A stretch of DNA of 64,000 bases from an uncultured Thermoplasmata archaeon. GTDB lineage: Archaea > Thermoplasmatota > Thermoplasmata > Lutacidiplasmatales > UBA184. The stretch lies in NCBI GenBank assembly GCA_963713145.1, contig CAVQKI010000005.1, positions 95,166-159,165 on the forward strand, in the 5' to 3' direction. Positions 1-64,000 of the stretch are shown piece after piece (positions within the stretch are counted from its first letter, which is position 1; every line of letters starts with the position of its first letter). The position numbers were made by a program, and so were the translations under genes. The notes below the pieces were generated by a model, which was not told the origin of the DNA, ran no database searches, and saw only the letters and a list, made by a program, of their open reading frames with translations.

Positions 1-2683
1 GTGCGTCGCGACTACCTTCAGCGTGGCCGCCGCCGTGAACGAGCCAGAGTACACCGCCGTGTGGATGTTGGGCGCAACGTAGGGGTAGTAGCCCCCGACG
101 ACGTTGAGCACGTAGGTGTAGGTGGTCCCGACCGTGACGTTGGTCCAGGTCATGCTCGAGGCCGTGGTCGAAGCCGTGCCCACACCGTCGACGGTCACGG
201 ACCAGCTGGTTCCAGCGTGCAGGCCCGACTCGGTGAACTTCACCGAGGCCGGTACGCCCACATCGTGGATCTGGAAGTAGGGTTGGTCCCCACCGCCGCC
301 GATCATTGGGTCGACGTTGATGGTCGCGTTGTTGATCCAGGGCGCCGCTGCTCCAACACCGTTAGCCTGGTCGAAGTAGGTGTAGAGACCGAGGGCGTTC
401 AGGATGTGCTCGATCAGGTTGTAGTCGAGAGTCCTCTGGGCTCCCGTCGGCAACCCGCCCGCGATGTTCATGTAGGCGACGGAGACGCCGTACGCAACAC
501 CCTGGCATTCCGAGGTCAGCTGGGCCTGGTGGGACCAGTAGATCAGGTTCGCGTAGGTGTCCGCCGAGTGTCCGCACGCGATCGCGTTGTCGTACGCCGG
601 CATCGAGAGCTGCTCGCCGACCGCGTCCGAGTAGGTGTAGGTCGCATCCGGCAGCGCCATCGGCGTGATGTAGTCCGTCGGGTCCGGATAGTCAGGCGCC
701 CAGCCCAGGTTCCAAATCGGGAACGGGTTGGAGTCCGGTGCCGCGAACAAGACGTCGATGATCAGATCCGTGAACGTCAGGTCGTTCTCATACGGATGAA
801 TCGCGCCGTTCGTGATGAGCACGACCGAGTTGATCCAGAGCTGGATGGCCGCATTCAGCGCGTCCGCGCCCTGCTCCCCGGCAATGGGGAACGCGCAGGT
901 CACGTTCTTGCACTGGGCCAGCTCGGGGTCGTGGTACGGGCTGTTCGTCACGTTCATCGCCTGGTTCGCCCACCAAGCCGCCCCACCGACATCCGCCGGG
1001 TTGAGGTCCGGGTTGGCGTTCGGGAACGAGACGTTCGTCGGGTAGTAGTTACCCATGTGCTGCGGGATCGGTCCGCCGGTGTTCACACCGAACTGGATTC
1101 CGTCCACGGTGTTGATCGAGCTCTCGACCGTCGCGTAAGGGTACGCATAGTCGAACAGCATCCGCGCCGAGTTCGAGCTGAAGAAGTCAGCCGGGATGTT
1201 GTAGGCGCCGGAGAATCCATCGCCAGTGTACGCCGTCGCGCTCGCGTTGAAGTCGTAGGGCCAGAAGAAGATGCTGAGCGTCGGCGAGTAGAACAGCCCG
1301 AGCTTGCCGTGGGACTGCTCGTTGAGGATCGTCCCCGTGTCCGCCTGCTCAAACCCACCTAGGTCGAGGTTACCGGCTTGGAACCCCGTAATCGTGGCCG
1401 AGTCGCCGCCCTGGTTACGTGACGTGGACCGTGCCCTGGTAAGAGCCCGGCGCCGGGTCACAGTATCCAGAGTAGATGGCGAGGCCGCTCAGGGCGTTGC
1501 AGCCGGACGGCTGGACGTAGTTGGGGTTGGAGAAGAGCGTGTAGCCGCTCGACAGGGTGATCGACCCCCAGTAGGGGCCGGATCCGACCATCTCCGCGTT
1601 GACGTTCGGCTGAACGACCGACGGGCCCGTCAGCGCGAGTTCCTCGAAGGAGTCCCACGTCGCCGAACCCAGAGGGGTGTGGTCCGACGTGAGGACCGCC
1701 TGGAATCCGCTCGCCTGTGTGTTGTTGACGTTGCCGGGCAGTTGGCAGGAGCCGTCGCCGTTCGCGGCAGCGGTACCGGGCCAGCCGGGGACCCCGGCCG
1801 ACTCGAAGGTGTACCATCCGCAGGGCACGACGCTGGCGCCCAGGTTGTCGCCGATCAACTGCAGGAAGAACGGCCAGTCTGTGCCCGAGCCGTTCGCGAC
1901 GAACGTGATGCATCCGTGCGCGTGGCTCATGGCGGTCGCCGGACAGTACGTTGAGTCGTTGATCAGGAACGACGAGAGCACGTCGAACGGTGTGTTGTTG
2001 AACGGCGCGTGGATCCCGGTTCAGTCGACCGGCAGTAGAGACTGGGCAAGGATCCAGCCGTTGTTGGCGCCGACACCGGGCAGGTCAGCGAACGCCATCG
2101 TCCGCGCGACGGAGAACGCGACATCGCTGGGGTAGACTCCCCAGTGGTTGCCGGTGTTGGGGTCAAAGAACTGCGCTGCCGGGTCGATCACGAACGTCCA
2201 GTAGATCGGCTGGCCGGAGACGTACCCCGTGAGGTTCGTCCCGTAGTCGGTCACGCACTGCTGAGTCCCGGGCACGCAGGTCGCGAGCGTCGGTACGAAC
2301 GTGGCGGTGTTCGACCCGTTGTAGTTGACCAAGGTTTGGTATACGTTCAAAATCGGCTCGTAACTCACGGTATCATAGGCCACCGCGGGGTCCACTGTAG
2401 TTGCTCCCCCCGGGGCAATGGTATAGACATCCAGCGTGCCCGGATGCGGGCTCGTTGGGATCGCTGGTGTTACGGTCGCCGTCGTCTGTACACTCGCAGC
2501 AGCGGGTACCGTCGCCGCCGACCCCGATGCCGCATGCGCCCCCGCCACAGCCAGCCCCGCGCTGACTGCCGGTAGCGCCATGCTCAGCACCATGATCACG
2601 GCTGCGGCAAGCACTGCTGTTCTCTTTCGATTCACGCTAATTTCGGACAAATCCCGATTCCTCCCAGTAGCTGGGCCACCCAA
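1..2683 (-). pseudogene. Substrate-binding protein of a family-5 (oligopeptide/dipeptide-type) ABC transporter with an N-terminal signal peptide. It is interrupted by an in-frame TGA at 2021-2023 and a frame change near 1415-1420. Its C-terminal part runs off the window start.
   Basis: ORFs 2021..2683 and 1415..1981 are in the same frame and are separated only by TGA. The N-terminus has a signal peptide (MGGPATGRNRDLSEISVNRKRTAVLAAAVIMVLSMALPAVSA). My hand translation of the minus strand from 1419 to 1 gives continuous family-5 SBP-like sequence (NQGGDSATITGFQAGNLDLGG...). Confidence 0.55.
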
Positions 2684-2701
2684 GTGCCCAAATGCCGGCC
2701 C

Positions 2702-2730
2702 CTATATGAAGCTTAAAAAAATCGAAAGGC
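2702..2730. promoter_or_regulatory. AT-rich TATA-like element (cctatatgaagcttaaaaaaatcg) in a GC-rich background. It lies just upstream of the minus-strand SBP gene start.
   Basis: Local AT island about 20-45 nt from the start codon at 2683. Archaeal TATA boxes sit about 25 nt upstream of the TSS. Confidence 0.35.
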
Positions 2731-3252
2731 AAGGACTGGGTCAGGCCCACCGGCGATGGCAGACCCGCTTGGGGCTCGGATTCGTGCGGGGCACGCGAAT
2801 CCGCCGCAGAGGGTCCGGAAACGGCCATCAAGACGCGTCCCGGGGGACTCAACCATCCACAGGATGGCAGAGGAGCTATACGTCACGCTCCGGATAGGCG
2901 GGCCGATTCTTACCACACATTGGTGCTAGGATCGTCCCTCTCGGGCCGCCGACTCCCGACGGAACACGCGGGGTCGGAACGCCGTTCAACTCGGTGCGAC
3001 TCCGGATCGAGGGCTCGGCGTCGCCTGGAAGGGCGATGGATGGATCGCCGCCCGCGTTCGCAACCGGAGATGAGAAGCCTGCCACCCTGCCCTGGGGACG
3101 ACAATCTGCTTTTCCCGGAATGCGAGCGGGGCCTGGCCTCAGCTTTCTTGGTACCATTAGAAGATTAGAAGTGTGTCGACCCGCGGGATCCCTGCTCCCC
3201 AGCGCCGTCGCCGCTCGGGAGGTCCACGGGCGGCATGGATCTCCAGATAGGG

Positions 3253-3359
3253 TGGTGCTCCCGGCGGGAGTCCCCCCAGTCGGACTTGCGCCGGCCGGCT
3301 TTGAACCCGCGTCAGAGGCTCGAGAGGCCTCTATCCTTGACCCACTAGACTACGGGAGC
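3253..3359 (-). tRNA. tRNA-Glu (anticodon CUC) with a roughly 30-nt intron in the T-loop (between positions 59 and 60). The 3' CCA is encoded.
   Basis: The minus strand folds as GCTCCCG-TA-GTCT-AGTGGGTCAA-GGAT-A-GAGGC-CTCTCGA-GCCTC-TGAC-GCGGG-TTCAAA[gccggccggcgcaagtccgactggggggac]T-CCCGC-CGGGAGC-A-CCA. All four stems pair and U8, U33, purine 37, G53 and C61 are present. The T-loop is TTCAAAT only after removing the insert. Confidence 0.75.
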
Positions 3360-3556
3360 GCCGATGCCCCGTAGCGGGCCCCCTCTTTGAGCGTTGCCCT
3401 CAACGCCGCCCGCCGACTGACATAACGGCGGTCCTCACGCCATGCGCCACCGGTTCGGTGCGATCGGCGGCGGACCCTTCCCCGCCAATCGTCGGGCAAG
3501 CCGCGAGCAGGGCCGCTCGGCGAAGAACCTATCTGCGGCGCCGCAGTCTTTGGCCC

Positions 3557-4013
3557 ATGAGCCCGCCCGTAAAGGCCCGCAGCGGCCACATCCTCCTCGA
3601 TCCCAAGCGGTCGTACCGGGACCTGGTACGCGTCTACCCCGACATCCACCGCCGTGTCGTCGAGATGAACCGACCGTTCGTGAAGGAGACGGACCCGCTG
3701 CTTCCCCAGGTGCTCCTGGACGAGAACCTGCGGGACCTGAAGGGCGGCCGCAAACCGGTCGGCTACAACCGGCCAGGACCCGTTCGGCCTCCGCCTGATC
3801 TTTCCGATCATGGACGAGCGCCGTGCGGAGTTCTACTTCGCGAAACCGTCGCGCTGCCAGGAGGTCGTGCAGATCACGGAGCACGTCTCCTCGCTGCTGC
3901 GCCGCCGGGGGATCAAGCACACCGTGGAGTACGACCGACTGCCGCTCGGCCCGGTCCGCGGGCTGCCGGGAATGCCGCCGCCGTCGACCGCGACCGCTTT
4001 CACGACGGCGTAG
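3557..4013 (+). CDS. Hypothetical protein of about 150 aa, with a +1 frame change near 3775-3790 joining the two ORF fragments.
   Basis: ATG at 3557 gives MSPPVKARSGHILLDPKRSYRDLVRVYPDIHRRVVEMNRPF... This continues in the next frame as ...DPFGLRLIFPIMDERRAEFYFAKPSRCQEVVQITEHVSSLLRRRGIKHTVEYDRLPLGP. Both parts have protein-like composition; no family recognised. Confidence 0.35.
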
Positions 4014-4033
4014 GGCCGGCCGTCAGGCGCCCG

Positions 4034-7000
4034 TCAGGGCGGCCGTCGGAACGGCCAGAGCGGGCTCGACGGCGGCATGGGCTGCGGGCCGTCGCCGGTC
4101 GCCACTCCGTCGCGCTGGAGCCGCTTCAGGGCCTCGCGAGCCTTCTCGAGCGCGGCGACATAATCGGTCTGGCGCAACGCCAGCGACTCCGCGAGGAGCC
4201 GACGGGCCTCGGTCGTATCGATCCGTCGCTGGTCCGCGCGGCCCAGGGCGGCGTCGATCAGGAAGTGGATGTTCGTGAGCTCGCGGTGGAGGGACTTCCG
4301 CAGGTTCAGCTCCTCCTCGGTCTTCATCAAGAGACGGGCGGCGTCCAGGAGCTTCCCCGAGCTCGCGAGCTCGTCCGACTCTTTCAGGCTCTCCTTCACG
4401 GGACCGACGGTCACGTGCAGCCCCTCCTCCGCGAACGTCACCTCCGACTGGAGCTCCTTGCGGCGTCGGGTGTACGGCGGCCGGACCGCGGCCTCGAGGA
4501 GGAGCATCGCCCGGTCGAGCGCCTTGGAGGCGTCCTCGAACCGGTTCGCGTCGAGCGCCCCCTTCGCCTCGATGAACGTCTGCATCACGGGGGTCGTGTC
4601 GAGACCGAGCCGCTCCCCGACCCAGAGGCGGTCGCGGAAACCCGCCATCGAGCGGCCCATCTCCTCCCGGCGACGCGCGCGCGTCTCCTCGAGCGTCGCG
4701 TCCAGGAGCTGCAGCGCGCCTCCGAGGTCGCGGCGTTCCTTGAACCGGTCGAGCTGGCCCCTGAGCTCGGCCCGCCGGACCCCGTCGCCGGCGGCCGAAC
4801 CGGCCGCCTTTCCTCCCTCGCTCTCGAGCCGGCGCCAGCGACCGTCGACGACCTCGTCGAACAAGCGACGGCTCGCCGCGTCCGCGCGGGCGAGGGACGT
4901 CCTCAGCCGTGCCCACGCGCCGCTCCTCAGCGCGGCCTCCGCCTCGGTGACGACCGCGTCCAGGGGCTCGACCTCGACCGTGAGACCGCCGGCGCGGCCC
5001 GCCTCGACCTCGCGGCGCAGTTCGCCCAGGGAAGCGGAGAACATCCTCTCGATCGACCACCGGCCCATCTCGGTCGCCTCGCGGGCGAGCTTCATCGCGG
5101 TCGGATAGTGGCCGGCCTTCTCCTCGCTGCGCGCCTCCGCCAGGCGCGCTGACGCTTCGCGCGCTTCCGCGCCCAGCGACGCAGCCTCGCCCACCTGGCG
5201 TTCCGCCGCCGCCATCGTCTCGCGGGCACGACGGTGCCCGTCCCGCGCGGCTTCGATCAGCTCGGAAACGCTGAACGCGAGCTCGAGGGCGCCCGGATAA
5301 TCCTCGCGCGAGAACGAGCGCCTGCCCGGCGCGCAGCGCGTCCGCAGCCTCCGGCGTGACGGTTCCCTCGTCGCGGGCGCGGGCGAGCGCGTGCTCGGCG
5401 GCCTCGATCGACCCTTCGGCGATCCGCCGCTGGAGGTCGACGCGCTCGAGCTCGGTCTCGCTGCGGGCAGCGAACTGGACGGCCTCGATCGGCTTCCCTT
5501 CGTCGAGCGCCATCCGCGCCTGGTGAAGGAGGTTCTCCGCCACCGAGGTGTTCCCGCCCGTCCGGCGCAGCTGGGTGACCGCGGCCTGGAATCCGGCCAG
5601 CGTCTTCGAGACGTGCTGGAAGGTCGCCTGGATCAGCTCCCGCTCGACCGTCCCACCGAGGTCGACCACGCGGGCGTACTCACGGGCCGCGAGCAGGCGC
5701 TCGATCTCCTCGACCTTCGGCCGAAGCACCCCGAGGTCGGTCCGGAGCAGCTCCGCCTGGGCGATCGCGTCACGGACCCGTCGCGCGACGCGTTCGGCCT
5801 GCTCGACGAACCCGCGCGTGGAAAGAAGGGCGGAGCGGACCTCGTCGAGCAGGGCCGCGGCGCCGGTCGGCACGGGGAGGGCGATCCGCCGACGCGCCTC
5901 CGCGAGCGCCGGAAGGATCGGGTCGAGAGGTACCCGGCCGCACGTCCCACGTCCAGGTCCCGCTCGAGCGACCTCAGGTTCTCCTCGAGGACCGGCCGTA
6001 GAACGTTGACGAGCTCCTCGTGGAGGAGCCGAACCCCCTCCCGGGTCGCTGCCGGCGGTGCGGTCGCGCGCTCGGTCTTCAGCTGTTCCGCGCGAGCCTC
6101 GAACGGCTCCATCGGCACCGAGAGCCGACGTCCCTCCTCGAACAGCAGCGACAGCTCCTGGAGGCGGCGCTCCGCGTCGGCCCGGGCCTCCTCCGCGACC
6201 AGCTGCTCCTCGAGGGCGTCGAGCCGCAGCCGCGCTCGGTCGAACTCCAGGGCCCGGAACGCCGCCCGCGCCTCGGCGAGCGCCTCCTCTACGGTCGGGC
6301 CCTCGGCGGGATGGGCGGTGGCCCGGCCCGCGAGCTCCTCGATCTGGGAGAATCGGGACAGCACGTTCTGCGCCGCGGCGCGGTTCCGCAGCGCGTTCTC
6401 CTCGAGGCGGGTCGCCGAGCGGTACGCGTCGAGGTGCCGACCCTCCTTCGCGTCCGTCTGCGCCTTCTCGAGCTCCGCGCGGAAGGCCGAGAGGTCGAGG
6501 CCGGTGGTCTCGAGCTCGACCAGTGAGAGCTTCGCGTGCGACACCGCCTCCTCGCTTCGGAGCAGCTGCTGCTGCTGGGCACGGGTCCGGATCTCCTGGG
6601 ACGCCCGCGACGCCTTGACGAAGTCGCCCATGTTGAAGATCTGCTGGACCTCGTCGATCTGCCGCTGGATCTCGTCGCCCGCCCCGCCCATCGATTCGAG
6701 CACGCGACCCTCGGCCTCGAGCGCCTCTACCAGCGCGGAGGCGTGGGCCGCGAAGACGGCCGCGAACTCCCGTTCGGCCCGGTAGAGGCTGTCGACCGAG
6801 CCGACCAGGTCCTGCTTGACGCGCAGCGTCACGTCGGCGTCCGCGAGCAGTCGGCGCACGGGCTCGGTCAACGCTTCGTCCGGGATGTCCGTGAACCCGC
6901 GCTCCATCTCCTCCACGCGGCGCGCGACGAACGGTCCGGCGGCGGTCCTCACCTCGGCCTCGAACCGGGCGATCTTTTCCGCCGCCTCGGCCAGGTCCCC

Positions 7001-8584
7001 CCGGTCGAGGGCGGCCTTCGCGTCGGCGAGGCCCCGCTCGGATCCGGCCGGCAGGAACCCCCGCTCGCCGGCGAGCTTCCCCACGCGTTCGAGAGAGTTC
7101 CACCGCTCGACGAGGGAGGCGACCGCCTCCTTGCCCAGCTGGCGAACGGTATCGCGGAGCGTCTCGGCCGCGGGGCCGACCTCCGCCCGCTTGATCTGTT
7201 CGCGGATCTTGTGGACCGCCGGCTCGAACGCGGCCGTGGGGAATCCCGCGTCGCGGAACCGACCGAGCATCTCCTCGAGGCCCGCGAGCTCGTTGCCCGA
7301 GGCGTCCAGGTCCTCGGTGAGCCGGCTGACCCGGTCGAGGGCCTCCTGGGCCGCGGCCAGCGCCTCGGAGTAGATCTTGAGACGCAGCGCCTCGCGCGCG
7401 CGGTTCATCGCGACGAAGACGTCCGTCGTGTCGCGGCCGAGGCGCCGCGCGCCGGCGATGCGGGGTCGCACTTCGTCGAGCAGCCCCGCGACGACCGTCA
7501 CGATCGGCTCCTCCGCGCTCCGCGCGGCCTCTGCGAGGATCGGGCCGATCTCGGCGGGGCCGGCGGTCGGCAGCCTCGCGAGCGCCTCTTCCACGGCCGC
7601 CCGAGCGGGCGCGGGGTCGACGCCGAAGTCGGAGAGGCCAACGAGCGACCCGCGGAGCGACTCGAGCGCCTGGGTGCAGCGGGAGCGCAATCCCTCGCCG
7701 GCCTCCTTCGAGGCCGCCTCGATCGCGGCGAGGGTGTCGGGCCATCCCTCGGGGCCCCGGTCTGCCTCCTCCTTGATCGCGAGGTCGAGGGCGCCGGTCG
7801 GGGCTCCCAACTGCTCGGCGGTCGTGCGGAGCTCCTGGGCCGCCCGTCGCACGGCTTGGCTACGCTTGGCGGCTTCGGGGAGGCCCTCGGCGATCTGGCG
7901 TCGGATCGAATCGAGGGCGGCCACGAGCCGATCGTCCGTGGAGGCGTCCTCCGCCGAGGGGAGCTTATGCTCGAAGTCGGCGAGCCGGTCGCCGGTGGCA
8001 CCGGAAAGTCGGGCGAGATCGACCGCTCGGGCCCGGGACTTCTCGAGCCGGTCGGCCGCGGCCGCCCGGATCTGTTCGTCGACCGCGGCGAGGCGGCCGA
8101 CGAACTCGGCCCAGGCCGATTCCGGGGCGGGCTGGGCGAGCGCCGAGAGCTCCGCGGAAAGGGCCGGGGAGATCGGGACGCCCATCACGATCAGGCGGCG
8201 GACGGACTCCTCCGTCCGACGCCGCCGGTTCTCGAGGGTCGCAGGAACGGTCTTTCCGAGGGATTCGAGGAGGGCGCGCGCCTGAATGTCGAGCTGCTCC
8301 CAGTCGGTGCGGCGGTAGAGGTCGCGGAGCTGCTGCTGCTTCTCGGCCAGCCCGGCGGGCGCGATGCCGAGGCTCTCGAGCGAACCGATCCGCTCGTCGA
8401 CCTCCTTCATGGCCGCTTCCGCGACCTGGCGCTTCTTGCGGAGCGCTTCCGCCTTCTCTTGGAGAATTCGGGTCAGCCGAGATGAGGAGAGCGGCCCGAC
8501 GCCTCCCGGGACCGGACGTGCGTCTCCCCCCTCAGCCGGAACCCCCCGACCTGCCGGTTGGGGGAAGTCGGGCAGGGCTTTCAT
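4034..8584 (-). CDS. Very large (about 1500 aa) all-alpha coiled-coil protein of unknown function. Two compensating frame changes (about 5940 and about 5300) split it in the ORF track.
   Basis: ORF 5633..8584 reads MKALPDFPQ... and turns to junk after ...LERDLDVGR. Real sequence continues in the frame of ORF 4023..7745 (RVPLDPILPALAEARRRIALPV...ALRAGQALVLA). It then returns to the first frame (FSREDYPGALELAFSVSELIEAARDGHRRARETMAAAERQ... = ORF 4034..5215). No Walker motifs seen. Confidence 0.55.
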
Positions 8585-8657
8585 GCCCCGCCTTCCTTAT
8601 TAATGGAACGCGGCCGACGCGCGCTCGCCGCCGGGACGAAACGATCACGCCCGCCGT

Positions 8658-9047
8658 TCAGGCCCGGGTGATGCGTCGCCGGCCCATCGCATCGATGTAC
8701 TGGACCTCGCCGCCGGGCGCGAGCTGGCCCTTGCTCTCGGCATCGATCGGAAGGCTGAACGTCTCGTACGTCTCGAGGTCCATCAACTGGACCTCCGCCT
8801 CGGTGAGCGAGAGGACCTGGGCGTTCTTCTTCCCGATCACGGGGATCTGGACCTTGTGCTTCACGGGGAAGACGACGCTTCGCTTCGACCCGTCGAAGAC
8901 CCCGATGGCGTCGATCCGCGCCTTCGCTTCCCCGTGCTTCCCGGGCTTCGAAGTTTGGATGCTGATGATGCGGCAGGGCTCCTCCTCGATCAGGATGTAC
9001 CGGCCTTCCTTCAGCTCCCGGACCTCGGCTTGCTGCGTCCAGGCCAT
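8658..9047 (-). CDS. Translation initiation factor 5A (aIF-5A), hypusine-containing.
   Basis: [56 protein letters not shown]... carries the STSKTGKHG-type hypusine loop (TSKPGKHG). Length is about 129 aa. Confidence 0.85.
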
Positions 9048-9190
9048 CGAAACTCTCTCCGAGGGTCCGAGCATCGCCGGACCGTCATAAGGGTTGCCAC
9101 GCAGGCCCCTCGAGGTCGATTCCCTCCGCACGAGGGTTTATTCCCGCCCCGGTCCCATCGCGACGCTAGGGGAGCCCCTCTTCGAGAACC

Positions 9191-12112
9191 ATGACCGACG
9201 CGCGGCCGCCGCCCACCCCGAAGCAGGTGGAACTGGAATCGCGACGACTCTGGGCGTCGCGCCAGGTCCCGGCGGCCGATGGATCGCTCGGTCCGGAGAA
9301 CGGTCCGCTGCTCCGGCAGTTCCTCGGCACGTTCGCTCCTGGCGACTCGCCGGCCCTGGTCGCGCACCGGGCGGTCTCGGCAGACGTGGACGCGCGTTAC
9401 CTCTCGCTCTCGGGACGGCGGGTTCTCGGAACTCTCCGACGCGAAGGCTGGCCGGTCGAGGAACTCGACCCCAACGTCCACGCGCTCCTGGTCGCGCTGG
9501 GAGTATGGACCGGAGGGACGCGCGGAAGGCCGTGGGAAGCGGCCGACTGGCACGCCGGCGTCCAGGGGATGATCTCTCGCCTCGCCCAGCGCGGGGTCCT
9601 TGTCGTGCGCGACGGGCCGCTGCGCGTCTGCACGACGTGCGCCGCGCCCCGGAGCCCCGAGCGGATCATCTACCAGCAGGAGCTCGGCGATGCGTACCTC
9701 GTGCGTTTCCCGCTGCGCGGGTCCGACCCGCCGGTCGATGCGCTCGCCTGGGTGGACGCCCCCTGGCGGCTCCTGGCGACGAGCGCGCTCCTCGTCAACC
9801 CCGAGGTCACCTACGCCATCGCCGACTACGTGCGGAAGGACGCGAGCGTGAGGCTCCTCACGGCACGTTCGTCGCTCGACCGGCTGAAGACATGGCTTCC
9901 GGGCTCCACCCTCACCCTCGTCGAGGAGCACGCCGGCCGCGAGCTCGTCGGCCGACCGTATGCCTACCCGCTGCGGCACGAGTTCCCGATCGGCGGCGAC
10001 CTCGCTCCTCCAGCCGGAACCATCCAAGCGGTCGCGGACGTCGGCGATAGCGGGACCGGGATCGTTCCCCTGATCCCCGGGCACGGCGGAACGGACGCCC
10101 AGATCGCGGAGAGGCTGGGTATCTCCGGGTGGCCGCTCCTGACGCCGCACGGCCAGCTCGACCCGACGCTGATGCACCAGTACCTCCGGGCTCGACGTCG
10201 AAACCGCGAACGAGTTCGTCGCTCGCGACCTGACGGAGAGCGGAGCCGTGCTGGCGAGGCTCCGCGTCCTTCGTGGGGTGCCCTACTGCGCCGTCTGCGG
10301 CCATCCCCTCGTGTGGATGCCGGGGCGCGCGTGGTGCCTTGAGATCAAGAACCTGCCGGCCGAGGAGATCAATCGGTACGCCCGGCTCCTTCCTGGCGAC
10401 CGTCCGATCGGCCAGATCGAGGTGACCCCGTGGCCGGTCAGCGCGACGGTCTCCTCCGTCTCTCCCGCCGCGATCTCGCTGCTCGAATGCGGGCGGTGCG
10501 AGCGACTGGACGCCCCCGAGGCACCCCTCAAATGCCCGTGCGGCGGAAACCGCCGCCTCGTCTCGCGCCGGCTCCTGCCCTCGATCGCGGGCACCTTCTC
10601 GGCGTGGGCCCGGAACGAGCCGGTTTCGCCGGCGGATTCGGTGCGGGTCTACTCCAACGAGCGCCGCCGGGCAGCCACGCTCGTCCACCATCTCGCGGCG
10701 ATGGCCGGGGTGCGCGGGGCAGTGGCGGATGTGGGCCTGACCCTTGTCCCGACCGTGGGCGGTATCGACATCGGCGGGCTGATCGACGCCCACGGGGCCG
10801 ACGCGGTCCGGGCGGCGTTCGTGCGCGCCGAGGTCAGCGAGGGTGCCTCCGGGACGTTCCCCGAACGCTGCCGGCAAGAGGCCGCCCGCCTGGCGCGGCT
10901 CCGAGCCCTCGCGGCCGACGTGCTCGCCCGATGCGGCGGGCCGGGCCGCGCGGCGGAGCTGAGCGAGCCGACGGTAGCCTCCGACCGGGAGCTCGAGCCG
11001 GAGGACCGGGCGATCCTCGCCCGCTGGGCCCGGGCGAGGCTTCTCGTCATCGCCGAGTACACTCGCTGGAATCCCGCGGGCGCCCAGCGGCACATCTACC
11101 GGTTCGTCGGAGGAGAGCTCGAGGAGTACCGGTCGTTCGTTCACCCTCGCCTCGAGCTCGCGGACATGCCGACGAGCAAGCGGGCGGCCCTGCGTACCCT
11201 CGCCCATGTCCTCCGTTCCTGCGCGGTGGTCCTCGCGCCGATCGCGCCATTCACGGCCGAATCGATCCACCGGACCCTCGTCGTGGAGACGCTCAGCCTG
11301 TTCGAGCGGTCGGACCTGAGCTCGGACTCGGCGGCGGACGAGAGGCTCGCGGTCGCCTGGGACCGGTGGCACGACGTTGTCGCGGCGACCGACCGGTTCC
11401 GAAGGGACCGCCACCTCGCACCCACGACCGTCCTCCCTTCCGCGGTCCTGGTCATCGCGAACGACGCCGACGCAGAGCGCCTGCGCGGCGACAGCGCCGT
11501 GATCGAGAAGCTCGCCCGAGTGGCTCGCCTTGAGGTCGGCAGTCCCGGGTCGCCGTGGGCGGGCCACCGGCGACGCCTGGTCGCGGTGGAGAGCGAGATC
11601 CAGCGAGTCTACCCCTCGCTCGCCCGTCCCATCATCCATCTCATCAACCGTCTCCCTCCCCGGCGCCGGAGAGGACGCGAAGTCCGAGGAGCTCTCGGTC
11701 GTGGTCCAGGGCCAGCCGCGGCTCATCACGCCCGCGATGGTGACGACGGTCGACGTGCTGCCGGAGCGGACGGTCCCGGTGCCGTTCGCCCTGGGCGAGA
11801 TGTACTTGGAGGCGCCCGCCGCCAGCCCGGACACCCGGCCCGCCCCCCCACCGCTCTCCCCGGATGCGTTCTGGCTCCTCCGCCGTGTCGACCGCGCCCT
11901 CCGCCGGAACCCGGCGCAGGCCGGCGCGGAGACCCGCCGCGCCGCCGTGGCCGTAGCGGTCGACCCGCTCGCGACCGAGTTGAAGGACAATGCGACGACG
12001 ATCGCCCGCTACCTAGGGTTGGCCGAACTGCGCGTGATCGACCGATCGGAAGAAGCACCACCCCACGGAAGGATCACCGGCCGCACCCGCACGGGAGCCC
12101 CTTGGTGGGTGA
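9191..12112 (+). CDS. Class Ia (Ile/Val/Leu-type) aminoacyl-tRNA synthetase paralogue with degenerate catalytic motifs. Frame changes lie near 10250 and 11660 and the C-terminal boundary is uncertain.
   Basis: CP1/editing-region homology: LRVCTTCAAPRSPERIIYQQELGDAYLVRFPL, DSGTGIVPLIPGHGGTDAQIAERLGIS. Anticodon-binding-domain homology: LRSCAVVLAPIAPFTAESIHRTL. The HIGH position reads PGDSPALVAH and the KMSKS position reads TVGGIDIGG followed by the conserved GADAVRAAF. The three frames were joined by hand. Confidence 0.55.
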
Positions 12113-12208
12113 GCGTTCCGGGACTCTCCCGGACGACACGGCCCGCGAAGCACCGGCGGGCGCGCGCCCGCCCGGAGGATCCCGCTCCCTGTCGCGTCCG
12201 ACTCCGAA

Positions 12209-14243
12209 ATGGGGGAGGTCGACTACGCCGACGACGCCGTGGTCGCCCACGGCGAGGCTGTCCGCAACCTGGGCCAGGAACTCGACGGCCTTCTCGCTGC
12301 CCCGCTGCTGGGGCCGTCCAAGGTAGCGATCGCATGGGACGCGGGTCTGCGGTCGGTCCAGCAGTTCACCGACGCGCCCTTCGACACGCTTGTGGCCATC
12401 CCCGGTTTCGGCAGGGCCATCGCTTCCACGCTGTACGCCCATCTCGGAAAGCCGGTTCCACGCCCGCCACCGCTCGCTCGCACCCGCTCGCGGCCACCGA
12501 GGACGTCCTCCTCAGAATCGACCGTGACGATGCCGGTGGCGGCACCTCCGCTGCCCGGCTCGGCCGAGCGATCCGCACCGCCCGCACCGGCGCGTGCGGA
12601 GAGGCGTGCGATCATCGTGGCGCCTCCCGTCGTCCCCGCCCCGGTCGAACCGCCCGCGGTACTCGCGGTCATACCGCCGGCAGAGGTCGTGGTCGTCCCC
12701 ATTCCCGAGCAGCTCCCGACCCCCGCGATCGAACCGGAGGGCCCACCGACGGAGGCTATCGCGCCGCCGAGCGAGACGGTCGAACCGACACCGGAGGTTC
12801 CGGCCTCGGCGTCTCCGCCCTCCCCCGCGACGGACGCGCCCGAACCCGGTCAGGTCACCGGAAGCGTTGCCCCCACCGCAGTTCCCGAGCTCTCGGTGTC
12901 GCCGACGGAAACAGCCGCGCGGGAAGACGGTCCTCCCGCCGGCATGGTTCCTGGGCAGATTCGGGAGGAGCTCGGTCTGCCGGTCGCCGCGCCCGACGTG
13001 CCTGCTGCCGGGGCCGCGATCGAGGGCGGTGATACCGCCGCTGAATCCAACGCGCCGGCTGAGGAGACCGAGCCGGAGGCACCCGCTTCCGTGCCTGACG
13101 CGTCGTTCGCACCAGAAGAGTCGATGGTCGCCTCCGGGCCGGCGGCCACCGAGCCCGCGCTGGCGGGAGCTGCCATGACCGCCCCGGAAGCCGACTCAAC
13201 AGTCGTCGGCAGCGATACGGAAGAGTTGCCCGCACCGGAAGAGACGGCTGCTGGCCCCGGGCCGGCCATCGCTGAATCCGCGCCGACAGCGGCTGCGACA
13301 ACCGTCCCGGAGACCGAACCCAAGACAGAAGGTGGCGATACCGAGGTTCCGCCCGCACCGGAAGAGGCGATCGTCGCCCCCGGGCCAGCCGAAGCTGAGC
13401 CCGCGCCGGCCGTGGCCGCGATGAGCATCCCGGAGCCAGAGACAGGAGGCGAAGCCCACGACACCGACGTTACGCAGGCACCCGAGGCGCGGATCGCGAC
13501 CCCCGGGCCGGCCGTCGCCGAGCCCGCTCCGGCGGCCGCGGCGATGGCCGCCCCGGAACCTGAGCCGGAGGTCGGGGACGGCGACACTGGGGTCGAGCCG
13601 GCACCCCCTGCTCTCGAGATGGCCGGCACGGGGGAGGTGGCTCCCGCTCCAACGCCGGAGCCAGAGGCACCGGAACCCGCGCCGTCGGTTCCCGTTGTTG
13701 AGCAACTCCCGTCGGAAGCTCCTCACGCGCCTACGCCGGAGCCCGTCCCACCGCCGCCCCCGACGGGCCTCGAGGTCGACCTCTCGGAGTCGCTTCTCCC
13801 CGCCCTGCAACCGTTCCTCGAGGAGACCGGGGCGGGTCACCACGGCCTGGCGATCGTCCGAGAGATGCCGGAACGGATCCGGGCTCATGTCGGGCCGAGG
13901 CCGGTCGTCGTCTACTGGCTCACGAACCTGGTCCGCGACCGGACGATCAAGCCGAACGACCTCAACGCGGTCGCGGAACGATTCACCAAGGCACTGGACT
14001 CGGAGAGCGTGACCGCGGTCTTCTTTGAAGGGGTCGAGTACCCTGGTACACATCCACGGGATCGACCGGATCGTCGAACTCCTCCAGAGCATGGATGGCC
14101 GTCTCAGGGCCCACGAGGCTCGCGGGTGGCTCCACCTCTCGCCCAGCCTGATACCCGAGTCGGACGTGGGACGGATCCTCACCGGGCTCGGACGAACGCG
14201 CTCCGGGGCCGCCGACCCGGGCGCACCGGCCCCCTCTGGATGA
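12209..14243 (+). CDS. DUF835-domain protein with an N-terminal helix-hairpin-helix motif and a roughly 450-aa Pro/Ala/Glu-rich low-complexity linker. A frame change lies near 14040.
   Basis: HhH-like LVAIPGFGRAIASTLYAHLG. Long PAPEPE acidic region. C-terminal DUF835-like pattern VVVYWLTNLVRDRTIKPNDLNAVAERFTKALDSESVTAVFFEGVEY / LVHIHGIDRIVELLQSMDGRLRAHEARGWLHLSPSLIPE, split over ORFs 12209..14317 and 14025..14243. Confidence 0.55.
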
Positions 14244-14313
14244 GGGCATGGGCCGGCGGAGTGTCCGCCGGAGAAGGCTTATCTCGGTCTATGGATGGGT
14301 CGGACCGGCACCG

Positions 14314-15100
14314 ATGAGGGAGCAGCGTGGGATCCGGTTCGGCCGGCGGACCGCCCACCTCGCTCTCGCCGCGTCCCTCACGCTGCTCCTTCTCCTCCCC
14401 GCGTCCGCGATCGGGGACCACGTTGGTCTCTCGGCGACTCCCAAATCCGTCTCCGTAATCCCGGCAGCTTCCGCCGGACCGTTCGACGCGGAAGTCTTCT
14501 GGAACGGCGCGAACGCCGCCTCCGCGAACTCCGCTTCGTCCGCGTTCACCTACACCTCGGGAGAGACCGCGAACGCCACGTTCCACTTCAACGGAACATC
14601 CCTCGTCGTTCCGCCCCCGTCCATCACGAACGCGAGCCTCACGCTCACGTACTTCGGGATCGCGCTGACGACGAACACCGGCCCGTTCCACTCGATCGGC
14701 GGGAGCGCTTCCGAGGCGAGGATAAACTGGTCGTTCGGCCCCCTGGTTCAGCTCACCGAAGGCGTGTACCAGCTGAGCGCGAAGATCACCAACACGACCG
14801 GGGCCACGATCTGGAGCGAGTCGTTCTACATCCACGTGAAGGCTCCGTACCTCTATCGAATCCGGCCTCGTCGTGTTCCTGATCATCCTTTCGCTGGCCG
14901 AGATCTACTGGATCGCCGCCTCGATCCGGGGGGCTCGGGGGAGGAAACCCAAGTTCGCTCAGGTCAAGGGCAGTGAAACCGGAGGGGATTCCGAGGCAGC
15001 CACGACCCCGATCACCGAGGGGTCCGCCCCCGGCGGCACGCCGCCGTCGACAGGACCTGGAACGCCCCCCACGCAGCCACCGGCGGGAGGTGCGCCGTGA
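14314..15100 (+). CDS. Secreted or surface protein with an N-terminal signal peptide, N-glycosylation sequons and a C-terminal TM anchor followed by a basic tail. A frame change lies near 14850.
   Basis: MREQRGIRFGRRTAHLALAASLTLLLLLPASAIG is a signal peptide. NATF/NGTS/NASL/NTTG are sequons. In the next frame the C-terminus reads GLVVFLIILSLAEIYWIAASIRGARGRKPK..PGGTPPSTGPGTPPTQPP. Confidence 0.45.
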
Positions 15101-15288
15101 GCGACACCACCAGCGCCGGAGGCTCGGGGGCCGTGCTTCTGATCGCGATCGTCATCCTCCTGCAACAGTTCGGGTACCTGCCGCTCACCGACTTCCTCAC
15201 GAGCATCGTGCTTCTCCTGGTCGCGGGTATCGCCGGCGGGATCGTGTTCGGCCTCATCGCCTGGGCTGTCGGTCGCAGACACCACTGA
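15097..15288 (+). CDS. Small (63 aa) two-helix membrane protein. Its start overlaps the stop of the upstream gene (GTGA).
   Basis: MSDTTSAGGSGAVLLIAIVILLQQFGYLPLTDFLTSIVLLLVAGIAGGIVFGLIAWAVG. Translational coupling with 14314..15100. Confidence 0.45.
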   Translation: MSDTTSAGGSGAVLLIAIVILLQQFGYLPLTDFLTSIVLLLVAGIAGGIVFGLIAWAVGRRHH

Positions 15289-15434
15289 ACCTCCTGCGCC
15301 GGGGGCGTTGGAGGGCCGTTTGGAGGTCCGGAAGGCCTTGAGTGAGTGGATCTGACGTTTCCGTCCGATGGCCGCAGTGTCCGCATCGCCCTACCTCCGT
15401 GGTCCGGTGCGGATCTCTAAGCGCGCCCCGCTGC

Positions 15435-16634
15435 TCAGCGCGCTGCCCAGCTTCGGCCCTCCGGGGCCGCTCCACCCCCTTCATCCGGGAGCGCTCGAGA
15501 CCGTCGTCCACGACCAGGTCGGCGTCGCGTGGCGGGTCCCCAGCCTCCGGCCAATCCGGCCGCGCCCGGCGGGGGCCCGCCCGGTTCGGGAGCATACGCG
15601 CGCCGCAGCCGGAAGAAGAACACCAGGACGATCGCGAGGAGCGGGAGCGTGACCGGGATCGGGAGCGTGATGAGGAAGCCGAAGATCGCGAGGAAGAGCA
15701 CAAACCCGAACGCAAGGTCGACGAGAAGTCGTTCGTTGCCGACCGTGCCGATCCCGCGTCGCACGACCTCGAGCAGGACCGCGAAGATCGCCACCTCGAC
15801 CGCGATCAGGACGGCCGGGGGGACTCGCGTCGACGTGAACCCGTACTCGAGGGCGAAGGCGATCGGGAAGAACGCGAACCCGACCGCGCCGACCTGCCAA
15901 CCCCGCAGGGTGGGGTGGCTGTTCCGAGGGGTCCAGAGCCGGACGGGCGCCCGGTACGCCGCCAGCACGAGAAGAGCGATCGTGATCGACGCTCCCGCCA
16001 GCAGCGGCCAGCCCATCCAGAAGTGGAACGCGGAAGCGACCAGCACGGTCTCGCTGAGGGTAGCGCCGGCCAGGGCGACCAGCGCAAGGACGATCCCACG
16101 CCGACCGAGGAGGGAACGACCCCGGGTTGCCGGGATCGCAAGGCCGAGGAGGAGGATGGGAAGCCCCACCGAGAAGATCACATGGTACGCGAGGACCCCG
16201 GTCGACCAGACCCAGTTGACGCCCGCGTAGCGGCCGAACCAACCGAGGACGCCATCCGCCCCGTGGCTCGAGTTGAAGAGCGTGTTGTCGCCCAGGCCCT
16301 CTTCCGTGATCCCGTAGGCGAGGCCCAACAGGAAGACCGTCCCCCACCCTTTCTTCCATCGGATCACCGCTTCCCGGACCAGCAGGGCACCCGCCGTGTA
16401 CTGACCGACGTTGATCGCGATCTGGAGGAAGAAGAACACCGGACTGCTCGCGAGCGTGAGGAACGAGCTGGACGAGGCGACGTACTCGGGGATGCCGGGC
16501 GTGAGCAAGGCGAAGCAGACGATCGGGTGGGACCGGAGGGTATCGAGCCACCGCGGCCGGCGCCGGGGCGACGCGCGTTTCAAGGGCGGCGGCGCGTCCG
16601 CCGACTCGGCGGGCTCGGTCGGGAGCGACCCCAC
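15435..16634 (-). CDS. Polytopic integral membrane protein of unknown function. The R/P-rich C-terminal approximately 45 aa may be read-through.
   Basis: At least eight hydrophobic helices (FALLTPGIPEYV..., VFLLGLAYGITEEGLG, VLAYHVIFSVGLPILLLGLAI, LVLAAYRAPV...). The antisense 585-aa D/E/R-rich ORF 15342..17099 is an artefact of this gene. Confidence 0.5.
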   Translation of the reverse strand: MGSLPTEPAESADAPPPLKRASPRRRPRWLDTLRSHPIVCFALLTPGIPEYVASSSSFLTLASSPVFFFLQIAINVGQYTAGALLVREAVIRWKKGWGTVFLLGLAYGITEEGLGDNTLFNSSHGADGVLGWFGRYAGVNWVWSTGVLAYHVIFSVGLPILLLGLAIPATRGRSLLGRRGIVLALVALAGATLSETVLVASAFHFWMGWPLLAGASITIALLVLAAYRAPVRLWTPRNSHPTLRGWQVGAVGFAFFPIAFALEYGFTSTRVPPAVLIAVEVAIFAVLLEVVRRGIGTVGNERLLVDLAFGFVLFLAIFGFLITLPIPVTLPLLAIVLVFFFRLRRAYAPEPGGPPPGAAGLAGGWGPATRRRPGRGRRSRALPDEGGGAAPEGRSWAAR

Positions 16635-16767
16635 GACCGCTCGATGGCCGGTAGGTCTACTTCAACATGGTTCCCCGGTCCGGCCCGCGCGCGGGACCTC
16701 GTCCCCCGCGCCGTCCTGGCGAGCCTGGCCACGGTCGCTTTCGTGCTGGCGGTGGCTGTTCCGCAAG

Positions 16768-18107
16768 CTAGAGCTCGGGCCGGTCCAGTAGCTTCGGGGG
16801 TCCGGCGCGGACCCGCCGGTCACCCGCGTCCCCTGGCTCCCACGCTCGCAGGCCCTGCTCCCGCGGGCGGCCCCCGCCGCCCGGAGGCGTGGGCGTTCGC
16901 GAGATCACCCAGTAGAGGAGCGCAACGGCGAACGCGAGAATCACCCCGAACAGAACGCCGGCGCTCGTCAAGCCGATCTGCTGGGACGCTTCGGCCACGC
17001 CGATGGTTGGGACGGCGAGCGCGAGGTACCCTGCGAGGTAGAAGCCGGCGAGCATCTCGCCGCGCGCGTCCTCGGGCGCGACCCGGTCCACGAGCGTGAC
17101 GCTGCCCATGAACGTGAGACCCACCGCGGCGCCCAGGGCCGCCGTCACGATCACGACGAGCTCCCAGGCGGTCAGCGGAAGGATCAGTACCGAGGGCCAC
17201 GAGCGTGCCGATCATGAGCGGGAATCCGACCAGTAAGGCCCGACGATCGCGGATCTGGGAGGTCCCGAGCTGGGCGATCGCCGCCGTCCCGAACATCAAC
17301 GCCACGACCGCCGCGGCCGCGAGGGGGCTCGAGATACGGAGCCCGCCGCGGACGTACGACGGAATGAGCGCGGCGAAGAAGCCGTAGATCGAGTAGCACG
17401 CCGCGATCCCACCGACCGCAACCCAGAACGGCCGCCGAACTCCCACCGGAACGGAGACGCGCTGGACGTGGAAGCCGGGGCGCGAGTGGATCGCGGACGC
17501 CGTTTCGGGCGTGGCGGCGATCGCCAGAACGCCGACCAGGCTCGCGACGACCGGAAGCAGGTAGACGAGCCGCGTTGGGTCCGGAGCGTACCTCGGCCAG
17601 GAAGCCGCTGAGCGTCGCCCCGATGGCGAACCCGCCGAAGTTAGCGGCCACCGCGACCCGCGCGACGTGATGCTGGTCGCGGTACGGCTCCAGGTCGCTC
17701 ATCGCGGCGGTGGCGACGCTCGTCGTCGCCCCGACCGCGAAGCCGGCGATGAACCTCGCGAGCGCCAGCCAGAGCACGTCCGTGGCGGACTCGAAGACGA
17801 TGGCGGCGAGAATCGTGAACGCCATGCCCACGTAGAGCAGGTTCCTCCGACCCAGCTGCTCGGCGTGTGGGGCGACGAAGAAGAGCGTCAGGAAGACGCC
17901 CGGAGTGTACGCCGCGAACGCCAGCCCCAACACTCCCGCGGAGAAGTGGAGACGCTGCTCATAGAGCGGGTAGAGCGGTGTCGGAATGGCCGCCGCGAAC
18001 GACGTGGCGGCGAGCGTGTACGCGGTCCAGCGAAACGCTCCTCGAGGTCCGTGGATCATCAGGCGCTGGATCCCAGACGCGTTCGGGGGATCGGGTGCGT
18101 CGGTCAC
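16768..18107 (-). CDS. MFS-type transporter split into three fragments by frame changes (about 17160 and about 17440).
   Basis: Fragments 17184..18107, 16820..17446 and 16768..17154 are all multi-TM, collinear, with MFS-like helices (LGLAFAAYTPGVFLTLFFV..., FIAGFAVGATTSVATAAMSDLEP). Confidence 0.55.
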
Positions 18108-18235
18108 CGCGAGTCACCCCGTTGGCAGGCGAGAGGCGGTCTCCTCGCCCCGCGCCGCCCCCGACCGGGCAGCGGCTTGGGCCGTCCGGGGCGGCACGCC
18201 CCGCGGGGTCGCAGCACTGCCGGAGCCCCCAATGG

Positions 18236-19051
18236 CTACCGGACCCTCGCGGACCGCAGCTCGGGGGGAAGGGGAGGGTACTTCATTCGAAGCCTCTCCA
18301 GCGAGTCCACGATCCGCTCCGAGACGATTAGGTCCCGGTACCACTTCCGGTCCGAAGGGACGACGTACCAGGGTGCCCACGGCGTGCTGGTGTTCGAGAG
18401 GGCGTCCTCGTAGGCGTGGGTGTACGCGGTCCACCGCCGACGTTCCCGCACGTCCGACTCGCGAAACTTCCAGTGCTTCGTCGGGTCGTCCAGGCGTGCT
18501 TCGAGCCGCTTCTTCTGCTCGTCCCGGCTGATGTGCAAGAAGAACTTGAGGATGGTTGTGCCCTCCTCGGCCAGCAGCCGCTCGAAGTCGTTGATCTCCC
18601 GGTAGCGTCGCTCCCAGACCGGCTTCGTCACGAGGCCGTGGACCCGGGGGTACAGAACGTCCTCGTAGTGGCTCCGGTTGAACAGGACCATCTCGCCCCG
18701 GGCGGGGGACTGCTCGTGGACCCGCCAGAGGAAATCGTGCTCGGCCTCGTGGGCCGAGGGCGCCTTGAAGGACGCCACACGCACCCCCTGCGGGTTCACG
18801 CCCTGGAAGACCCGGCGGATCGTGCCGTCCTTCCCGGCCGAGTCCATCCCCTGGAGGACTACCAGCATCGAGTGCTCGTGGCCGGCGTAGAGGAGCTCCT
18901 GGAGTCTCTCGAGACGAGCCGTGAGGCGTTCCAGCTCCTTTCGGCCGTCGTCCTTGACCCCTTCGAACCCCGAGGTGTCGGCCGGGTCCGTGCGGTCGAG
19001 CCGGAGCCGGACCCGGGCCGGACGACGTGCTTCAACACGGACGAATCGCAG
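18236..19051 (-). CDS. ppk2: Polyphosphate kinase 2 (PPK2) family nucleotide phosphotransferase. The true start is upstream of the ATG at 18868; no start codon was found in frame.
   Basis: Walker A LVVLQGMDSAGKDGTI, lid region WKFRESDVRERRRW. The N-terminal helix LERLTARLERLQELLYAGHEHS continues in frame upstream of the ATG without a start codon before a stop at 19052. Confidence 0.65.
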   Translation of the reverse strand: MRFVRVEARRPARVRLRLDRTDPADTSGFEGVKDDGRKELERLTARLERLQELLYAGHEHSMLVVLQGMDSAGKDGTIRRVFQGVNPQGVRVASFKAPSAHEAEHDFLWRVHEQSPARGEMVLFNRSHYEDVLYPRVHGLVTKPVWERRYREINDFERLLAEEGTTILKFFLHISRDEQKKRLEARLDDPTKHWKFRESDVRERRRWTAYTHAYEDALSNTSTPWAPWYVVPSDRKWYRDLIVSERIVDSLERLRMKYPPLPPELRSARVR

Positions 19052-19224
19052 TCACTCCCATCTGCGCTGTCGGGTCAGCTCCTGTCCCCACATCGGAGAT
19101 GGATAAATCGGGAGGGGCCGCGTCCGCGTGGGCGGTCGCACGGACCGGAAGCGGTCTACGAGCCGCCTTGCCCGAGAACCGCCCAGTGGTCCGTGGTCAG
19201 AGTGTCTCGGGCGGAGGAGGGCGC

Positions 19225-20099
19225 TCAGAGGAACCCTGCCGCCGGCAGGATGCGAGCTACCGTTCTTCGGGATGAGTTCACTGCCGCGAGGATCAGGACG
19301 TTCCCGACCAGGTTCAACACGGGAAGATGAGCAGGACCGCGCCGGTCCTGAACAACCCCTCCTGGTACCGTTCTCCGAGTCGCCAGATTCCGATGAGCAG
19401 ACCGATGTAGCCGACCAGGACGAAAACTACAACCACGAGTACCAGGAGGACGAGGCCCACCAGCCCGCCGACGTTGATGCACGAACTCGTGATCGAGGAC
19501 CCTGTTCCGGCGCATTCTACCGCTTGATACACGACACCGAGGATCGCGACGCTCAGGAGGAAAACGATCGTCAACCCCACCAGGGCGACCAGCACCAGGG
19601 ACGCGGTAGACGAGAATCGCGCGTCGTGCGGGGCGAGCGTCCGAAACGCCCTACGGTAGAACCACAGCTGGAGCCACGAGAAGAGGAGACCCACGCCGGC
19701 CAGGCCGAACGTTAGGTAGACGCCGTTCGGGTTCAGGGAGAGGGTAGTGCCGGACCCGGCGGTGCTGACGCTGGCGTACGAGACGATCGAGGTAGCGAAC
19801 AGCTCTACAAGCCCAATCACTCCGCTTACGAGTCCGAGAACTGCCGCGAGGCTGACGCTCGAGAGTGCCTCCAGCTCGGTGGCGGACGAGGGGGCCGGCG
19901 CGCTGGGGCCGGTCCCCGGGGAGCCAGGGGGATGGAATGCCGGTGCGCGCGTCTGCGAGCTCGGGGGAAGGGCTCCCGGCGAGCTCGGGGCGAAGGGGCT
20001 TCCGCCGATGGACGCCCCGCACCCAGGGCAGAAGGCACCGCCTGCCACCACGGGGCTTCCGCACTGATCGCAGAAGTTCGTGGCCATTTCCGGCCGCAT
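19225..20099 (-). CDS. Membrane protein with an N-terminal zinc ribbon (DUF973-like architecture). A probable frame change lies near 19320 at the C-terminus.
   Basis: MRPEMATNFCDQCGSPVVAGGAFCPGCGASIG (CxxC...CxxC), then a Pro/Ser linker and at least four TM helices. The tail continues in ORF 19225..19515 (HLPVLNLVGNVLILAAVNS). Confidence 0.45.
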
Positions 20100-20256
20100 C
20101 GGCGTTCGGCCCATTAACGCGTCGCTCCGCCGGGCGGGAGGGCCTCGTCAACCGAGATTCGCGCAGCGCGCTTTGCCCAACCCGTCCCTCCTGCCTTCGA
20201 GCCCGCCGGCGCCTCGACCGCGAGGATGATATTCCCCGCGCCCGCTCGAACTCATC

Positions 20257-30777: not shown

Positions 30778-31200
30778 CTACTGATTTCCGGGCATCACCA
30801 TGAACTCGTTGCCATCCGGGTCCTTGAGTCGCGCGTGCCAGCCCCACGGCCGCTTGACCGGCTTCTGCCCGAACCGGACCCCGTTTGCCTCCCAAGCTTT
30901 GCACGCCGCGAGGAACTCTTTCTCGCCGCCGGGGACTTTCAAGGTGATCCCGAGAAGTCCAGGCTCGATCGAATCGCCATCACTGATCTCCGCCCATTCG
31001 CAGAGGTGGATCATCCCCTTCGAACCCTTCCGACCCACGGTTACCCAGTGGCCCATATCCTGGAGGAGCTCCAAGCCTACCTTCTGAGTGTACCACTCTA
31101 GGGAGCGCTTTCGGTCGAGCACCTCGATCGCAACGCTCGACAAGTACGCCTTCGGAAGTCCCGGGGAAGCCTTGCCTTTGGTGACAGACTTACGCGCCAT
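30778..31200 (-). CDS. Glyoxalase/bleomycin-resistance/dioxygenase (VOC) superfamily protein.
   Basis: AIEVLDRKRSLEWYTQKVGLEL...MIHLCEWAEISDGDSIEPGLLGITLKVPG...GVRFGQKPVKRPWGWHARLKDPDGNEFMVM has the paired beta-alpha-beta-beta-beta VOC pattern. Confidence 0.7.
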   Translation of the reverse strand: MARKSVTKGKASPGLPKAYLSSVAIEVLDRKRSLEWYTQKVGLELLQDMGHWVTVGRKGSKGMIHLCEWAEISDGDSIEPGLLGITLKVPGGEKEFLAACKAWEANGVRFGQKPVKRPWGWHARLKDPDGNEFMVMPGNQ

Positions 31201-31394
31201 CGAACATCAGTCGCACCGGGGCAGTTGACCCTTCCGGCGGTTCCACCCCTGGTGGGCGTGTTGACCGTTGCGCCCTAGACGGCCTCGGAGGGATGCTCGC
31301 AGAGGGAGGGTCGGGCGTGCACCAACGGCCCCGGTAGTATCCGGCCCGGCGACCGCGGGGAGGGACGAGGACCCCTCGCCCCGCGAGGGCGAAC

Positions 31395-32519
31395 CTACAG
31401 GATCTTCCCCGCGCGAACGACCGGCGTGCCGTCGACGGAGATCTCCGAGCCTGCGAGGTTGACGGAGCCATGGAAGTCCGAGGCGTTGCTCCCCCCCAGG
31501 TAGGCGTTCCGGCCCACGGCGAACTCGATGATGCCGCGCTCCGAGTGCTCCAGGTACGGCACGTTGACTAGGCTGGGGTTCAGTCCGATCGTAAGCGAGC
31601 CCGCTCGGTTCTTCCCCGGCGTACCCCTAGCGTAGTTCCGGGCGAACGTCGACTCTCCCTCCTCGAATGAGAAGGAGGTCAGCTTCCCGTCGGAGAACTC
31701 GAACGCGCCGCCCGAGTACACCACCCAGGGGAACCAGGTCTCGTCGTAGCTGCGTCGGTTCGAAACGATCCTCCCCTGGGCCGTCTTGGCATCCAGGGCC
31801 ATGCGGACCCTCCCGTCGGGGAAGTTCGCCAGCATGTCAAACTCGCTGAAGGCCCGGTCCTTGGGGTGGGGGTACCCTTCGTAGAGCCTCGGAGGAACAC
31901 CGGCCAGGGCCACATCAAGGTCTGTCCCGTTGGGGTGCGTGATCCGGACCTTCTTTGTGCCGCTGAAGGCGCGAGCGAGGCGCTTACCGCTCTTGGCAAT
32001 CTCCTCCGGGTCGGCAAGGCACCCCTCGAGGAGGGCCTTCATCCACCGCTGCTTGCTGACCCCCCATTGACGGACTCGAGAGTCCGTTACCCACCCCATT
32101 GCCATCCGTCCTCCTCGCAACCCGGTCGACCGGGCGAGCTTGTACCACCGGTCGAACCAGCCATCGGCCCATGCGTCCAAGCCTTTCTGCCCTCGCTTCT
32201 CCAACCGGGCCGAGTCCGCCGGGCCCCAGAACTGCACGTAGACGTCGGCCGCCGCGATCGCGGCCCATTCCGGGTCGGACAAGCGGCCGAGGGGCCTGGC
32301 CTGTTTGCGTTCCACCGCGCGCCACCATGCGTTGTCGTCCTCGTATGCCAGGAACGCACTCCCGCCGACCCGGCGCACCCCGTCCACCATCGCCGACGAC
32401 ATGGAGAGCGTGTGGGTCCAGGCTTCGACGATGACGTTCTCGCCGGGCTTAATGCGGAGGTAATTCACGACCAGGTTGCGGGCGGCGGCGCGTTCGAGGG
32501 ACGAGGGACTCAGGCTCAT
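31395..32519 (-). CDS. Aminopeptidase, M29 (PepS/AmpS, thermophilic metalloprotease) family. Assignment is tentative.
   Basis: 374 aa with family-like segments ...VIVEAWTHTLS..., ...GIIEFAVGRNAYLGGSNASDFHGSVNL... Length is as expected. Assigned from overall family resemblance, not a fixed signature. Confidence 0.6.
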   Translation of the reverse strand: MSLSPSSLERAAARNLVVNYLRIKPGENVIVEAWTHTLSMSSAMVDGVRRVGGSAFLAYEDDNAWWRAVERKQARPLGRLSDPEWAAIAAADVYVQFWGPADSARLEKRGQKGLDAWADGWFDRWYKLARSTGLRGGRMAMGWVTDSRVRQWGVSKQRWMKALLEGCLADPEEIAKSGKRLARAFSGTKKVRITHPNGTDLDVALAGVPPRLYEGYPHPKDRAFSEFDMLANFPDGRVRMALDAKTAQGRIVSNRRSYDETWFPWVVYSGGAFEFSDGKLTSFSFEEGESTFARNYARGTPGKNRAGSLTIGLNPSLVNVPYLEHSERGIIEFAVGRNAYLGGSNASDFHGSVNLAGSEISVDGTPVVRAGKIL

Positions 32520-32662
32520 GGCAGGGGGAGCGAGTCGGGGCCACTATTTGAACCGGAATCAGTCCGTAGCAACAAGTTCAGATCGCGCGTTTCAATTCAA
32601 TCCGGAGGGTGAGAAGACACGGGCTCCGCGGGAGGCGATTTCCGAGGCGGGCTGAAGAAGGA

Positions 32663-32697
32663 GGGTTTGGGGACACCATGCCCCCACTGTAAAATAA
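32663..32697. repeat. Copy 3 of the conserved motif in inverted arrangement (GGGTTTGGGGACACCATGCCCCC-ACTGTAAAATAA). It sits immediately upstream of an AT-rich promoter and the RHH regulator gene.
   Basis: The left arm is the reverse complement of the right arm of copies 1 and 2; the core ACTGTAAAA is shared. A second tgtaaaacag lies at 32727. Confidence 0.6.
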
Positions 32698-32740
32698 ATT
32701 GACACAATTAATAAATAGACGTTAAACTTGTGTAAAACAG
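32698..32740 (+). promoter_or_regulatory. AT-rich promoter region with a TATA-like ttaataaata about 25 nt before the ATG of the RHH gene. Probably a leaderless transcript.
   Basis: attgacacaattaataaatagacgttaaacttgtgtaaaacagATG is about 75% AT in a 67% GC genome. Confidence 0.5.
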
Positions 32741-33139
32741 ATGGAAAACTCCCGGGCCAGTGCCGGCGCGACCCGCTTCTTCGGAGTTCGGCTCACCGAG
32801 GGAGAGATCGCTCTCCTCGATCGGTTCTGTGAGGAGCACTCGCTTGCGAACCGCTCGGAAGCGGTGCGGGCTCTCGTTCACTCGGGCGCCCCGGAAGCTC
32901 CGGGGAGCATCGAGATCCCCGCCACCATCAAGAACGAGCTCGAGGAGCTCGTCGAGGACGGCTACGCCCACGACCTGAACGGCCTCCTGGATGCCGTCCT
33001 GGCGCTGGGATTGAAGGAACTGGTCCGGACCCACACCGAGCGGCTGCCTGCGATGCGCGAGCACGCGCGCGCCGTTCGCGACCGCCGTGCGGGTCGTCGC
33101 CGAGCGGACCGCGAGGGTCGGGGGCTCCTCGAGCGCTAG
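32741..33139 (+). CDS. Transcriptional regulator with two ribbon-helix-helix (CopG/NikR-like) units.
   Basis: RHH-1: RFFGVRLTEGEIALLDRFCEEHSLANRSEAVRALV. RHH-2: IEIPATIKNELEELVEDGYAHDLNGLLDAVLALGLKEL. Confidence 0.6.
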   Translation: MENSRASAGATRFFGVRLTEGEIALLDRFCEEHSLANRSEAVRALVHSGAPEAPGSIEIPATIKNELEELVEDGYAHDLNGLLDAVLALGLKELVRTHTERLPAMREHARAVRDRRAGRRRADREGRGLLER

Positions 33140-33332
33140 CTCCCGAAGATGGGTTGGGTTGCAAAATGGAATCGATGAGCATCGCCTGGAGCGAACGGAG
33201 CGGATTTATTTGCCGACTGTGTCGACAGGACGCGAAGCATAATGAAGTGCTCCACATTTCGTTCTGTCCCGTCCACGGGCTCAGCTCTCCGCTGGACGAG
33301 CTAGCTGGTCGACCGGAGGCACGAGCATCCCG

Positions 33333-33881
33333 CGTCTCTATACCCGCACGGGCGATCATGGAACGACCGGTCTCGCCGGCGGTGCGCGCGTAGACAAGGA
33401 CGCGCTGCGCATACGCGCCTACGGCGCGTTCGACGAGCTCGGGGCTTGCCTCGGGCTCGCTGCCTCGCTCCTCCCCGAGGAGGCCCGCGAGGTACGCGAA
33501 GAGGTTCGCCGCCTGGAGCACGAGCTGTTCGTCGCCCAGTCGGAGCTCGCGACCGCGGCCGGAGGCGCCGGTGCGAAGCATCGGATCACACACCGCCACG
33601 TAGAGCGACTCGAGCACGACATCGACCGGTTCGACGCTCTCCACCCGCCACTGTCGACGTTCGTGCTCGCTACGGGAGCAACCTCCGCGGCGGCCCTGCA
33701 CGTTGCCCGTACCGTCGCGCGCTGGGCGGAGCGGGAGCTTGTTACTCTCAACCGGTCCGACCCCCAGCCAGAGGAGCTCCTCGCCTGGGCGAACCGGCTC
33801 GGCGATCTTCTGTTCGCGCTCGCCCTCGCCACGAACCACCTGCTGGGGGTCAAGGAGACCCCGCCGGACTACTCCGCCTAG
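33333..33881 (+). CDS. ATP:cob(I)alamin adenosyltransferase, PduO/MMAB type. No start codon is visible in frame, so a frame error at the 5' end is possible.
   Basis: LYTRTGDHGTTGLAGGARVDKDALRIRAYGAFDELGACLGLA...AAALHVARTVARWAERELVTL...LAWANRLGDLLFALA are PduO-family hallmarks. Confidence 0.7.
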   Translation, partial: RLYTRTGDHGTTGLAGGARVDKDALRIRAYGAFDELGACLGLAASLLPEEAREVREEVRRLEHELFVAQSELATAAGGAGAKHRITHRHVERLEHDIDRFDALHPPLSTFVLATGATSAAALHVARTVARWAERELVTLNRSDPQPEELLAWANRLGDLLFALALATNHLLGVKETPPDYSA

Positions 33882-33902
33882 CGCTCCGTAGAGGGAGGAC
33901 CG

Positions 33903-35100
33903 ATGGAGGTGGGCGTGGTCGGGAAGCCAAACGTCGGGAAATCGACGTTTTTCAACGCGCTTACTCTCCTCGATGTCCCGATGGCGCCGTACCCATTCAC
34001 GACCATCGAACCCAACCGTGGGATCGCGGCCGTCCGTGCGCCCTGCCCGCATCCCGAGAAGGGGACAGCGTGCACGCCCGGCAACGCAAAGTGCGTGGAC
34101 GGCACACGCTGGGTCCCCGTCGCGCTGGTGGACGTTCCGGGGCTCGTTCCGGGCGCCCACGAGGGCAAGGGGCTCGGGCATCGGTTCCTTGATGACCTCC
34201 GCGCGGCGGACGGGTTCGTTCAGGTCGTCGACCTCTCGGGAGCGACCGATGCCGAGGGGCGGACCGTGGCGCCGGGGAGCCACGACCCATCCACCGAGGT
34301 CGGCTGGCTCGAGGAGGAGCTGGTGGCCTGGGTAGCGGAGATCCTCGGACGCGAGTTCGAACGACAGGCCCGTAGCGTCGAGCTCGACGGTCTCAAGACG
34401 GAGGATTTCCTCGCCGAGAGGCTGACCGGCCTGGCGATCGGAGTGCCCTCGATCCAGGCCGCGCTCCGGACCAGCCCGGTCGACCGGGCGCATCCCGCCC
34501 GCTGGACCCCGGCGAGAACGGGCCGAGCTGGCCCGCGAGCTCCTCCGCGCGGCGAAGCCGCGGCTGGTCGCGGCGAACAAGTGCGACCGTTCGGCCAAGG
34601 AGGCCGCGGGCTCGCTCGAGGAGGCGATCGCGCCCATACCCTCTATTCCCACGGCCGCCGACGCCGAACTCACGCTCCGGCGTGCGGCTCGCGCGGGACT
34701 GGTCGACTACAAGCCCGGGGACGCCACCTTCACCGTTCGCGACCCTGGGAAGCTATCGAAGGGGCAATCGGTCGCTCTCGAGGAGATACGGCGCATCCTG
34801 ACCACGTGGGGATCGACCGGTGTGCAGCGGGCTCTCGAGTCGATGGTGTTCGAGCGCCTGCAACGGATCGTGGTCTACCCGGTCGAGGACGAGGCCCGAT
34901 GGACCGACAGTCGGGGCCGGGTCCTCCCGGATGCGTTCCTGGTCCGCGCGGGAACCCCGGTCCGAGCCGTCGCGTACAAGGTACACTCCGACCTGGGGGA
35001 GCATTTCATCCGGGCCATCGACGGCCGCACCCACCGCGCCCTCGCGGCCGACCATCCGGTCGAACCGAACTCGGTGATACGGATCGTGGCACGTAAGTGA
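33903..35100 (+). CDS. ychF: Ribosome-binding ATPase YchF/OLA1 (Obg-family). One frame change lies near 34490.
   Basis: MEVGVVGKPNVGKSTFFNALT is the P-loop. A C-terminal TGS domain lies in ORF 34822..35100. The middle part reads ENGRAELARELLRAAKPRLVAANKCD (NKxD) after a hand frame shift. Confidence 0.8.
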
Positions 35101-35115
35101 GCCGCCGAACCCGGT

Positions 35116-36096
35116 TCAGCCGGGAGCCGCCGCTTCGATGAGCCCGGCACCCTTCGGCTCCGCCCGGACAGCGAACGGCACCGCTCCGGCCCGGGCCAAC
35201 CTCCGGACGAGCTCCCCTTCCTGTCCCACGATCGGGAGCGCCACGATAGAGCCACCGGCCCCCGCGCCGGTGACCTTGGCCGCTTCGGCGGCGGGGGCGG
35301 CGGCGATGATCAGTTCCTCGAGGCGTGGATGCGATACGCCGACCCGGCGAAGCAGCTCCTGGTTCCGCCGAAGGAGCTCTCCGGTCTCGCGACGGTCGCC
35401 ACGGCCCACCGAAGCGATGCCCGCCGCGGCGACCTCGGTGAACTCCTCGAGCAGGGACGGCCCGTCGGGTCGGGCAAGTCGTTCGCCCACGGCACGGACC
35501 GCGGTGGCCGTGGAGCGGGGAACGCCGCTGTAGGCGACGACCCAGACCCAGCGCGGGTCCTCGACGTGTCGGACCTCCCAACGACGCTCGCCCGCGCTCA
35601 CCGACCAGAGCAGATCGCCGTGTCCGCCGTTCAGCGAGACGTAGCCGCCCGCCACGCTCGCCGCCGTGTCGCCCGGGCTCCCGACGCCCTGCGCGGCGCG
35701 TTCGATCTCGAACGCGCGTCGGGCGAGACCCGCCCGGTCAATCCCACCGGTCCCCGCGGCCATGGCCGCACCGAGGGCGGCAACGAACGCCGCGGAGGAG
35801 CCCAGGCCCGCCGCCCTCGGTATTCGGGTCACCGATCGGACATCGACGGCGGGTCCATCCTTCCAAGAAAGGTCGAGGGCGGCCTGGAGGTACGGGTTCG
35901 TTCGGGGCGCGTCGGGGTCGGAGTTGAGCGAGGACCGTGCCCCCGGTCGGACGAACACCTGGGTCGAGAGGTCGATCGCGAGCACCAGCTCCGGGCACCC
36001 GTGGACCACCGCATGCTCCCCGAACAGGATGCACTTTCCCGGCGCGCGCGCCGAGATCGGCAGACCTCGAGCGGGGATTGCTTCCAGGTGGGTCAC
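35116..36096 (-). CDS. mvk: Mevalonate kinase (GHMP kinase family).
   Basis: APGKCILFGEHAVVHG near the N-terminus. GHMP motif PRAAGLGSSAAFVAALGAAM. C-terminal GHMP domain. Confidence 0.8.
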   Translation of the reverse strand: MTHLEAIPARGLPISARAPGKCILFGEHAVVHGCPELVLAIDLSTQVFVRPGARSSLNSDPDAPRTNPYLQAALDLSWKDGPAVDVRSVTRIPRAAGLGSSAAFVAALGAAMAAGTGGIDRAGLARRAFEIERAAQGVGSPGDTAASVAGGYVSLNGGHGDLLWSVSAGERRWEVRHVEDPRWVWVVAYSGVPRSTATAVRAVGERLARPDGPSLLEEFTEVAAAGIASVGRGDRRETGELLRRNQELLRRVGVSHPRLEELIIAAAPAAEAAKVTGAGAGGSIVALPIVGQEGELVRRLARAGAVPFAVRAEPKGAGLIEAAAPG

Positions 36097-36671
36097 TTCG
36101 GCTCCCCAGCGGATTGACGGACACGCTTTCCCCGCGCGGTCGGGACCACCCGGCGACGCGCCCCTCGGAGCGGGGACGGACCGGGGAGGCCGCGGAGGCG
36201 GTCGAGCGTGACGGCCAGGGCCGCGACCTCGCTGTGGGGTTGGTGTCCGATAGCGACGTTGTGGGTCGCGAGAGCGTAGAGATCGGGGGGAACCTTCGCC
36301 CCCCCGACCACGAGAAGGATGTGGCGCGCGCGGCGCAGCGTTGGGAGGAGCGGCTCGAGCGCGAGCCCGTACATGGTCAGATGGACGACAGGGCCGGGGT
36401 GCGCGCGGATGACCGATTTCCAGTCGTCGGTCGGGATGACCTCGAACGCACCGCCCCAGTCCCGGACGACCTTCTCCAGGCGGTCGCGGATCGCCTCGTC
36501 CGGGGGGTGCAGGTAGAGGCGTTCCGCGCCCAGGGCGCGCGCGGCCAGACCCAGGTGGGTCGTGAGGCGCGGGTCGCGGCCTGGCCGGTGACCGATCCGG
36601 AGCACCGAGACGCGAGGCAGCGGCCTACGTGCCTTCGATCTCCGCCCGGAACCGCTCGATCCGGTGGCCAC
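36093..36671 (-). CDS. tRNA (cytidine56-2'-O)-methyltransferase aTrm56 (SPOUT).
   Basis: VLRIGHRPGRDPRLTTHLGLAARALGAERLYL...ILLVVGGAKVP...ATHNVAIGHQPHSEVAALAVTLDRL has the aTrm56 signature. Confidence 0.75.
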   Translation of the reverse strand: MATGSSGSGRRSKARRPLPRVSVLRIGHRPGRDPRLTTHLGLAARALGAERLYLHPPDEAIRDRLEKVVRDWGGAFEVIPTDDWKSVIRAHPGPVVHLTMYGLALEPLLPTLRRARHILLVVGGAKVPPDLYALATHNVAIGHQPHSEVAALAVTLDRLRGLPGPSPLRGARRRVVPTARGKRVRQSAGEPK

Positions 36672-37152
36672 GGTACTCCAGCTTCTCCGACCGCTTGACG
36701 AGGCCCTTCAACCGGGTCGGGCTCATCCCGAGCTCCTCGGCAACGTCCGAGAAGAAGCGGCCCTCCGTCCCGACCGCCTGGTAGATCTTCTCCTCGAGTT
36801 TCGCGTAGTCCTTCGCGCCCATGGTGGCGATCGCGAGCACCTCGGAGATCTCGGCGAGCGGGCTGGTCGTGCTCATGTTGATGGTCGAGTAGTAGAAGTG
36901 GTAGCCCTTGTCCGGCTGCTTCCGCCCCTCCCGGGCGACCCAGCGGGTGTCGATCAGCCGGAGCTTCTCGAAGAAGGCGAGCGCGGCCTTGCCGTCCTTC
37001 CCGAACTCGCGCTCGATGTCCGCGAGCGTCAGCCAGTCCTCGCCGAGACGCTGCACGAGCTTGAGCTTCATCGGCGTGTCCACGGCGCGAAGGATCGGAA
37101 CGAGGTCGCTCACGTCGTTGACGACCTTGATGCGGTGTATGGTCGCGGCCAT
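36625..37152 (-). CDS. Hypothetical protein with a probable winged-helix DNA-binding domain.
   Basis: 175 aa, MAATIHRIKVVNDVSDLVPILRAVDTPMKLKLVQRLGEDWLTLADIEREFG... No confident family. Confidence 0.35.
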   Translation of the reverse strand: MAATIHRIKVVNDVSDLVPILRAVDTPMKLKLVQRLGEDWLTLADIEREFGKDGKAALAFFEKLRLIDTRWVAREGRKQPDKGYHFYYSTINMSTTSPLAEISEVLAIATMGAKDYAKLEEKIYQAVGTEGRFFSDVAEELGMSPTRLKGLVKRSEKLEYRGHRIERFRAEIEGT

Positions 37153-37158
37153 CGATCC

Positions 37159-37341
37159 TCACTCCGGACGGGCCGGCGTACGCGACGCGGCCATAAGTTT
37201 CCGGCGGTAGGAGCCGTAGCGGTCGCTGGAGTCGTATCGCGCGGGATGCGGGGTGCGCGTGGGGGCTCGGCAGGAGGGACAGGCGTCGCGGAACGTGTAG
37301 CGGTCGCACGCCCGGCACACGCGAAGGATCGATTCGGTCAT
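37159..37341 (-). CDS. nop10: H/ACA ribonucleoprotein subunit Nop10.
   Basis: MTESILRVCRACDRYTFRDACPSCRAPTRTPHPARYDSSDRYGSYRRKLM has the Nop10 zinc ribbon. It is in the conserved position immediately after aIF-2alpha, with a start/stop overlap. Confidence 0.8.
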   Translation of the reverse strand: MTESILRVCRACDRYTFRDACPSCRAPTRTPHPARYDSSDRYGSYRRKLMAASRTPARPE

Positions 37342-38115
37342 GCGCGCGCGAACGTCCCCTCCCCGCCGGAAGCCTTGATCGACTTGAGCGCGGCCTCGGT
37401 CGCGCGTTTCATCGTCTCCTCGGCCGTCTTGTACCTGCGTCGACTGCACACGGATCCGGTAGCGGGGAGCGCCGACATATTGAACATCCACCGAGGCAGG
37501 GTCGACCTGCTCGGCCGCCAGCAGGGCGTCCCGGACATGGCCGAGGCCATCCGGGGACCGGTCGAACACCTCGAGCGTCCCGAGGATGGTCACGTGGGGG
37601 GGAACGATGTTCTCGCGGGCGACCTTCAGGAACGCCGTCGTCCACGCCGCCTTCTCGTTCTCCTTCGTGAACCGAGCCGGGTCGGCGGAAGCGACCTCGA
37701 ACGCCGCGAAGAGGGAGCTGTATCGCTCGATCAGGACGGGCCCGAACTGCTCGACCGCCTCGTCCGCGGTCTTGCTGAGCGCCTGGGCGACCTGTTCGAT
37801 CAGGCGCATAGCGCGCTGTTCGTTCTTCCAGGCCTGGATCTTCTCGCGGCGCTGGTGGTCGTTGATCCGCTTGAGCGAGAGGTCGATCTGATTCTTCGAG
37901 GTGTCGATCCTAAGGACCCGCGCTACGATCTTCTGGCCCTCGCGGATGTGGTCACGGATGTACTTGACCCAGCCCGCGGCGACCTCGGAGAGGTGGATGA
38001 ACGCCTCGCGGTCCGCGTACTCGTCGAGCTTGACGAACGCGCCGAAGTTGCGTATCGACGTGACGGTGCCGACGACGAGCTCGCCTTCTTCAGGGTACTC
38101 TGCGCGCAGGGGCAT
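37338..38115 (-). CDS. Translation initiation factor 2 alpha subunit (aIF-2alpha). One frame change lies near 37450.
   Basis: The N-terminal S1 domain reads GELVVGTVTSIRNFGAFVKLDEYADREAFIHLSEVA. The C-terminus YKTAEETMKRATEAALKSIKASGGEGTFARA is in ORF 37338..37550. Confidence 0.8.
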
Positions 38116-38134
38116 CCGAACGATCGGTCCCCTT

Positions 38135-38311
38135 CTAGGCTGCCTGCGGGCGTACGAGCTCGCCGCGCAGCTTAGCCTGTCCCCCGGTCGGAGTGGCCAG
38201 TGTCGCGCCGCAGACGGAGCAGTTCACCGCGGTCGCGGGCCGGCTGAAGATCGTCTGCTCCGTGGAGCAGTCAGGGCACTTGACGACCCAGAATGGGGAA
38301 GGAGCGTGCAT
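38135..38311 (-). CDS. rps27e: 30S ribosomal protein S27e.
   Basis: MHAPSPFWVVKCPDCSTEQTIFSRPATAVNCSVCGATLATPTGGQAKL has a C4 zinc ribbon. Confidence 0.8.
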   Translation of the reverse strand: MHAPSPFWVVKCPDCSTEQTIFSRPATAVNCSVCGATLATPTGGQAKLRGELVRPQAA

Positions 38312-38318
38312 GGTGGTC

Positions 38319-38603
38319 CTAGTGCTTCTCCACGAGCTCGAGCGATCCCGCGCGGAAGCTGGGAGGCTGGACCGTGTACTTGCACTTCTTGCACTTGTAC
38401 TTGAGGTAGACACGTCGGACGGCCTTAGCACGTCCCTCGGGCTTCGGACGCGGGAAGCCTCCGTAGCCACGGGTTGCGCGACGGAACCGACGCTGCCCCC
38501 ACTTCAGCTCGGAGGCGGTCCTCTTCTTTCCCTTCTCAACGTCGTGGTCCGTGTGGACCTTGCAGCGAGGGCAGTAGGTCGACACCACCTTTGGATAGTG
38601 CAT
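38319..38603 (-). CDS. rpl44e: 50S ribosomal protein L44e.
   Basis: MHYPKVVSTYCPRCKVHTDHDVEKGKKRTASELKWGQRRFRRATRGYGGFPRPKPEGRAKAVRRVYLKYKCKKCKY. Confidence 0.8.
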   Translation of the reverse strand: MHYPKVVSTYCPRCKVHTDHDVEKGKKRTASELKWGQRRFRRATRGYGGFPRPKPEGRAKAVRRVYLKYKCKKCKYTVQPPSFRAGSLELVEKH

Positions 38604-38728
38604 CGGGGTTCTCGAAACTCGTTCGGTATATAGGAATTGGGAGTCCTTTTGGAGGCAAGACCGGCCGCCTAGCAATCCCTTGGCCGCCGGCCGGGAAGGC
38701 ACCCGGTTGCCAGAATGCACGGCGCCAA

Positions 38729-38745
38729 GCCTCATATATCGAGGC
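38729..38745 (+). promoter_or_regulatory. TATA-like element (cctcatatatcgagg) about 40 nt upstream of the L1 start. A second tatata at 38611-38625 lies adjacent to the L44e start on the other strand.
   Basis: AT islands in the divergent L44e/L1 intergenic region. Confidence 0.35.
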
Positions 38746-38782
38746 CTGCTCGGCGCGCCGCGTTCGCACCTCGAGGTTGTCG

Positions 38783-39421
38783 ATGCCAGACCGTCCGTCC
38801 GTCGAAGTGATCACCGAAGCCCTCGGGAAGGCTCCCGAACGGAAGTTCTCGGAAACGGTCGAGATCTCGGTCAATCTGAAGGACCTCGACCTCTCGGTTC
38901 CCAAGAACCGGCTGGAGGACGAGGTGCCCCTTCCCGGCGGCCGAGGCCGTGCCGCGCGGGTCGCCGTGATCGGCTCGCCCGAGCTCTGTCAGAAGGTCCG
39001 AGGCGTCGCCGACGTGGTCGTCACCCCTTCCGAGCTCGACGATTTCTCCAAGGACTCGAAGGCCGCGAAGAAGGTCGTCAGCGGCATCGATTTCTTCCTC
39101 GCCGAGGCGCCGTTCATGCCCGCCATCGGAAAGCGGCTCGGTGTCGTCTTGGGCCCGCGGGGAAAGATGCCGCGACCCCTGCCTCCCGGCAGCGACCCGA
39201 CGAACCTCATCCGCTCGCTCCAACGCTCCGTCCGCATCCGGTCGAAGGGGAACCGCACGTTCCACGCGCCCGTCGGAAACCGGTCGATGAAGCCCGAGGA
39301 CATCGCCGTCAACGTCGACGCCGTGCTCGCCCGCATCGTCTCGAAGCTCGAGCGGGGCCGGACCAACATCGAATCCGTCTACCTCAAGACCACCATGGGC
39401 CCGGCGGTCCGCCTCTGGTAA
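38783..39421 (+). CDS. rpl1: 50S ribosomal protein L1.
   Basis: MPDRPSVEVITEALGKAPERKFSETVEISVNLKDLDLS...GKMPRPLPPGSDP. Confidence 0.9.
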   Translation: MPDRPSVEVITEALGKAPERKFSETVEISVNLKDLDLSVPKNRLEDEVPLPGGRGRAARVAVIGSPELCQKVRGVADVVVTPSELDDFSKDSKAAKKVVSGIDFFLAEAPFMPAIGKRLGVVLGPRGKMPRPLPPGSDPTNLIRSLQRSVRIRSKGNRTFHAPVGNRSMKPEDIAVNVDAVLARIVSKLERGRTNIESVYLKTTMGPAVRLW

Positions 39422-39431
39422 GGGAGAACCG

Positions 39432-40293
39432 ATGCCCGGGTCGCGGAGAGGTCCCTGCAGAGAAGATCGCGCGCGTCGGCACCCTCGCCGACGGGCTCCT
39501 GGCCCAGCCTATCACCGCCCTCGTCGGCGTCCGGGGAGTCCCGGCCGCGGCATTGCAGACGATGCGCCGCGGGATGCGGGAGCGCAAGCACCCGATCGTG
39601 GTCGCGCCCAACAGCGCGATCCGGCACGCCCTCGAGAAGGCATCCGCCAAACGCCCCTCCCTCCGTCCGCTTCTCGACCAGGTGGAGGACCAGACCGCCC
39701 TCCTCTCCGCGGAAGGGAACCCGTTCTCGCTGCATTACGAACTGACCCGCACGCGGACCCCGACGCCCGCGCGGGGGGGCGAGGTCGCGCCCAAGGACAT
39801 CCTCGTTCCCGCGGGAACCACGAGCTTCAAGCCGGGGCCCATCGTCGGAGAGCTCCAGCACGCGGGCTTCCCCGCCGCGATCGAGAAGGGCAAGGTCGTC
39901 CTGAAGAAGGACACCACGATCGTGAAGGCGGGCGAGACGATCTCGCGCGAGGTCGCGGGTCTCCTCACGCGCCTCGACATCCTCCCGCTCGAGGTCGGGC
40001 TCACGCTCCGCGCCGTCGTGGACGGCGACATGTTCTACCCGCCGGAGGTCCTCGCGGTCGACCTCGACGCCCGCCGCGCCGACTTCGGCCGCGCGGCGCG
40101 CGCGGCCCTCGTGCTCGCCGTCGAGATCGGCTATCCTACCCCGGCGACGATACCACACATCCTCACCAAGGCCCACCGCCGAGCCCTCGGGCTCGCCATC
40201 GCGGCCGGCTATCCCACCAAGGAGACCATCGCCCCGCTGTTCGCCCAGGCGATCCGCGAGGCCGCGGCCGTCGGCCGAATCACAGGTCAGTAA
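39432..40293 (+). CDS. rpl10: 50S ribosomal protein L10 (acidic stalk P0). A one-base frame change lies within the first approximately 10 codons, in the run ggtccctgc.
   Basis: ATG at 39432 (MPGSRRG), then the P0 frame: PAEKIARVGTLADGLLAQPITALVGVRGVPAAALQTMRRGMRERKHPIVVAPNSAIRHALEKA. The L1-L10-L12 order is conserved. Confidence 0.8.
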
Positions 40294-40311
40294 CGAGCTC
40301 GAAGTCGAGGA

Positions 40312-40632
40312 GTGAGGAAAATGGAGTACGTGTACGGTGCGCTACTGCTGAACGCTGCGGGGAAGCCGATCGATGAGAAGGGTCTGAGCGGGGTCCTGTC
40401 CGCGGCGGGCATCGCGCCGGACGGGGCTCGGGTCAAGGCGCTCCTGGCCTCGCTCGAGGGGGTCAACCTCGCCGAGGTCCTCACGAAGGCCGAAACGTTC
40501 GCCGCCCCGGCCGCTGCCGAGCCTTCCGACAAGAAGGAAGGGAAGGGCGGGCCGAAGGAAGAAGAGAAGAAGGAAGAGAAGGGCGTCACCGAGGAAGAGG
40601 CGGCCGAGGGTCTCTCCGCCCTCTTCGGGTGA
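40312..40632 (+). CDS. rpl12: 50S ribosomal stalk protein L12 (P1).
   Basis: [31 protein letters not shown]...[21 protein letters not shown] has the characteristic acidic tail. Confidence 0.85.
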
Positions 40633-40716
40633 AGTCAAGGTTCCTTAGCCCGCACCCCTTAAGACCCGCGGCCGGGTAGCTCGACCGGGAGGCCCCTCTC
40701 GCCCACCGGTCGAGCG

Positions 40717-42228
40717 ATGCCGGCGCGGGAATTCTGCGGTGTCGTAGGGATCTCGCTTCAGGGCAAGGGCGCCGCGCCGTACCTCTTCCGCGGACTTCGG
40801 GCCCTCCAACACCGGGGGCAGGAGTCGGCCGGCATCGTCACGTCGAGCCACGGCGTCTTCTACCAGCGACGCGGGATGGGTCTCGTCCACGAGATCTTCG
40901 GCCAGGAGCTGCTGGACACGCTTCGGGGTCCGGTGGGCGTGGGGCACGTCCGTTACTCGACCACCGGCACGAGCGACCTCGAGAACGCCCAGCCTATCCT
41001 GGTCAAGGTCCGCGACCAGGACGCCGCGATCGCCCACAACGGGGACATCGTCAACTTCGAACGGATCCGCCACCGGCTCCAGGCGCAGGGGGTCGAGCTG
41101 CTCGGGAACGCCGACACCGAGACGATGGCCCAGACCATCGCCCTCGAGTACGGGCGCACCCGCGATTTCGATGCCGCGATCCGTCGGGCGTGCACGGAGC
41201 TGGTCGGGGGCTACGCCGTCGTCTTCCTCGTCGGCAGCAAGGTCTACGGGTTCCGCGATCCGCTGGGGATCCGCCCGCTGGTCCTCGGCACGGTGGAGGG
41301 GGGCGTCGCCGTCGCGAGCGAGTCGGTCGCGATCGAGCTGATGGGAGGAAAGACCCTCCGCGACCTCGCTCCGGGCGAGATCGTCGTGCTCGACAAGGGC
41401 CAGATCTCCCACACCTCGTCGATCCCGAACTCCGGGGAACGCGCGCATTGCATGTTCGAGTGGGTGTACTTCTCGCGACCCGATTCGGTCGTCGAGCGTC
41501 AGCCGGTCTACGACGTCCGCTACCGCATCGGGCAGCGGCTCGCGCGCGAGAGCCCGGCGGAAGGAGACCTGGTCGTACCCGTCCCCGACTCCGCGCGCCC
41601 CCAGGGGCTCGGGTTCTCCGCGACCTCGGGGATCCCGTACGCCGAGGGCCTGATCAAGAACCGGTTCGTGGAACGAACGTTCATCCTACCCGACCAGAAG
41701 CGGAGAGAGTCCGAGGTGCGGGTGAAACTCCACCCCGTCCCCGGGCTCCTGCGGGACAAGCGGATCGTCCTGCTCGACGACTCGATCGTGCGAGGGACGA
41801 CGCTCCGCGAGATCGTCGGGATGGTCCGCTCGGCCGGCGCGACCCGGGTCGACGTGCGCGTCGGATGTCCTCCGATCCGTGCCCCGTGCTACTTCGGGAT
41901 CGACATGAAGGAACGCAAAGAGCTGGTCGCTCACGACCGCGACGAGAGCCAGGTGGCGGCCGCCATCGGGGCCGACAGCGTCCATTACCTCTCGATCGAC
42001 GGGCTGGTCGAGTCGATCGGCCTCCGCTCGGAAGATCTCTGCCTCGGCTGCCTCACCGGGAAGTACCCGTGGAAGTGCCCGAAGAGCGACACCGCTTCCA
42101 GAAGTCGCTCTCGGAATTCACTACCGCCGAGCCGTAGAGCACCGGGGCTTGGCTACCTCCGGGTCGCCCCTCGGTGGGGGAGCAAGGCCAGGATCCCCCT
42201 GGCCAGAGTATCGGTCCAGCAAACGTAA
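40717..42228 (+). CDS. purF: Amidophosphoribosyltransferase (PurF). The extreme C-terminus may be read-through.
   Basis: The N-terminal nucleophile CGVVGI. PRTase motif RIVLLDDSIVRGTTLREIV. The 4Fe-4S cysteines CYFGIDM...CLGCLTGKYP. Confidence 0.8.
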   Translation: MPAREFCGVVGISLQGKGAAPYLFRGLRALQHRGQESAGIVTSSHGVFYQRRGMGLVHEIFGQELLDTLRGPVGVGHVRYSTTGTSDLENAQPILVKVRDQDAAIAHNGDIVNFERIRHRLQAQGVELLGNADTETMAQTIALEYGRTRDFDAAIRRACTELVGGYAVVFLVGSKVYGFRDPLGIRPLVLGTVEGGVAVASESVAIELMGGKTLRDLAPGEIVVLDKGQISHTSSIPNSGERAHCMFEWVYFSRPDSVVERQPVYDVRYRIGQRLARESPAEGDLVVPVPDSARPQGLGFSATSGIPYAEGLIKNRFVERTFILPDQKRRESEVRVKLHPVPGLLRDKRIVLLDDSIVRGTTLREIVGMVRSAGATRVDVRVGCPPIRAPCYFGIDMKERKELVAHDRDESQVAAAIGADSVHYLSIDGLVESIGLRSEDLCLGCLTGKYPWKCPKSDTASRSRSRNSLPPSRRAPGLGYLRVAPRWGSKARIPLARVSVQQT

Positions 42229-43435
42229 TCGTGACCGCCCTCGAACTCGAAGTAGTTCACCCTGTAGTCCCGCGCTTCGAGAACGTCCCTCAAGTGTCGA
42301 ACCGCGGTAAGGATCGACACGCCGCCCTCTGGCGGGACGGCCGTTTCGAGCCGTCCGGCATCCAGGTAGAACTCGAGGGGCTGGCGAGGCGCGACGGCGT
42401 ACTGCCGAGTCAACCATTCCCCCTCGCTCTCGTGCCGCGGAACCTTTGACTGGAAGGCGCCCGATTGCGCCAAGACCCGCCCGAACACGCGTGGATACCG
42501 CATTCCAGCGTAGGCAGCCATGACTCCCCCGAGACTGGATCCGGCAACCACGGTCCGGGACGGGCGGGTGCGAAGCTGGTATGTCCGGCGGAGCCAGGGC
42601 ATCAGCTCGAGGGCGAGGAAGTCGGCGAAGGCAGGCAGACAGGCGAGCTCTCGTTCGCGACCTAGCGGGCCGGTCCCGACGAAGACGGCCACGGTGGGAC
42701 CCAGCCGACCGGCGGCAACGAGATTCTCTACGATCCTAGGCGTTGGTACGGTGCGGCGGGTACGTGAACCCATCGAAGACCAGGAGAACATTACACTCCC
42801 CCGAACGGGGATTGACCTTCGTCGGCAAGGACACCCAGATCGTGCGTTCGTTTCGCAGCAGCCGACTTCGAAACCGGTGAACGTCCTCCTTCCACGAAGA
42901 GGGTCCCCGGGTCGCGGCCCACGTGGCTGTCGAGGCTCCTGGGAGCTCGAGGACCGAGAGCGAGACAGGAATGTCATGAGGAACGTCGGGATCCCTAGGA
43001 AACTCGAGGCGACGAGGGTTCTCTGGGTCCGGCCGAATTCTCCGCTGATAGCGCAGCCAGGCCGTCGGAGTGGGCGGGTCGGGGAACGCCTGGGCTGCGA
43101 ACCCGTAGCTAAAGCGAGTTCCCCGATCGAGGCGGAACGACCGGTACCACACCCCCAGGGGCTTCAGCGGACGGAGGCGCATTCCCTCCCTCCAGTCGCC
43201 CGAAGGGTCCGCCGTTGAAACCGTACCTGTAGACGGAACATTCGCGCGGACTCCTACCGGGTCGCCAAACGAAAGTCACGAGTTCGTGCCGACGGTCCCC
43301 GCGGATCGGCTCCACCAGCGGTGTTCCCGATTCCACCAGCCGCGCCCACGCTCGGTCGATGTTGGTTCGTTCGAGAGGTGGAAGCGTTCGCAGGAACGAC
43401 CTTAGGCGAGGGCTCTCCGGAGGCGCTTCAGTCAT
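42153..43435 (-). CDS. Esterase of the enterochelin-esterase-like/esterase-D family (alpha/beta hydrolase), with an N-terminal Fes-like domain. Two frame changes (about 42980 and about 43150).
   Basis: GxSxG nucleophile elbow AGSSLGGVMAAYAGMRYPRVF. Fragments 43109..43435, 42736..43182 and 42153..42977 are collinear. Confidence 0.55.
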
Positions 43436-43569
43436 GACGGCGATTTACCATCCTTCTCTCGGGCCACATGAATTGGCGCGCCGTTCCGAACCGGTCAACG
43501 GGTCCCGTCTGCGAAAGACCCTGGCGAAGGGACGGGCTGCGTCACGCGGGTTGGGCCACTGTGGCGCGA

Positions 43570-45493
43570 TCATGCGAGGTTCATCCTCTTCAGCAGGACC
43601 TGGAATCTCGGATCGCTCCGTACGCGAGCGATGGATGGCTCCAGGCGCCAGAACTGGACCCCCAATTTCCGGGCCCTGACCGAGAGCTCGAGCCATCGAA
43701 AGGCTTCGTCCAAGTCGCCCAGCCGCGCGTACACTCCGGCAATCTGGGTATCGGGTCGAACGGGCTCGGGAAGCCCCTCGATCGACCGCAGCAACTCTCT
43801 CGCCCGACCTCCCTCGCCAATCGTGGCGTGATACACCGCGTTGGCCGTCACGATTTCCGGCCGCCCCGGAAGCAGTTCGCCCAGCCGATCGATCTCCTTG
43901 CGGGTCTCCTCCATGTCACCGCGTGCCATTGCAAGCGTGAACCGACAGTCATGGTACAGGATGCCGAAGTTCTCGACTCGCCCAAGCTTCTCCAGTCGGT
44001 CCTGCGCTTCATCCAGCCGGCGAAGGTAGATCAGGAGATGGACCCTCGCGGAAAGGAGGAGAGCGGAAAGTGGGTCGAGCTGTTCGGCCAGCGCTTGCTC
44101 CCGCAGGGCCTCCTCGGTGCGTAGCTGATCAGCGAGGAGGTTGGCGTACCACATTCGCGCCCAGGCGAAGCTCGGGTTTAGGGCGATGGCGAGTTGGAGC
44201 TCCTTCTCGGCCGACGCGAAGTCGTAGTCGTCCCACAGGATGAGTCCCAACGATGCGTGCGCCTCGGCGAGGTTCGGGTCGAGCTCGATCGCCCGCGAAG
44301 CATGCTGGCGGCTCAGTGCCTCCCACTCGGTCACCGGAACATGATCGGTACATGCTCCCCAGCAGCCGGTGGAGGTCCGCCAGTCCTGCGTGGGCCGCGG
44401 CATTTCGGCCGTCGAGAGCGATGGCGCGCTCGAAGTGTTCCTTGGCTGCACGCATCTCCGTTTCAGTGAAGCCACGGAGGCTCGTACGCCCTTGCAGGTA
44501 CTCCAGGTAGGATTCCGGGCGAGGAGGGGATCGCTGGTCGAGACGAGCCTCGTCCCGCGAGAGCAGCTTGAGCTTCAGCGCTTCGGCCACCTGCTTCGCC
44601 ATCTCGGACTGCAGCGCGAAGACGTCGTCCAGTTCGCGGTCGTAGGAGTTCGCCCAAACATGCCCCTGGGACGCAACGTCGATGAGCTGAGCGGTGATCC
44701 GAAGACGGTTCCCGGCCTTGCGTACGCTCCCCTCGAGAACCCACGAGACCCCCAGCTCCGCCCCGATCTGGGTAACCCCTTTGGACGGGGCCCTGTACGG
44801 CATCACGGAGGTTCGCGCAATGACGCGTAGACCCCTCAGCTGAGAGAGCACGGTGATGAGCTCCTCCGTGAGGCCGTCCGCAAAATACTCGTCCTTCACA
44901 TCCGGGCTGATGTTGGTGAAGGGGAGGACGGCGAGTCCCGTCGGCCCGAGGTTCGCAGCGGGAGAAACTGCTGCCTCCCGGAACAGGATGACTCGATAGA
45001 CCTCCACGGGGAACCGAACGTTCCGGAGTACCTGCGGCGCCAGCTTCTCGAGTCGGTTGGGAATCTTGTTTCGAACCTGACCGAACACGGGTTCCGTGAC
45101 GCAGATCCCCCCAGGCTCGGCGAGGGGCTCGATCCGAGAAGCGACGTTCACGGAGTCTCCGAAGATGTCTGCCCCACGCGCCTCGACATCCCCCAGGTGG
45201 ATCCCGATCCGTAGCTGGATGGGGGAGAGGCCCGGCCGCGCGTTGCGCTCGTGCAGCCGTTGCTGGATGTCGATCGCGCACTCCACCGCGCGTAGGGCAC
45301 TGTCGAACTCGGCGAGGAACCCGTCGCCCATCGACTTGATCGCACGTCCCTGGTGGGTCGCGAACAGGGGGCGGACGATTGCCTCCTGTTCGTCCCTGAG
45401 GCGAAGGGCCTCTGTCTCATTGGTCTGGGCCAACGCGGTGGACCCGACCATGTCGGTGAACATGATCGCGGCGAGCCGTCGAGTGGAGGCCAC
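43570..45493 (-). CDS. Class III adenylate/guanylate cyclase fused to C-terminal TPR repeats. One frame change lies near 44370.
   Basis: Cyclase core AAIMFTDMVGSTALA...RIGIHLGDVEARGADIFGDSVNVASRIE. C-terminal TPR-like helices AEAHASLGLILWDDYDFASAEKELQLAIALNP... Confidence 0.7.
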
Positions 45494-45843
45494 GCTCGCC
45501 GAACGGTCCCCGTTAGATTAAGGCCCTCCGTCGGAACCACCCGCGCTTACGGGTCCGAAACATGGGTCGTTCGCGGGAGGGCGCTGACCGGCCCTCGAGA
45601 TGAACCCTTCCAAGCGATGGTGTTCTCCGGCCGCCTAGGAGGCTCAAGGTGACCGCCAAGGAACTAGACCGGCCGCTGATTCCTCGGCGAGTCCGTCGAA
45701 TCCAACCCCGTTCGTGGCGAAACCCGACCGGGCCAAGTCTTCATCTCTGCGGGGGTTCTCAAGGTCAAAACAGGGGACCCGAGCCGCTATCGGGGCTTCA
45801 GAAATCCATGGTTACACCGGAATCGCCCGCGGAGTTCTAGGTC

Positions 45844-46765
45844 GTGCCCGCGGCGCTCGTCATCGCCCACGGGCCGGCGCTCTACCTGTTCCGCCCCGGC
45901 ACCGAGCGACCCGTCGCGTTCCCCGGAGCGACCGGTCCAGCCGAGGTAGTTCGGCCTGGAACAGACCCGCGCCCGGAGGCCGTTCCCGCGGCGCTGGTCG
46001 CCGAGCTCCAGCGGGTCGAGGTCGGCCGCGAGATCGCTGCCGGCGGCCCGCGCCTGGCAGAGACCATCGCGGCTCGCCTCGGACGACCGGTCTCCCGCGC
46101 GAGCGTGGCGGAGTGGCGCCGGGCGCTCCGGGTCATTCCTGAGACGAACCTCGCGTCGGAAGGCCCCTACATCCTCAAGGTCGCCGCCGCGGACCTTGGG
46201 AAGGCGCTGCGGTCGCCCGAGGAGGTTCTCATCACCCTCGCTCGTGAGGAAGAACGGCTCGAGCGCGCGGTCGGACGCGAGGAGCGAGCGGCGGAGTCGC
46301 TGCTCGAGGTACCCGTCCGAGCCATCACGGCCTATTCCGACCGATGGAAGACCGTGCGCTCCGCCCTCGTCCGCCACCATACTGAGCTGCTCGCATCCCT
46401 CGAGGCTACGGCGGTCGAGGTCGTTCCGAACCTTGCGTCGGTGGTCGGGCCCCGGGCGGCGGCCCGCCTCGTCGCTGCGGCCGGGGGCGTGGCCCCGCTC
46501 GCCCGGTTCAGCGCGAGTCGCATCCAGCTCCTGGGCACGCGGCAGTCGCCCGGACCCCGAACGGGGTCCTCGATATGGGCTGCTGTACCGAGCAGAGCGG
46601 ATCGATGACGTCCCGCCGGATCGGCGCGCGGCGTACGCCCGGAGCGTGGCCGCGATGGCAGCCATCGCGGTGCGTGCCGACGCGTGGACCCATTCGTCCA
46701 TCGGCCTCAAGCTGCGCGACCGGCGCGACCGACGCATCGATGAGCTGCTTCGGAGGAAGCGCTGA
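45844..46765 (+). CDS. nop5: C/D box snoRNP protein Nop5 (Nop56/58). One frame change lies near 46540.
   Basis: The Nop domain reads VVGPRAAARLVAAAGGVAPLARFSASRIQLLG. In the next frame it continues as GLLYRAERIDDVPPDRRAAYARSVAAMAAIAVRADAW. Followed directly by fibrillarin. Confidence 0.75.
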
Positions 46766-47526
46766 TGCGGCGGGGTGGCGAACCGCCTCCGGGCCGCTCG
46801 CCGCGGCTCGTGGAACGCCGTTTCGGGGATCGAGTCGAGCTCTGGACAGAAACCGTCGGCTCGCTCCCGTCGGTCTACGGTGAGCGATGGAAGGAGTTCG
46901 ACGGACGGCCCATCCGCTCGTTCGAGCCGGGCCGCTCAAAGCTTGCGGCGGGACTGGCGAAGGGGTGGCGAGGCCCGATTCCGCTACCGGGCCAGCGGTG
47001 GTTGTATCTGGGTGCTGCCAGCGGCACGACCGCGTCCCACGTCGCCGACCTCGTGGGACCGACGGGCCGTGTCTACGCCGTGGAGAGGAGCGTTCGACCG
47101 TTCGCAAGGCTCCTGGCCGTCGCCCAGCGGTGGCCGAACCTGTTCCCGATCCTAGCGGACGCTCGCGAACCGGGTTCGTATGCGGACCTCGTCCGACTTT
47201 CGGACGGCCTGTATGCGGACGTCGCCCAGCCGGGCCAGGTAGAGATCGTCCGCGCGAACGCTGCCCTCCTCCTCCGAGGTACCGGTGCCGCGGTTGTGGT
47301 GGCGCTCAAGACATCGAGCATGGGCCGGGAGCGCACCGCCGCCGGCCACCTCGAGCACGCCGAGGACGAGATGTCTGAGTTCGTGGAGCTCGCGCCGCCG
47401 GTGCGCCTCGATCCGTTCCACAAGGCGCACTATCTCGTGGGCGGGCAGGAACGGGCCCTGGACCGGCCGACCCAGCTAGGCGCCGGGTTCAAGCGGCCAC
47501 CCGCGCGGTCCCGCGGGCGACCATGA
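46765..47526 (+). CDS. flpA: Fibrillarin-like rRNA/tRNA 2'-O-methyltransferase.
   Basis: SAM motif LYLGAASGTTASHVADLVGPTGRVYAVERS...ILADAREP...DGLYADVAQP. Start overlaps the Nop5 stop. Confidence 0.85.
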   Translation: MRRGGEPPPGRSPRLVERRFGDRVELWTETVGSLPSVYGERWKEFDGRPIRSFEPGRSKLAAGLAKGWRGPIPLPGQRWLYLGAASGTTASHVADLVGPTGRVYAVERSVRPFARLLAVAQRWPNLFPILADAREPGSYADLVRLSDGLYADVAQPGQVEIVRANAALLLRGTGAAVVVALKTSSMGRERTAAGHLEHAEDEMSEFVELAPPVRLDPFHKAHYLVGGQERALDRPTQLGAGFKRPPARSRGRP

Positions 47527-48611
47527 TCGTGACCACGTCCTCGTCGTCGAGGATGTGATCGCGGCCGACCGTCTGCCCCGCGAAGCGTGCGCTGCGCCCC
47601 CACACCTGGGCTGCTTTGAACGACCCTCCGAGGTCGGAAGGGAGGCGACGCAGGAGGTCCGCCACGCGGTCCCCGCGGCGCAAGATCACCGGTTCCGTCA
47701 TGTCCGCCGGTCGGCCGGGGGGTTTCACGTAGATCCGGATGAAGCGAAGGGCGCGACCGATCCGGTCGACGAGGTCCTCGACCCCGGACCCAGTGCGGGC
47801 GGAGATGAAGGCCGGCTCGTAGGGGCGAACCTCGGCGGTCAGCCGAGTCCGGTCGGCGGCCGAGAGGAGTTCGGCCTTGTTGACCGCGAGCAGCGCGGAG
47901 AGGTACACCCGATTCGCGGCGAGAGCGTCGATCAGCTGGTCCGCGGTGGCGTCCTCCCGGAAGATGATGGAGCCGTTGTGCAGGTTGAACTCCCGCGCGA
48001 TCGGGAGCGCGAGCCCCCCGGCGAGGTGCGTCGAGCCGGACCGTGCTCGACACGGTGAGGCCACCCCGGTCGGAATGTTGGACGACCACGCGCGGGGGTC
48101 TCTGGTTGATCCTCACGCCCGCCCCTTCCAGCTCGCGAACAAGGGCGTTCAGGTTTGTGTGATCAGGGTCGATGAGGAAGAGAACGAGGTCCACCGACCG
48201 CACGACGGAGAGAACCTCCCGGCCGCGGCCGCGTCCGCGGGCTGCCCCGGGAACCAGTCCGGGCATGTCGAGGATCTGTATCGACGCTCCGCCCCATCGG
48301 AGCATTCCCGGGATGATCGTGAGCGTGGTGAAGTCGTAGGCAGCGGTCTCGCTCTCGGCTGCGGTCAGACGGTTCAGCAGGGTCGATTTCCCGACCGACG
48401 GATAGCCGACCAGCCCCACGGTCGCGTGGCCGCTCTTGCGGACGGCGTATCCGGTCCCGCCGCCCTTCCCCTTGGCCCGGGTCTCCCGCTCGATGCGGAG
48501 TACCGCGAGCTTCGCCTTCAGCCGGCCGATGTGGAGCTGGGTTGCCTTGTTGTAGGAGGTCGTGCGGATCTCGTCCTCGACCGCCAGGATCTCTTCTTCG
48601 AGGGACGACAT
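47489..48611 (-). CDS. Developmentally regulated GTP-binding protein (DRG/Obg family) with a C-terminal TGS domain. One frame change lies near 48050.
   Basis: GLVGYPSVGKSTLLNRLT is the P-loop; DMPGLVPGAARG. The TGS part lies in ORF 47489..48064. Confidence 0.75.
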
Positions 48612-48732
48612 CGAACGGAACGCGCCGGGCTGGCTCTTGACCGACCGTCTACATAGGGATAACCCGGCGCTCTCCTTTCACGGTTCGCGTCCTTCACCCT
48701 CTCCAAGACACGGAGCGGCCCTCGACCCGGTC

Positions 48733-51125
48733 GTGCAGAAGCCGACGGGTGCCCGCCGGGTGGGCCGGGCGACGGCCTGGGTGTTCGCACCACAGGCCGA
48801 GGCCCTGGCCGTTCGGGAGGAGCCTGCCCGTTTCCGCGCCCGTCTCGACTCGGTCCTGCGGGCCGGACACGGGGTGGGGGTCACCTGCACGCTCTGTCTC
48901 GAGAGCGGGTCCGCGGAGCCCCTTGGTACTCACGACCGCAGATTCCGCCAGCGAGCGCTGGGTCGACCGGGTTCTGGCCAGCGCCTACGACCCCGGGCAG
49001 TGGAGGCGGACCCTCGTCCCACCCGCGGGGGAAGGCCGGTGGTACTCCGCGCGCAGACGTTCCCTGCCGAGTGAGACGGGCAGCCCTCCGCCGGAACCGG
49101 GCGCGATCCTCCGCACGCTCACCCAAACGTTCCGCACTCTTCCACGCGGAGTCGGCGTCCGGATCTCGATCGCCCCGGTGCGTGCTCACACCCGGCTCGA
49201 GCACTGGTCGCGTTGGCTTCCGGCCCAACCCGTCGAGCGGCCAACGCGACCGCTCGGTAGGACAGGCGAACCCGGTCGGCATCAAACGACGCCGCTGCAG
49301 CCGCTTCCCCCTCCGGCGCTCTGGAAGGCCGACGTGGTCATCGCCGAGCGAAGCCGAGCGATGGCAGCCGTCCATGGGTCCGTCGTCGCTGCGGTAGAAG
49401 CCGCCTGGCGTCGACTCGACGGCGTAGGGATCCGATTCACGCCGATGAGGGGTTTCGGCATCCGACCGTCCGGATTTCTGATTGCCGAGCCGGAGGTGCT
49501 TGGTCTCCTACCCGCCCGGGATGGCCCTCCGGCACAGAGGTCCTTTCCGGAGCCCTCCACGACGGTGCTGCCGCTGGGCCGAACGATCGGAGGGTCGGTG
49601 GTGGGCGTCCCGGTCGACTCTCGCCAGGGCCGGCATCTCGCGGTCGTCGGCGAGACCGGTATGGGAAAGAGCTCGCTCTTGGTCGCCCTCGCGTCACGAG
49701 CCGCTAGCCTCGGCGGAGTCGTCGTACTCGACCCTCTGGGAGAGACCTCGCGAGCGATCCGGTCGGAACTGGCCCCCGCCGCCGCTCGGGTTCTCTGGGT
49801 CGCTCCGGGGGAGGGCCCCCCGTCCATCAACGCGCTCGAAGGGATCGGTCGCGAAGGAGCCGCCGATCTCGTCCTTGTGGAACGGCGGATCGACGACATG
49901 GTCCACGCCCTCCGCCGCGTCCGCTCGGGCCGGTACGCTGATTCGTCGTTCTGGGGTCCCCGCTTGGAGGAGATGCTCGGCCGAGCCATTCGAGCGGCGG
50001 CCGCGATTCCGGGGGGTACGCTGGCGGACGCGCACACCCTCCTGGCCACGATGGGCCGGAGCCGCCAGGTCGTTCCTCCCTCGGCCCGGGACGCGCTGCG
50101 CGAGCTCGCCGAGCGAGTGCGGGAGCGTCCCGAGGATGCCGAAGGTGCGCGCCGACTCCTCTACGAGCTCGCGCGGAACCCGACCCTGGAGCAGATGCTC
50201 TGTGCGCGAGCGCCGTCCCTCTCCGCTCGGGAGTTCGTGGCGCCCGGTCGGATTGTCCTCGTTTCCGGAGACGCGGCCCGCGTCGGGGAGTCGACCGCGC
50301 GGTACCTGTTCGCGGTCTATCTCGCCCTCCTTTGGTCGGAGCTCCTGTCCCGGGAATCGCCCGCGAAGACGTTCATGATCCTGGACGAGGCTCAGTGGTT
50401 CGCGCACGAGAGCCTCGCGGAAATGCTCCGGCTGGCCCGTCGATTGAACGTTCACGTGATCCTGGCCACGCAGTCGATCGGCTCCCTTCCCGAGGTCGTC
50501 CGCGACGCGGTCTGGACGAACGTGGCGGATTTCGTCGCCTTCCGCGGGTCCCCCGACGAGGCGAGGGAGCTGTCGCGGACCGCGCGCGGGGTGCCCTCCG
50601 AGGCGATCCTCGCCCTTCCTCGGGGAGAAGCCGTCGTCTTCCTCGGCAAGGGTGAGGCGGTCCGCTGGGTACGAACGACCCGATTGCCTCAGGCGGTAGA
50701 TCGGCCCGGCAGGGCGATCGGTCGTCCGGCCGTCGTGGAAGATGCTGCGGCGGCGGAGGCGAGGGTTCGCTGCGCCAATCCCCCCGAGAGACCCGGCACG
50801 GCCCTCCGGGGCGAACGGCCCGAGGGCGAGCGTTCCGACGCCGAAGGGGTCCTCGAGGCCGTTCGCACCCTTGCGTCCGCTTCGGCCTCGGAAGGGCCGA
50901 TCGAGGTCGGTACTCGACCAACTCCGATCTCGGCCCAGATCGGGCACCGACCACGCGATCCGTCGTGCGGGCGCCGTGCTCGGGCGAGCTGGGGCGTTGA
51001 TCCGGGTGGAGCGGGGGCCGCGGGGAACGGTGTGGTGGGTGGACCCTGGGCGAATCCCCGGCCGAACGGCGGCCGACTCTCGGCCTGCCGCCGAGACGAC
51101 TTCCCGAGCGCCACAACCCTCTTAG
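48733..51125 (+). CDS. HerA/FtsK-like P-loop ATPase (DUF87 / TraG-VirD4-like core). One frame change lies near 48900 and the C-terminal boundary is unresolved.
   Basis: Walker A HLAVVGETGMGKSS, Walker B TFMILDEAQWF, arginine-finger region HVILATQSIGSLPEVVRD. The main frame stays open into the next gene. A stop at 51123-51125 exists only in an alternative frame. Confidence 0.5.
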
Positions 51126-51148
51126 TCTCCTACCGGCTCGTTTTCTCG

Positions 51149-51952
51149 ATGGAGGGCCCCGCGCCTGCGGCGGCGGAACCCGTACCGGCGCGACGGGTGG
51201 AAACGGCGACCGTTCTCGAGCGCTGCGTCACCGGCATCGAGGGGCTGGACAACATCCTCGGAGGGGGGATCCCCCGCGGGAACACCGTCCTCATCGCGGG
51301 AAGCGTAGGGACCGGGAAGACGACGCTGAGCCTCGAGTTCCTTCTTCGCGGAGCGGAACGCGGAGAACGCTCCCTGTTCCTCTCGGTGACCGAGGCGTCC
51401 GGGAAGCTCGTCCAGAACCTCTCCACGTTCGAATTCTTCCGCACCGACCTCGTCGCCGACGGCTCCCTCGTCTTCGTGGACCTCCCGGTGGTCTACGAGA
51501 AGCTCGGGCTGGAGCGAGAGGAACTCTCGTCGGACGAACTGGACATCCTCCTGCGGACGATCCGCGACATGGTCCGGGCGCTGGGCGTGAAGAGGCTCGT
51601 CCTGGACAGCCTCACTTCGCTCTGCTACCGGATCCGCACCGACGAGCAGATCCGGGAGTTCGTGCTGCGCCTTGGGGAGGAGATGAGCGCCATCGGGTGC
51701 ACGTCGCTCCTGGTCTCCGAGATCACGCCGACGCAGGGACGCTACTCCACCCGCGGCGTCGAGGAAGCGATCGTGGACGGGATCGTGCTGCTGTGGAACG
51801 CCCGTCGGCGCGGCGACATCCTCCGGGTGCTTCAGATCGTGAAGATGCGGGGGTCCGCCCATTCGCACGCGCAGTACGTCATCGAGCTCACTCCGATCGG
51901 CCTTCTCATGACGCCGCACTTGAAGGGAAACCGGACCGAAGAGGAGGGCTGA
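51149..51952 (+). CDS. KaiC-like / RecA-superfamily ATPase (single-domain archaeal KaiC homologue).
   Basis: CVTGIEGLDNILGGGIPRGNTVLIAGSVGTGKTTLSLEF (Walker A), RLVLDSLTSL (Walker B), IVKMRGSAHS. Confidence 0.7.
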   Translation: MEGPAPAAAEPVPARRVETATVLERCVTGIEGLDNILGGGIPRGNTVLIAGSVGTGKTTLSLEFLLRGAERGERSLFLSVTEASGKLVQNLSTFEFFRTDLVADGSLVFVDLPVVYEKLGLEREELSSDELDILLRTIRDMVRALGVKRLVLDSLTSLCYRIRTDEQIREFVLRLGEEMSAIGCTSLLVSEITPTQGRYSTRGVEEAIVDGIVLLWNARRRGDILRVLQIVKMRGSAHSHAQYVIELTPIGLLMTPHLKGNRTEEEG

Positions 51953-51955
51953 CGG

Positions 51956-52540
51956 ATGACCCCGGGTGACATCGGGGACCGTCTCCGCTCGCTCCCGCCC
52001 GGCACCGCGGTCGCCCTCAAGCTCGACCCCCGCGAGTACGCCGACCAGTACTTCGCGGTCCTCAGCGCGGCGCTCCGGGACGTGGGGAGCGACACGAGCA
52101 CGCACACGATCTACGTCGCGGTGACGAGCCCGGCCTCGTTCGTCTGGTCGCTCGCCCAGGCGCTCGACGTCTCGTCGGACCGGATCTCGTTCGTCGACGC
52201 CATCAGCCATCTGATGATGCGCTTCGGCGACCCGCTTCCGAACGCCACGTACGTCGAGAGCCCCCGGGCCCTCGAGTCGATCATGCTCCGTGTCGAGTAT
52301 CTCCTCCGCCGGTCCAAGAGCCCCCGGTCCACGGTCATCATCGACAGCGTCAACTCGCTCGCCGTCCACAATCCCCCCGAGCTCCTCTCGGAGTTCCTCC
52401 ACATCCTGCTGAACAATCTGAAGAGCCGTCAGGTCCTGACGCTCGTGCTGGAGACGACCGAAGAACAGGCTGCGAGCGTCGAGCAGCTCCTGAACCTCGT
52501 GGTCGACGAGACGATCGACGTCGCGCGGCTGGGGCCCTGA
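51956..52540 (+). CDS. DUF835-like domain protein (no nucleotide-binding motifs), starting 4 nt after the upstream KaiC-like stop.
   Basis: TVIIDSVNSLAVHNPPELLSEFLHILLNNLKSRQVLTLVLETTEEQAASVEQLLNLVVDETIDV matches the DUF835 C-terminal pattern seen in the 12209..14243 protein. Confidence 0.45.
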   Translation: MTPGDIGDRLRSLPPGTAVALKLDPREYADQYFAVLSAALRDVGSDTSTHTIYVAVTSPASFVWSLAQALDVSSDRISFVDAISHLMMRFGDPLPNATYVESPRALESIMLRVEYLLRRSKSPRSTVIIDSVNSLAVHNPPELLSEFLHILLNNLKSRQVLTLVLETTEEQAASVEQLLNLVVDETIDVARLGP

Positions 52541-52542
52541 CC

Positions 52543-53308
52543 ATGGCGGAGGAATCCCCGATCCTCGGGATCCCCGAGATCGACCAGCCCCTCACTTCGG
52601 CTCTGCCGATGGGCTGGCTCGCCCTGCTCAAGGGGTCGACGGGCGCCGGCTCGTCCGTCCTGGCCAAGCAGTTCGCCCATGCGGGCGTCGGTTCCGTTCC
52701 GGTGCTGTTCTACACAACGTACGAGCGCACCGAGGACGTGCGCCAGTCGTTCAGCGATTTCGGTTGGGACCCGGACGGGGTCAAGATCGTCAACCTCGCC
52801 GATGAGTACTACGAGCGCGTCCTCGTCCGCGGGCTGGAGGTCGCGAAGGCCCGGGAACGGGGGCTGGGATTCGAAGGACTCGTCCGCGAGCAGCTGGGCG
52901 AGCGCCCCGCGACGACCTTCCGGCTCACCGACCGGATGCTCGCGGACCTCCAGGCGATCGACGCACCGTTCCGGCTTGTCGTCGACTCGATCGACTTCTT
53001 CTTCGAGATTCTGGCCCCTAGGGATGTCACCACGGTGGCCCGACAGATTCGCCACCGGTGCCGAGACGATCGGCGGCCAGGCCCTGATCACGCTCCACAC
53101 CTCCGTGGGGGACCGGGCCACGGCGGCGGTGCTCCAGGACCTCGCGGACGTGGTGCTGGACCTCCGCGCCGAGCCGGAGGCCGACCACTACGCCCACACG
53201 CTCTCGGTCGAGAAGGTGGGGAACCGCCCGAACCTCACGCGGATCTGGAAGGCGTCCCTTGGCGAGACCGGCTGGGGCGTCCGGGCCCCCGGGTCGACCT
53301 CGCGATAG
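52543..53308 (+). CDS. KaiC/RecA-like protein with a degenerate Walker A (GSTGAGSS, no Lys). One frame change lies near 53050.
   Basis: LTSALPMGWLALLKGSTGAGSSVLAKQFAH; Walker B-like RLVVDSIDFF. The C-terminus LITLHTSVGDRATAAVLQDLADVVLDL... lies in ORF 52679..53308. Confidence 0.5.
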
Positions 53309-53373
53309 CGGCCTACGCCCACGCCACCGAACCCTTATCCCCGTCGGTCGGCTCGTTCCGAGGAGGAAGACCC

Positions 53374-54160
53374 GTGGAAGACGTGCTGATCCGCCCGCTC
53401 GAGAAGGTCGACCTGAAGGACCCGATCCTGATCGAAGGTCTCCCGGGCGTGGGCAACGTCGGAAAGCTCGCGGCCGACTATCTCCGCGACCAGCTGCACG
53501 CCAAGCCCCTGGCCACGATCTACTCGAAGTTCTTCCCGCCCCAGGTCTACGTGAACGAGTCGGGGATCATACGGCTCGTGTCGAACGAGATCGCCTACTG
53601 GAAGGCGCCGGCCTCCGCCGCGCACGATATCCTGATCCTCGGCGGGGATTTCCAGGGGATCAGCCCCGAGGGCCAGTACCGAGATCACCGAACGGGTCCT
53701 CAGCTACTGCGCGACGCTCGGCGTCAAGGAGGTCTACACCCTCGCGGGCTTCGCCCAGGGGCGCGTGATCGAGGAGCCGCGCGTACTCGGAGCCGCCACC
53801 CTGCCCGCCCGGGTGGAGGCGATGAAGAAGTTCGGCGTCCATTTCTCGCGGAACGACCCCGGAGGGGGTCTGATCGGCGCGAGCGGCCTCTTCCTCGGGC
53901 TCGGGCGCCTTTTCGGTATGGAAGGGGTCTGCCTGATGGGAGAGACGAGCGGCTACTTCGTGGACCCCCGGAGCGCGGAGGCCGTTCTGAAGGTCCTCGC
54001 GCGCGTCCTGCACCTCGAGGTCGATTTCACGGCGCTCGAGGCCAAGGCGAAAGAGATCGACCGGATCGCGCAGAAGATCCACGAAGCAGAGCAGCGGACG
54101 ACCGAACCGACCCCCGGCTCGCCGGCCGGGAGCCGCGAGGACCTCGGGTACATCGGCTGA
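53374..54160 (+). CDS. PAC2-family protein (proteasome assembly chaperone-like, PbaB-type). GTG start is preceded by aggagg. One frame change lies near 53680.
   Basis: ILIEGLPGVGNVGKLAADYL...NESGIIRLVSNEIAYW...ILILGGDFQG. After the shift it reads EITERVLSYCATLGVKEVYTLAGFAQGRVIEEPRVLGAAT...CLMGETSGYFVDPRSAEAVLKVL. Confidence 0.6.
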
Positions 54161-54199
54161 GGGCGGCGCCTGGCACCCGGCCCGGTAGCGTCCCGAACG

Positions 54200-55489
54200 G
54201 TGGCCGGCGTGTTGAGCGACGGAGACCGAGAGCCAGCGATCGCGGAGCGGCTGCGCTCCGCCTCGGACGCGTCCGGATTCGTTCCGTTCGACCGGTTCAT
54301 GGACATCGCCCTCTACGCGGAGGGGGTGGGTTTCTACGCCCGAGCGGGACCCACGCTCGGCCCCCGCGGTGACTTCTACACGGCGGCGCACGTGCACCCG
54401 CTCTTCGCGCGGTCGATCGGCCGCAGACTGACCCAGGTTCGAGAAGCGCTGGGGGACGAACGACCGTTCTCGGTCGTCGAGGTCGGACCCGGTGACGGGA
54501 CTCTCGCGGAGGGGGTCATCCGAGCACTCGGTCCGGCGACCAAGAGCGGTGGGCCGATCGACTACGTCCTGCTGGAACGTTCCGTCCCCCTGCGCGCGCT
54601 CGCGCTCGAGCGCGCCCGCGCCGCTGGTGCGGCGGCCGGGGTCGCGGTCCGGACCAGCACGGGTCTCTCAGCGGACGGCCCGTTCTCCGGTGCCGTTCTC
54701 GCCAACGAAGTCCTGGACGCCCAGCCGGCCCGGAGGCTGCGCTGGACCGGGAGCGCTTGGCTCGAGCTGGGCGCGCGATGGGAGGGCGATCGACTCGTGC
54801 CTGCGGAGACTACGCTCACCCGCCCGCTCTCGGGGATGCCACTTACTCCGGTGCCGCCTCCGGACACAGTAGTGGAGGTCTCGCCCGCGGCCGAAGCGAT
54901 CGTCCGAGAGGTGGCCGACCACATGGCCCGTGGCCTGTTCGTCCTGCTCGACTACGGAATGGAAGAGACCGAGCTGTGGTCCGCGCATCCGTCCGGGACG
55001 CTCGCGGCGGTGCGCCGCCACCACTCGGTCAACGACCCGTTCGGTGCACCTGGCAGCACCGACCTGTCCGTGTTCGTGAACTTTACCCGGATCCGCGAGG
55101 CGTGCACGGCGGCGGGACTCGTCCAGCTCGAGTTCGGCCGCCAGGCGGAGGCTCTTGGACGCTGGGGGTTCCCGGCGCTTCTCGAGACCGAGCTCCGTGC
55201 GGCGCGCTCCCCCGAAGAGGAGGTTCGAACGCGGCTCGCGACGAAGAACCTGCTCTTCGGCTTCGACCGGTTCCAGGTGCTCGAACTGGCGGCGCCCGAG
55301 AGCGCGGACGTACTGTCCCTGGCTCAGGCCGGAGGACCCAGCGCTCGGGCGATGATCGATTCCGCGACCTTCGAATCCACAAGGATCTTCGCGGTGTCGG
55401 GCGGAAGGGAAAGGATGTCGTCGTTCCGGATGTCGACCGTCTCCGGCCCGACCTCGATCGGCCGACCGTCCTTGACGACCCGTACGTAA
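54200..55489 (+). CDS. Class I SAM-dependent methyltransferase, DUF185 (MidA/NDUFAF7-like) family. The 3' approximately 150 nt overlaps GINS51 and may be read-through.
   Basis: FSVVEVGPGDGTLAEGVIRAL is the Rossmann motif I. Family-typical DYGMEE and FTRIREA segments. Confidence 0.65.
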   Translation: MAGVLSDGDREPAIAERLRSASDASGFVPFDRFMDIALYAEGVGFYARAGPTLGPRGDFYTAAHVHPLFARSIGRRLTQVREALGDERPFSVVEVGPGDGTLAEGVIRALGPATKSGGPIDYVLLERSVPLRALALERARAAGAAAGVAVRTSTGLSADGPFSGAVLANEVLDAQPARRLRWTGSAWLELGARWEGDRLVPAETTLTRPLSGMPLTPVPPPDTVVEVSPAAEAIVREVADHMARGLFVLLDYGMEETELWSAHPSGTLAAVRRHHSVNDPFGAPGSTDLSVFVNFTRIREACTAAGLVQLEFGRQAEALGRWGFPALLETELRAARSPEEEVRTRLATKNLLFGFDRFQVLELAAPESADVLSLAQAGGPSARAMIDSATFESTRIFAVSGGRERMSSFRMSTVSGPTSIGRPSLTTRT

Positions 55490-55983
55490 GCGAGGGATCC
55501 GCCGACTCCCCGCGGCGCGGGCGCCGCCCCCGAGGAACGGGAGGTCTTCTGAGGGGCAGGCTCGTGGCCGCGGGCCGGCGCCAGCGGTACCGCCGGGATC
55601 GGGGTTGACAGGGCCGCCGTGGGGGGAGACGACGGCTCGAGGTACGGAGCGGCAGTCCGTCTCAGCGTCTGGAACGTCGAAAGCAGCTGGTCGAACATCA
55701 CCTTCTCCTCGGCGAGCGCGTTGGGCAGCTCCCGCGACCCGCCGATGCTGGCCTGGAACGCGAGCGAGAGGACCTTCTGCATCCGACCCTCGAGGACGTC
55801 CCTCGCCACCTGGGTCGCCCGTTGGTACGTCTGGCGAGAGATCTCGCCCTTCCGGGAGGACGGGTTCTCTCGAAGGTCCGACTCGTACGACCGCCTCAGT
55901 TCGGCGAGGTACTGCGCGGTCGAGGCATAGTAGTCGGGGGAAGCTTCGCGAGGGTCCGGCCCGCGGCCTCGTTCCGGCGCCAT
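55324..55983 (-). CDS. GINS complex subunit Gins51 (A and B domains).
   Basis: A-domain helices YYASTAQYLAELRRSYESDLRENPSSRKGEISRQTYQRATQVARDVLEGRMQKVLSLA. C-terminal B-domain YVRVVKDGRPIEVGPETVDIRNDDILSLPPDTAKILVDSKVAESI. Confidence 0.6.
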   Translation of the reverse strand: MAPERGRGPDPREASPDYYASTAQYLAELRRSYESDLRENPSSRKGEISRQTYQRATQVARDVLEGRMQKVLSLAFQASIGGSRELPNALAEEKVMFDQLLSTFQTLRRTAAPYLEPSSPPTAALSTPIPAVPLAPARGHEPAPQKTSRSSGAAPAPRGVGGSLAYVRVVKDGRPIEVGPETVDIRNDDILSLPPDTAKILVDSKVAESIIARALGPPA

Positions 55984-56105
55984 TCGAGCAGCATCGTGAA
56001 CGTGTCGGGCATCAGGAACGGCGGGACTGCGCTAGGACTATAGGAGATGTGCGGTGCTTCGAGGGCGGACCGGAGGGTGAGCCTCTCCGGCACCGACCGA
56101 TCCGG

Positions 56106-56578
56106 ATGACGCACGACCGGGAGAACGATGCCGCCTTCGAGGATTTCCTCGAGCTGTGGCGCAAGCTCCTGGCCGACAGCCTCGTTCCCGGAACCGTCGT
56201 GGTAGTGGAAGGCGAGCGGGACCGCCGGTCGCTCCGTCGGCTCGGTCTCGCCGGGGCGATCGTCGCCGTGCACGAAGGCCAGACCCTCTCGGGTACCGCC
56301 CAGCGCCTGACGGCCACGAGCCGTCGTGTCATCCTCCTCACCGACTGGGACAGCGAGGGCGGCCGCCTGGCCCACCGTCTGAAGGAGTTCCTCTCGGCCG
56401 AACGCCTCGACCTCGACCTGGACTACCGGCTGGCGACTCGCGTCGGCCCTCCGTGGAGAGCTGGTCCACGTGGAGGGCCTCGCCGGATGGGCCAGGCGAA
56501 ACGCGGAACGACGCAAGGCGTCGATCGAGTCGCTGCTCGACCTCGGCGACTCGGCGGGACCCGCGGGCCCTACGGAAT
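56106..56578 (+). CDS. Small Toprim-domain protein, divergent from gins51. One frame change lies near 56460.
   Basis: VVVEGERDRRSLRRLGLAGAIVAVHEGQ...VILLTDWDSEGGRLAHRL has the E...DxD Toprim motif. The C-terminus LVHVEGLAGWARRNAERRKASIESLLDL is in the next frame. Confidence 0.45.
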
Positions 56579-57184
56579 GACCTTGGACTGGGTTCGCCGG
56601 GTGTCGCGTCGGTTGCGAGCGCGGGACGGTCGGAACCGCTCGGTGCCCTTGCCGGACCAGCGCAGGCCGCGACCCTCGGTGCCCGCGCTCGTCAAGCCGC
56701 GGTAGACGCGGTTCTTGTTCGGGGGATCGCCGATCCAGGCGATCTTCGGGTCCGAGACGATCTCGGGGTGGACCGGGTCCACGAGGATCACTTCGTAGAA
56801 CTTCTGCTTTCCATCCTCGCCCACCCAGTAGGAGTTGAGGACCTCTAGGTTCGGGTAGTGCTTCTGCGCCCGCTCCTCAGCGATGCGTCGGAGGCTCTTC
56901 GCGAGCGTCATCCGCAGGATGCCCTTGTGCTTCGGCCGACGGCCCGCGATGATCGCCCGCTTTCGCTGGCCCCCGCGTCGAACGCGGACGCGAACGATGG
57001 AGTACCCGCCCTTAGCGCGGTATCCTACAGCCCTCGCCCGGTCGAGCCGGGTAGGACGCTCGAGCCGCGTGACGGTGGTCTCCTGGCGCCACGTGAGGAG
57101 CCGCTCGTGGCGCAGGGGCGCGCCCTCGTCGCCGAGCGTCTGGCGGAACGAACGGGCCATGTACCGATAGGCAGAGGTCGACAT
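56570..57184 (-). CDS. rpl15e: 50S ribosomal protein L15e.
   Basis: MARSFRQTL..., YSIVRVRVRRGGQRKRAIIAGRRPKHKG, EVILVDPVHPEI. Confidence 0.85.
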   Translation of the reverse strand: MSTSAYRYMARSFRQTLGDEGAPLRHERLLTWRQETTVTRLERPTRLDRARAVGYRAKGGYSIVRVRVRRGGQRKRAIIAGRRPKHKGILRMTLAKSLRRIAEERAQKHYPNLEVLNSYWVGEDGKQKFYEVILVDPVHPEIVSDPKIAWIGDPPNKNRVYRGLTSAGTEGRGLRWSGKGTERFRPSRARNRRDTRRTQSKVIP

Positions 57185-57337
57185 CGAGCGCGGCGCGGGG
57201 ACCCGGGCACCGATTATAAAGGTAGCGTTGACAGCCGAGAGCGTCCTCGCCGGCAGGCGGATTCCGCGCAGTTCCCACGGAACGAGGGACTCCGGGCGGG
57301 GACAGTCGCTGTCGAAGGTCCACCCGGGTCGTCGCCG

Positions 57338-57760
57338 TCACGCGGGGTGGGCAGGCTCCTCCGGGGGTCGCGACCAGGGCAGGTGGGGGTCGGTCGGTCG
57401 AACGACCTTGGCTGTGGCGTGGCTCTCCGTGGCGATCGCCCGCTCGAGGTGACTCGAAAGCTCCCGCACGAGGCGGTCCATCCGCGCGAGCTCGCCCGCA
57501 GGGATCTCGGTGGGTGCCTCCCAGACGAGAGCGGCTCCCCCGCTGGTCGGATAGAATCGGAAGGACAGGACGGCGGCGGCGGGGGGCACGGCTGGGTTCT
57601 GCCGCTCGAGACGACCGCGAACATGGCTCTCTGACGGCTCGGTCGAGTCCTCGCGATCGACCGTGTAACCGAGGGTCGTGAGGTAATCCGAGAGATACCC
57701 CGCGAATCGCTCACGGCCGATCCCCCGGACCCTAAGCCAATCGCCGTTGCCCACCGTCAC
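57338..57760 (-). CDS. Hypothetical protein (140 aa).
   Basis: MTVGNGDWLRVRGIGRERFAGYLSDYLTTLGYTVDREDSTEPSESHVRGRLERQNP... has protein-like composition; no family recognised. Confidence 0.3.
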   Translation of the reverse strand: MTVGNGDWLRVRGIGRERFAGYLSDYLTTLGYTVDREDSTEPSESHVRGRLERQNPAVPPAAAVLSFRFYPTSGGAALVWEAPTEIPAGELARMDRLVRELSSHLERAIATESHATAKVVRPTDPHLPWSRPPEEPAHPA

Positions 57761-58499
57761 TTACGACCCTCCGCTTTCAGCGCGCGCTCGAGGCTCTTCC
57801 AGAGCCCGAGCATCATCCGGTACTCCGCCTCAGTAGGCGTCGCCCGACCGAGGACTCGACGAAACAGGAGGATTAAACCCCGTCGTTTGTGCGCGGGGTA
57901 CCGGGTTCTGCCGACGAGGTGCTCCAACCTCTCTAGGAACAGCTCCTTCTCCTTGCCGTTCAGCTCGAGAACGTCCGGTGCGGGCGTCGTTTCGGGATCG
58001 GTGGGACCGCGGGCCCGGTGGACAGCGTAGAGCACGACCCCGACCGCGTGCGAGACGTTCAAGGTCGGGAACTCGCGACGGGCAGGAATATGAACGAGGA
58101 GGTCGCAGCGCTCGAGCTCGGTTCGGCTCAGGCCGTTGTCCTCGGGACCGAAGACGAGCGCCACGCGTCCCTCGACCACCCGGAGGATCTCCCCGACCCT
58201 CTCCGGGCTGACCGACCGGCGGAGGTAGGCGGTGGAGCGTCCCGTCGAGAGGTCGGTCGTGCCGACCACGAGGTCCGCGTCCGCGACCGCCCGGTCCAGC
58301 GTCGAGAACTTCACCGCGGCGCGAAGAATAGGGAGGCCGCCCATCGCCCGCCGCCGGGCCTCGGCCCGGAGGGGTGCCCGCGGAGCGACGAGGACGAGTC
58401 GAGTGGCGCCGAAGTTCCGCGCGGCGCGAGCGACCGCTCCCACGTTCCCGTCCTCCTTCGGACGGACGAGGACGACGTCGACCCGGGCGCTCACCCGCC
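57757..58499 (-). CDS. SpoU/TrmH-class RNA 2'-O-methyltransferase (TrmJ-like). GTG start.
   Basis: VSARVDVVLVRPKEDGNVGAVARAARNFG, ALVFGPEDNGLSRTELERCDLLVHIP, TLNVSHAVGVVLYAV are the SPOUT motifs. The upstream approximately 175 codons of the ORF are junk. Confidence 0.65.
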
Positions 58500-59552
58500 G
58501 GTTCCCTCCGCGAACAGGCGACGGACCATCCAGTCGGGGTCGAACGGAACGAGGTCCTGGTACCCTTGGCCGACGCCCACGAACACGATCGGCTTCTTCA
58601 CGACGTAAGCAGCGCTGAGCGCCGCCCCGCCCTTCACGTCGGCGTCGAGCTTCGTCAGTACGAGGCCGTCGAGCCCGATCGATTTCTCGAACAGTCGCGC
58701 CTGCTCCGTGACGTCGTTCCCGCTGAGCGCATCCCCGACGAACAGCGTGAGCGTCGGCGAGACGACACGCCGGATCTTCTTCGCCTCTTCGATCAGGTTC
58801 TCGTTGGTGTGCTGGCGGCCGGCGGTGTCGACCAGAACGACGTCCACTCCCTTCGCCCGGGCGTGCTCGACCGCGTCGAAGGCAACGGCCGCGGGGTCGC
58901 TCCCTTCCTGCTGGCGGATGACCCGCACCCCCAGGCGCTCGCCGTGGACGAGCAGTTGCTCGATCGCCCCGGCCCGGAAAGTGTCCCCCGCCGCGATGAC
59001 CGCGCGGAATCCTTGGGCGCCCAGCCATCCGGCGAACTTCGCGACCGTAGTGGTCTTACCGCTCCCGTTCACCCCGACGAACAGGATGATGTAGGGCTTC
59101 GGGACGTGGGCTCGGATCCGCGCCGCGAGGTCGAGCGGGGGCAGCGCGAGGATCGCGCGGACCGAACGCTCAAGGCAGCCACGGATCGCCTCCTCCGCTT
59201 CGAGACCGGAGCGGAGCTTGCGGCCGGAGAGCTCCTTCTTCAGGTCGCGGCGGAGCCGGTCGACCACCGGAAGAGCGATGTCCGATTGGAGCATCGCGAT
59301 CTCGAGGTCGTCGAGGACGTCCTCGATGGTCGCATCCTTCAGCTTCTGCCCGAAGAACCCATCGGAGAAGATCGAGGCGCCCGAAGCGTCTACCGAGACC
59401 GGGGTGGAGGGCGCCGAGGGCCGAGGCTCCGTGCGCGGAGGGCGATCGGTAGCCGGCGCAGTGGACGCCGGTCGGGCGGTCGAATGGGTCGGGGGTACCG
59501 GCTCGGGCTCGCTCGACCCGCGTCGGAGCCGAGCCTTAAGAGCCGCCCACAT
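58491..59552 (-). CDS. ftsY: Signal recognition particle receptor FtsY.
   Basis: Disordered N-terminus, NG domain with FVGVNGSGKTTT, DTAGRQHTNENL, LTKLDADVKGG. Confidence 0.85.
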   Translation of the reverse strand: MWAALKARLRRGSSEPEPVPPTHSTARPASTAPATDRPPRTEPRPSAPSTPVSVDASGASIFSDGFFGQKLKDATIEDVLDDLEIAMLQSDIALPVVDRLRRDLKKELSGRKLRSGLEAEEAIRGCLERSVRAILALPPLDLAARIRAHVPKPYIILFVGVNGSGKTTTVAKFAGWLGAQGFRAVIAAGDTFRAGAIEQLLVHGERLGVRVIRQQEGSDPAAVAFDAVEHARAKGVDVVLVDTAGRQHTNENLIEEAKKIRRVVSPTLTLFVGDALSGNDVTEQARLFEKSIGLDGLVLTKLDADVKGGAALSAAYVVKKPIVFVGVGQGYQDLVPFDPDWMVRRLFAEGTGG

Positions 59553-60000
59553 CGGCCGAGGCTCCCGAAGAGCGCTCCGTGGCTTCGAGCCGCGCCGAGA
59601 TCTGCTGGATCCGCTCGTCGACCGAGGTCATCTTCCCTTCGAGGTCCCGGACCGCCTGGTCGATGCGACCGAGGCGTTGCGCGAGAAGCTCGACGACCTT
59701 CGGCCGGACCATCTCGACAACGATGCCCGACCCGATCCCGATGAGCACCGGAGCGTCCCGGGTGACCGACCCGCGGACGAACGCCTCTCCACCCAAGGGC
59801 AGGAGAAACTCGGTGCCCGACGCTGCGCGGTCGATCCCCTCGAGGCTTTCGCGCGCTCGGGCGTGGTCCTGGCGGGACGCCGTGAGGATCTGGTGCTGCT
59901 GGAGGAGCGTGTTCAGCTGGCCGCGGTACGCGTCGAGGCGCATCAGGTCCTCCTGGACCTCGTGTGATGTAGGATTAGGTCCGTGCGATGAAGCCACCAT
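59536..60000 (-). CDS. pfdA: Prefoldin alpha subunit.
   Basis: Coiled coil, beta hairpins, coiled coil: LMRLDAYRGQLNTLLQQHQIL...EFLLPLGGEAFVRGSV...VLIGIGSGIVVEM...IQQISARLEA. Confidence 0.7.
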   Translation of the reverse strand: MVASSHGPNPTSHEVQEDLMRLDAYRGQLNTLLQQHQILTASRQDHARARESLEGIDRAASGTEFLLPLGGEAFVRGSVTRDAPVLIGIGSGIVVEMVRPKVVELLAQRLGRIDQAVRDLEGKMTSVDERIQQISARLEATERSSGASADVGGS

Positions 60001-60272
60001 TTGAGACTCTTTCTCGAACCCCCGGACTGGCTGGCCGACTTAACTCTTCCTCGATGGGGCGGCCGCCCTCGAGTCCCCTTACCACGGGGTTCGCGCCCGC
60101 CGCGTTCGATGCGCTTGATCTCGGGGTCCGGCGGCCGGTACTGCCTGCAGGGAGCGGGTGGTGGCATTGGCCGTTTGTCTCGGTGACGCGGGCCTGCCCC
60201 CACTCGACCGAGCGTAGGCGCGTTAGTCCCGCCCGTCGCCAGCCCGGTTTCCGCGAACCGGCCCCTGTCGCG

Positions 60273-60523
60273 CAGCATGCACGAGCCCACTCCACCGGCC
60301 GGCGAGCCGGTCCATGCACCGTCCGGCCAAACCGGTCCATGCCGCGTACGATGCACGGTCCCATTCCACCGGCCGCGGACCGGTCCATGCACCGTCCGGC
60401 CAAACCGGTCCATGCCGCGTACGATGCACGGTCCCATTCCACCGGCCGGCCGGACCGGTGCATGCACCTCCCGACCGGACTACTGCATGACGCGAACTAT
60501 GCACGATCCCCTTCCTCCGGCCG
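60273..60523. repeat. Intergenic tandem repeat of about 74-bp period in about 3.4 copies. Each unit ends in CCACCGGCCGG and contains CCGGTCCATGCMCCG sub-repeats.
   Basis: Direct inspection. Unit ends at 60302, 60376, 60450 and 60523. No ORF of credible composition covers it. Confidence 0.7.
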
Positions 60524-60757
60524 GTGCCTCTCCTCCCGAGGTCCCGCTCCCGACTCCGGTGACCCTGAATCCGGCTCGAACCCTAGCCATGGATTCGAAT
60601 TGATCAAGCTCGTGGTCGCTTCAACCCCCCCCGCAGAGAACCCTCACCGTTGAAAACGGTCAGACCAGCCGAGAAGAGAGCAGGACAATGCGCAACCCGC
60701 CGGTTTCCTAGCCCGCGCATCGACTGCTCCCGCCGAGTTTCGAATCCTGTCGGCTGA

Positions 60758-61515
60758 CTAGGCTAGTCCGAGGAGGACCAGAACCTCCGAGAGATGGTCG
60801 ATACTCGGAACCGAGGAATCGATCTCCGGTGCATCCTCGCGCGGATTGACATAGTCCCAATAGTGCGCTTGGAGTCCACGGTACAGGGCAGCCCCCATGC
60901 CGAATCTACGAGCCCCCTCCACGTCATACACCCAGCTGTCCCCGACGTGAAGGATTTCAGAGGCAGGAACGCCGGCCCGCCTCACCGCCTCGGCAAAAAT
61001 TTGCGGGTCGGGCTTGCAAGCACCGACGTCCGTCGAGGCGATAACGTGGGCAAGCCGCATCCCTCCGGTCTCCTCCAAGAACGACTTCCAAGCCGATCCC
61101 GATCGGTTGGTGTCCGTGATCATGACCACGGGAAACCCCACCTCGTTCAGATGTCGTACGAGAGCCTGGGCCTCGGGATTGACCACGGGAGGATGTTCCT
61201 TCAACCCCCCTTCGGCGTAGCGCTGGACGACCTGCTCGACAGGGCCGGTGGTACTGAGCTCCCAGGATCTGAAGTATCCGTTCGACCTGGGTCGCCACCG
61301 GGACGGAAGCCGCACGCCGACCCTCAGTCTTCCACTCCGAGAGAAGAGCCCCCCGTGCCATGCGGAGGTCCTCCGGTAGAATCGGACTCCCTTCGGCCCT
61401 ACGGAGCCCTTGCCCGAGGAGAATCCAACGGACATCGTCACTGAGCCTCGACGATGGCCCGCGTATCCCAGACAACGGTGTCATGGAGATCCAGGGAGAG
61501 AACGCGGTATCCCAT
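60758..61515 (-). CDS. HAD-superfamily hydrolase. Two or more frame changes (about 61250 and about 61445).
   Basis: Start MGYRVLSLDLHDTVVWD (motif I region). Cap-domain fragment in the second frame. C-terminus VVMITDTNRSGSAWKSFLEETG...DVGACKPDPQIF...ILHVGDSWVYDVEGARRFGMGAALY (motifs III and IV). Confidence 0.5.
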
Positions 61516-61659
61516 GGGAAGGCACTCGCAACTCAGCGCAAGCTACCGGGAACGATTAGACTGCCCCCCGCGGACGGGCGGAACACGCCGCGACCTTGGC
61601 GGAAGGCGCGGGTCCGATGAATGGATCGTAATCAGCGCACCCCACAGGCTGCGCGTCGT

Positions 61660-62125
61660 TCAGAAACCCACGGGTTCTCTACGGGCCGATTGCCAGCCGA
61701 CCGGGATCTTAGAGAAGGTGCCCGTAAGCTGAAGGGTAGCTGGCCCGCCGCTGCAAAATTGGAACTGATACTGAGAACCCCCATCGACATCGACGGTCCC
61801 CGTTCCGGAGGAGTAGCTAGTGCTGAACATGGCCACGCCGGGCGGCGCGATCATCACAAAGGAGACACTGGTACTATCGTTCACTGTCCAGGAGAACACA
61901 AAAGTACCCGTCGTGCTCAACCGTCAGATTGGGCCCCCAACCGCACTTGAATCCCCCTTCGCTTGATATTGAGGATGACTCCGGTTCGTGCTGGGGCAGG
62001 GGCACTACGGCCAGCAGGAGAATCACCATCGAGCCGAGGATGATGGCAGCGATGATCGGGCCCAACCATGGACTCCATTCTCGCCGACCGGTCTGTGAGG
62101 ATGCCGTTGGGTACCCCTTCTCCAT
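61660..62125 (-). CDS. Small N-terminally anchored Ser/Thr-rich protein. One frame change lies near 61880. Lies in a lower-GC block.
   Basis: MEKGYPTASSQTGRREWSPWLGPIIAAIILGSMVILLLAVVPL continues as ...STTGTFVFSWTVNDSTSVSFVMIAPPGVAMFSTSYSSGTGTVDVDGGSQYQF. Confidence 0.3.

Positions 62126-64000: not shown

Follow-up and report, generated by a model that had tools for sequence, protein, structure and literature searches.

The canonical bulge-helix-bulge (BHB) introns of euryarchaeal tRNAs lie between positions 37 and 38, as in haloarchaeal tRNA-Trp and tRNA-Met. BHB introns at positions 59/60, in the T loop, are already known from ARMAN-2 (PMC3239211) and also from Thermoproteales. In ARMAN-2 (Ca. 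Micrarchaeum) they interrupt pre-tRNA-Cys(GCA) and pre-tRNA-Pro(GGG), and the splicing endonuclease EndA of this organism cleaves the 59/60 introns in vitro (PMC3239211). Noncanonical and multiple tRNA introns are found in Thermoproteales, other Crenarchaeota, and Thaumarchaeota (PMC4033280, PMC4090602, PMC8450103). Reviews tie the noncanonical positions to enzymes of broad specificity in Crenarchaeota, Thaumarchaeota, and ARMAN, and they describe euryarchaea with α4 or α′2 endonucleases as having canonical 37/38 introns only (PMC4090602, PMC4033280). Korarchaeum is, according to one review, the only α2 organism with noncanonical introns (PMC4033280).

Here we describe a tRNA-Glu(CUC) gene in a 64-kb stretch of Thermoplasmata DNA, which is referred to below as the window. 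We conclude, with a probability of about 0.9, that it is a functional BHB intron-containing gene with its intron at 59/60. Our search of the accessible literature did not find a noncanonical-position intron fixed across a euryarchaeal order. What is new is the order-wide fixation of a 59/60 intron in a euryarchaeal lineage said to have introns at the canonical position only.

Structure of the tRNA-Glu(CUC) gene

As read from the sequence of the 64-kb window, the gene occupies positions 3253-3359 of the minus strand. It begins with GCUCCCG (acceptor 5′ strand), UA, GUCU-AGUGGGUCA-AGGA (D arm), U, and A. The middle part is GAGGC-CUCUCGA-GCCUC (anticodon arm, with G37), UGAC, GCGGG (T-stem 5′ strand), and UUCAAA. 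The 3′ part consists of the insert GCCGGCCGGCGCAAGUCCGACUGGGGGGAC, U, CCCGC (T stem), CGGGAGC (acceptor 3′ strand), A, and CCA. The features are as follows.

3300-3359, minus strand: exon 1, read from the sequence and recognized by ARAGORN and Rfam; it also spans the D arm, the anticodon arm, and the variable region
3353-3359, minus strand: acceptor 5′ strand of exon 1
3322-3324, minus strand: anticodon CUC in the loop C-U-CUC-G-A (ARAGORN anticodon at position 36; Rfam alignment)
3306-3310, minus strand: T-stem 5′ strand of exon 1
3300-3305, minus strand: T-loop nucleotides 54-59 of exon 1
3270-3299, minus strand: 30-nt intron GCCGGCCGGCGCAAGUCCGACUGGGGGGAC at tRNA positions 59/60 (cloverleaf restored on excision; best BHB junction)
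3256-3269, minus strand: exon 2, a perfect complement of the exon 1 stems
3269, minus strand: U60 of exon 2
3264-3268, minus strand: T-stem 3′ strand of exon 2, CCCGC
3257-3263, minus strand: acceptor 3′ strand of exon 2, CGGGAGC
3256, minus strand: discriminator A73 of exon 2
3253-3255, minus strand: encoded CCA, directly 3′ of the discriminator (sequence)
Minus strand: predicted exon-exon junction of the spliced product, with GCGGGUUCAAA joined to UCCCGCCGGGAGCA

The insert is exactly 30 nt long and lies between T-loop positions 59 and 60. Excising these 30 nt gives a T stem paired at 5/5 positions, the loop UUCAAAU, an acceptor stem with 7/7 Watson-Crick pairs, and the discriminator A. The sequence left after excision thus bears out the earlier note on this DNA, which had claimed that a GCGGG/CCCGC T stem and a TTCAAAT loop appear once an insert of about 30 nt is removed. 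The complement to the T-stem and acceptor 5′ strands is exact over 12 nt and correctly spaced, and chance is excluded as its source.

To locate the splice junction, we enumerated every single excision of 10 to 49 nt and ran ARAGORN on each product. Many excisions of about 30 nt yielded a full-length Glu(CUC) tRNA that ARAGORN accepted, because the intron opens with GCCGGCCGG, which is similar to the UCCCGCCGG with which exon 2 begins. Therefore, ARAGORN alone could not fix the junction, and a BHB scan was required. The scan covered all junction pairs. It required a 4-position central helix with flanking helices and, 3′ of each central-helix strand, a 3-nt bulge that is cut after its second nucleotide.

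The top score over all junction pairs fell exactly on 59/60, with an outer helix of 5 bp, a central helix paired at 3/4 positions, 3-nt bulges, and an inner helix of 4 bp. A BHB can therefore form at the junction where the earlier note had proposed one, and its best geometry is at precisely that position. No other junction combines the 7-nt loop UUCAAAU with the best BHB. Registers 58/59 and 60/61 to 62/63, as well as excisions that retain CCGGC as the T stem, were rejected for a mismatched T stem or for having no central helix. Inspection of the sequence showed that the registers adjoining 59/60 fail the central-helix test.

The BHB motif of the window gene

The motif is made up of the following elements.

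Minus strand: outer helix h, the 5-bp T stem (BHB scan)
3302-3305, minus strand: central helix 5′ strand, U54 U55 C56 A57, pairing with intron positions -3 to -6
3272-3275, minus strand: central helix 3′ strand, intron positions -6 to -3, GGGG in the window (BHB scan)
3299-3301, minus strand: 5′ bulge, A58 A59 G(+1); 5′ splice site at 3300/3299
3269-3271, minus strand: 3′ bulge, A(-2) C(-1) U60; 3′ splice site at 3270/3269
3276-3298, minus strand: intron hairpin (helix h′), with 4 consecutive pairs (BHB scan)

A BHB calls for flanking helices of at least 2 bp on each side. Here, h has 5 bp, and h′ has 4 bp (C+2:G-7, C+3:G-8, G+4:U-9, and G+5:C-10), a C·A mismatch, and 3 further pairs closed by a 7-nt loop. 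The two 3-nt bulges, AAG and ACU, lie on opposite strands. The insertion point between T-loop nucleotides 59 and 60 places the intron in the 59/60 class, and its excision gives a canonical tRNA. The central helix is formed by U54·G, U55·G, C56:G, and A57·G, that is, two G·U pairs, one G:C pair, and one A·G mismatch. A BHB calls for exactly 4 base pairs here. The window gene's own central helix is weak, and A·G is usual at the fourth central-helix position in the family described below, so the motif is near-strict rather than a textbook 3-4-3 BHB.

Conservation of the insert in relatives

We scanned species-representative genomes with a 5′-exon pattern that was free of any intron assumption and found at least 119 loci. 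Nearly all of them are in soil or peat metagenome-assembled genomes (MAGs) labeled "Thermoplasmata archaeon," and Ca. Lutacidiplasma silvani is included. The evaluable set contained 116 genes, 115 from fetched reference-genome loci and the window's own. Among the matches listed, an insert at 59/60 was present in 109 of the 116 tRNA-Glu(CUC) genes; it measured 26 to 32 nt in 108 of them, including the window, and 50 nt in one, and the other 7 genes had none. All 109 inserts among the matches listed lie exactly between positions 59 and 60, excision restores the 5/5 and 7/7 stems, and the intron sequences include 105 distinct ones. The 50-nt insert belongs to a Methanosarcinales MAG (locus L001), and its central helix is canonical at 4/4 positions. 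The feature is therefore not confined to one class.

Relatives show no variation in the acceptor stem, D arm, T stem, or exon 2, four elements that the scan pattern left free. Exon 1 is the same in about 110 relatives among the matches listed, bar one extra D-loop G, although this invariance is partly built in because the pattern fixed the anticodon arm and the 5′ half of the T loop. In about 90 loci among the matches listed, synteny extends to the two large genes upstream of the tRNA. The closest locus among them, L072, is 91% identical to the window over positions 2994-9705 and has an identical intron.

Intron-bearing and intronless copies never occurred together in any one sampled genome among the matches listed. 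A complete 2.18-Mb chromosome (L014) had one match, an intron-bearing gene, and several contigs of 0.7 to 1.8 Mb likewise had one match each, again intron bearing (both among the matches listed). Judged from these sequences, the intron appears to be ancestral to a large clade, of which more than 100 species-level genomes were sampled.

Constraint and covariation in the family introns

We examined the pairing in the distinct introns. In a set of 104 (with one alignment gap at 55:-4), every scorable sequence has U:A or U:G at 54:-3 and 55:-4 and C:G at 56:-5. On the intron strand, C56 always faces a G (position -5), and U54 and U55 face an A or a G (positions -3 and -4). All three pairs are canonical in 105/105 distinct introns among the matches listed. 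Position 57:-6 is A-U in 20 of the 104, A·G in 80, and A·A or A·C in 4. The central-helix 3′ strand is GGAA in 66/105 and UGAA in 17/105 distinct introns among the matches listed. The central helix varies on one side or not at all, which is to be expected of a helix whose other strand belongs to the invariant T loop.

Both bulges are 3 nt long in 105/105 distinct introns among the matches listed. In the same set, the 5′ bulge is AAN in 105/105 and the 3′ bulge is ACU in 81/105. Helix h′ has a mean run of 5.3 bp in the distinct introns, compared with 0.6 bp in shuffles, and it reaches at least 4 bp in 71% of family introns versus 2% of shuffles.

When RNAalifold was given a MAFFT alignment of 104 pre-tRNAs and no model, it closed both the acceptor stem and the T stem over the insert and predicted the intron hairpin, with compensatory changes in 6 pairs. 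A cloverleaf-plus-BHB model scored on the 104-sequence alignment had 94.1% of cells paired, against 37 to 58% when the partners were slid. Its covariation score was 0.118, compared with 0.044 for shuffles (0 of 500 shuffles reached 0.118), and all 8 h′ pairs changed on both sides, the covariation counts being inflated by relatedness among the sequences.

The whole 107-nt region folded no better than shuffles (z = -0.55). In nearest-neighbour folds of the T arm plus intron for the 105 distinct introns, the T stem formed in 105/105 and the intron hairpin in 94/105, and the central helix formed in 4/105; in five examples, the BHB model lay 0.3 to 3 kcal/mol above the minimum free energy. Folding energy by itself can neither reveal the BHB nor disprove it.

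These folds bear on the possibility that the insert is retained as a structured extra arm of the T loop, or is removed by a route other than EndA and a BHB. Such a reading gains from the central helix not being the thermodynamically preferred fold. However, the conserved elements are the 3′ intron strand complementary to U54-C56, the two 3-nt bulges, and the flanking helices, whereas the hairpin sequence itself varies freely. In the aligned introns, only features that a BHB needs are conserved. A 30-nt hairpin at 59/60 would upset the folding of the T loop and its contact with the D loop, as found in every known functional tRNA. In addition, 59/60 BHB introns have been cleaved experimentally in ARMAN-2 (PMC3239211). 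We consider retention or another removal route to be very unlikely.

Putative promoter, codon use, and genomic setting

Upstream of the gene lies one further element.

3383-3398, minus strand: promoter-like A-rich block, with GGCAAC at -39 to -34 and CUCAAAGAG at -32 to -24

We anchored 106 upstream regions on the tRNA 5′ end and found that positions -38 to -24 hold a conserved GAAA..CTCAAAGAG block, against a background of about 75 to 80% GC. This interval is the expected place for an archaeal BRE/TATA promoter. Its position and composition suggest that the A-rich block is a putative BRE/TATA-like promoter.

In the confident open reading frames (ORFs) of the window, GAG makes up 77% of Glu codons, so tRNA-Glu(CUC) reads the main Glu codon. 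The window comes from a high-GC soil archaeon of the Thermoplasmata that is similar to Lutacidiplasmatales. The GC content of the window is about 68%; about 69% has been reported for Lutacidiplasmatales (TMEG) (PMC9287336). A neighboring gene is the following.

8658-9137, minus strand: aIF5A

The other genes of the window are those of an ordinary archaeal chromosome and include aIF2α/Nop10, L1, P1, fibrillarin, PPK2, Amt, and aTrm56, the Cm56 enzyme. The ORFs flanking the tRNA have essentially no matches in Pfam, PHROGs, or NCBIfam.

The 3′ CCA is genomically encoded in the window, as had been claimed from the sequence (ACCA at 3253-3256), and also in L072. However, it is not a lineage trait: among the matches listed, the discriminator is followed by CCA in 18/116 loci and by CCT in 51/116. 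The window CCA is most likely an incidental feature of a C-rich trailer rather than a property of the lineage.

In an alternative explanation, a tRNA-Glu(CUC) gene was broken by a 30-bp insertion or duplication and is now a nonfunctional pseudogene. Partial duplication could cause the likeness between the intron 5′ end (GCCGGCCGG) and the exon 2 start (UCCCGCCGG), which extends to the family, with a mean of 5.4/9 identities between intron start and exon 2 against 3.0 in shuffles, in register only. The weak central helix of the window gene fits a pseudogene as well. However, the insert occupies the same site in 109/116 loci with 105 distinct sequences, and no intact second copy is present in the sampled genomes, the complete chromosome included (both among the matches listed). 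Exon sequences do not vary, the hairpin shows covariation, relatives share the promoter-like block, and the main Glu codon is GAG. Loss of function is thus highly improbable.

The 3′ halves of tRNA genes are frequent integration targets, and the insert could be the scar of an element that integrated at the tRNA 3′ end. The resemblance of the intron 5′ end to exon 2 would suit a scar. So would the end of homology with L072, the closest relative among the matches listed, at about 260 bp downstream of the tRNA, where the ORFs have no Pfam, PHROGs, or NCBIfam matches. However, a search of the window for repeats of the tRNA 3′ end returned only the gene itself, and a scan of viral contigs for the uninterrupted sequence from the T arm to the 3′ end gave 0 matches. 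A BHB geometry and covariation that extend over more than 100 species are incompatible with a scar, which we therefore regard as extremely unlikely. At most, integration could describe the ancient origin of the intron, not its present identity.

Detection by tRNA finders

Over the 64 kb, the single tRNA that ARAGORN and Rfam RF00005 each report is a 73-nt Glu(CUC) without an intron, at 3287-3359 on the minus strand. The unspliced window gene scores 36.7 bits in RF00005, where the gathering threshold is 29, and the alignment of this call has acceptor and T-stem mismatches and one deletion. The 3′ boundary is wrong because the first 13 nt of the intron are taken as a false 3′ half. Therefore, the statement in the earlier note that the tRNA is invisible as a canonical gene does not hold: both programs detect the gene and misplace its 3′ end. 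The same note was right that this is the sole tRNA of the window, as judged by ARAGORN, by Rfam at both thresholds, and by a scan for T-loop inserts. A permissive Rfam scan found no other hidden or partial tRNAs in the window, and a dedicated scan of the window and the fetched loci found no further tRNAs with T-loop inserts.

Among the matches listed, ARAGORN made no call for 43 of the 109 unspliced intron-bearing genes and gave wrong bounds for the other 66, and it called Glu(CUC) in 116/116 spliced sequences. Five intronless Thermoplasmata orthologues among the matches listed score 65.5 to 68.2 bits in RF00005, and their exons equal the window exons except for one D-loop G. Unspliced relatives score 25.9 to 37.5 bits, which puts some of them below the gathering score.

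These results support the further claim that such genes are lineage restricted and easy for annotators to miss, since ARAGORN misses or misbounds all 109 among the matches listed and Rfam places some under threshold. Intron-blind tools will thus misreport the tRNA complements and the completeness of these MAGs. tRNAscan-SE 2.0 includes models for noncanonical introns (PMC8450103).

That the true tRNA is the intronless 73-nt call, and the downstream complement a coincidence, has practically no chance of being correct even though both ARAGORN and Rfam make the call above the gathering score: its acceptor and T stems are mismatched and carry the deletion, its 3′ half consists of intron sequence, which is free to vary in relatives, equivalent calls there drop to 25.9 to 28 bits or vanish, and the true exon 2 does not vary and yields 68.2 bits after joining.

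Proposed splicing route and endonuclease

We suggest the following route for the intron-containing gene. The primary transcript would include the 30-nt intron at T-loop site 59/60. The outer helix of the BHB in this precursor would be the T stem, and T-loop nucleotides 54-57 would pair with the 3′ part of the intron to form the 4-position central helix. The bulges A58 A59 G+1 and A-2 C-1 U60 would present the splice sites, with the intron body as the inner hairpin. EndA would probably cleave in both bulges. An RtcB-type ligase may then join the exons into a 74-nt tRNA body with the T loop UUCAAAU, or 77 nt with CCA. UUCAAAU is a typical archaeal T loop. Folding and modification of the T loop would be possible only after splicing. 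The gene structure, BHB geometry, conservation, and covariation on which this scheme builds are direct observations.

Which enzyme would carry out the cleavage? Archaeal EndA does not need the mature tRNA domain to recognize the BHB, and the homodimeric enzyme of Ferroplasma (288 residues), a member of the Thermoplasmata, cuts minimal BHB substrates that lack this domain (PMC8707768). "Cluster II" Euryarchaeota reportedly encode only α′2 EndA (PMC5829648). By analogy with other Thermoplasmata, the EndA of this lineage would be expected to be a homodimeric α′2 enzyme. Both bulges and both flanking helices are kept family-wide, which fits a strict-type enzyme. In a tblastn search with M. jannaschii EndA as the query, EndA was absent from the window and from 141 loci. 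A protein search with the catalytic unit of A. fulgidus EndA returned 48 proteins, mostly α4-type from Aenigmarchaeota and none attributable to this lineage.

Implications of the 59/60 intron

If these lineages have a strict homodimeric enzyme, then endonuclease architecture would not be what confines euryarchaeal introns to 37/38. The more than 100 species-level soil Thermoplasmata genomes, together with the Methanosarcinales MAG, can serve as a natural set for testing whether it is the position or the strictness of the motif that restricts the homodimeric enzyme. The 59/60 intron is also a clean phylogenetic marker for an uncultured clade. Soil Thermoplasmata that carry it are abundant.

We also scanned metagenomes for 59/60 introns in other tRNAs, using a narrow pattern that excluded the Glu T stem, and obtained 22 matches. 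A few are real introns in lower-GC archaea, such as that of tRNA-Leu(CAG) in L123, and the remaining matches are chance or intact tRNAs. None was in other tRNAs of high-GC Thermoplasmata, a weak negative given the narrow pattern.

The intron could have a role of its own by splitting the T-arm-to-3′-end segment that integrating elements target. It might also make maturation of the major Glu tRNA dependent on splicing, including T-loop modifications such as Cm56. It is conceivable but doubtful that the intron is no neutral passenger and has been selectively kept in the tRNA for the major Glu codon, both across the soil Thermoplasmata order and, independently or anciently, in Methanosarcinales.

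Comparison with known systems

The nuclear tRNAs of Cyanidioschyzon merolae likewise have ectopic T-arm introns with a BHB-like junction (PMC3728597, PMC9602550). However, that system is eukaryotic, with other intron positions and another enzyme complex, and the likeness does not imply an evolutionary link. The window intron shares with canonical 37/38 introns, in near-strict form, the 3-4-3 geometry, and it also shares the placement of the bulges 3′ of the central-helix strands, and, as we infer, the EndA and RtcB enzymology. In 37/38 introns, the anticodon stem and loop provide the outer and central helices, whereas in the window gene these come from the T stem and T-loop nucleotides 54-57.

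Like the introns of Crenarchaeota and Thaumarchaeota, the Thermoplasmata intron is a BHB intron outside the anticodon loop, a placement that in those groups includes the T arm, and it is lineage restricted and hard for tRNA finders. The EndA of those groups is a heterotetrameric (αβ)2 enzyme carrying a specific loop; each of their genomes has many introns, and the motifs are often relaxed. In contrast, the Thermoplasmata case is a single conserved, near-strict intron in a euryarchaeal class whose relatives have α′2 EndA.

ARMAN-2 is the closest parallel. It shares with the window gene the 59/60 T-loop site, the T stem as outer helix, and removal by a splicing endonuclease, which is predicted here. 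A strict hBHBh′ motif has been described for the ARMAN-2 tRNA-Pro 59/60 intron (PMC3239211). The ARMAN-2 tRNA-Cys intron is 13 nt long, forms a relaxed hBH motif, and needs a broad-specificity ε2 enzyme (PMC3239211). However, ARMAN-2 belongs to DPANN and carries its introns in other isoacceptors, whereas the window lineage belongs to Thermoplasmata and carries its intron in tRNA-Glu(CUC). Compared with ARMAN-2, the Thermoplasmata intron is 26 to 32 nt long, keeps both bulges, and, among the matches listed, is fixed clade-wide.

Likeness between intron and exon 2

The first nine nucleotides of the intron in the window's tRNA-Glu(CUC) gene (3270 to 3299) are similar to the first nine nucleotides of exon 2 (3256 to 3269), and the same is true of all family introns, the 59/60 introns of related tRNA-Glu(CUC) genes. 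The family mean is 5.4 identities of 9, against 3.0 in shuffled introns, and the likeness is present in register only. At one locus, L101, the intron start is identical to the exon 2 start at all nine of nine nucleotides. Because the intron start resembles exon 2, ARAGORN and Rfam set a false 3' end within the intron. The likeness may stem from a duplication of exon 2 at the origin of the intron, or it may reflect an alternative pseudo-T arm. It may also be a chance product of GC-rich sequence that a single ancestor passed on.

A pair of tRNA-Glu(CUC) genes whose 59/60 introns differ occurs in each of two MAGs: JOPF047 (L043 and L119) and SMAG_U15060 (L039 and L106). Such pairs represent either a true gene duplication or two strains mixed in one bin. 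The D-loop of the window's gene contains GGG (3341 to 3343, minus strand), whereas every other Thermoplasmata copy among the matches listed, including that of the nearest relative, L072, has GG. Either the D-loop here is truly one nucleotide longer, or the homopolymer was misassembled.

Modification of T-loop C56

The window also encodes a methyltransferase for the 2'-O-methylation of T-loop C56:

36093 to 36707, minus strand, aTrm56 ORF

In the window's pre-tRNA-Glu(CUC), C56 lies within the central helix of the bulge-helix-bulge splice motif. Therefore, formation of Cm56 on this tRNA would presumably need to come after splicing.

Gene neighborhood

Two large ORFs lie directly upstream of the tRNA gene:

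4034 to 5632, minus strand, large ORF
5633 to 8596, minus strand, large ORF

Neither had a match in Pfam, and the sole NCBIfam match of the first, to a SoxAX-binding protein, was sub-threshold (E = 7e-8). Both are syntenic with tRNA-Glu(CUC) in at least about 70 to 97 related MAGs. Positions 3566 to 3937, which separate the promoter region of the tRNA from the upstream ORF, keep 70 to 72% identity even in L012 and L033, two intronless Thermoplasmata MAGs; this stretch may be a small gene in its own right or belong to the end of the neighboring gene.

L072 is 91% identical across positions 2994 to 9705, and its homology ends about 260 bp beyond the 3' end of the tRNA gene. Positions 1 to 2994 have a lower GC content, 64.9% against about 70%, and searches of Pfam, PHROGs, and NCBIfam gave no match for the ORFs there. 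This stretch beside tRNA-Glu(CUC) may be variable, or it may have been acquired. Within the window, the 3' end of the tRNA gene is not repeated in the manner of an attachment site.

The ORF at 9170 to 10342 (plus strand, about 390 aa) matches TIGR00392, isoleucyl-tRNA synthetase, only at model positions of about 158 to 348 (E = 7.7e-14), with a score well under the full-length cutoff; the product may be a domain that stands alone, or the ORF may be a fragment in the wrong frame. At 37159 to 38223 (minus strand), a single stop-free frame holds the Pfam domains S1, EIF_2_alpha, and Nop10p. Between the aIF2alpha core and Nop10 its translation becomes Arg/Gly-rich, which suggests either a fusion or, at the aIF2alpha 3' end, a frameshift or misassembly.

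Introns at 59/60 elsewhere

Five metagenome contigs of 35 to 52% GC (L123, L126, L130, L135, and L139) carry 28- to 29-nt inserts at 59/60 in other tRNAs, ending GGGAAAC|U. Excision of the insert from L123 yields tRNA-Leu(CAG). L126 and L130 share a common tRNA (acceptor 3' strand UCGGCCC, CCA encoded), which probably has an additional intron upstream. The Methanosarcinales MAG locus L001 (CAZFJK010000002.1, about 2559 to 2690), where neither ARAGORN nor Rfam called the tRNA, has a 50-nt 59/60 intron in a tRNA-Glu(CUC) that differs from the window's (acceptor GCCCCGG), and its central helix is canonical at all four base pairs (UUCA/UGAA).

Follow-up and report, generated by a model that had tools for sequence, protein, structure and literature searches.

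In the eIF2-alpha kinase GCN2, a HisRS-like domain of synthetase origin is catalytically dead, binds uncharged tRNA and is fused to a signalling module. In archaea, LeuRS-I, the second LeuRS of Sulfolobaceae, is described as unable to aminoacylate and yet retained and able to bind tRNA, with an altered CP1 and an unusual, acidic C-terminus (Weitzel et al. 2020, as summarised in PMC9437257). On the signalling side, DUF835 (PF05763) has been described in archaeal response regulators as an output domain of inactivated KaiC type, and as a predicted part of KaiC-centred signalling (Galperin 2018, PMC5847659), the only source in the searchable literature for PF05763 that mentions DUF835; our searches of that literature found no description of an IleRS-KaiC/DUF835 fusion.

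Here we analyse a gene from an uncultured Thermoplasmata archaeon, contained in a stretch of 64,000 nucleotides (the window), in which an IleRS-derived body stripped of its class I signatures is followed by a helix-hairpin-helix (HhH) domain, an acidic tether and DUF835. Its product resembles LeuRS-I, as that review portrays it, in being an archaeal class Ia synthetase paralogue, but LeuRS-I makes leucyl-adenylate with an intact synthetic site, is Leu-type and, in the same account, carries no HhH or KaiC-like fusion. Response-regulator DUF835 proteins are, like the window product, multidomain proteins with a C-terminal PF05763, and occur in the same taxa (Methanomicrobia, Thermoplasmata; PMC5847659); their input is a receiver or PAS domain, whereas the window protein has an apparently dead IleRS in that place. 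The GCN2 domain we would propose as a functional analogy, with no homology implied: it is of class II (HisRS) origin, eukaryotic, and its output is a protein kinase.

Results

An earlier note on this DNA had ended the gene at 12112 and had suspected frame problems near 10250 and 11660. The gene in fact continues to 14243, which adds the HhH domain, a long linker and DUF835 (Table 1); the synthetase-like body, all that the earlier note had seen, makes up the N-terminal 60% of a fusion protein. The suspicion about the frame was sound in that breaks exist, but there are four of them rather than two (10183, ~11662, ~12156 and 14041), all of which we ascribe to sequencing noise.

Table 1. Features of the pseudo-synthetase fusion gene, in window coordinates
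Feature	Position	Strand	Basis or remark
Whole gene: IleRS-derived pseudo-synthetase, HhH, acidic tether, DUF835	9191..14243	+	about 1,682 aa once the four indel errors are corrected; stitched translation
N-terminal half of Rossmann-fold core, aa 1-130	9191..9580	+	AF2/Foldseek fold match; alignment to 1ile
HIGH slot, reads PALVAH (HIGH to LVAH), aa 54-59	9350-9367	+	HMMER alignment to 1ile HVGH
CP1 (editing-domain-like) insertion, aa 131-385	9581..10346	+	best sequence match is IleRS CP1
Predicted Zn cluster 1, cysteines at CP1 base	9629-9640 and 10287-10298	+	
Thr-rich slot, reads WVDAPWR (WTTTPWT in IleRS)	9749-9769	+	
GTGIVPLIPGHGGTD (GTG..HG..D block) in CP1	10052-10096	+	
Assembly error 1: one surplus C, shifting frame 2 to 0	10183	+	absent in L001 and L004
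CP2/CP3 and C-terminal half of Rossmann core, aa 386-535	10347..10796	+	
Predicted Zn cluster 2 (CGRC...CPC), CP2/CP3	10488-10541	+	
KMSKS slot, reads LTLVP, aa 516-520	10737-10751	+	placed by aligning the GADAVR / LDPxDLI register with IleRS2 and P0198
Anticodon-binding domain (Pfam Anticodon_1), aa 605-746	11004..11429	+	2e-10 in Pfam; 41 bits, cutoff 25.1
C-terminal IleRS type-2-like tRNA-binding region, aa 747-980	11430..12132	+	Foldseek alignment
Putative assembly error 2: CCCCGGCGCCGG run short by 2 nt, shifting frame 0 to 1	11658..11668 (~11662)	+	against L004; P0004 and P0005 read through
Putative assembly error 3: GC-rich run that codes the basic linker short by 2 nt, shifting frame 1 to 2	12156..12175	+	against L004; P0004 reads through
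Helix-hairpin-helix domain, aa 1033-1085, basic linker before it	12290..12448	+	Pfam HHH_5 19-24 bits against a cutoff of 27
Pro/Ala/Glu/Thr-rich acidic tether, aa 1086-1525, net charge -57	12449..13768	+	composition
C-terminal DUF835 (PF05763; inactivated KaiC-like, 'iKaiC')	13769..14243	+	Pfam match aa 1548-1650 = 13835-14144
Assembly error 4: one surplus C within DUF835	14041	+	absent in L001 and L004

We regard the breaks as artefacts because their density matches that at which the window and L001, another assembly of the same organism (99.6% identical), disagree with each other (31 indels in 16.8 kb, at different places), because L004 and the other short-read ORFs are intact, and because coding periodicity continues across the breaks, with GC3 tracking the shifted frames. 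The L004 protein (P0009, 1,646 aa, from a short-read MAG and 94% identical to the window protein) carries both Anticodon_1 and DUF835, and the four breaks are the only non-triplet gaps between its ORF and the window gene. At 10183, where GC3 also switches frame, L001 reads ...MHQYSGLDVETAN... and lacks the extra C; once the C at 14041 is taken out, the Pfam DUF835 match covers profile positions 19-121 instead of 19-87. For ~11662 and ~12156 the argument leans on L004 and other homologues, L001 being out of frame there as well (at ~11662 by a different length), so that for the window strain these two are best called putative artefacts. More broadly, at least 18 complete copies from short-read MAGs form one uninterrupted ORF of 1,400-1,930 aa, and in every short-read MAG all domains lie in a single ORF and frame; frame changes in the family gene are confined to Microflora Danica long-read MAGs, and an apparent stop in L003 falls within an out-of-frame stretch. 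Programmed frameshifting was considered and rejected, the breaks being missing from L004 and the short-read copies, as was a separate downstream DUF835 gene, given the one ORF in all short-read MAGs. By comparison of sequences, then, the four indels are errors of a noisy long-read assembly, and 9191-14243 is one functional gene. For annotation this means that family genes in long-read MAGs are split into several false genes.

Over its first ~980 residues the corrected protein adopts an IleRS type-2 fold along the whole length (AF2 pLDDT 86.4; best Foldseek match 2e-45). That best match is to IleRS2 and spans ~1,100 columns of the full-length protein (8c9d); canonical IleRS structures of the type 2 or archaeal-eukaryotic form (8c8v, in which the C-terminal tRNA-binding domain is resolved, 8c9d and 8wnd) and T. 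thermophilus IleRS (1ile) are alike over the whole fold at 2e-45 to 1e-29, and further matches are to yeast IleRS in tRNA complexes (9e-36), ValRS (2e-26) and LeuRS (6e-21). Searching PDB with the family profile gives the same order (IleRS2 5e-37, T. thermophilus IleRS 2.5e-29, ValRS 9e-14, LeuRS 1.5e-10), and on these two sets of scores we rejected ValRS or LeuRS ancestry in favour of IleRS. The earlier note had claimed a match to Ile/Val/Leu-type synthetases from end to end: this stands at the level of fold, and specifically for IleRS, but in sequence only CP1 and the anticodon-binding domain are significantly similar, the latter aligning in the family profile to IleRS2 residues 599-852. Identity to canonical IleRS is only 14-19%. 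NCBIfam ileS (TIGR00392) matches at best with 6e-14, but at 51.1 and 45.6 bits (in two pieces) against a cutoff of 621.4, and the Pfam catalytic core tRNA-synt_1 gave no match, either on the pieces (E<0.1) or on the corrected protein (E<0.01).

What the window protein has in common with canonical IleRS is the CP1 insertion, both Cys4 clusters, Anticodon_1, the C-terminal tRNA-binding region (where relatives have Pfam DUF5915 at the same place), GADA(L/V)R and GTG..HG..D. The cysteines of the two clusters (C147, C150, C366, C369 and C433, C436, C448, C450) are invariant among 22 sequences and predict structural zinc sites. What it has in addition is ~700 C-terminal residues, comprising HhH, tether and DUF835. 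We conclude that the family descends from isoleucyl-tRNA synthetase and has kept the full IleRS type-2 architecture.

The peptides quoted in the earlier note are all found in the translation: PALVAH (aa 54-59), RVCTTCAAP (145-153), DSGTGIVPLIPGHGG (286-300), GGIDIGG (523-529), GADAVRAAF (535-543) and LAPIAPFTAE (681-690). GGIDIGG had been taken for the KMSKS position, which needs correcting: the slot itself reads LTLVP, and GGIDIGG lies just downstream, aligned with the IleRS 'GNVVDPEE' stretch. The absence of both motifs is borne out throughout the family. Among 57 members the HIGH slot is x-L-V-A-(Q/H/L...), with Q in 23, H in 16 and L in 5, so that neither HIGH position holds a conserved His, and the KMSKS slot is L-T-(V/L)-(L/V)-P, without Lys; all 57 lack HIGH and KMSKS. 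The DQxRGW and WCISRQ-type signatures of canonical IleRS are gone too, an invariant RRR (aa 491-493) standing in place of the DQxRGW element. Loss of the motifs through indel artefacts was rejected, since intact homologues (P0009 from L004, and the 57 members) equally lack them, and correcting the frame of the window gene, the check that had been proposed for it, restores neither. Because this is a conserved Ile-type paralogue devoid of the class I signature motifs, aminoacylation by the window protein is very unlikely, as had been suggested.

The editing region, which had been described as kept, is so only in part. IleRS needs its Thr-rich peptide and a pocket His for post-transfer editing. 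The GTG...HG..D block and its Asp remain (G288 in 56 of 57 members; T289, G290, H298, G299 and D302 in all 57), but the Thr-rich peptide has become W-V-D-A-P-W-(R/K) in essentially the whole family, and in 53 of the 57 members the pocket His is replaced by Pro. Invariant in CP1 are the W, D, P and W of the Thr-rich slot and GTG..P.HG..D, with D189, R/K193, H298 and D302. CP1 is at the same time the most constrained domain, with a dN/dS of 0.019 and 30% near-invariant columns; dN/dS ranges from 0.02 (CP1) to 0.2 in the folded domains, being 0.12-0.13 in the anticodon-binding and type-2 C-terminal domains, against 0.43 in the tether. The alignments thus depict an editing pocket that is remodelled yet very strongly conserved.

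The HhH domain of the window protein scores below the HHH_5 cutoff; PF14520 is recorded for many family members, related fusions match it strongly, and AF2 places helices at 1012-1081 in a block with pLDDT about 84-93. The acidic tether, which varies from ~100 to 600 aa among homologues, is probably disordered. DUF835 scores 49.5 bits in the corrected protein (38.8 on the frameshifted ORF) against a gathering threshold of 33.1, and has a RecA/KaiC-like fold without a Walker A P-loop: there is no GxxxxGK[ST] in aa 1526-1682, and the loop after strand 1 reads SESL. The window also holds a KaiC-family ATPase gene, 34 kb away and unlinked.

High-GC Thermoplasmata of soil and peat are the only carriers of the family. 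Of 166 database matches the best 120 are all family members, nearly all full-length ones carrying Anticodon_1 and DUF835, and the order IleRS body, HhH, linker, DUF835 is found in one ORF in the corrected window gene and in at least 18 complete intact ORFs. Synteny with aIF5A is conserved, which may only reflect the close kinship of the genomes. Even when the family HMM is stripped of its tail, the best matches outside the family are IleRS-HhH-DUF835 fusions from elsewhere in the phylum Thermoplasmatota (P0198, P0191, P0224, P0229 = MBA3046026.1, P0240 = MCK4757139.1), which have the same order of IleRS body, (DUF5915), HhH, linker and DUF835. Unlike the window family, several of these retain a strong tRNA-synt_1 match, H[IV]GT, (P/R)MSKS and WTTTPWT (P0198, for example, matches tRNA-synt_1 at 4e-133 and has HIGT, PMSKS and WTTTPWT) and, to judge by such near-canonical motifs, may still be enzymes. 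Others (P0200, P0209, P0219, P0240) seem, on crude motif patterns, to have lost the motifs as well. Compared with these fusions the window family forms the most degenerate tier: its identity to them is 22-31% and extends over CP1 only. Since long-branch artefacts among degenerate sequences would dominate a distance tree, we relied instead on the shared fusion and on HMM scores: the IleRS part of the fused proteins obtains 187-260 bits from the family HMM, stand-alone IleRS 88-189 bits. On this basis we infer that the window family was derived from the IleRS-HhH-DUF835 fusions. Database records name the fusion proteins 'class I tRNA ligase family protein' or 'DUF835 domain-containing protein', and some even 'isoleucine--tRNA ligase'.

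No canonical IleRS gene occurs in the 64-kb window or in ~0.6 Mb of related loci. Stand-alone canonical IleRS genes are present in other Thermoplasmata MAGs, including high-GC soil ones (L041, L042, L045); the records retrieved with a high-GC IleRS query (ERZ25039495, ERZ25039489, ERZ25039519, DASQGG01, JBHIEU01) match none of the identified family-bearing assemblies.

Discussion

Why should a synthetase that has lost its signatures be so well preserved? One simple answer would be that it is not, and that we are looking at a decaying pseudogene, with real frameshifts and motifs that degenerated as function was lost. Four breaks in 5 kb, two of them common, in net frame, to the sister assembly L001, might be read in this way. 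However, breaks at this rate are what the two assemblies show throughout the window (about 1 indel per 0.5 kb), the 94%-identical ORF of L004 and at least 18 other complete copies are intact, the folded domains are under strong purifying selection and coding periodicity persists; we consider decay extremely improbable. Hardly more credible is the idea that the protein is the organism's working IleRS with unorthodox motifs. Class I enzymes do tolerate some motif variation, as the archaeal H[ILV]GT (a consensus from stand-alone IleRS representatives) and the P/RMSKS of fused relatives illustrate, but here neither HIGH position has a conserved His, the KMSKS slot has no Lys, tRNA-synt_1 is undetectable, ileS reaches 51 bits where 621 are called for, and canonical stand-alone IleRS genes exist in Thermoplasmata MAGs, high-GC soil ones among them.

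The earlier note had envisaged a trans-editing or regulatory factor. As a free-standing editing or other hydrolytic factor, the protein would use its remodelled CP1 to deacylate aminoacyl-tRNAs, either mischarged ones or those of particular kinds, and its dead synthetic site and anticodon-binding domain would do no more than position the tRNA. The extreme constraint on CP1, the invariant Asp of GTG...HG..D and the retention of the anticodon-binding and C-terminal tRNA-binding regions are all in keeping with this. Yet in essentially all members WTTTPWT has become WVDAPWR and Pro has taken the place of the pocket His, which weakens the trans-editing half of the proposal; that half moreover leaves the fusion to HhH, tether and iKaiC unexplained, and we judge it improbable. 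It is the regulatory half to which the fusion points: joined to HhH and an inactivated KaiC-like DUF835, the body is indicated to have a regulatory or adaptor role. Such a role need not involve tRNA. The scaffold might have been re-used to sense a small molecule (a branched-chain amino acid or a nucleotide, for example), to catalyse a new reaction or to act as a structural adaptor, DUF835 being the module for oligomerisation or output. All adenylate-site signatures are gone while RRR and the pocket loops are invariant, synthetase-like proteins with non-translational chemistry are well known (reviewed in PMC9437257), and DUF835 is an output module in response regulators (PMC5847659). Against this, a pure small-molecule sensor would have no need of the complete tRNA-binding architecture, which is kept at a dN/dS of 0.12-0.13, and the sequence names no ligand. 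We hold a role away from tRNA to be unlikely, though it is to be taken seriously.

The reading that we tentatively prefer, while giving it somewhat less than an even chance, is that of a non-catalytic sensor of tRNA or of its aminoacyl end, wired to KaiC-type signalling. We draw this model from domain architecture and from analogy. The protein would lack aminoacylation activity, and its synthetase-shaped body would recognise tRNA(Ile), or else the 3' aminoacyl end, which would be held in the constrained CP1 pocket, where the amino-group-anchoring Asp remains. Against this, the strongly constrained pocket, with its invariant D189, R/K193, H298 and D302, could equally be a new catalytic site. 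In the sensor model DUF835 would link occupancy either to homo-oligomerisation or to the KaiC-type signalling network of archaea, so that the protein would work in a mode broadly like that of the HisRS-like domain of GCN2.

A wider version of this model, which we put forward as doubtful in its entirety, is that Thermoplasmatota possess an undescribed class of signalling proteins, built from an IleRS body, HhH, a flexible tether and an inactivated KaiC, whose members range from apparently active enzymes to dead pseudo-synthetases; the dead shells would sense tRNA(Ile) charging, or the aminoacyl 3' end in the remodelled CP1, and feed the archaeal KaiC hub. If true, archaea would have evolved, independently, a class I counterpart to the GCN2 sensor. 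Of the dead synthetase paralogues known so far, few have been given a role, and archaeal sensing of amino-acid or tRNA-charging status is poorly understood. The family offers a natural IleRS shell from which both active-site signatures are absent, with the tRNA-binding architecture and an extremely constrained CP1 kept, and its fusion to a domain already proposed for the KaiC network turns the idea into a concrete and testable hypothesis. Its relatives, graded from canonical-looking to dead, should be useful for reconstructing the passage from essential enzyme to regulator.

Results

An intact gene in a noisy assembly

The window (G+C about 70%) is archaeal, judging from its aIF5A gene. A plus-strand coding signal begins at ATG 9191 and switches frame repeatedly, as seen in translations and in a plot of third-position GC (Table). 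An earlier note had described a frameshifted paralogue of about 970 residues here. Another public assembly, of what is essentially the same organism (L001, ENA ERZ25039509), is 99.6% identical to window positions 1-16812 and differs by 31 indel events, spread across all genes, and 36 substitutions over 16.8 kb. It has neither the extra C at 10183 nor that at 14041, and carries frameshifts of its own at other sites (for example in P0002, after ...ARNEPV). In every short-read MAG all five protein parts share a single frame, the copies being single unbroken ORFs of 1,400-1,930 aa (at least 18 complete), and among the loci found by our scan frame switches occur only in Microflora Danica long-read MAGs. 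Compared with L004, the locus of the nearest short-read copy (P0009, 1,646 aa; synthetase-like part 94% identical to the window's), non-triplet gaps fall at exactly four sites (+1 at 10183, -2 at ~11662, -2 at ~12156, +1 at 14041), all remaining gaps being multiples of three. The four frame changes are assembly errors or sequencing noise, and the locus is one intact gene. At the second and third sites we deleted one base, which is frame-equivalent to adding two, so that the corrected protein may lack a residue at each of the two. The earlier finding is real, and every peptide it quoted is found in the translation, but what it described is instead a pseudo-IleRS-iKaiC fusion of about 1,680 aa. 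More generally, the window stems from a noisy assembly of the long-read type and, given its differences from L001, false frameshifts likely split many of its genes, the coiled-coil gene being an example.

Coordinates of the features discussed (window positions unless a locus is named; frames from translation and third-position GC)
Feature	Position	Strand	Remark
151-aa protein		+	first in gene order
~1,460-aa coiled-coil protein	4034-8596; L039:4844-9220	-	no Pfam match; shows as 4034-5632 and 5633-8596
aIF5A	8658-9047	-	
Intergenic region	9048-9190		~143 bp
Pseudo-IleRS gene, corrected	9191-14243	+	follows aIF5A; 1,682 aa
frame 2	9191 to ~10180	+	
frame 0	~10180 to ~11660	+	
frame 1	~11660 to ~12160	+	
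frame 2	~12160 to ~14040	+	
frame 0	from ~14040 onward	+	
236-262-aa membrane protein		+	often present, last in order
NTPase-KaiC ORF	48749-51952	+	1,067 aa
ORFs running past DUF835	L020:11667-13091; L024:9389-10660		
Possible tandem IleRS-like genes	L043:1-3316 (JBHIEU010000106.1)		

The order of neighbours in the table is constant in sister contigs and at every locus with sufficient flank. All loci belong to one lineage, however, so this synteny may reflect inheritance rather than functional linkage. The coiled-coil-like protein adjoining aIF5A is rich in Ala, Glu, Arg and Leu and 39-79% identical across related loci. The aIF5A and pseudo-IleRS genes are divergent, and since their close layout is conserved in all related loci they may share a bidirectional promoter region.

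A degenerate IleRS fused to a KaiC-like domain

The NCBIfam ileS model matches the body at 6e-14 (51 bits, cutoff 621); in Pfam, Anticodon_1 alone matched it, with no match to tRNA-synt_1 in the window protein. The sequence similarity is significant, yet far under enzyme thresholds. A family profile built from 22 sequences ranked P. megaterium IleRS2 (5e-37) and T. thermophilus IleRS (2.5e-29) top in the PDB, with ValRS (9e-14), LeuRS (1.5e-10) and MetRS (5e-4) lower, in alignments that were stretches over the CP1 editing insertion and the anticodon-binding domain. At the level of fold the likeness runs from end to end: P0007, an intact homologue, was modelled with AF2 (1,094 aa; alignment of 58 sequences; mean pLDDT 86.4, pTM 0.76), and the model aligns with the whole of IleRS2, C-terminal tRNA-binding domain included (2e-45, ~1,100 columns), as well as with yeast IleRS-tRNA complexes (~1e-35). 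The two IleRS zinc clusters keep all eight of their cysteines without variation. By ancestry and fold, residues 1-980 form a degenerate IleRS in which the tRNA-binding architecture is retained.

Behind the body, the C-terminal 700 residues comprise a short basic segment, a helix-hairpin-helix (HhH), a tether and DUF835. In the window the HhH matches Pfam HHH_5 under its cutoff; PF14520 is recorded in many homologues, with a strong match in related fusions, and AF2 predicts helices here with high confidence. The tether (~440 aa) is 73% Pro/Ala/Glu/Thr/Val with a net charge of -57, and its length ranges from ~100 to 600 aa between species. DUF835 is matched at 4.7e-13 (49.5 bits, cutoff 33.1); Galperin et al. 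2018 (PMC5847659) count it, as an inactivated KaiC ('iKaiC'), among the output domains that response regulators of archaea carry in Methanomicrobia and Thermoplasmata, and tie it to a proposed KaiC signalling hub. The IleRS body is fused to an HhH, a tether and a KaiC-fold domain without P-loop. At two loci (L020, L024) the ORF runs ~285-330 aa past DUF835, so some lineages may possess an extra C-terminal module. Elsewhere in the window, 34 kb from the pseudo-IleRS gene, an ORF joins a HerA/DUF87/TrwB-like P-loop NTPase (aa ~275-610) to a C-terminal KaiC (PF06745, 5e-55); its product is a candidate for the KaiC signalling network, the proposed contact of DUF835 domains, and this fusion may itself be a frameshift artefact.

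Catalytic motifs are lost under continued selection

The HIGH slot reads LVAH in the window and x-L-V-A-(Q23/H16/L5...) over 57 family sequences, so that neither His is conserved; stand-alone archaeal IleRS from the same search have H-[ILV]-G-T and KMSKS. We placed the KMSKS slot by the ungapped register from GADAVR to IleRS 'LDPxDLIxxYGADALR', and also against the related fusion P0198. The window has LTLVP there and the family L-T-(V/L)-(L/V)-P, neither containing a lysine; KMSKS is absent, as previously noted, but GGIDIGG, which had been taken for the slot, lies directly downstream. Both motifs are lost family-wide, and the remaining core elements are unrecognisable (for example, invariant N/x-E-R-R-R in place of DQxRGW). 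In the editing domain WTTTPWT has become W-V-D-A-P-W-(R/K) (W, D and W in 57/57, P in 49/57) and GTGxVHxAPxHGxxD has become G-T-G-(I/V)-V-P-L-V-P-G-H-G-x-T-D. Pro stands in for the pocket His in 53 of the 57 sequences; the pocket Asp, which from established IleRS work we take to hold the substrate amino group, is invariant. The CP1 pocket is remodelled but highly constrained.

Between the window and L004, dN/dS is lowest in the CP1-like domain (0.019), followed by the second Rossmann half (0.05), HhH (0.11), anticodon-binding domain (0.115), C-terminal domain of the IleRS body (0.13), DUF835 (0.18), first Rossmann half (0.21) and tether (0.43). Near-invariant columns make up 30% of CP1 and 8-15% of other regions (55 sequences). 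The protein is under selection, strongest in CP1, and the gene is not decaying.

Because the signature motifs are wholly absent in all family members, a separate IleRS presumably must exist alongside. No canonical IleRS was found in the window or in the fetched flanks of related loci; stand-alone canonical copies are present in Thermoplasmata MAGs other than the identified family-bearing genomes (L041 and L045, with MoeA-IleRS-Thg1 synteny and 63-66% GC; L042, a soil SMAG MAG of 66.5% GC). At L043, in a Thermoplasmata MAG of 50% GC, an ORF with a terminal DUF5915 (IleRS C-terminal) is followed after 270 nt by a canonical IleRS on the same strand, which suggests tandem IleRS-like genes.

Distribution and related fusions

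Scanning one genome per GTDB species yielded 35 loci, every one of them in a MAG named 'Thermoplasmata archaeon' that came out of a soil or peat project (SMAG, JOPF, SPRUCE, Microflora Danica). Among 5.8 billion proteins a profile search gave 166 matches; the best 120 of these are all family members, the full-length ones 1,340-1,714 aa long and nearly all with Anticodon_1 (+HHH_5) and DUF835. All matches that bear an organism name are Thermoplasmata. In databases they go under 'DUF835 domain-containing protein' or 'class I tRNA ligase family protein'. When 1.84 billion representatives were searched exhaustively with HMMER, ~80 family representatives (E<1e-30, identity down to 33%) came before a sharp drop. 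The family is confined to a single Thermoplasmata lineage of soil and peat.

Below that drop (22-31% identity over CP1) lie ordinary IleRS and, besides them, proteins of 1,230-2,330 aa. Six of six such long proteins scanned with Pfam carry tRNA-synt_1, Anticodon_1, DUF5915, HHH_5 and DUF835, six more have a DUF835-like tail by BLAST, and the named fusions are all Thermoplasmatota. Related fusions with near-canonical motifs exist: P0198 and P0191 retain H[IV]GT, PMSKS and WTTTPWT (tRNA-synt_1 up to 4e-133) and, by inspection and crude motif patterns, look enzymatically competent. By the same means P0236, P0229, P0200, P0209, P0219 and P0240 have lost one, two or all motifs. Wherever the pattern detected a KMSKS-like motif in fused proteins (PMSKS, PMSKS, RMSKS and PMSKT in P0191, P0198, P0224 and P0236), the first Lys is absent, stand-alone IleRS matched by it having mostly KMSKS; this replacement may mark the fused proteins as altered-kinetics paralogues, not housekeeping enzymes. 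Against a family HMM from which the tail was left out, fused proteins reach 187-260 bits in their IleRS part and stand-alone IleRS 88-189 bits. We infer that the family arose from an IleRS-HhH-DUF835 fusion and forms this class's most degenerate tier.

Two stand-alone IleRS-like proteins of 961-1,046 aa from Anaerolineales (Chloroflexota) MAGs, P0247 and P0235, bear the label 'class I tRNA ligase family protein'. Seemingly they have neither HIGH nor KMSKS nor the Thr-rich peptide of the editing site (e.g. LVWSDAAWKLPGA), and they may represent an independent bacterial pseudo-IleRS family.

Discussion

What might such a protein do? It probably does not aminoacylate. Our preferred scenario is that the synthetase shell would recognise tRNA(Ile) or its aminoacyl end, and that DUF835 would relay what the shell recognises. 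Trans-editing, an option raised in the earlier note, becomes less likely with the Thr-rich peptide and the pocket His gone. A serious alternative is that the protein binds a non-tRNA ligand, or that CP1 has acquired a new catalytic activity.

No account of an IleRS-DUF835 fusion turned up in the searchable literature, although a central paper on KaiC (Makarova et al. 2017) may mention one. Pseudo-IleRS-iKaiC is a biologically interesting finding: it belongs with the known dead synthetase paralogues and is distinctive in its KaiC-like fusion and its graded series of relatives.

Follow-up and report, generated by a model that had tools for sequence, protein, structure and literature searches.

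The closest described relatives of the genes considered here are KaiC-like regulators of archaeal surface structures. An association with type IV pilus (T4P) loci is published for KaiC-family arCOGs, which are predicted T4P regulators (Makarova et al. 2016; PMC4858521), and two KaiC-like proteins, ArlH and CirA, regulate the archaellum and pilin-dependent motility (PMC10983859). In a 64,000-nt stretch of DNA from an uncultured Thermoplasmata archaeon (the window), a trio of such paralogs, KaiC1, g3 and KaiC2, is encoded between genes for a HerA-like ATPase and a PAC2-family protein, and a sequence-only reading had taken all five for one transcription unit specifying a single system. Our own view, to which we give a probability of roughly 0.6, is that the KaiC1-g3-KaiC2 operon, the HerA-like gene and the PAC2 gene are three functionally separable units, kept on one strand by synteny across the lineage. 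The operon is real, an uncharacterised set of genes for KaiC-like hetero-paralogs; the five-gene ‘system’ is unsupported.

What do the five genes encode?

The five co-directional genes are indeed present (Table 1), as are the two tight junctions described earlier, TGAcggATG at 51950-51958 and TGAccATG at 52538-52545, but the claim that all gaps measure 0-4 nt does not survive, since 23 nt separate the HerA-like gene from KaiC1 and 65 nt separate the KaiC2 stop (53308) from the PAC2 start (53374). Compared with our reference, locus L001 from a metagenome-assembled genome (MAG) 90% identical to the window, the window carries 1-nt insertions that break reading frames, two in the HerA-like gene and one each in KaiC2 and PAC2, with further ones at ~48033 in a DRG GTPase gene and at ~55320 in a methyltransferase gene. 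It is because of such insertions that a 1067-aa ORF spans 48749-51952, an artefactual fusion of the HerA-like protein with KaiC1. The corrected HerA-like length equals that of the closest homolog (P0001), and most other homologs have ~780-800 aa.

Table 1. Positions of the five genes and of two conserved upstream elements, counted from the first nucleotide of the window; gene lengths are those after frame correction.
Feature	Position	Strand	Description
Five-gene stretch	48733-54160	+	HerA-like, KaiC1, g3, KaiC2, PAC2
HerA-like gene	48733..51125	+	796 aa after removal of two 1-nt insertions (~48922-48929, ~50912)
Conserved element, ~38 nt	51111..51148	+	last HerA-like codons, TAG stop (51123-51125), 23-nt spacer
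KaiC1	51149..51952	+	single-domain KaiC-family ATPase, 267 aa
g3	51956..52540	+	194-aa RecA/KaiC-fold protein without P-loop
KaiC2	52543..53308	+	KaiC-like pseudo-ATPase, 254 aa after removal of a 1-nt insertion (~53063)
BRE/TATA-like box ACCGAACCCTTATCCCC	53326..53342	+	~32-48 nt ahead of the PAC2 start codon
PAC2-family gene	53374..54160	+	homolog of proteasome assembly chaperones, 261 aa once a 1-nt insertion (~53679) is removed

Do they form one system?

Tight coupling is limited to KaiC1-g3-KaiC2, where median spacers across loci are 3 nt (KaiC1-g3) and 2 nt (g3-KaiC2, or else a 4-nt overlap). The median spacer is 24 nt between the HerA-like gene and KaiC1, with exactly 23 nt in most loci and more than 600 nt in 6/65, and 65 nt between KaiC2 and PAC2. 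A translationally coupled unit made up of KaiC1, KaiC2 and the third, degenerate RecA-fold protein g3 is thus supported.

This unit appears to have a promoter of its own. Across 33 non-redundant loci, the positions from -38 to -1 ahead of KaiC1 carry 1-2 bits of information each, against 0.1-0.6 further upstream, and within this element conservation extends even to third codon positions. A TATA-like box, CTCTTAG, lies in it ~24 nt ahead of KaiC1; between -45 and -15, a TATA-like motif precedes KaiC1 in 51 of 74 cases, g3 in none of 72 and KaiC2 in none of 71; and the box (as CATTTTAG, GTTTTAG or CTCTTAG) is kept at the same distance from KaiC1 where the HerA-like gene lies 0.1-4.5 kb off. We infer that the element holds the promoter of the KaiC1-g3-KaiC2 operon along with its 5' region. 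The predicted box CTCTTAG is weaker than other TATA boxes in this genome, and it overlaps the codons for a conserved C-terminal peptide of the HerA-like protein (PQPS-stop). For PAC2, the upstream box is conserved across the compared loci as CGAACCTTTATC or CGTTATCT, a TATA regular expression matches ahead of the gene in 50 of 62 loci, and a GGAGG Shine-Dalgarno-like motif lies immediately before the GTG; the box is the putative PAC2 promoter.

More than 70 MAGs from a clade of soil Thermoplasmata, to which Ca. Lutacidiplasma belongs, share the entire neighbourhood together with its housekeeping flanks, and with gene order so well kept in related genomes, the chance juxtaposition that the sequence-only reading had wanted checked is not borne out. 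This conservation nevertheless says little on function, because the flanks are equally syntenic; indeed, the synteny reaches Nop56, fibrillarin, the DRG GTPase, the methyltransferase and L15e, so the five genes are not singled out. That they are one operon and a single, novel multi-ATPase system is in our estimation very improbable, even though they share a strand with short gaps, keep their order down to 37% identity of the HerA-like protein and preserve that 23-nt spacer in most loci. Conserved BRE/TATA-like elements ahead of both KaiC1 and PAC2 argue against a single transcription unit. The idea of one system fares no better: in one subclade (L067, L069, L070 and L080) an opposite-strand DUF1697 gene sits between the HerA-like gene and KaiC1, in L074 the trio has been lost while the HerA-like and PAC2 genes were kept, and outside the clade KaiC1-g3(-KaiC2) recurs without either of the latter (0/80 metagenomic loci each).

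Within the clade, the HerA-like gene adjoins the trio in ~70 of 72 informative loci, mostly at that same 23-nt distance, and for this reason the two may be co-transcribed by read-through and may be functionally linked. It has some appeal to suppose that the two are coupled only in the soil Thermoplasmata clade, PAC2 excluded, with a KaiC ring regulating or loading a DNA-translocating VirB4/TrwB-like ATPase. Besides the adjacency in nearly every clade member, one can point to an ATPase core of DNA-translocase/coupling-protein type with a C-terminal winged-helix-like domain, to SMC-ScpA genes divergently upstream of the HerA-like gene in L078, L079 and L081, and to the single-domain KaiC-like protein Sso2452, a RadA paralog matched by the KaiC1 profile at 1.5e-22. 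Yet adjacency is the sole basis for the coupling, separate promoters are predicted, the genes have proved separable in evolution (in L074 and through the DUF1697 insertion), the genes listed for the neighbourhood include none for a nuclease, relaxase, membrane channel or pilus, and the HerA-like protein evolves much faster than the trio (37-50% versus 60-80% identity). We therefore regard such coupling as unlikely, and the same goes for the roles one might propose for it, such as DNA transfer, DNA uptake or chromosome handling. A bolder version, in which an ancient KaiC1-g3-KaiC2 module, found ahead of type IV pilin genes in other lineages, was re-wired to the lineage-specific soluble VirB4/TrwB-like ATPase to give a KaiC-gated nucleic-acid translocation machine in the Ca. 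Lutacidiplasma silvani clade, strikes us as decidedly unlikely; if true, it would be an undescribed machine with a DNA-binding winged helix, perhaps for DNA exchange or chromosome handling.

What kinds of protein make up the KaiC trio?

KaiC1 is matched by the Pfam KaiC model (PF06745) at 188.4 bits (cut-off 26.6) over profile positions 3-228 of 231, and its profile finds KaiC (2e-67) and PH0186 (5e-46) in the PDB. Walker A (GSVGTGKT), Walker B (DS, mostly within LDSLTS) and the KMRG motif are all invariant in 19 orthologs, and judged by its sequence KaiC1 is probably catalytically active. Identity with circadian KaiC proper, of the KaiABC oscillator, was rejected because KaiC1 is single-domain and lacks the CI+CII duplication; NF006799 reaches only 145.9 (cut-off 408), and no KaiB-like gene is among those listed for the neighbourhood.

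KaiC2 keeps the fold and the family match (51.5 bits to Pfam KaiC for the corrected protein) together with the Walker B Asp, but its Walker A region reads GSTGAGSS and the lysine is missing in all 20 aligned orthologs. The pairing of a canonical with a Walker-A-dead KaiC-like protein, which the sequence-only reading had picked out, is therefore borne out. When the third genes of four distant-clade loci were aligned, the lysine was missing in three and kept in L093.

The g3 family is recognised by its motifs ESPxxLE, DSxNSLxxHN and SEFxH, and 20 orthologs give sub-threshold Pfam matches to KaiC (20/20), DUF7504 (19/20) and Elongator Iki1 (17/20). Its former description as DUF835-like fails the Pfam test, DUF835 (PF05763) matching none of these 20 at E <= 0.1 and reaching 19 bits, against a cut-off of 33.1, only in distant family members. 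Another DUF835 protein noted elsewhere in the window is genuine (12209-14317; 38.8 bits, same cut-off); for g3, a DUF835 link is not supported. A g3-like domain also forms the C-terminal part of giant TPR/SNAP proteins.

Where else is the trio found, and what might it do?

The 80 metagenomic loci outside the clade themselves form one fairly tight clade (49-58% identity). KaiC1 lies directly upstream of g3 in all 63 that are informative, and an archaeal type IV pilin (Pilin_N) gene follows at most 1 kb downstream in 58 of 60. Further loci outside the clade have pairs (L090, L091, and a KaiC-g3 pair in L087, a Methanomassiliicoccales MAG) or trios (L089, L092, L093); Pilin_N is adjacent in L087, L089 and L090, and no pilin is annotated in L091-L093. 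Pilin_N beside KaiC1-g3 fits the published KaiC-T4P association. However, since the 80 loci represent one tight clade, the adjacency could be lineage synteny, and since tblastn found no pilin gene beside the trio, either in the window or in the rest of its clade, the pilus link stems from other lineages.

In our preferred reading, KaiC1-g3-KaiC2 would be an autonomous, translationally coupled operon under its own predicted promoter, and it is a reasonable inference that its products join in a hetero-oligomeric RecA/KaiC-type ring. Within this predicted ring KaiC1 alone would bind and hydrolyse ATP, while the degenerate g3 and KaiC2 would have a structural or regulatory part. The precedents of ArlH, CirA and KaiC, together with the type IV pilin genes found beside the operon in other archaeal clades, suggest that the complex would most likely serve as a nucleotide-dependent switch whose signalling output is a cell-surface one (type IV pilus-like) or some other.

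One might instead imagine the trio working on nucleic acid, as a RadA/Rad51-paralog-like or Elp456-like hetero-hexamer (a recombination mediator or tRNA-modification accessory), rather than regulating signalling or pili. Its make-up of three different RecA-fold paralogs, of which two are degenerate, does resemble Elp4/5/6 or BCDX2/Shu, the weak Iki1 (Elp5) matches of g3 reach E 1.2e-3 at best, KaiC1 has a weak PAXNEB (Elp4) match (E 4.5e-3), and translation and RNA-modification genes are among the surroundings. We still give this idea a very slim chance: the Iki1 and PAXNEB matches are sub-threshold and no better than generic RecA-fold ones, a broad g3 profile reaches Elp5 in the PDB only at E 0.37, KaiC1 is unambiguously of the KaiC family, no Elp3 or recombination gene is adjacent, and the pilin genes beside the trio in other clades suggest a different role. 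Membership of Elongator Elp456 itself was rejected on the Iki1 scores (below the gathering threshold), that Elp5 E-value and the lack of an adjacent Elp3.

What of the flanking genes?

The HerA-like protein is a soluble FtsK/HerA-superfamily P-loop ATPase. The structures closest to its core are VirB4, TrwB and DptH, ahead of HerA itself, and secretion or conjugation partners are not found nearby. An N-terminal alpha/beta region of ~270 aa is followed by an ATPase core with a helical insert (the T4SS-ATPase fold with all-alpha insert, of VirB4/VirD4 type), a disordered linker and the winged-helix-like domain. No transmembrane segment is evident, the maximum KD19 of 1.86 being located at the P-loop strand. 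NCBIfam VirB4 and HerA models score far under their cut-offs (for example, 21 against 643 for TIGR00929), and the neighbourhood gene lists hold housekeeping genes, with no T4SS, relaxase or Dnd/Dpt genes. A search for viral relatives found none. A NurA-associated HerA helicase was rejected as its identity when judged on the HerA equivalog score, NurA/Mre11/Rad50 partners and the closest fold match. We picture a lineage-specific, soluble, probably hexameric VirB4/TrwB/DptH-like ATPase that probably handles nucleic acid.

As for PAC2, its identification stands, with profiles matching along the whole length: Pfam PAC2 (PF09754; cut-off 25.8) gives 64.9 and 77 bits for the two frameshifted halves, TIGR00162 gives 91 and 133 bits, and the intact L001 ortholog, also of 261 aa, carries PF09754. 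The gene is a neighbour, outside the KaiC operon, and probably encodes an ordinary proteasome-chaperone homolog under its own predicted promoter.

How does the locus compare with known systems?

PAC2 offers the simplest comparison, since it fits the PbaA-PbaB chaperone homologs by both profiles with nothing unusual found; its adjacency to the KaiC trio is confined to the window's clade, and a promoter-like box of its own precedes it. The HerA-like protein differs from VirB4, VirD4 (TrwB) and DptH (DndH) in being soluble, without a transmembrane anchor, in its unique 270-aa N-terminal region and its own C-terminal winged-helix-like domain, and in being encoded within the conserved core genome away from T4SS, relaxase or Dnd/Dpt partners. 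Elp456 and the RAD51 paralog complexes BCDX2 and Shu show no significant sequence relationship to the trio, so that the likeness is one of architecture, by analogy only, with the trio's assembly itself predicted, and the trio lacks an Elp3 or recombination context. DUF7504, DUF7090 and DUF835 are archaeal KaiC-like domains that lack a P-loop. The first two are matched by g3 and its distant relatives at sub-threshold to threshold level, and a g3-like domain stands in tandem with DUF835 in one protein (P0277), but g3 differs from all three in having its own motif set and in standing alone as a protein whose gene follows that of a KaiC. The nearest counterparts are the T4P- and archaellum-linked KaiC ATPases (arCOG01171, 01174 and 01175; ArlH/FlaH; Haloferax CirA), which KaiC1 resembles in its single domain and intact motifs, and in other clades its operon lies immediately upstream of Pilin_N, matching their published association and predicted regulatory role. 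What sets the present family apart is that g3, a 190-aa paralog lacking the P-loop, invariably accompanies the active KaiC, that a Walker-A-dead third paralog is usually present as well, and that in the window's clade the whole arrangement occurs without an adjacent pilin gene.

Few archaeal regulators are as abundant, or as poorly understood, as the KaiC-like ATPases, and three adjoining genes of the window, KaiC1, g3 and KaiC2 (the trio), represent a defined, compact and widespread module in which an active KaiC is joined by a partner that has no P-loop and, in most cases, by a third paralog with a dead Walker A. The sequence-only reading had proposed more than this, namely one five-gene system running from a DUF87/HerA-like ATPase through the trio to PAC2, and it has been partly confirmed as an observation and partly supported as an interpretation: a conserved KaiC-like hetero-paralog operon stands, but the five-gene system finds no support.

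Gene models and frameshifts

The window is of about 70% G+C, and the 8 kb around the cluster share 90% nucleotide identity with a contig (L001/L007; L001 is our reference) from a soil MAG named "Thermoplasmata archaeon". Relative to L001 there are six single-base insertions in the window, all within these 8 kb, every one of which frameshifts a conserved gene and none of which (0/6) lies in a long homopolymer. Since the affected genes, housekeeping ones included, are intact in L001, we read the insertions as assembly errors and not as pseudogenisation; this suggests that the source assembly is unpolished or error-prone, and that the window may contain further ORFs disrupted in this way. Two long ORFs spanning much of the cluster are artefactual fusions caused by the insertions. 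The corrected HerA-like protein has the length of its closest homolog, P0001, and the majority of other homologs are of about 780-800 aa. The outer limits originally drawn around the cluster, 48733 and 54160, are correct, and the gaps of 0-4 nt hold for its two tight junctions, but not for the other two spacers, of 23 nt and 65 nt. Elsewhere in the window, an ORF that joins S1 and eIF2-alpha domains with Nop10 is probably an indel-induced fusion, because L001 has two separate overlapping genes there. For six long ORFs of 374-983 aa whose GC3 is high, Pfam gives no match at E <= 1e-4.

Features of the window and of compared loci (L handles), with coordinates in nucleotides
Feature	Sequence	Coordinates	Strand	Length or remark
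HerA-like	window	48733-51125	+	796 aa, corrected
KaiC1	window	51149-51952	+	267 aa
g3	window	51956-52540	+	194 aa
KaiC2	window	52543-53308	+	254 aa, corrected
PAC2	window	53374-54160	+	261 aa, corrected
1-nt insertion, DRG GTPase	window	~48033
1-nt insertion, HerA-like	window	~48922-48929
1-nt insertion, HerA-like	window	~50912
1-nt insertion, KaiC2	window	~53063
1-nt insertion, PAC2	window	~53679
1-nt insertion, methyltransferase	window	~55320
Artefactual fusion ORF	window	48749-51952		1067 aa
Artefactual fusion ORF	window	52543-54372		609 aa
S1/eIF2-alpha and Nop10 ORF	window	37159-38115	-	probable fusion
High-GC3 ORFs	window	4034-5215, 5633-8584, 9191-10342, 15435-16634, 26880-28538, 31395-32519
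DUF835 protein	window	12209-14317	+
Intergenic motif	window	48676-48687
TnpB ORF	L001	16684-17952
HerA-like/KaiC1 insert	L067	12334-16670		4.5 kb
HerA-like/PAC2 gap	L074	12349-12786		440 nt
smc-scpA replacement	L078	5234-9804
smc-scpA replacement	L079	3328-7907
smc-scpA replacement	L081	5081-9663

The three proteins of the trio

KaiC1 can be assigned unambiguously to the single-domain KaiC-family ATPases by its matches (188 bits in Pfam; in the PDB, KaiC at 2e-67 and PH0186 at 5e-46), and there is no variation in its Walker A sequence (GSVGTGKT), in the DS of Walker B or in the KMRG motif. A divergent KaiC paralog, KaiC2 (51.5 bits) has no Walker A lysine in any of the 20 aligned orthologs; it retains the Asp of Walker B and an invariant Lys (K224) in the motif equivalent to KMRG. 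Among the third genes aligned from distant clades, three of four lack the Walker A lysine, and the one at locus L093 keeps it.

The label "DUF835-like" turned out to be wrong for g3 at the family level, because the family has motifs of its own (ESPxxLE, DSxNSLxxHN and SEFxH) and reaches 775 representative clusters, which include free-standing proteins of around 190 aa as well as domains at the C-terminus of proteins with DUF835 or of giant TPR/SNAP proteins; what g3 and DUF835 share is membership of one broad group of degenerate KaiC-like domains. The distant relatives came from the representative library, and a g3 profile run against a set of 5.8 billion proteins returned close orthologs only. 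No significant match to g3 profiles was found among PDB sequences, and hhalign scores of g3 against KaiC1 (E 0.063) and KaiC2 (E 0.29) are weak owing to low alignment diversity. The likeness of the trio to Elp456 or to the Rad51 paralogs is an architectural analogy only: matches to Iki1 and PAXNEB are sub-threshold, and Elp5 in the PDB reaches E 0.37.

Among the proteins P0277, P0289, P0309 and P0310, a g3/DUF7504-like domain is placed C-terminal to DUF835 in P0277, and such domains end proteins of 920-1767 aa that carry TPR/SNAP and CARDB/BatD-type domains, which hints that the P-loop-less KaiC-like domain is a reusable output or adaptor module. The window also encodes a genuine DUF835 protein (PF05763, 38.8 bits), with an N-terminal helix-hairpin-helix and some 450 aa of low-complexity linker in which Pro, Ala, Glu and Thr abound; its 3' end may be frameshifted, since the DUF835 match ends at profile position 87 of 136.

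One unit or several

The case against a five-gene system begins with the spacers, whose medians are 3 nt for KaiC1-g3, 2 nt for g3-KaiC2, 65 nt for KaiC2-PAC2 and 24 nt for HerA-like to KaiC1, the last reaching 0.6-4.5 kb in 6 of 65 loci. It continues with promoter-like boxes. The 38 nt that run up to the KaiC1 ATG form an element with 1-2 bits per position, compared with 0.1-0.6 bits immediately upstream; within it the third positions of the final HerA-like codons are also conserved, and it holds a TATA-like box, CTCTTAG, whose TAG is the HerA-like stop codon. Where the HerA-like gene is 0.1-4.5 kb away, a TATA-like box (CATTTTAG, GTTTTAG or CTCTTAG) lies at the same distance from KaiC1. There is no Shine-Dalgarno-like motif before KaiC1 and there is one before g3, a pattern that fits KaiC1 as the predicted leaderless opening gene of an operon and g3 as an internal one, and upstream of PAC2 there is a conserved CGAACC-TTTATC box with a GGAGG motif. 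Moreover, an opposite-strand DUF1697 gene separates HerA-like from KaiC1 in four loci (L067, L069, L070 and L080), and in L074 PAC2 directly follows HerA-like across a gap that shows no trace of a trio remnant. A tRNA-like 3' stretch in this gap was unconfirmed by ARAGORN and Rfam.

Besides its opposite-strand DUF1697 gene, the L067 insert encodes a 512-aa protein, rich in Pro and Ser and with a C-terminus rich in Cys, and three paralogs of roughly 205 aa. A single hydrophobic segment at the N-terminus and a C-x3-GTCP motif at the C-terminus are common to the three paralogs, for which Pfam gives no match; they look pilin-like, but lack a Pilin_N match and are not counted as pilins here. In the window's divergent DRG/HerA-like intergenic region we also noted the motif TTTCACGGTTCG, some 50-70 nt away from the start codon of DRG. 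A loose regex recovers it from 38 of 71 related loci; it does not resemble a TATA box and may serve in regulation.

Conserved order in the clade

Scanning one genome per GTDB species gave 116 HerA-like relatives, and the 80 loci kept are all from Thermoplasmata or Thermoplasmatota MAGs, Ca. Lutacidiplasma silvani included, with identity down to 37%. Their order is near-invariant: Nop56, fibrillarin, DRG (opposite strand), HerA-like, KaiC1, g3, KaiC2, PAC2 and a methyltransferase, with L15e (opposite strand) further downstream. The housekeeping flanks are as conserved as the five genes, so synteny inside the clade cannot demonstrate functional linkage. The five-gene system is mostly a product of lineage-wide synteny plus frameshift artefacts, and showing these effects should guard against over-interpretation. 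In L001 a TnpB (Cas12f1-like_TNB) ORF adjoins L15e and is uncalled at the same place in the near-identical L002, which has the appearance of a recent insertion polymorphism of the IS200/IS605 type.

The HerA-like gene is an uncharacterised core gene in an abundant clade of soil archaea and encodes a soluble, lineage-specific VirB4/TrwB-like ATPase with a winged helix. A PADLOC match to MADS mad8 (2.6e-21) spans the ATPase core only, other MADS genes are absent, and we read it as generic core similarity; a PHROGs search gave nothing informative. In one subclade a divergent smc-scpA pair replaces Nop56-fibrillarin-DRG upstream of HerA-like, and this adjacency, with the winged-helix-like tail, offers weak hints of a DNA-related role. 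PAC2 is an ordinary PAC2-family gene.

The trio beyond the clade

In every case a KaiC1-type gene comes before the distant g3 homolog, and the two usually overlap by 4 nt; they form a pair in L091, in L090 (then a pilin gene) and in L087, a Methanomassiliicoccales MAG (pilin gene nearby), and belong to a trio in L092, L093 and L089 (then two pilin genes); neither HerA-like nor PAC2 is present in these six. A metagenome scan with a 7-sequence alignment added 80 further loci, mapped by tblastn, where KaiC1 lies directly upstream of g3 in 63/63 informative loci, KaiC2 is the third gene in 53, and HerA-like and PAC2 each occur in 0/80. A pilin gene follows on the same strand within 1 kb (<=1 kb) in 58 of 60 informative loci, an adjacency also open to the synteny caveat in what is one moderately tight clade; in two of them, L095 and L147, the downstream genes are Pilin_N by Pfam. 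Overall, no fewer than three diverged lineages show the pilin link.

What the trio might do

KaiC1, g3 and KaiC2 are co-translated, and we propose that their products would form a hetero-oligomeric ring of the RecA/KaiC type, to which KaiC1 supplies the only type of catalytic site; KaiC2 could contribute to a neighbouring site, given the Walker B Asp and KMRG-equivalent Lys that it keeps. Rings of this sort serve as nucleotide- or phosphorylation-dependent switches, and the genomic context in relatives suggests that this one controls a surface structure resembling a type IV pilus. The pilin neighbours are missing from the window's clade, where the operon lies between a lineage-specific VirB4/TrwB-like ATPase and PAC2; that the ring has there acquired the HerA-like ATPase as a new client strikes us as distinctly unlikely. 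The trio is a concrete and testable candidate for learning how active and dead subunits build KaiC-type rings, and what such rings target.

KaiC-family arCOGs are strongly tied to type IV pilus loci as predicted regulators (Makarova, Koonin and Albers 2016; PMC4858521), and ArlH and CirA are KaiC-like regulators (PMC10983859); the pilin link agrees with both, and the conserved, uncharacterised KaiC-like hetero-paralog operon is a variant of these T4P-associated archaeal KaiC-family ATPases.
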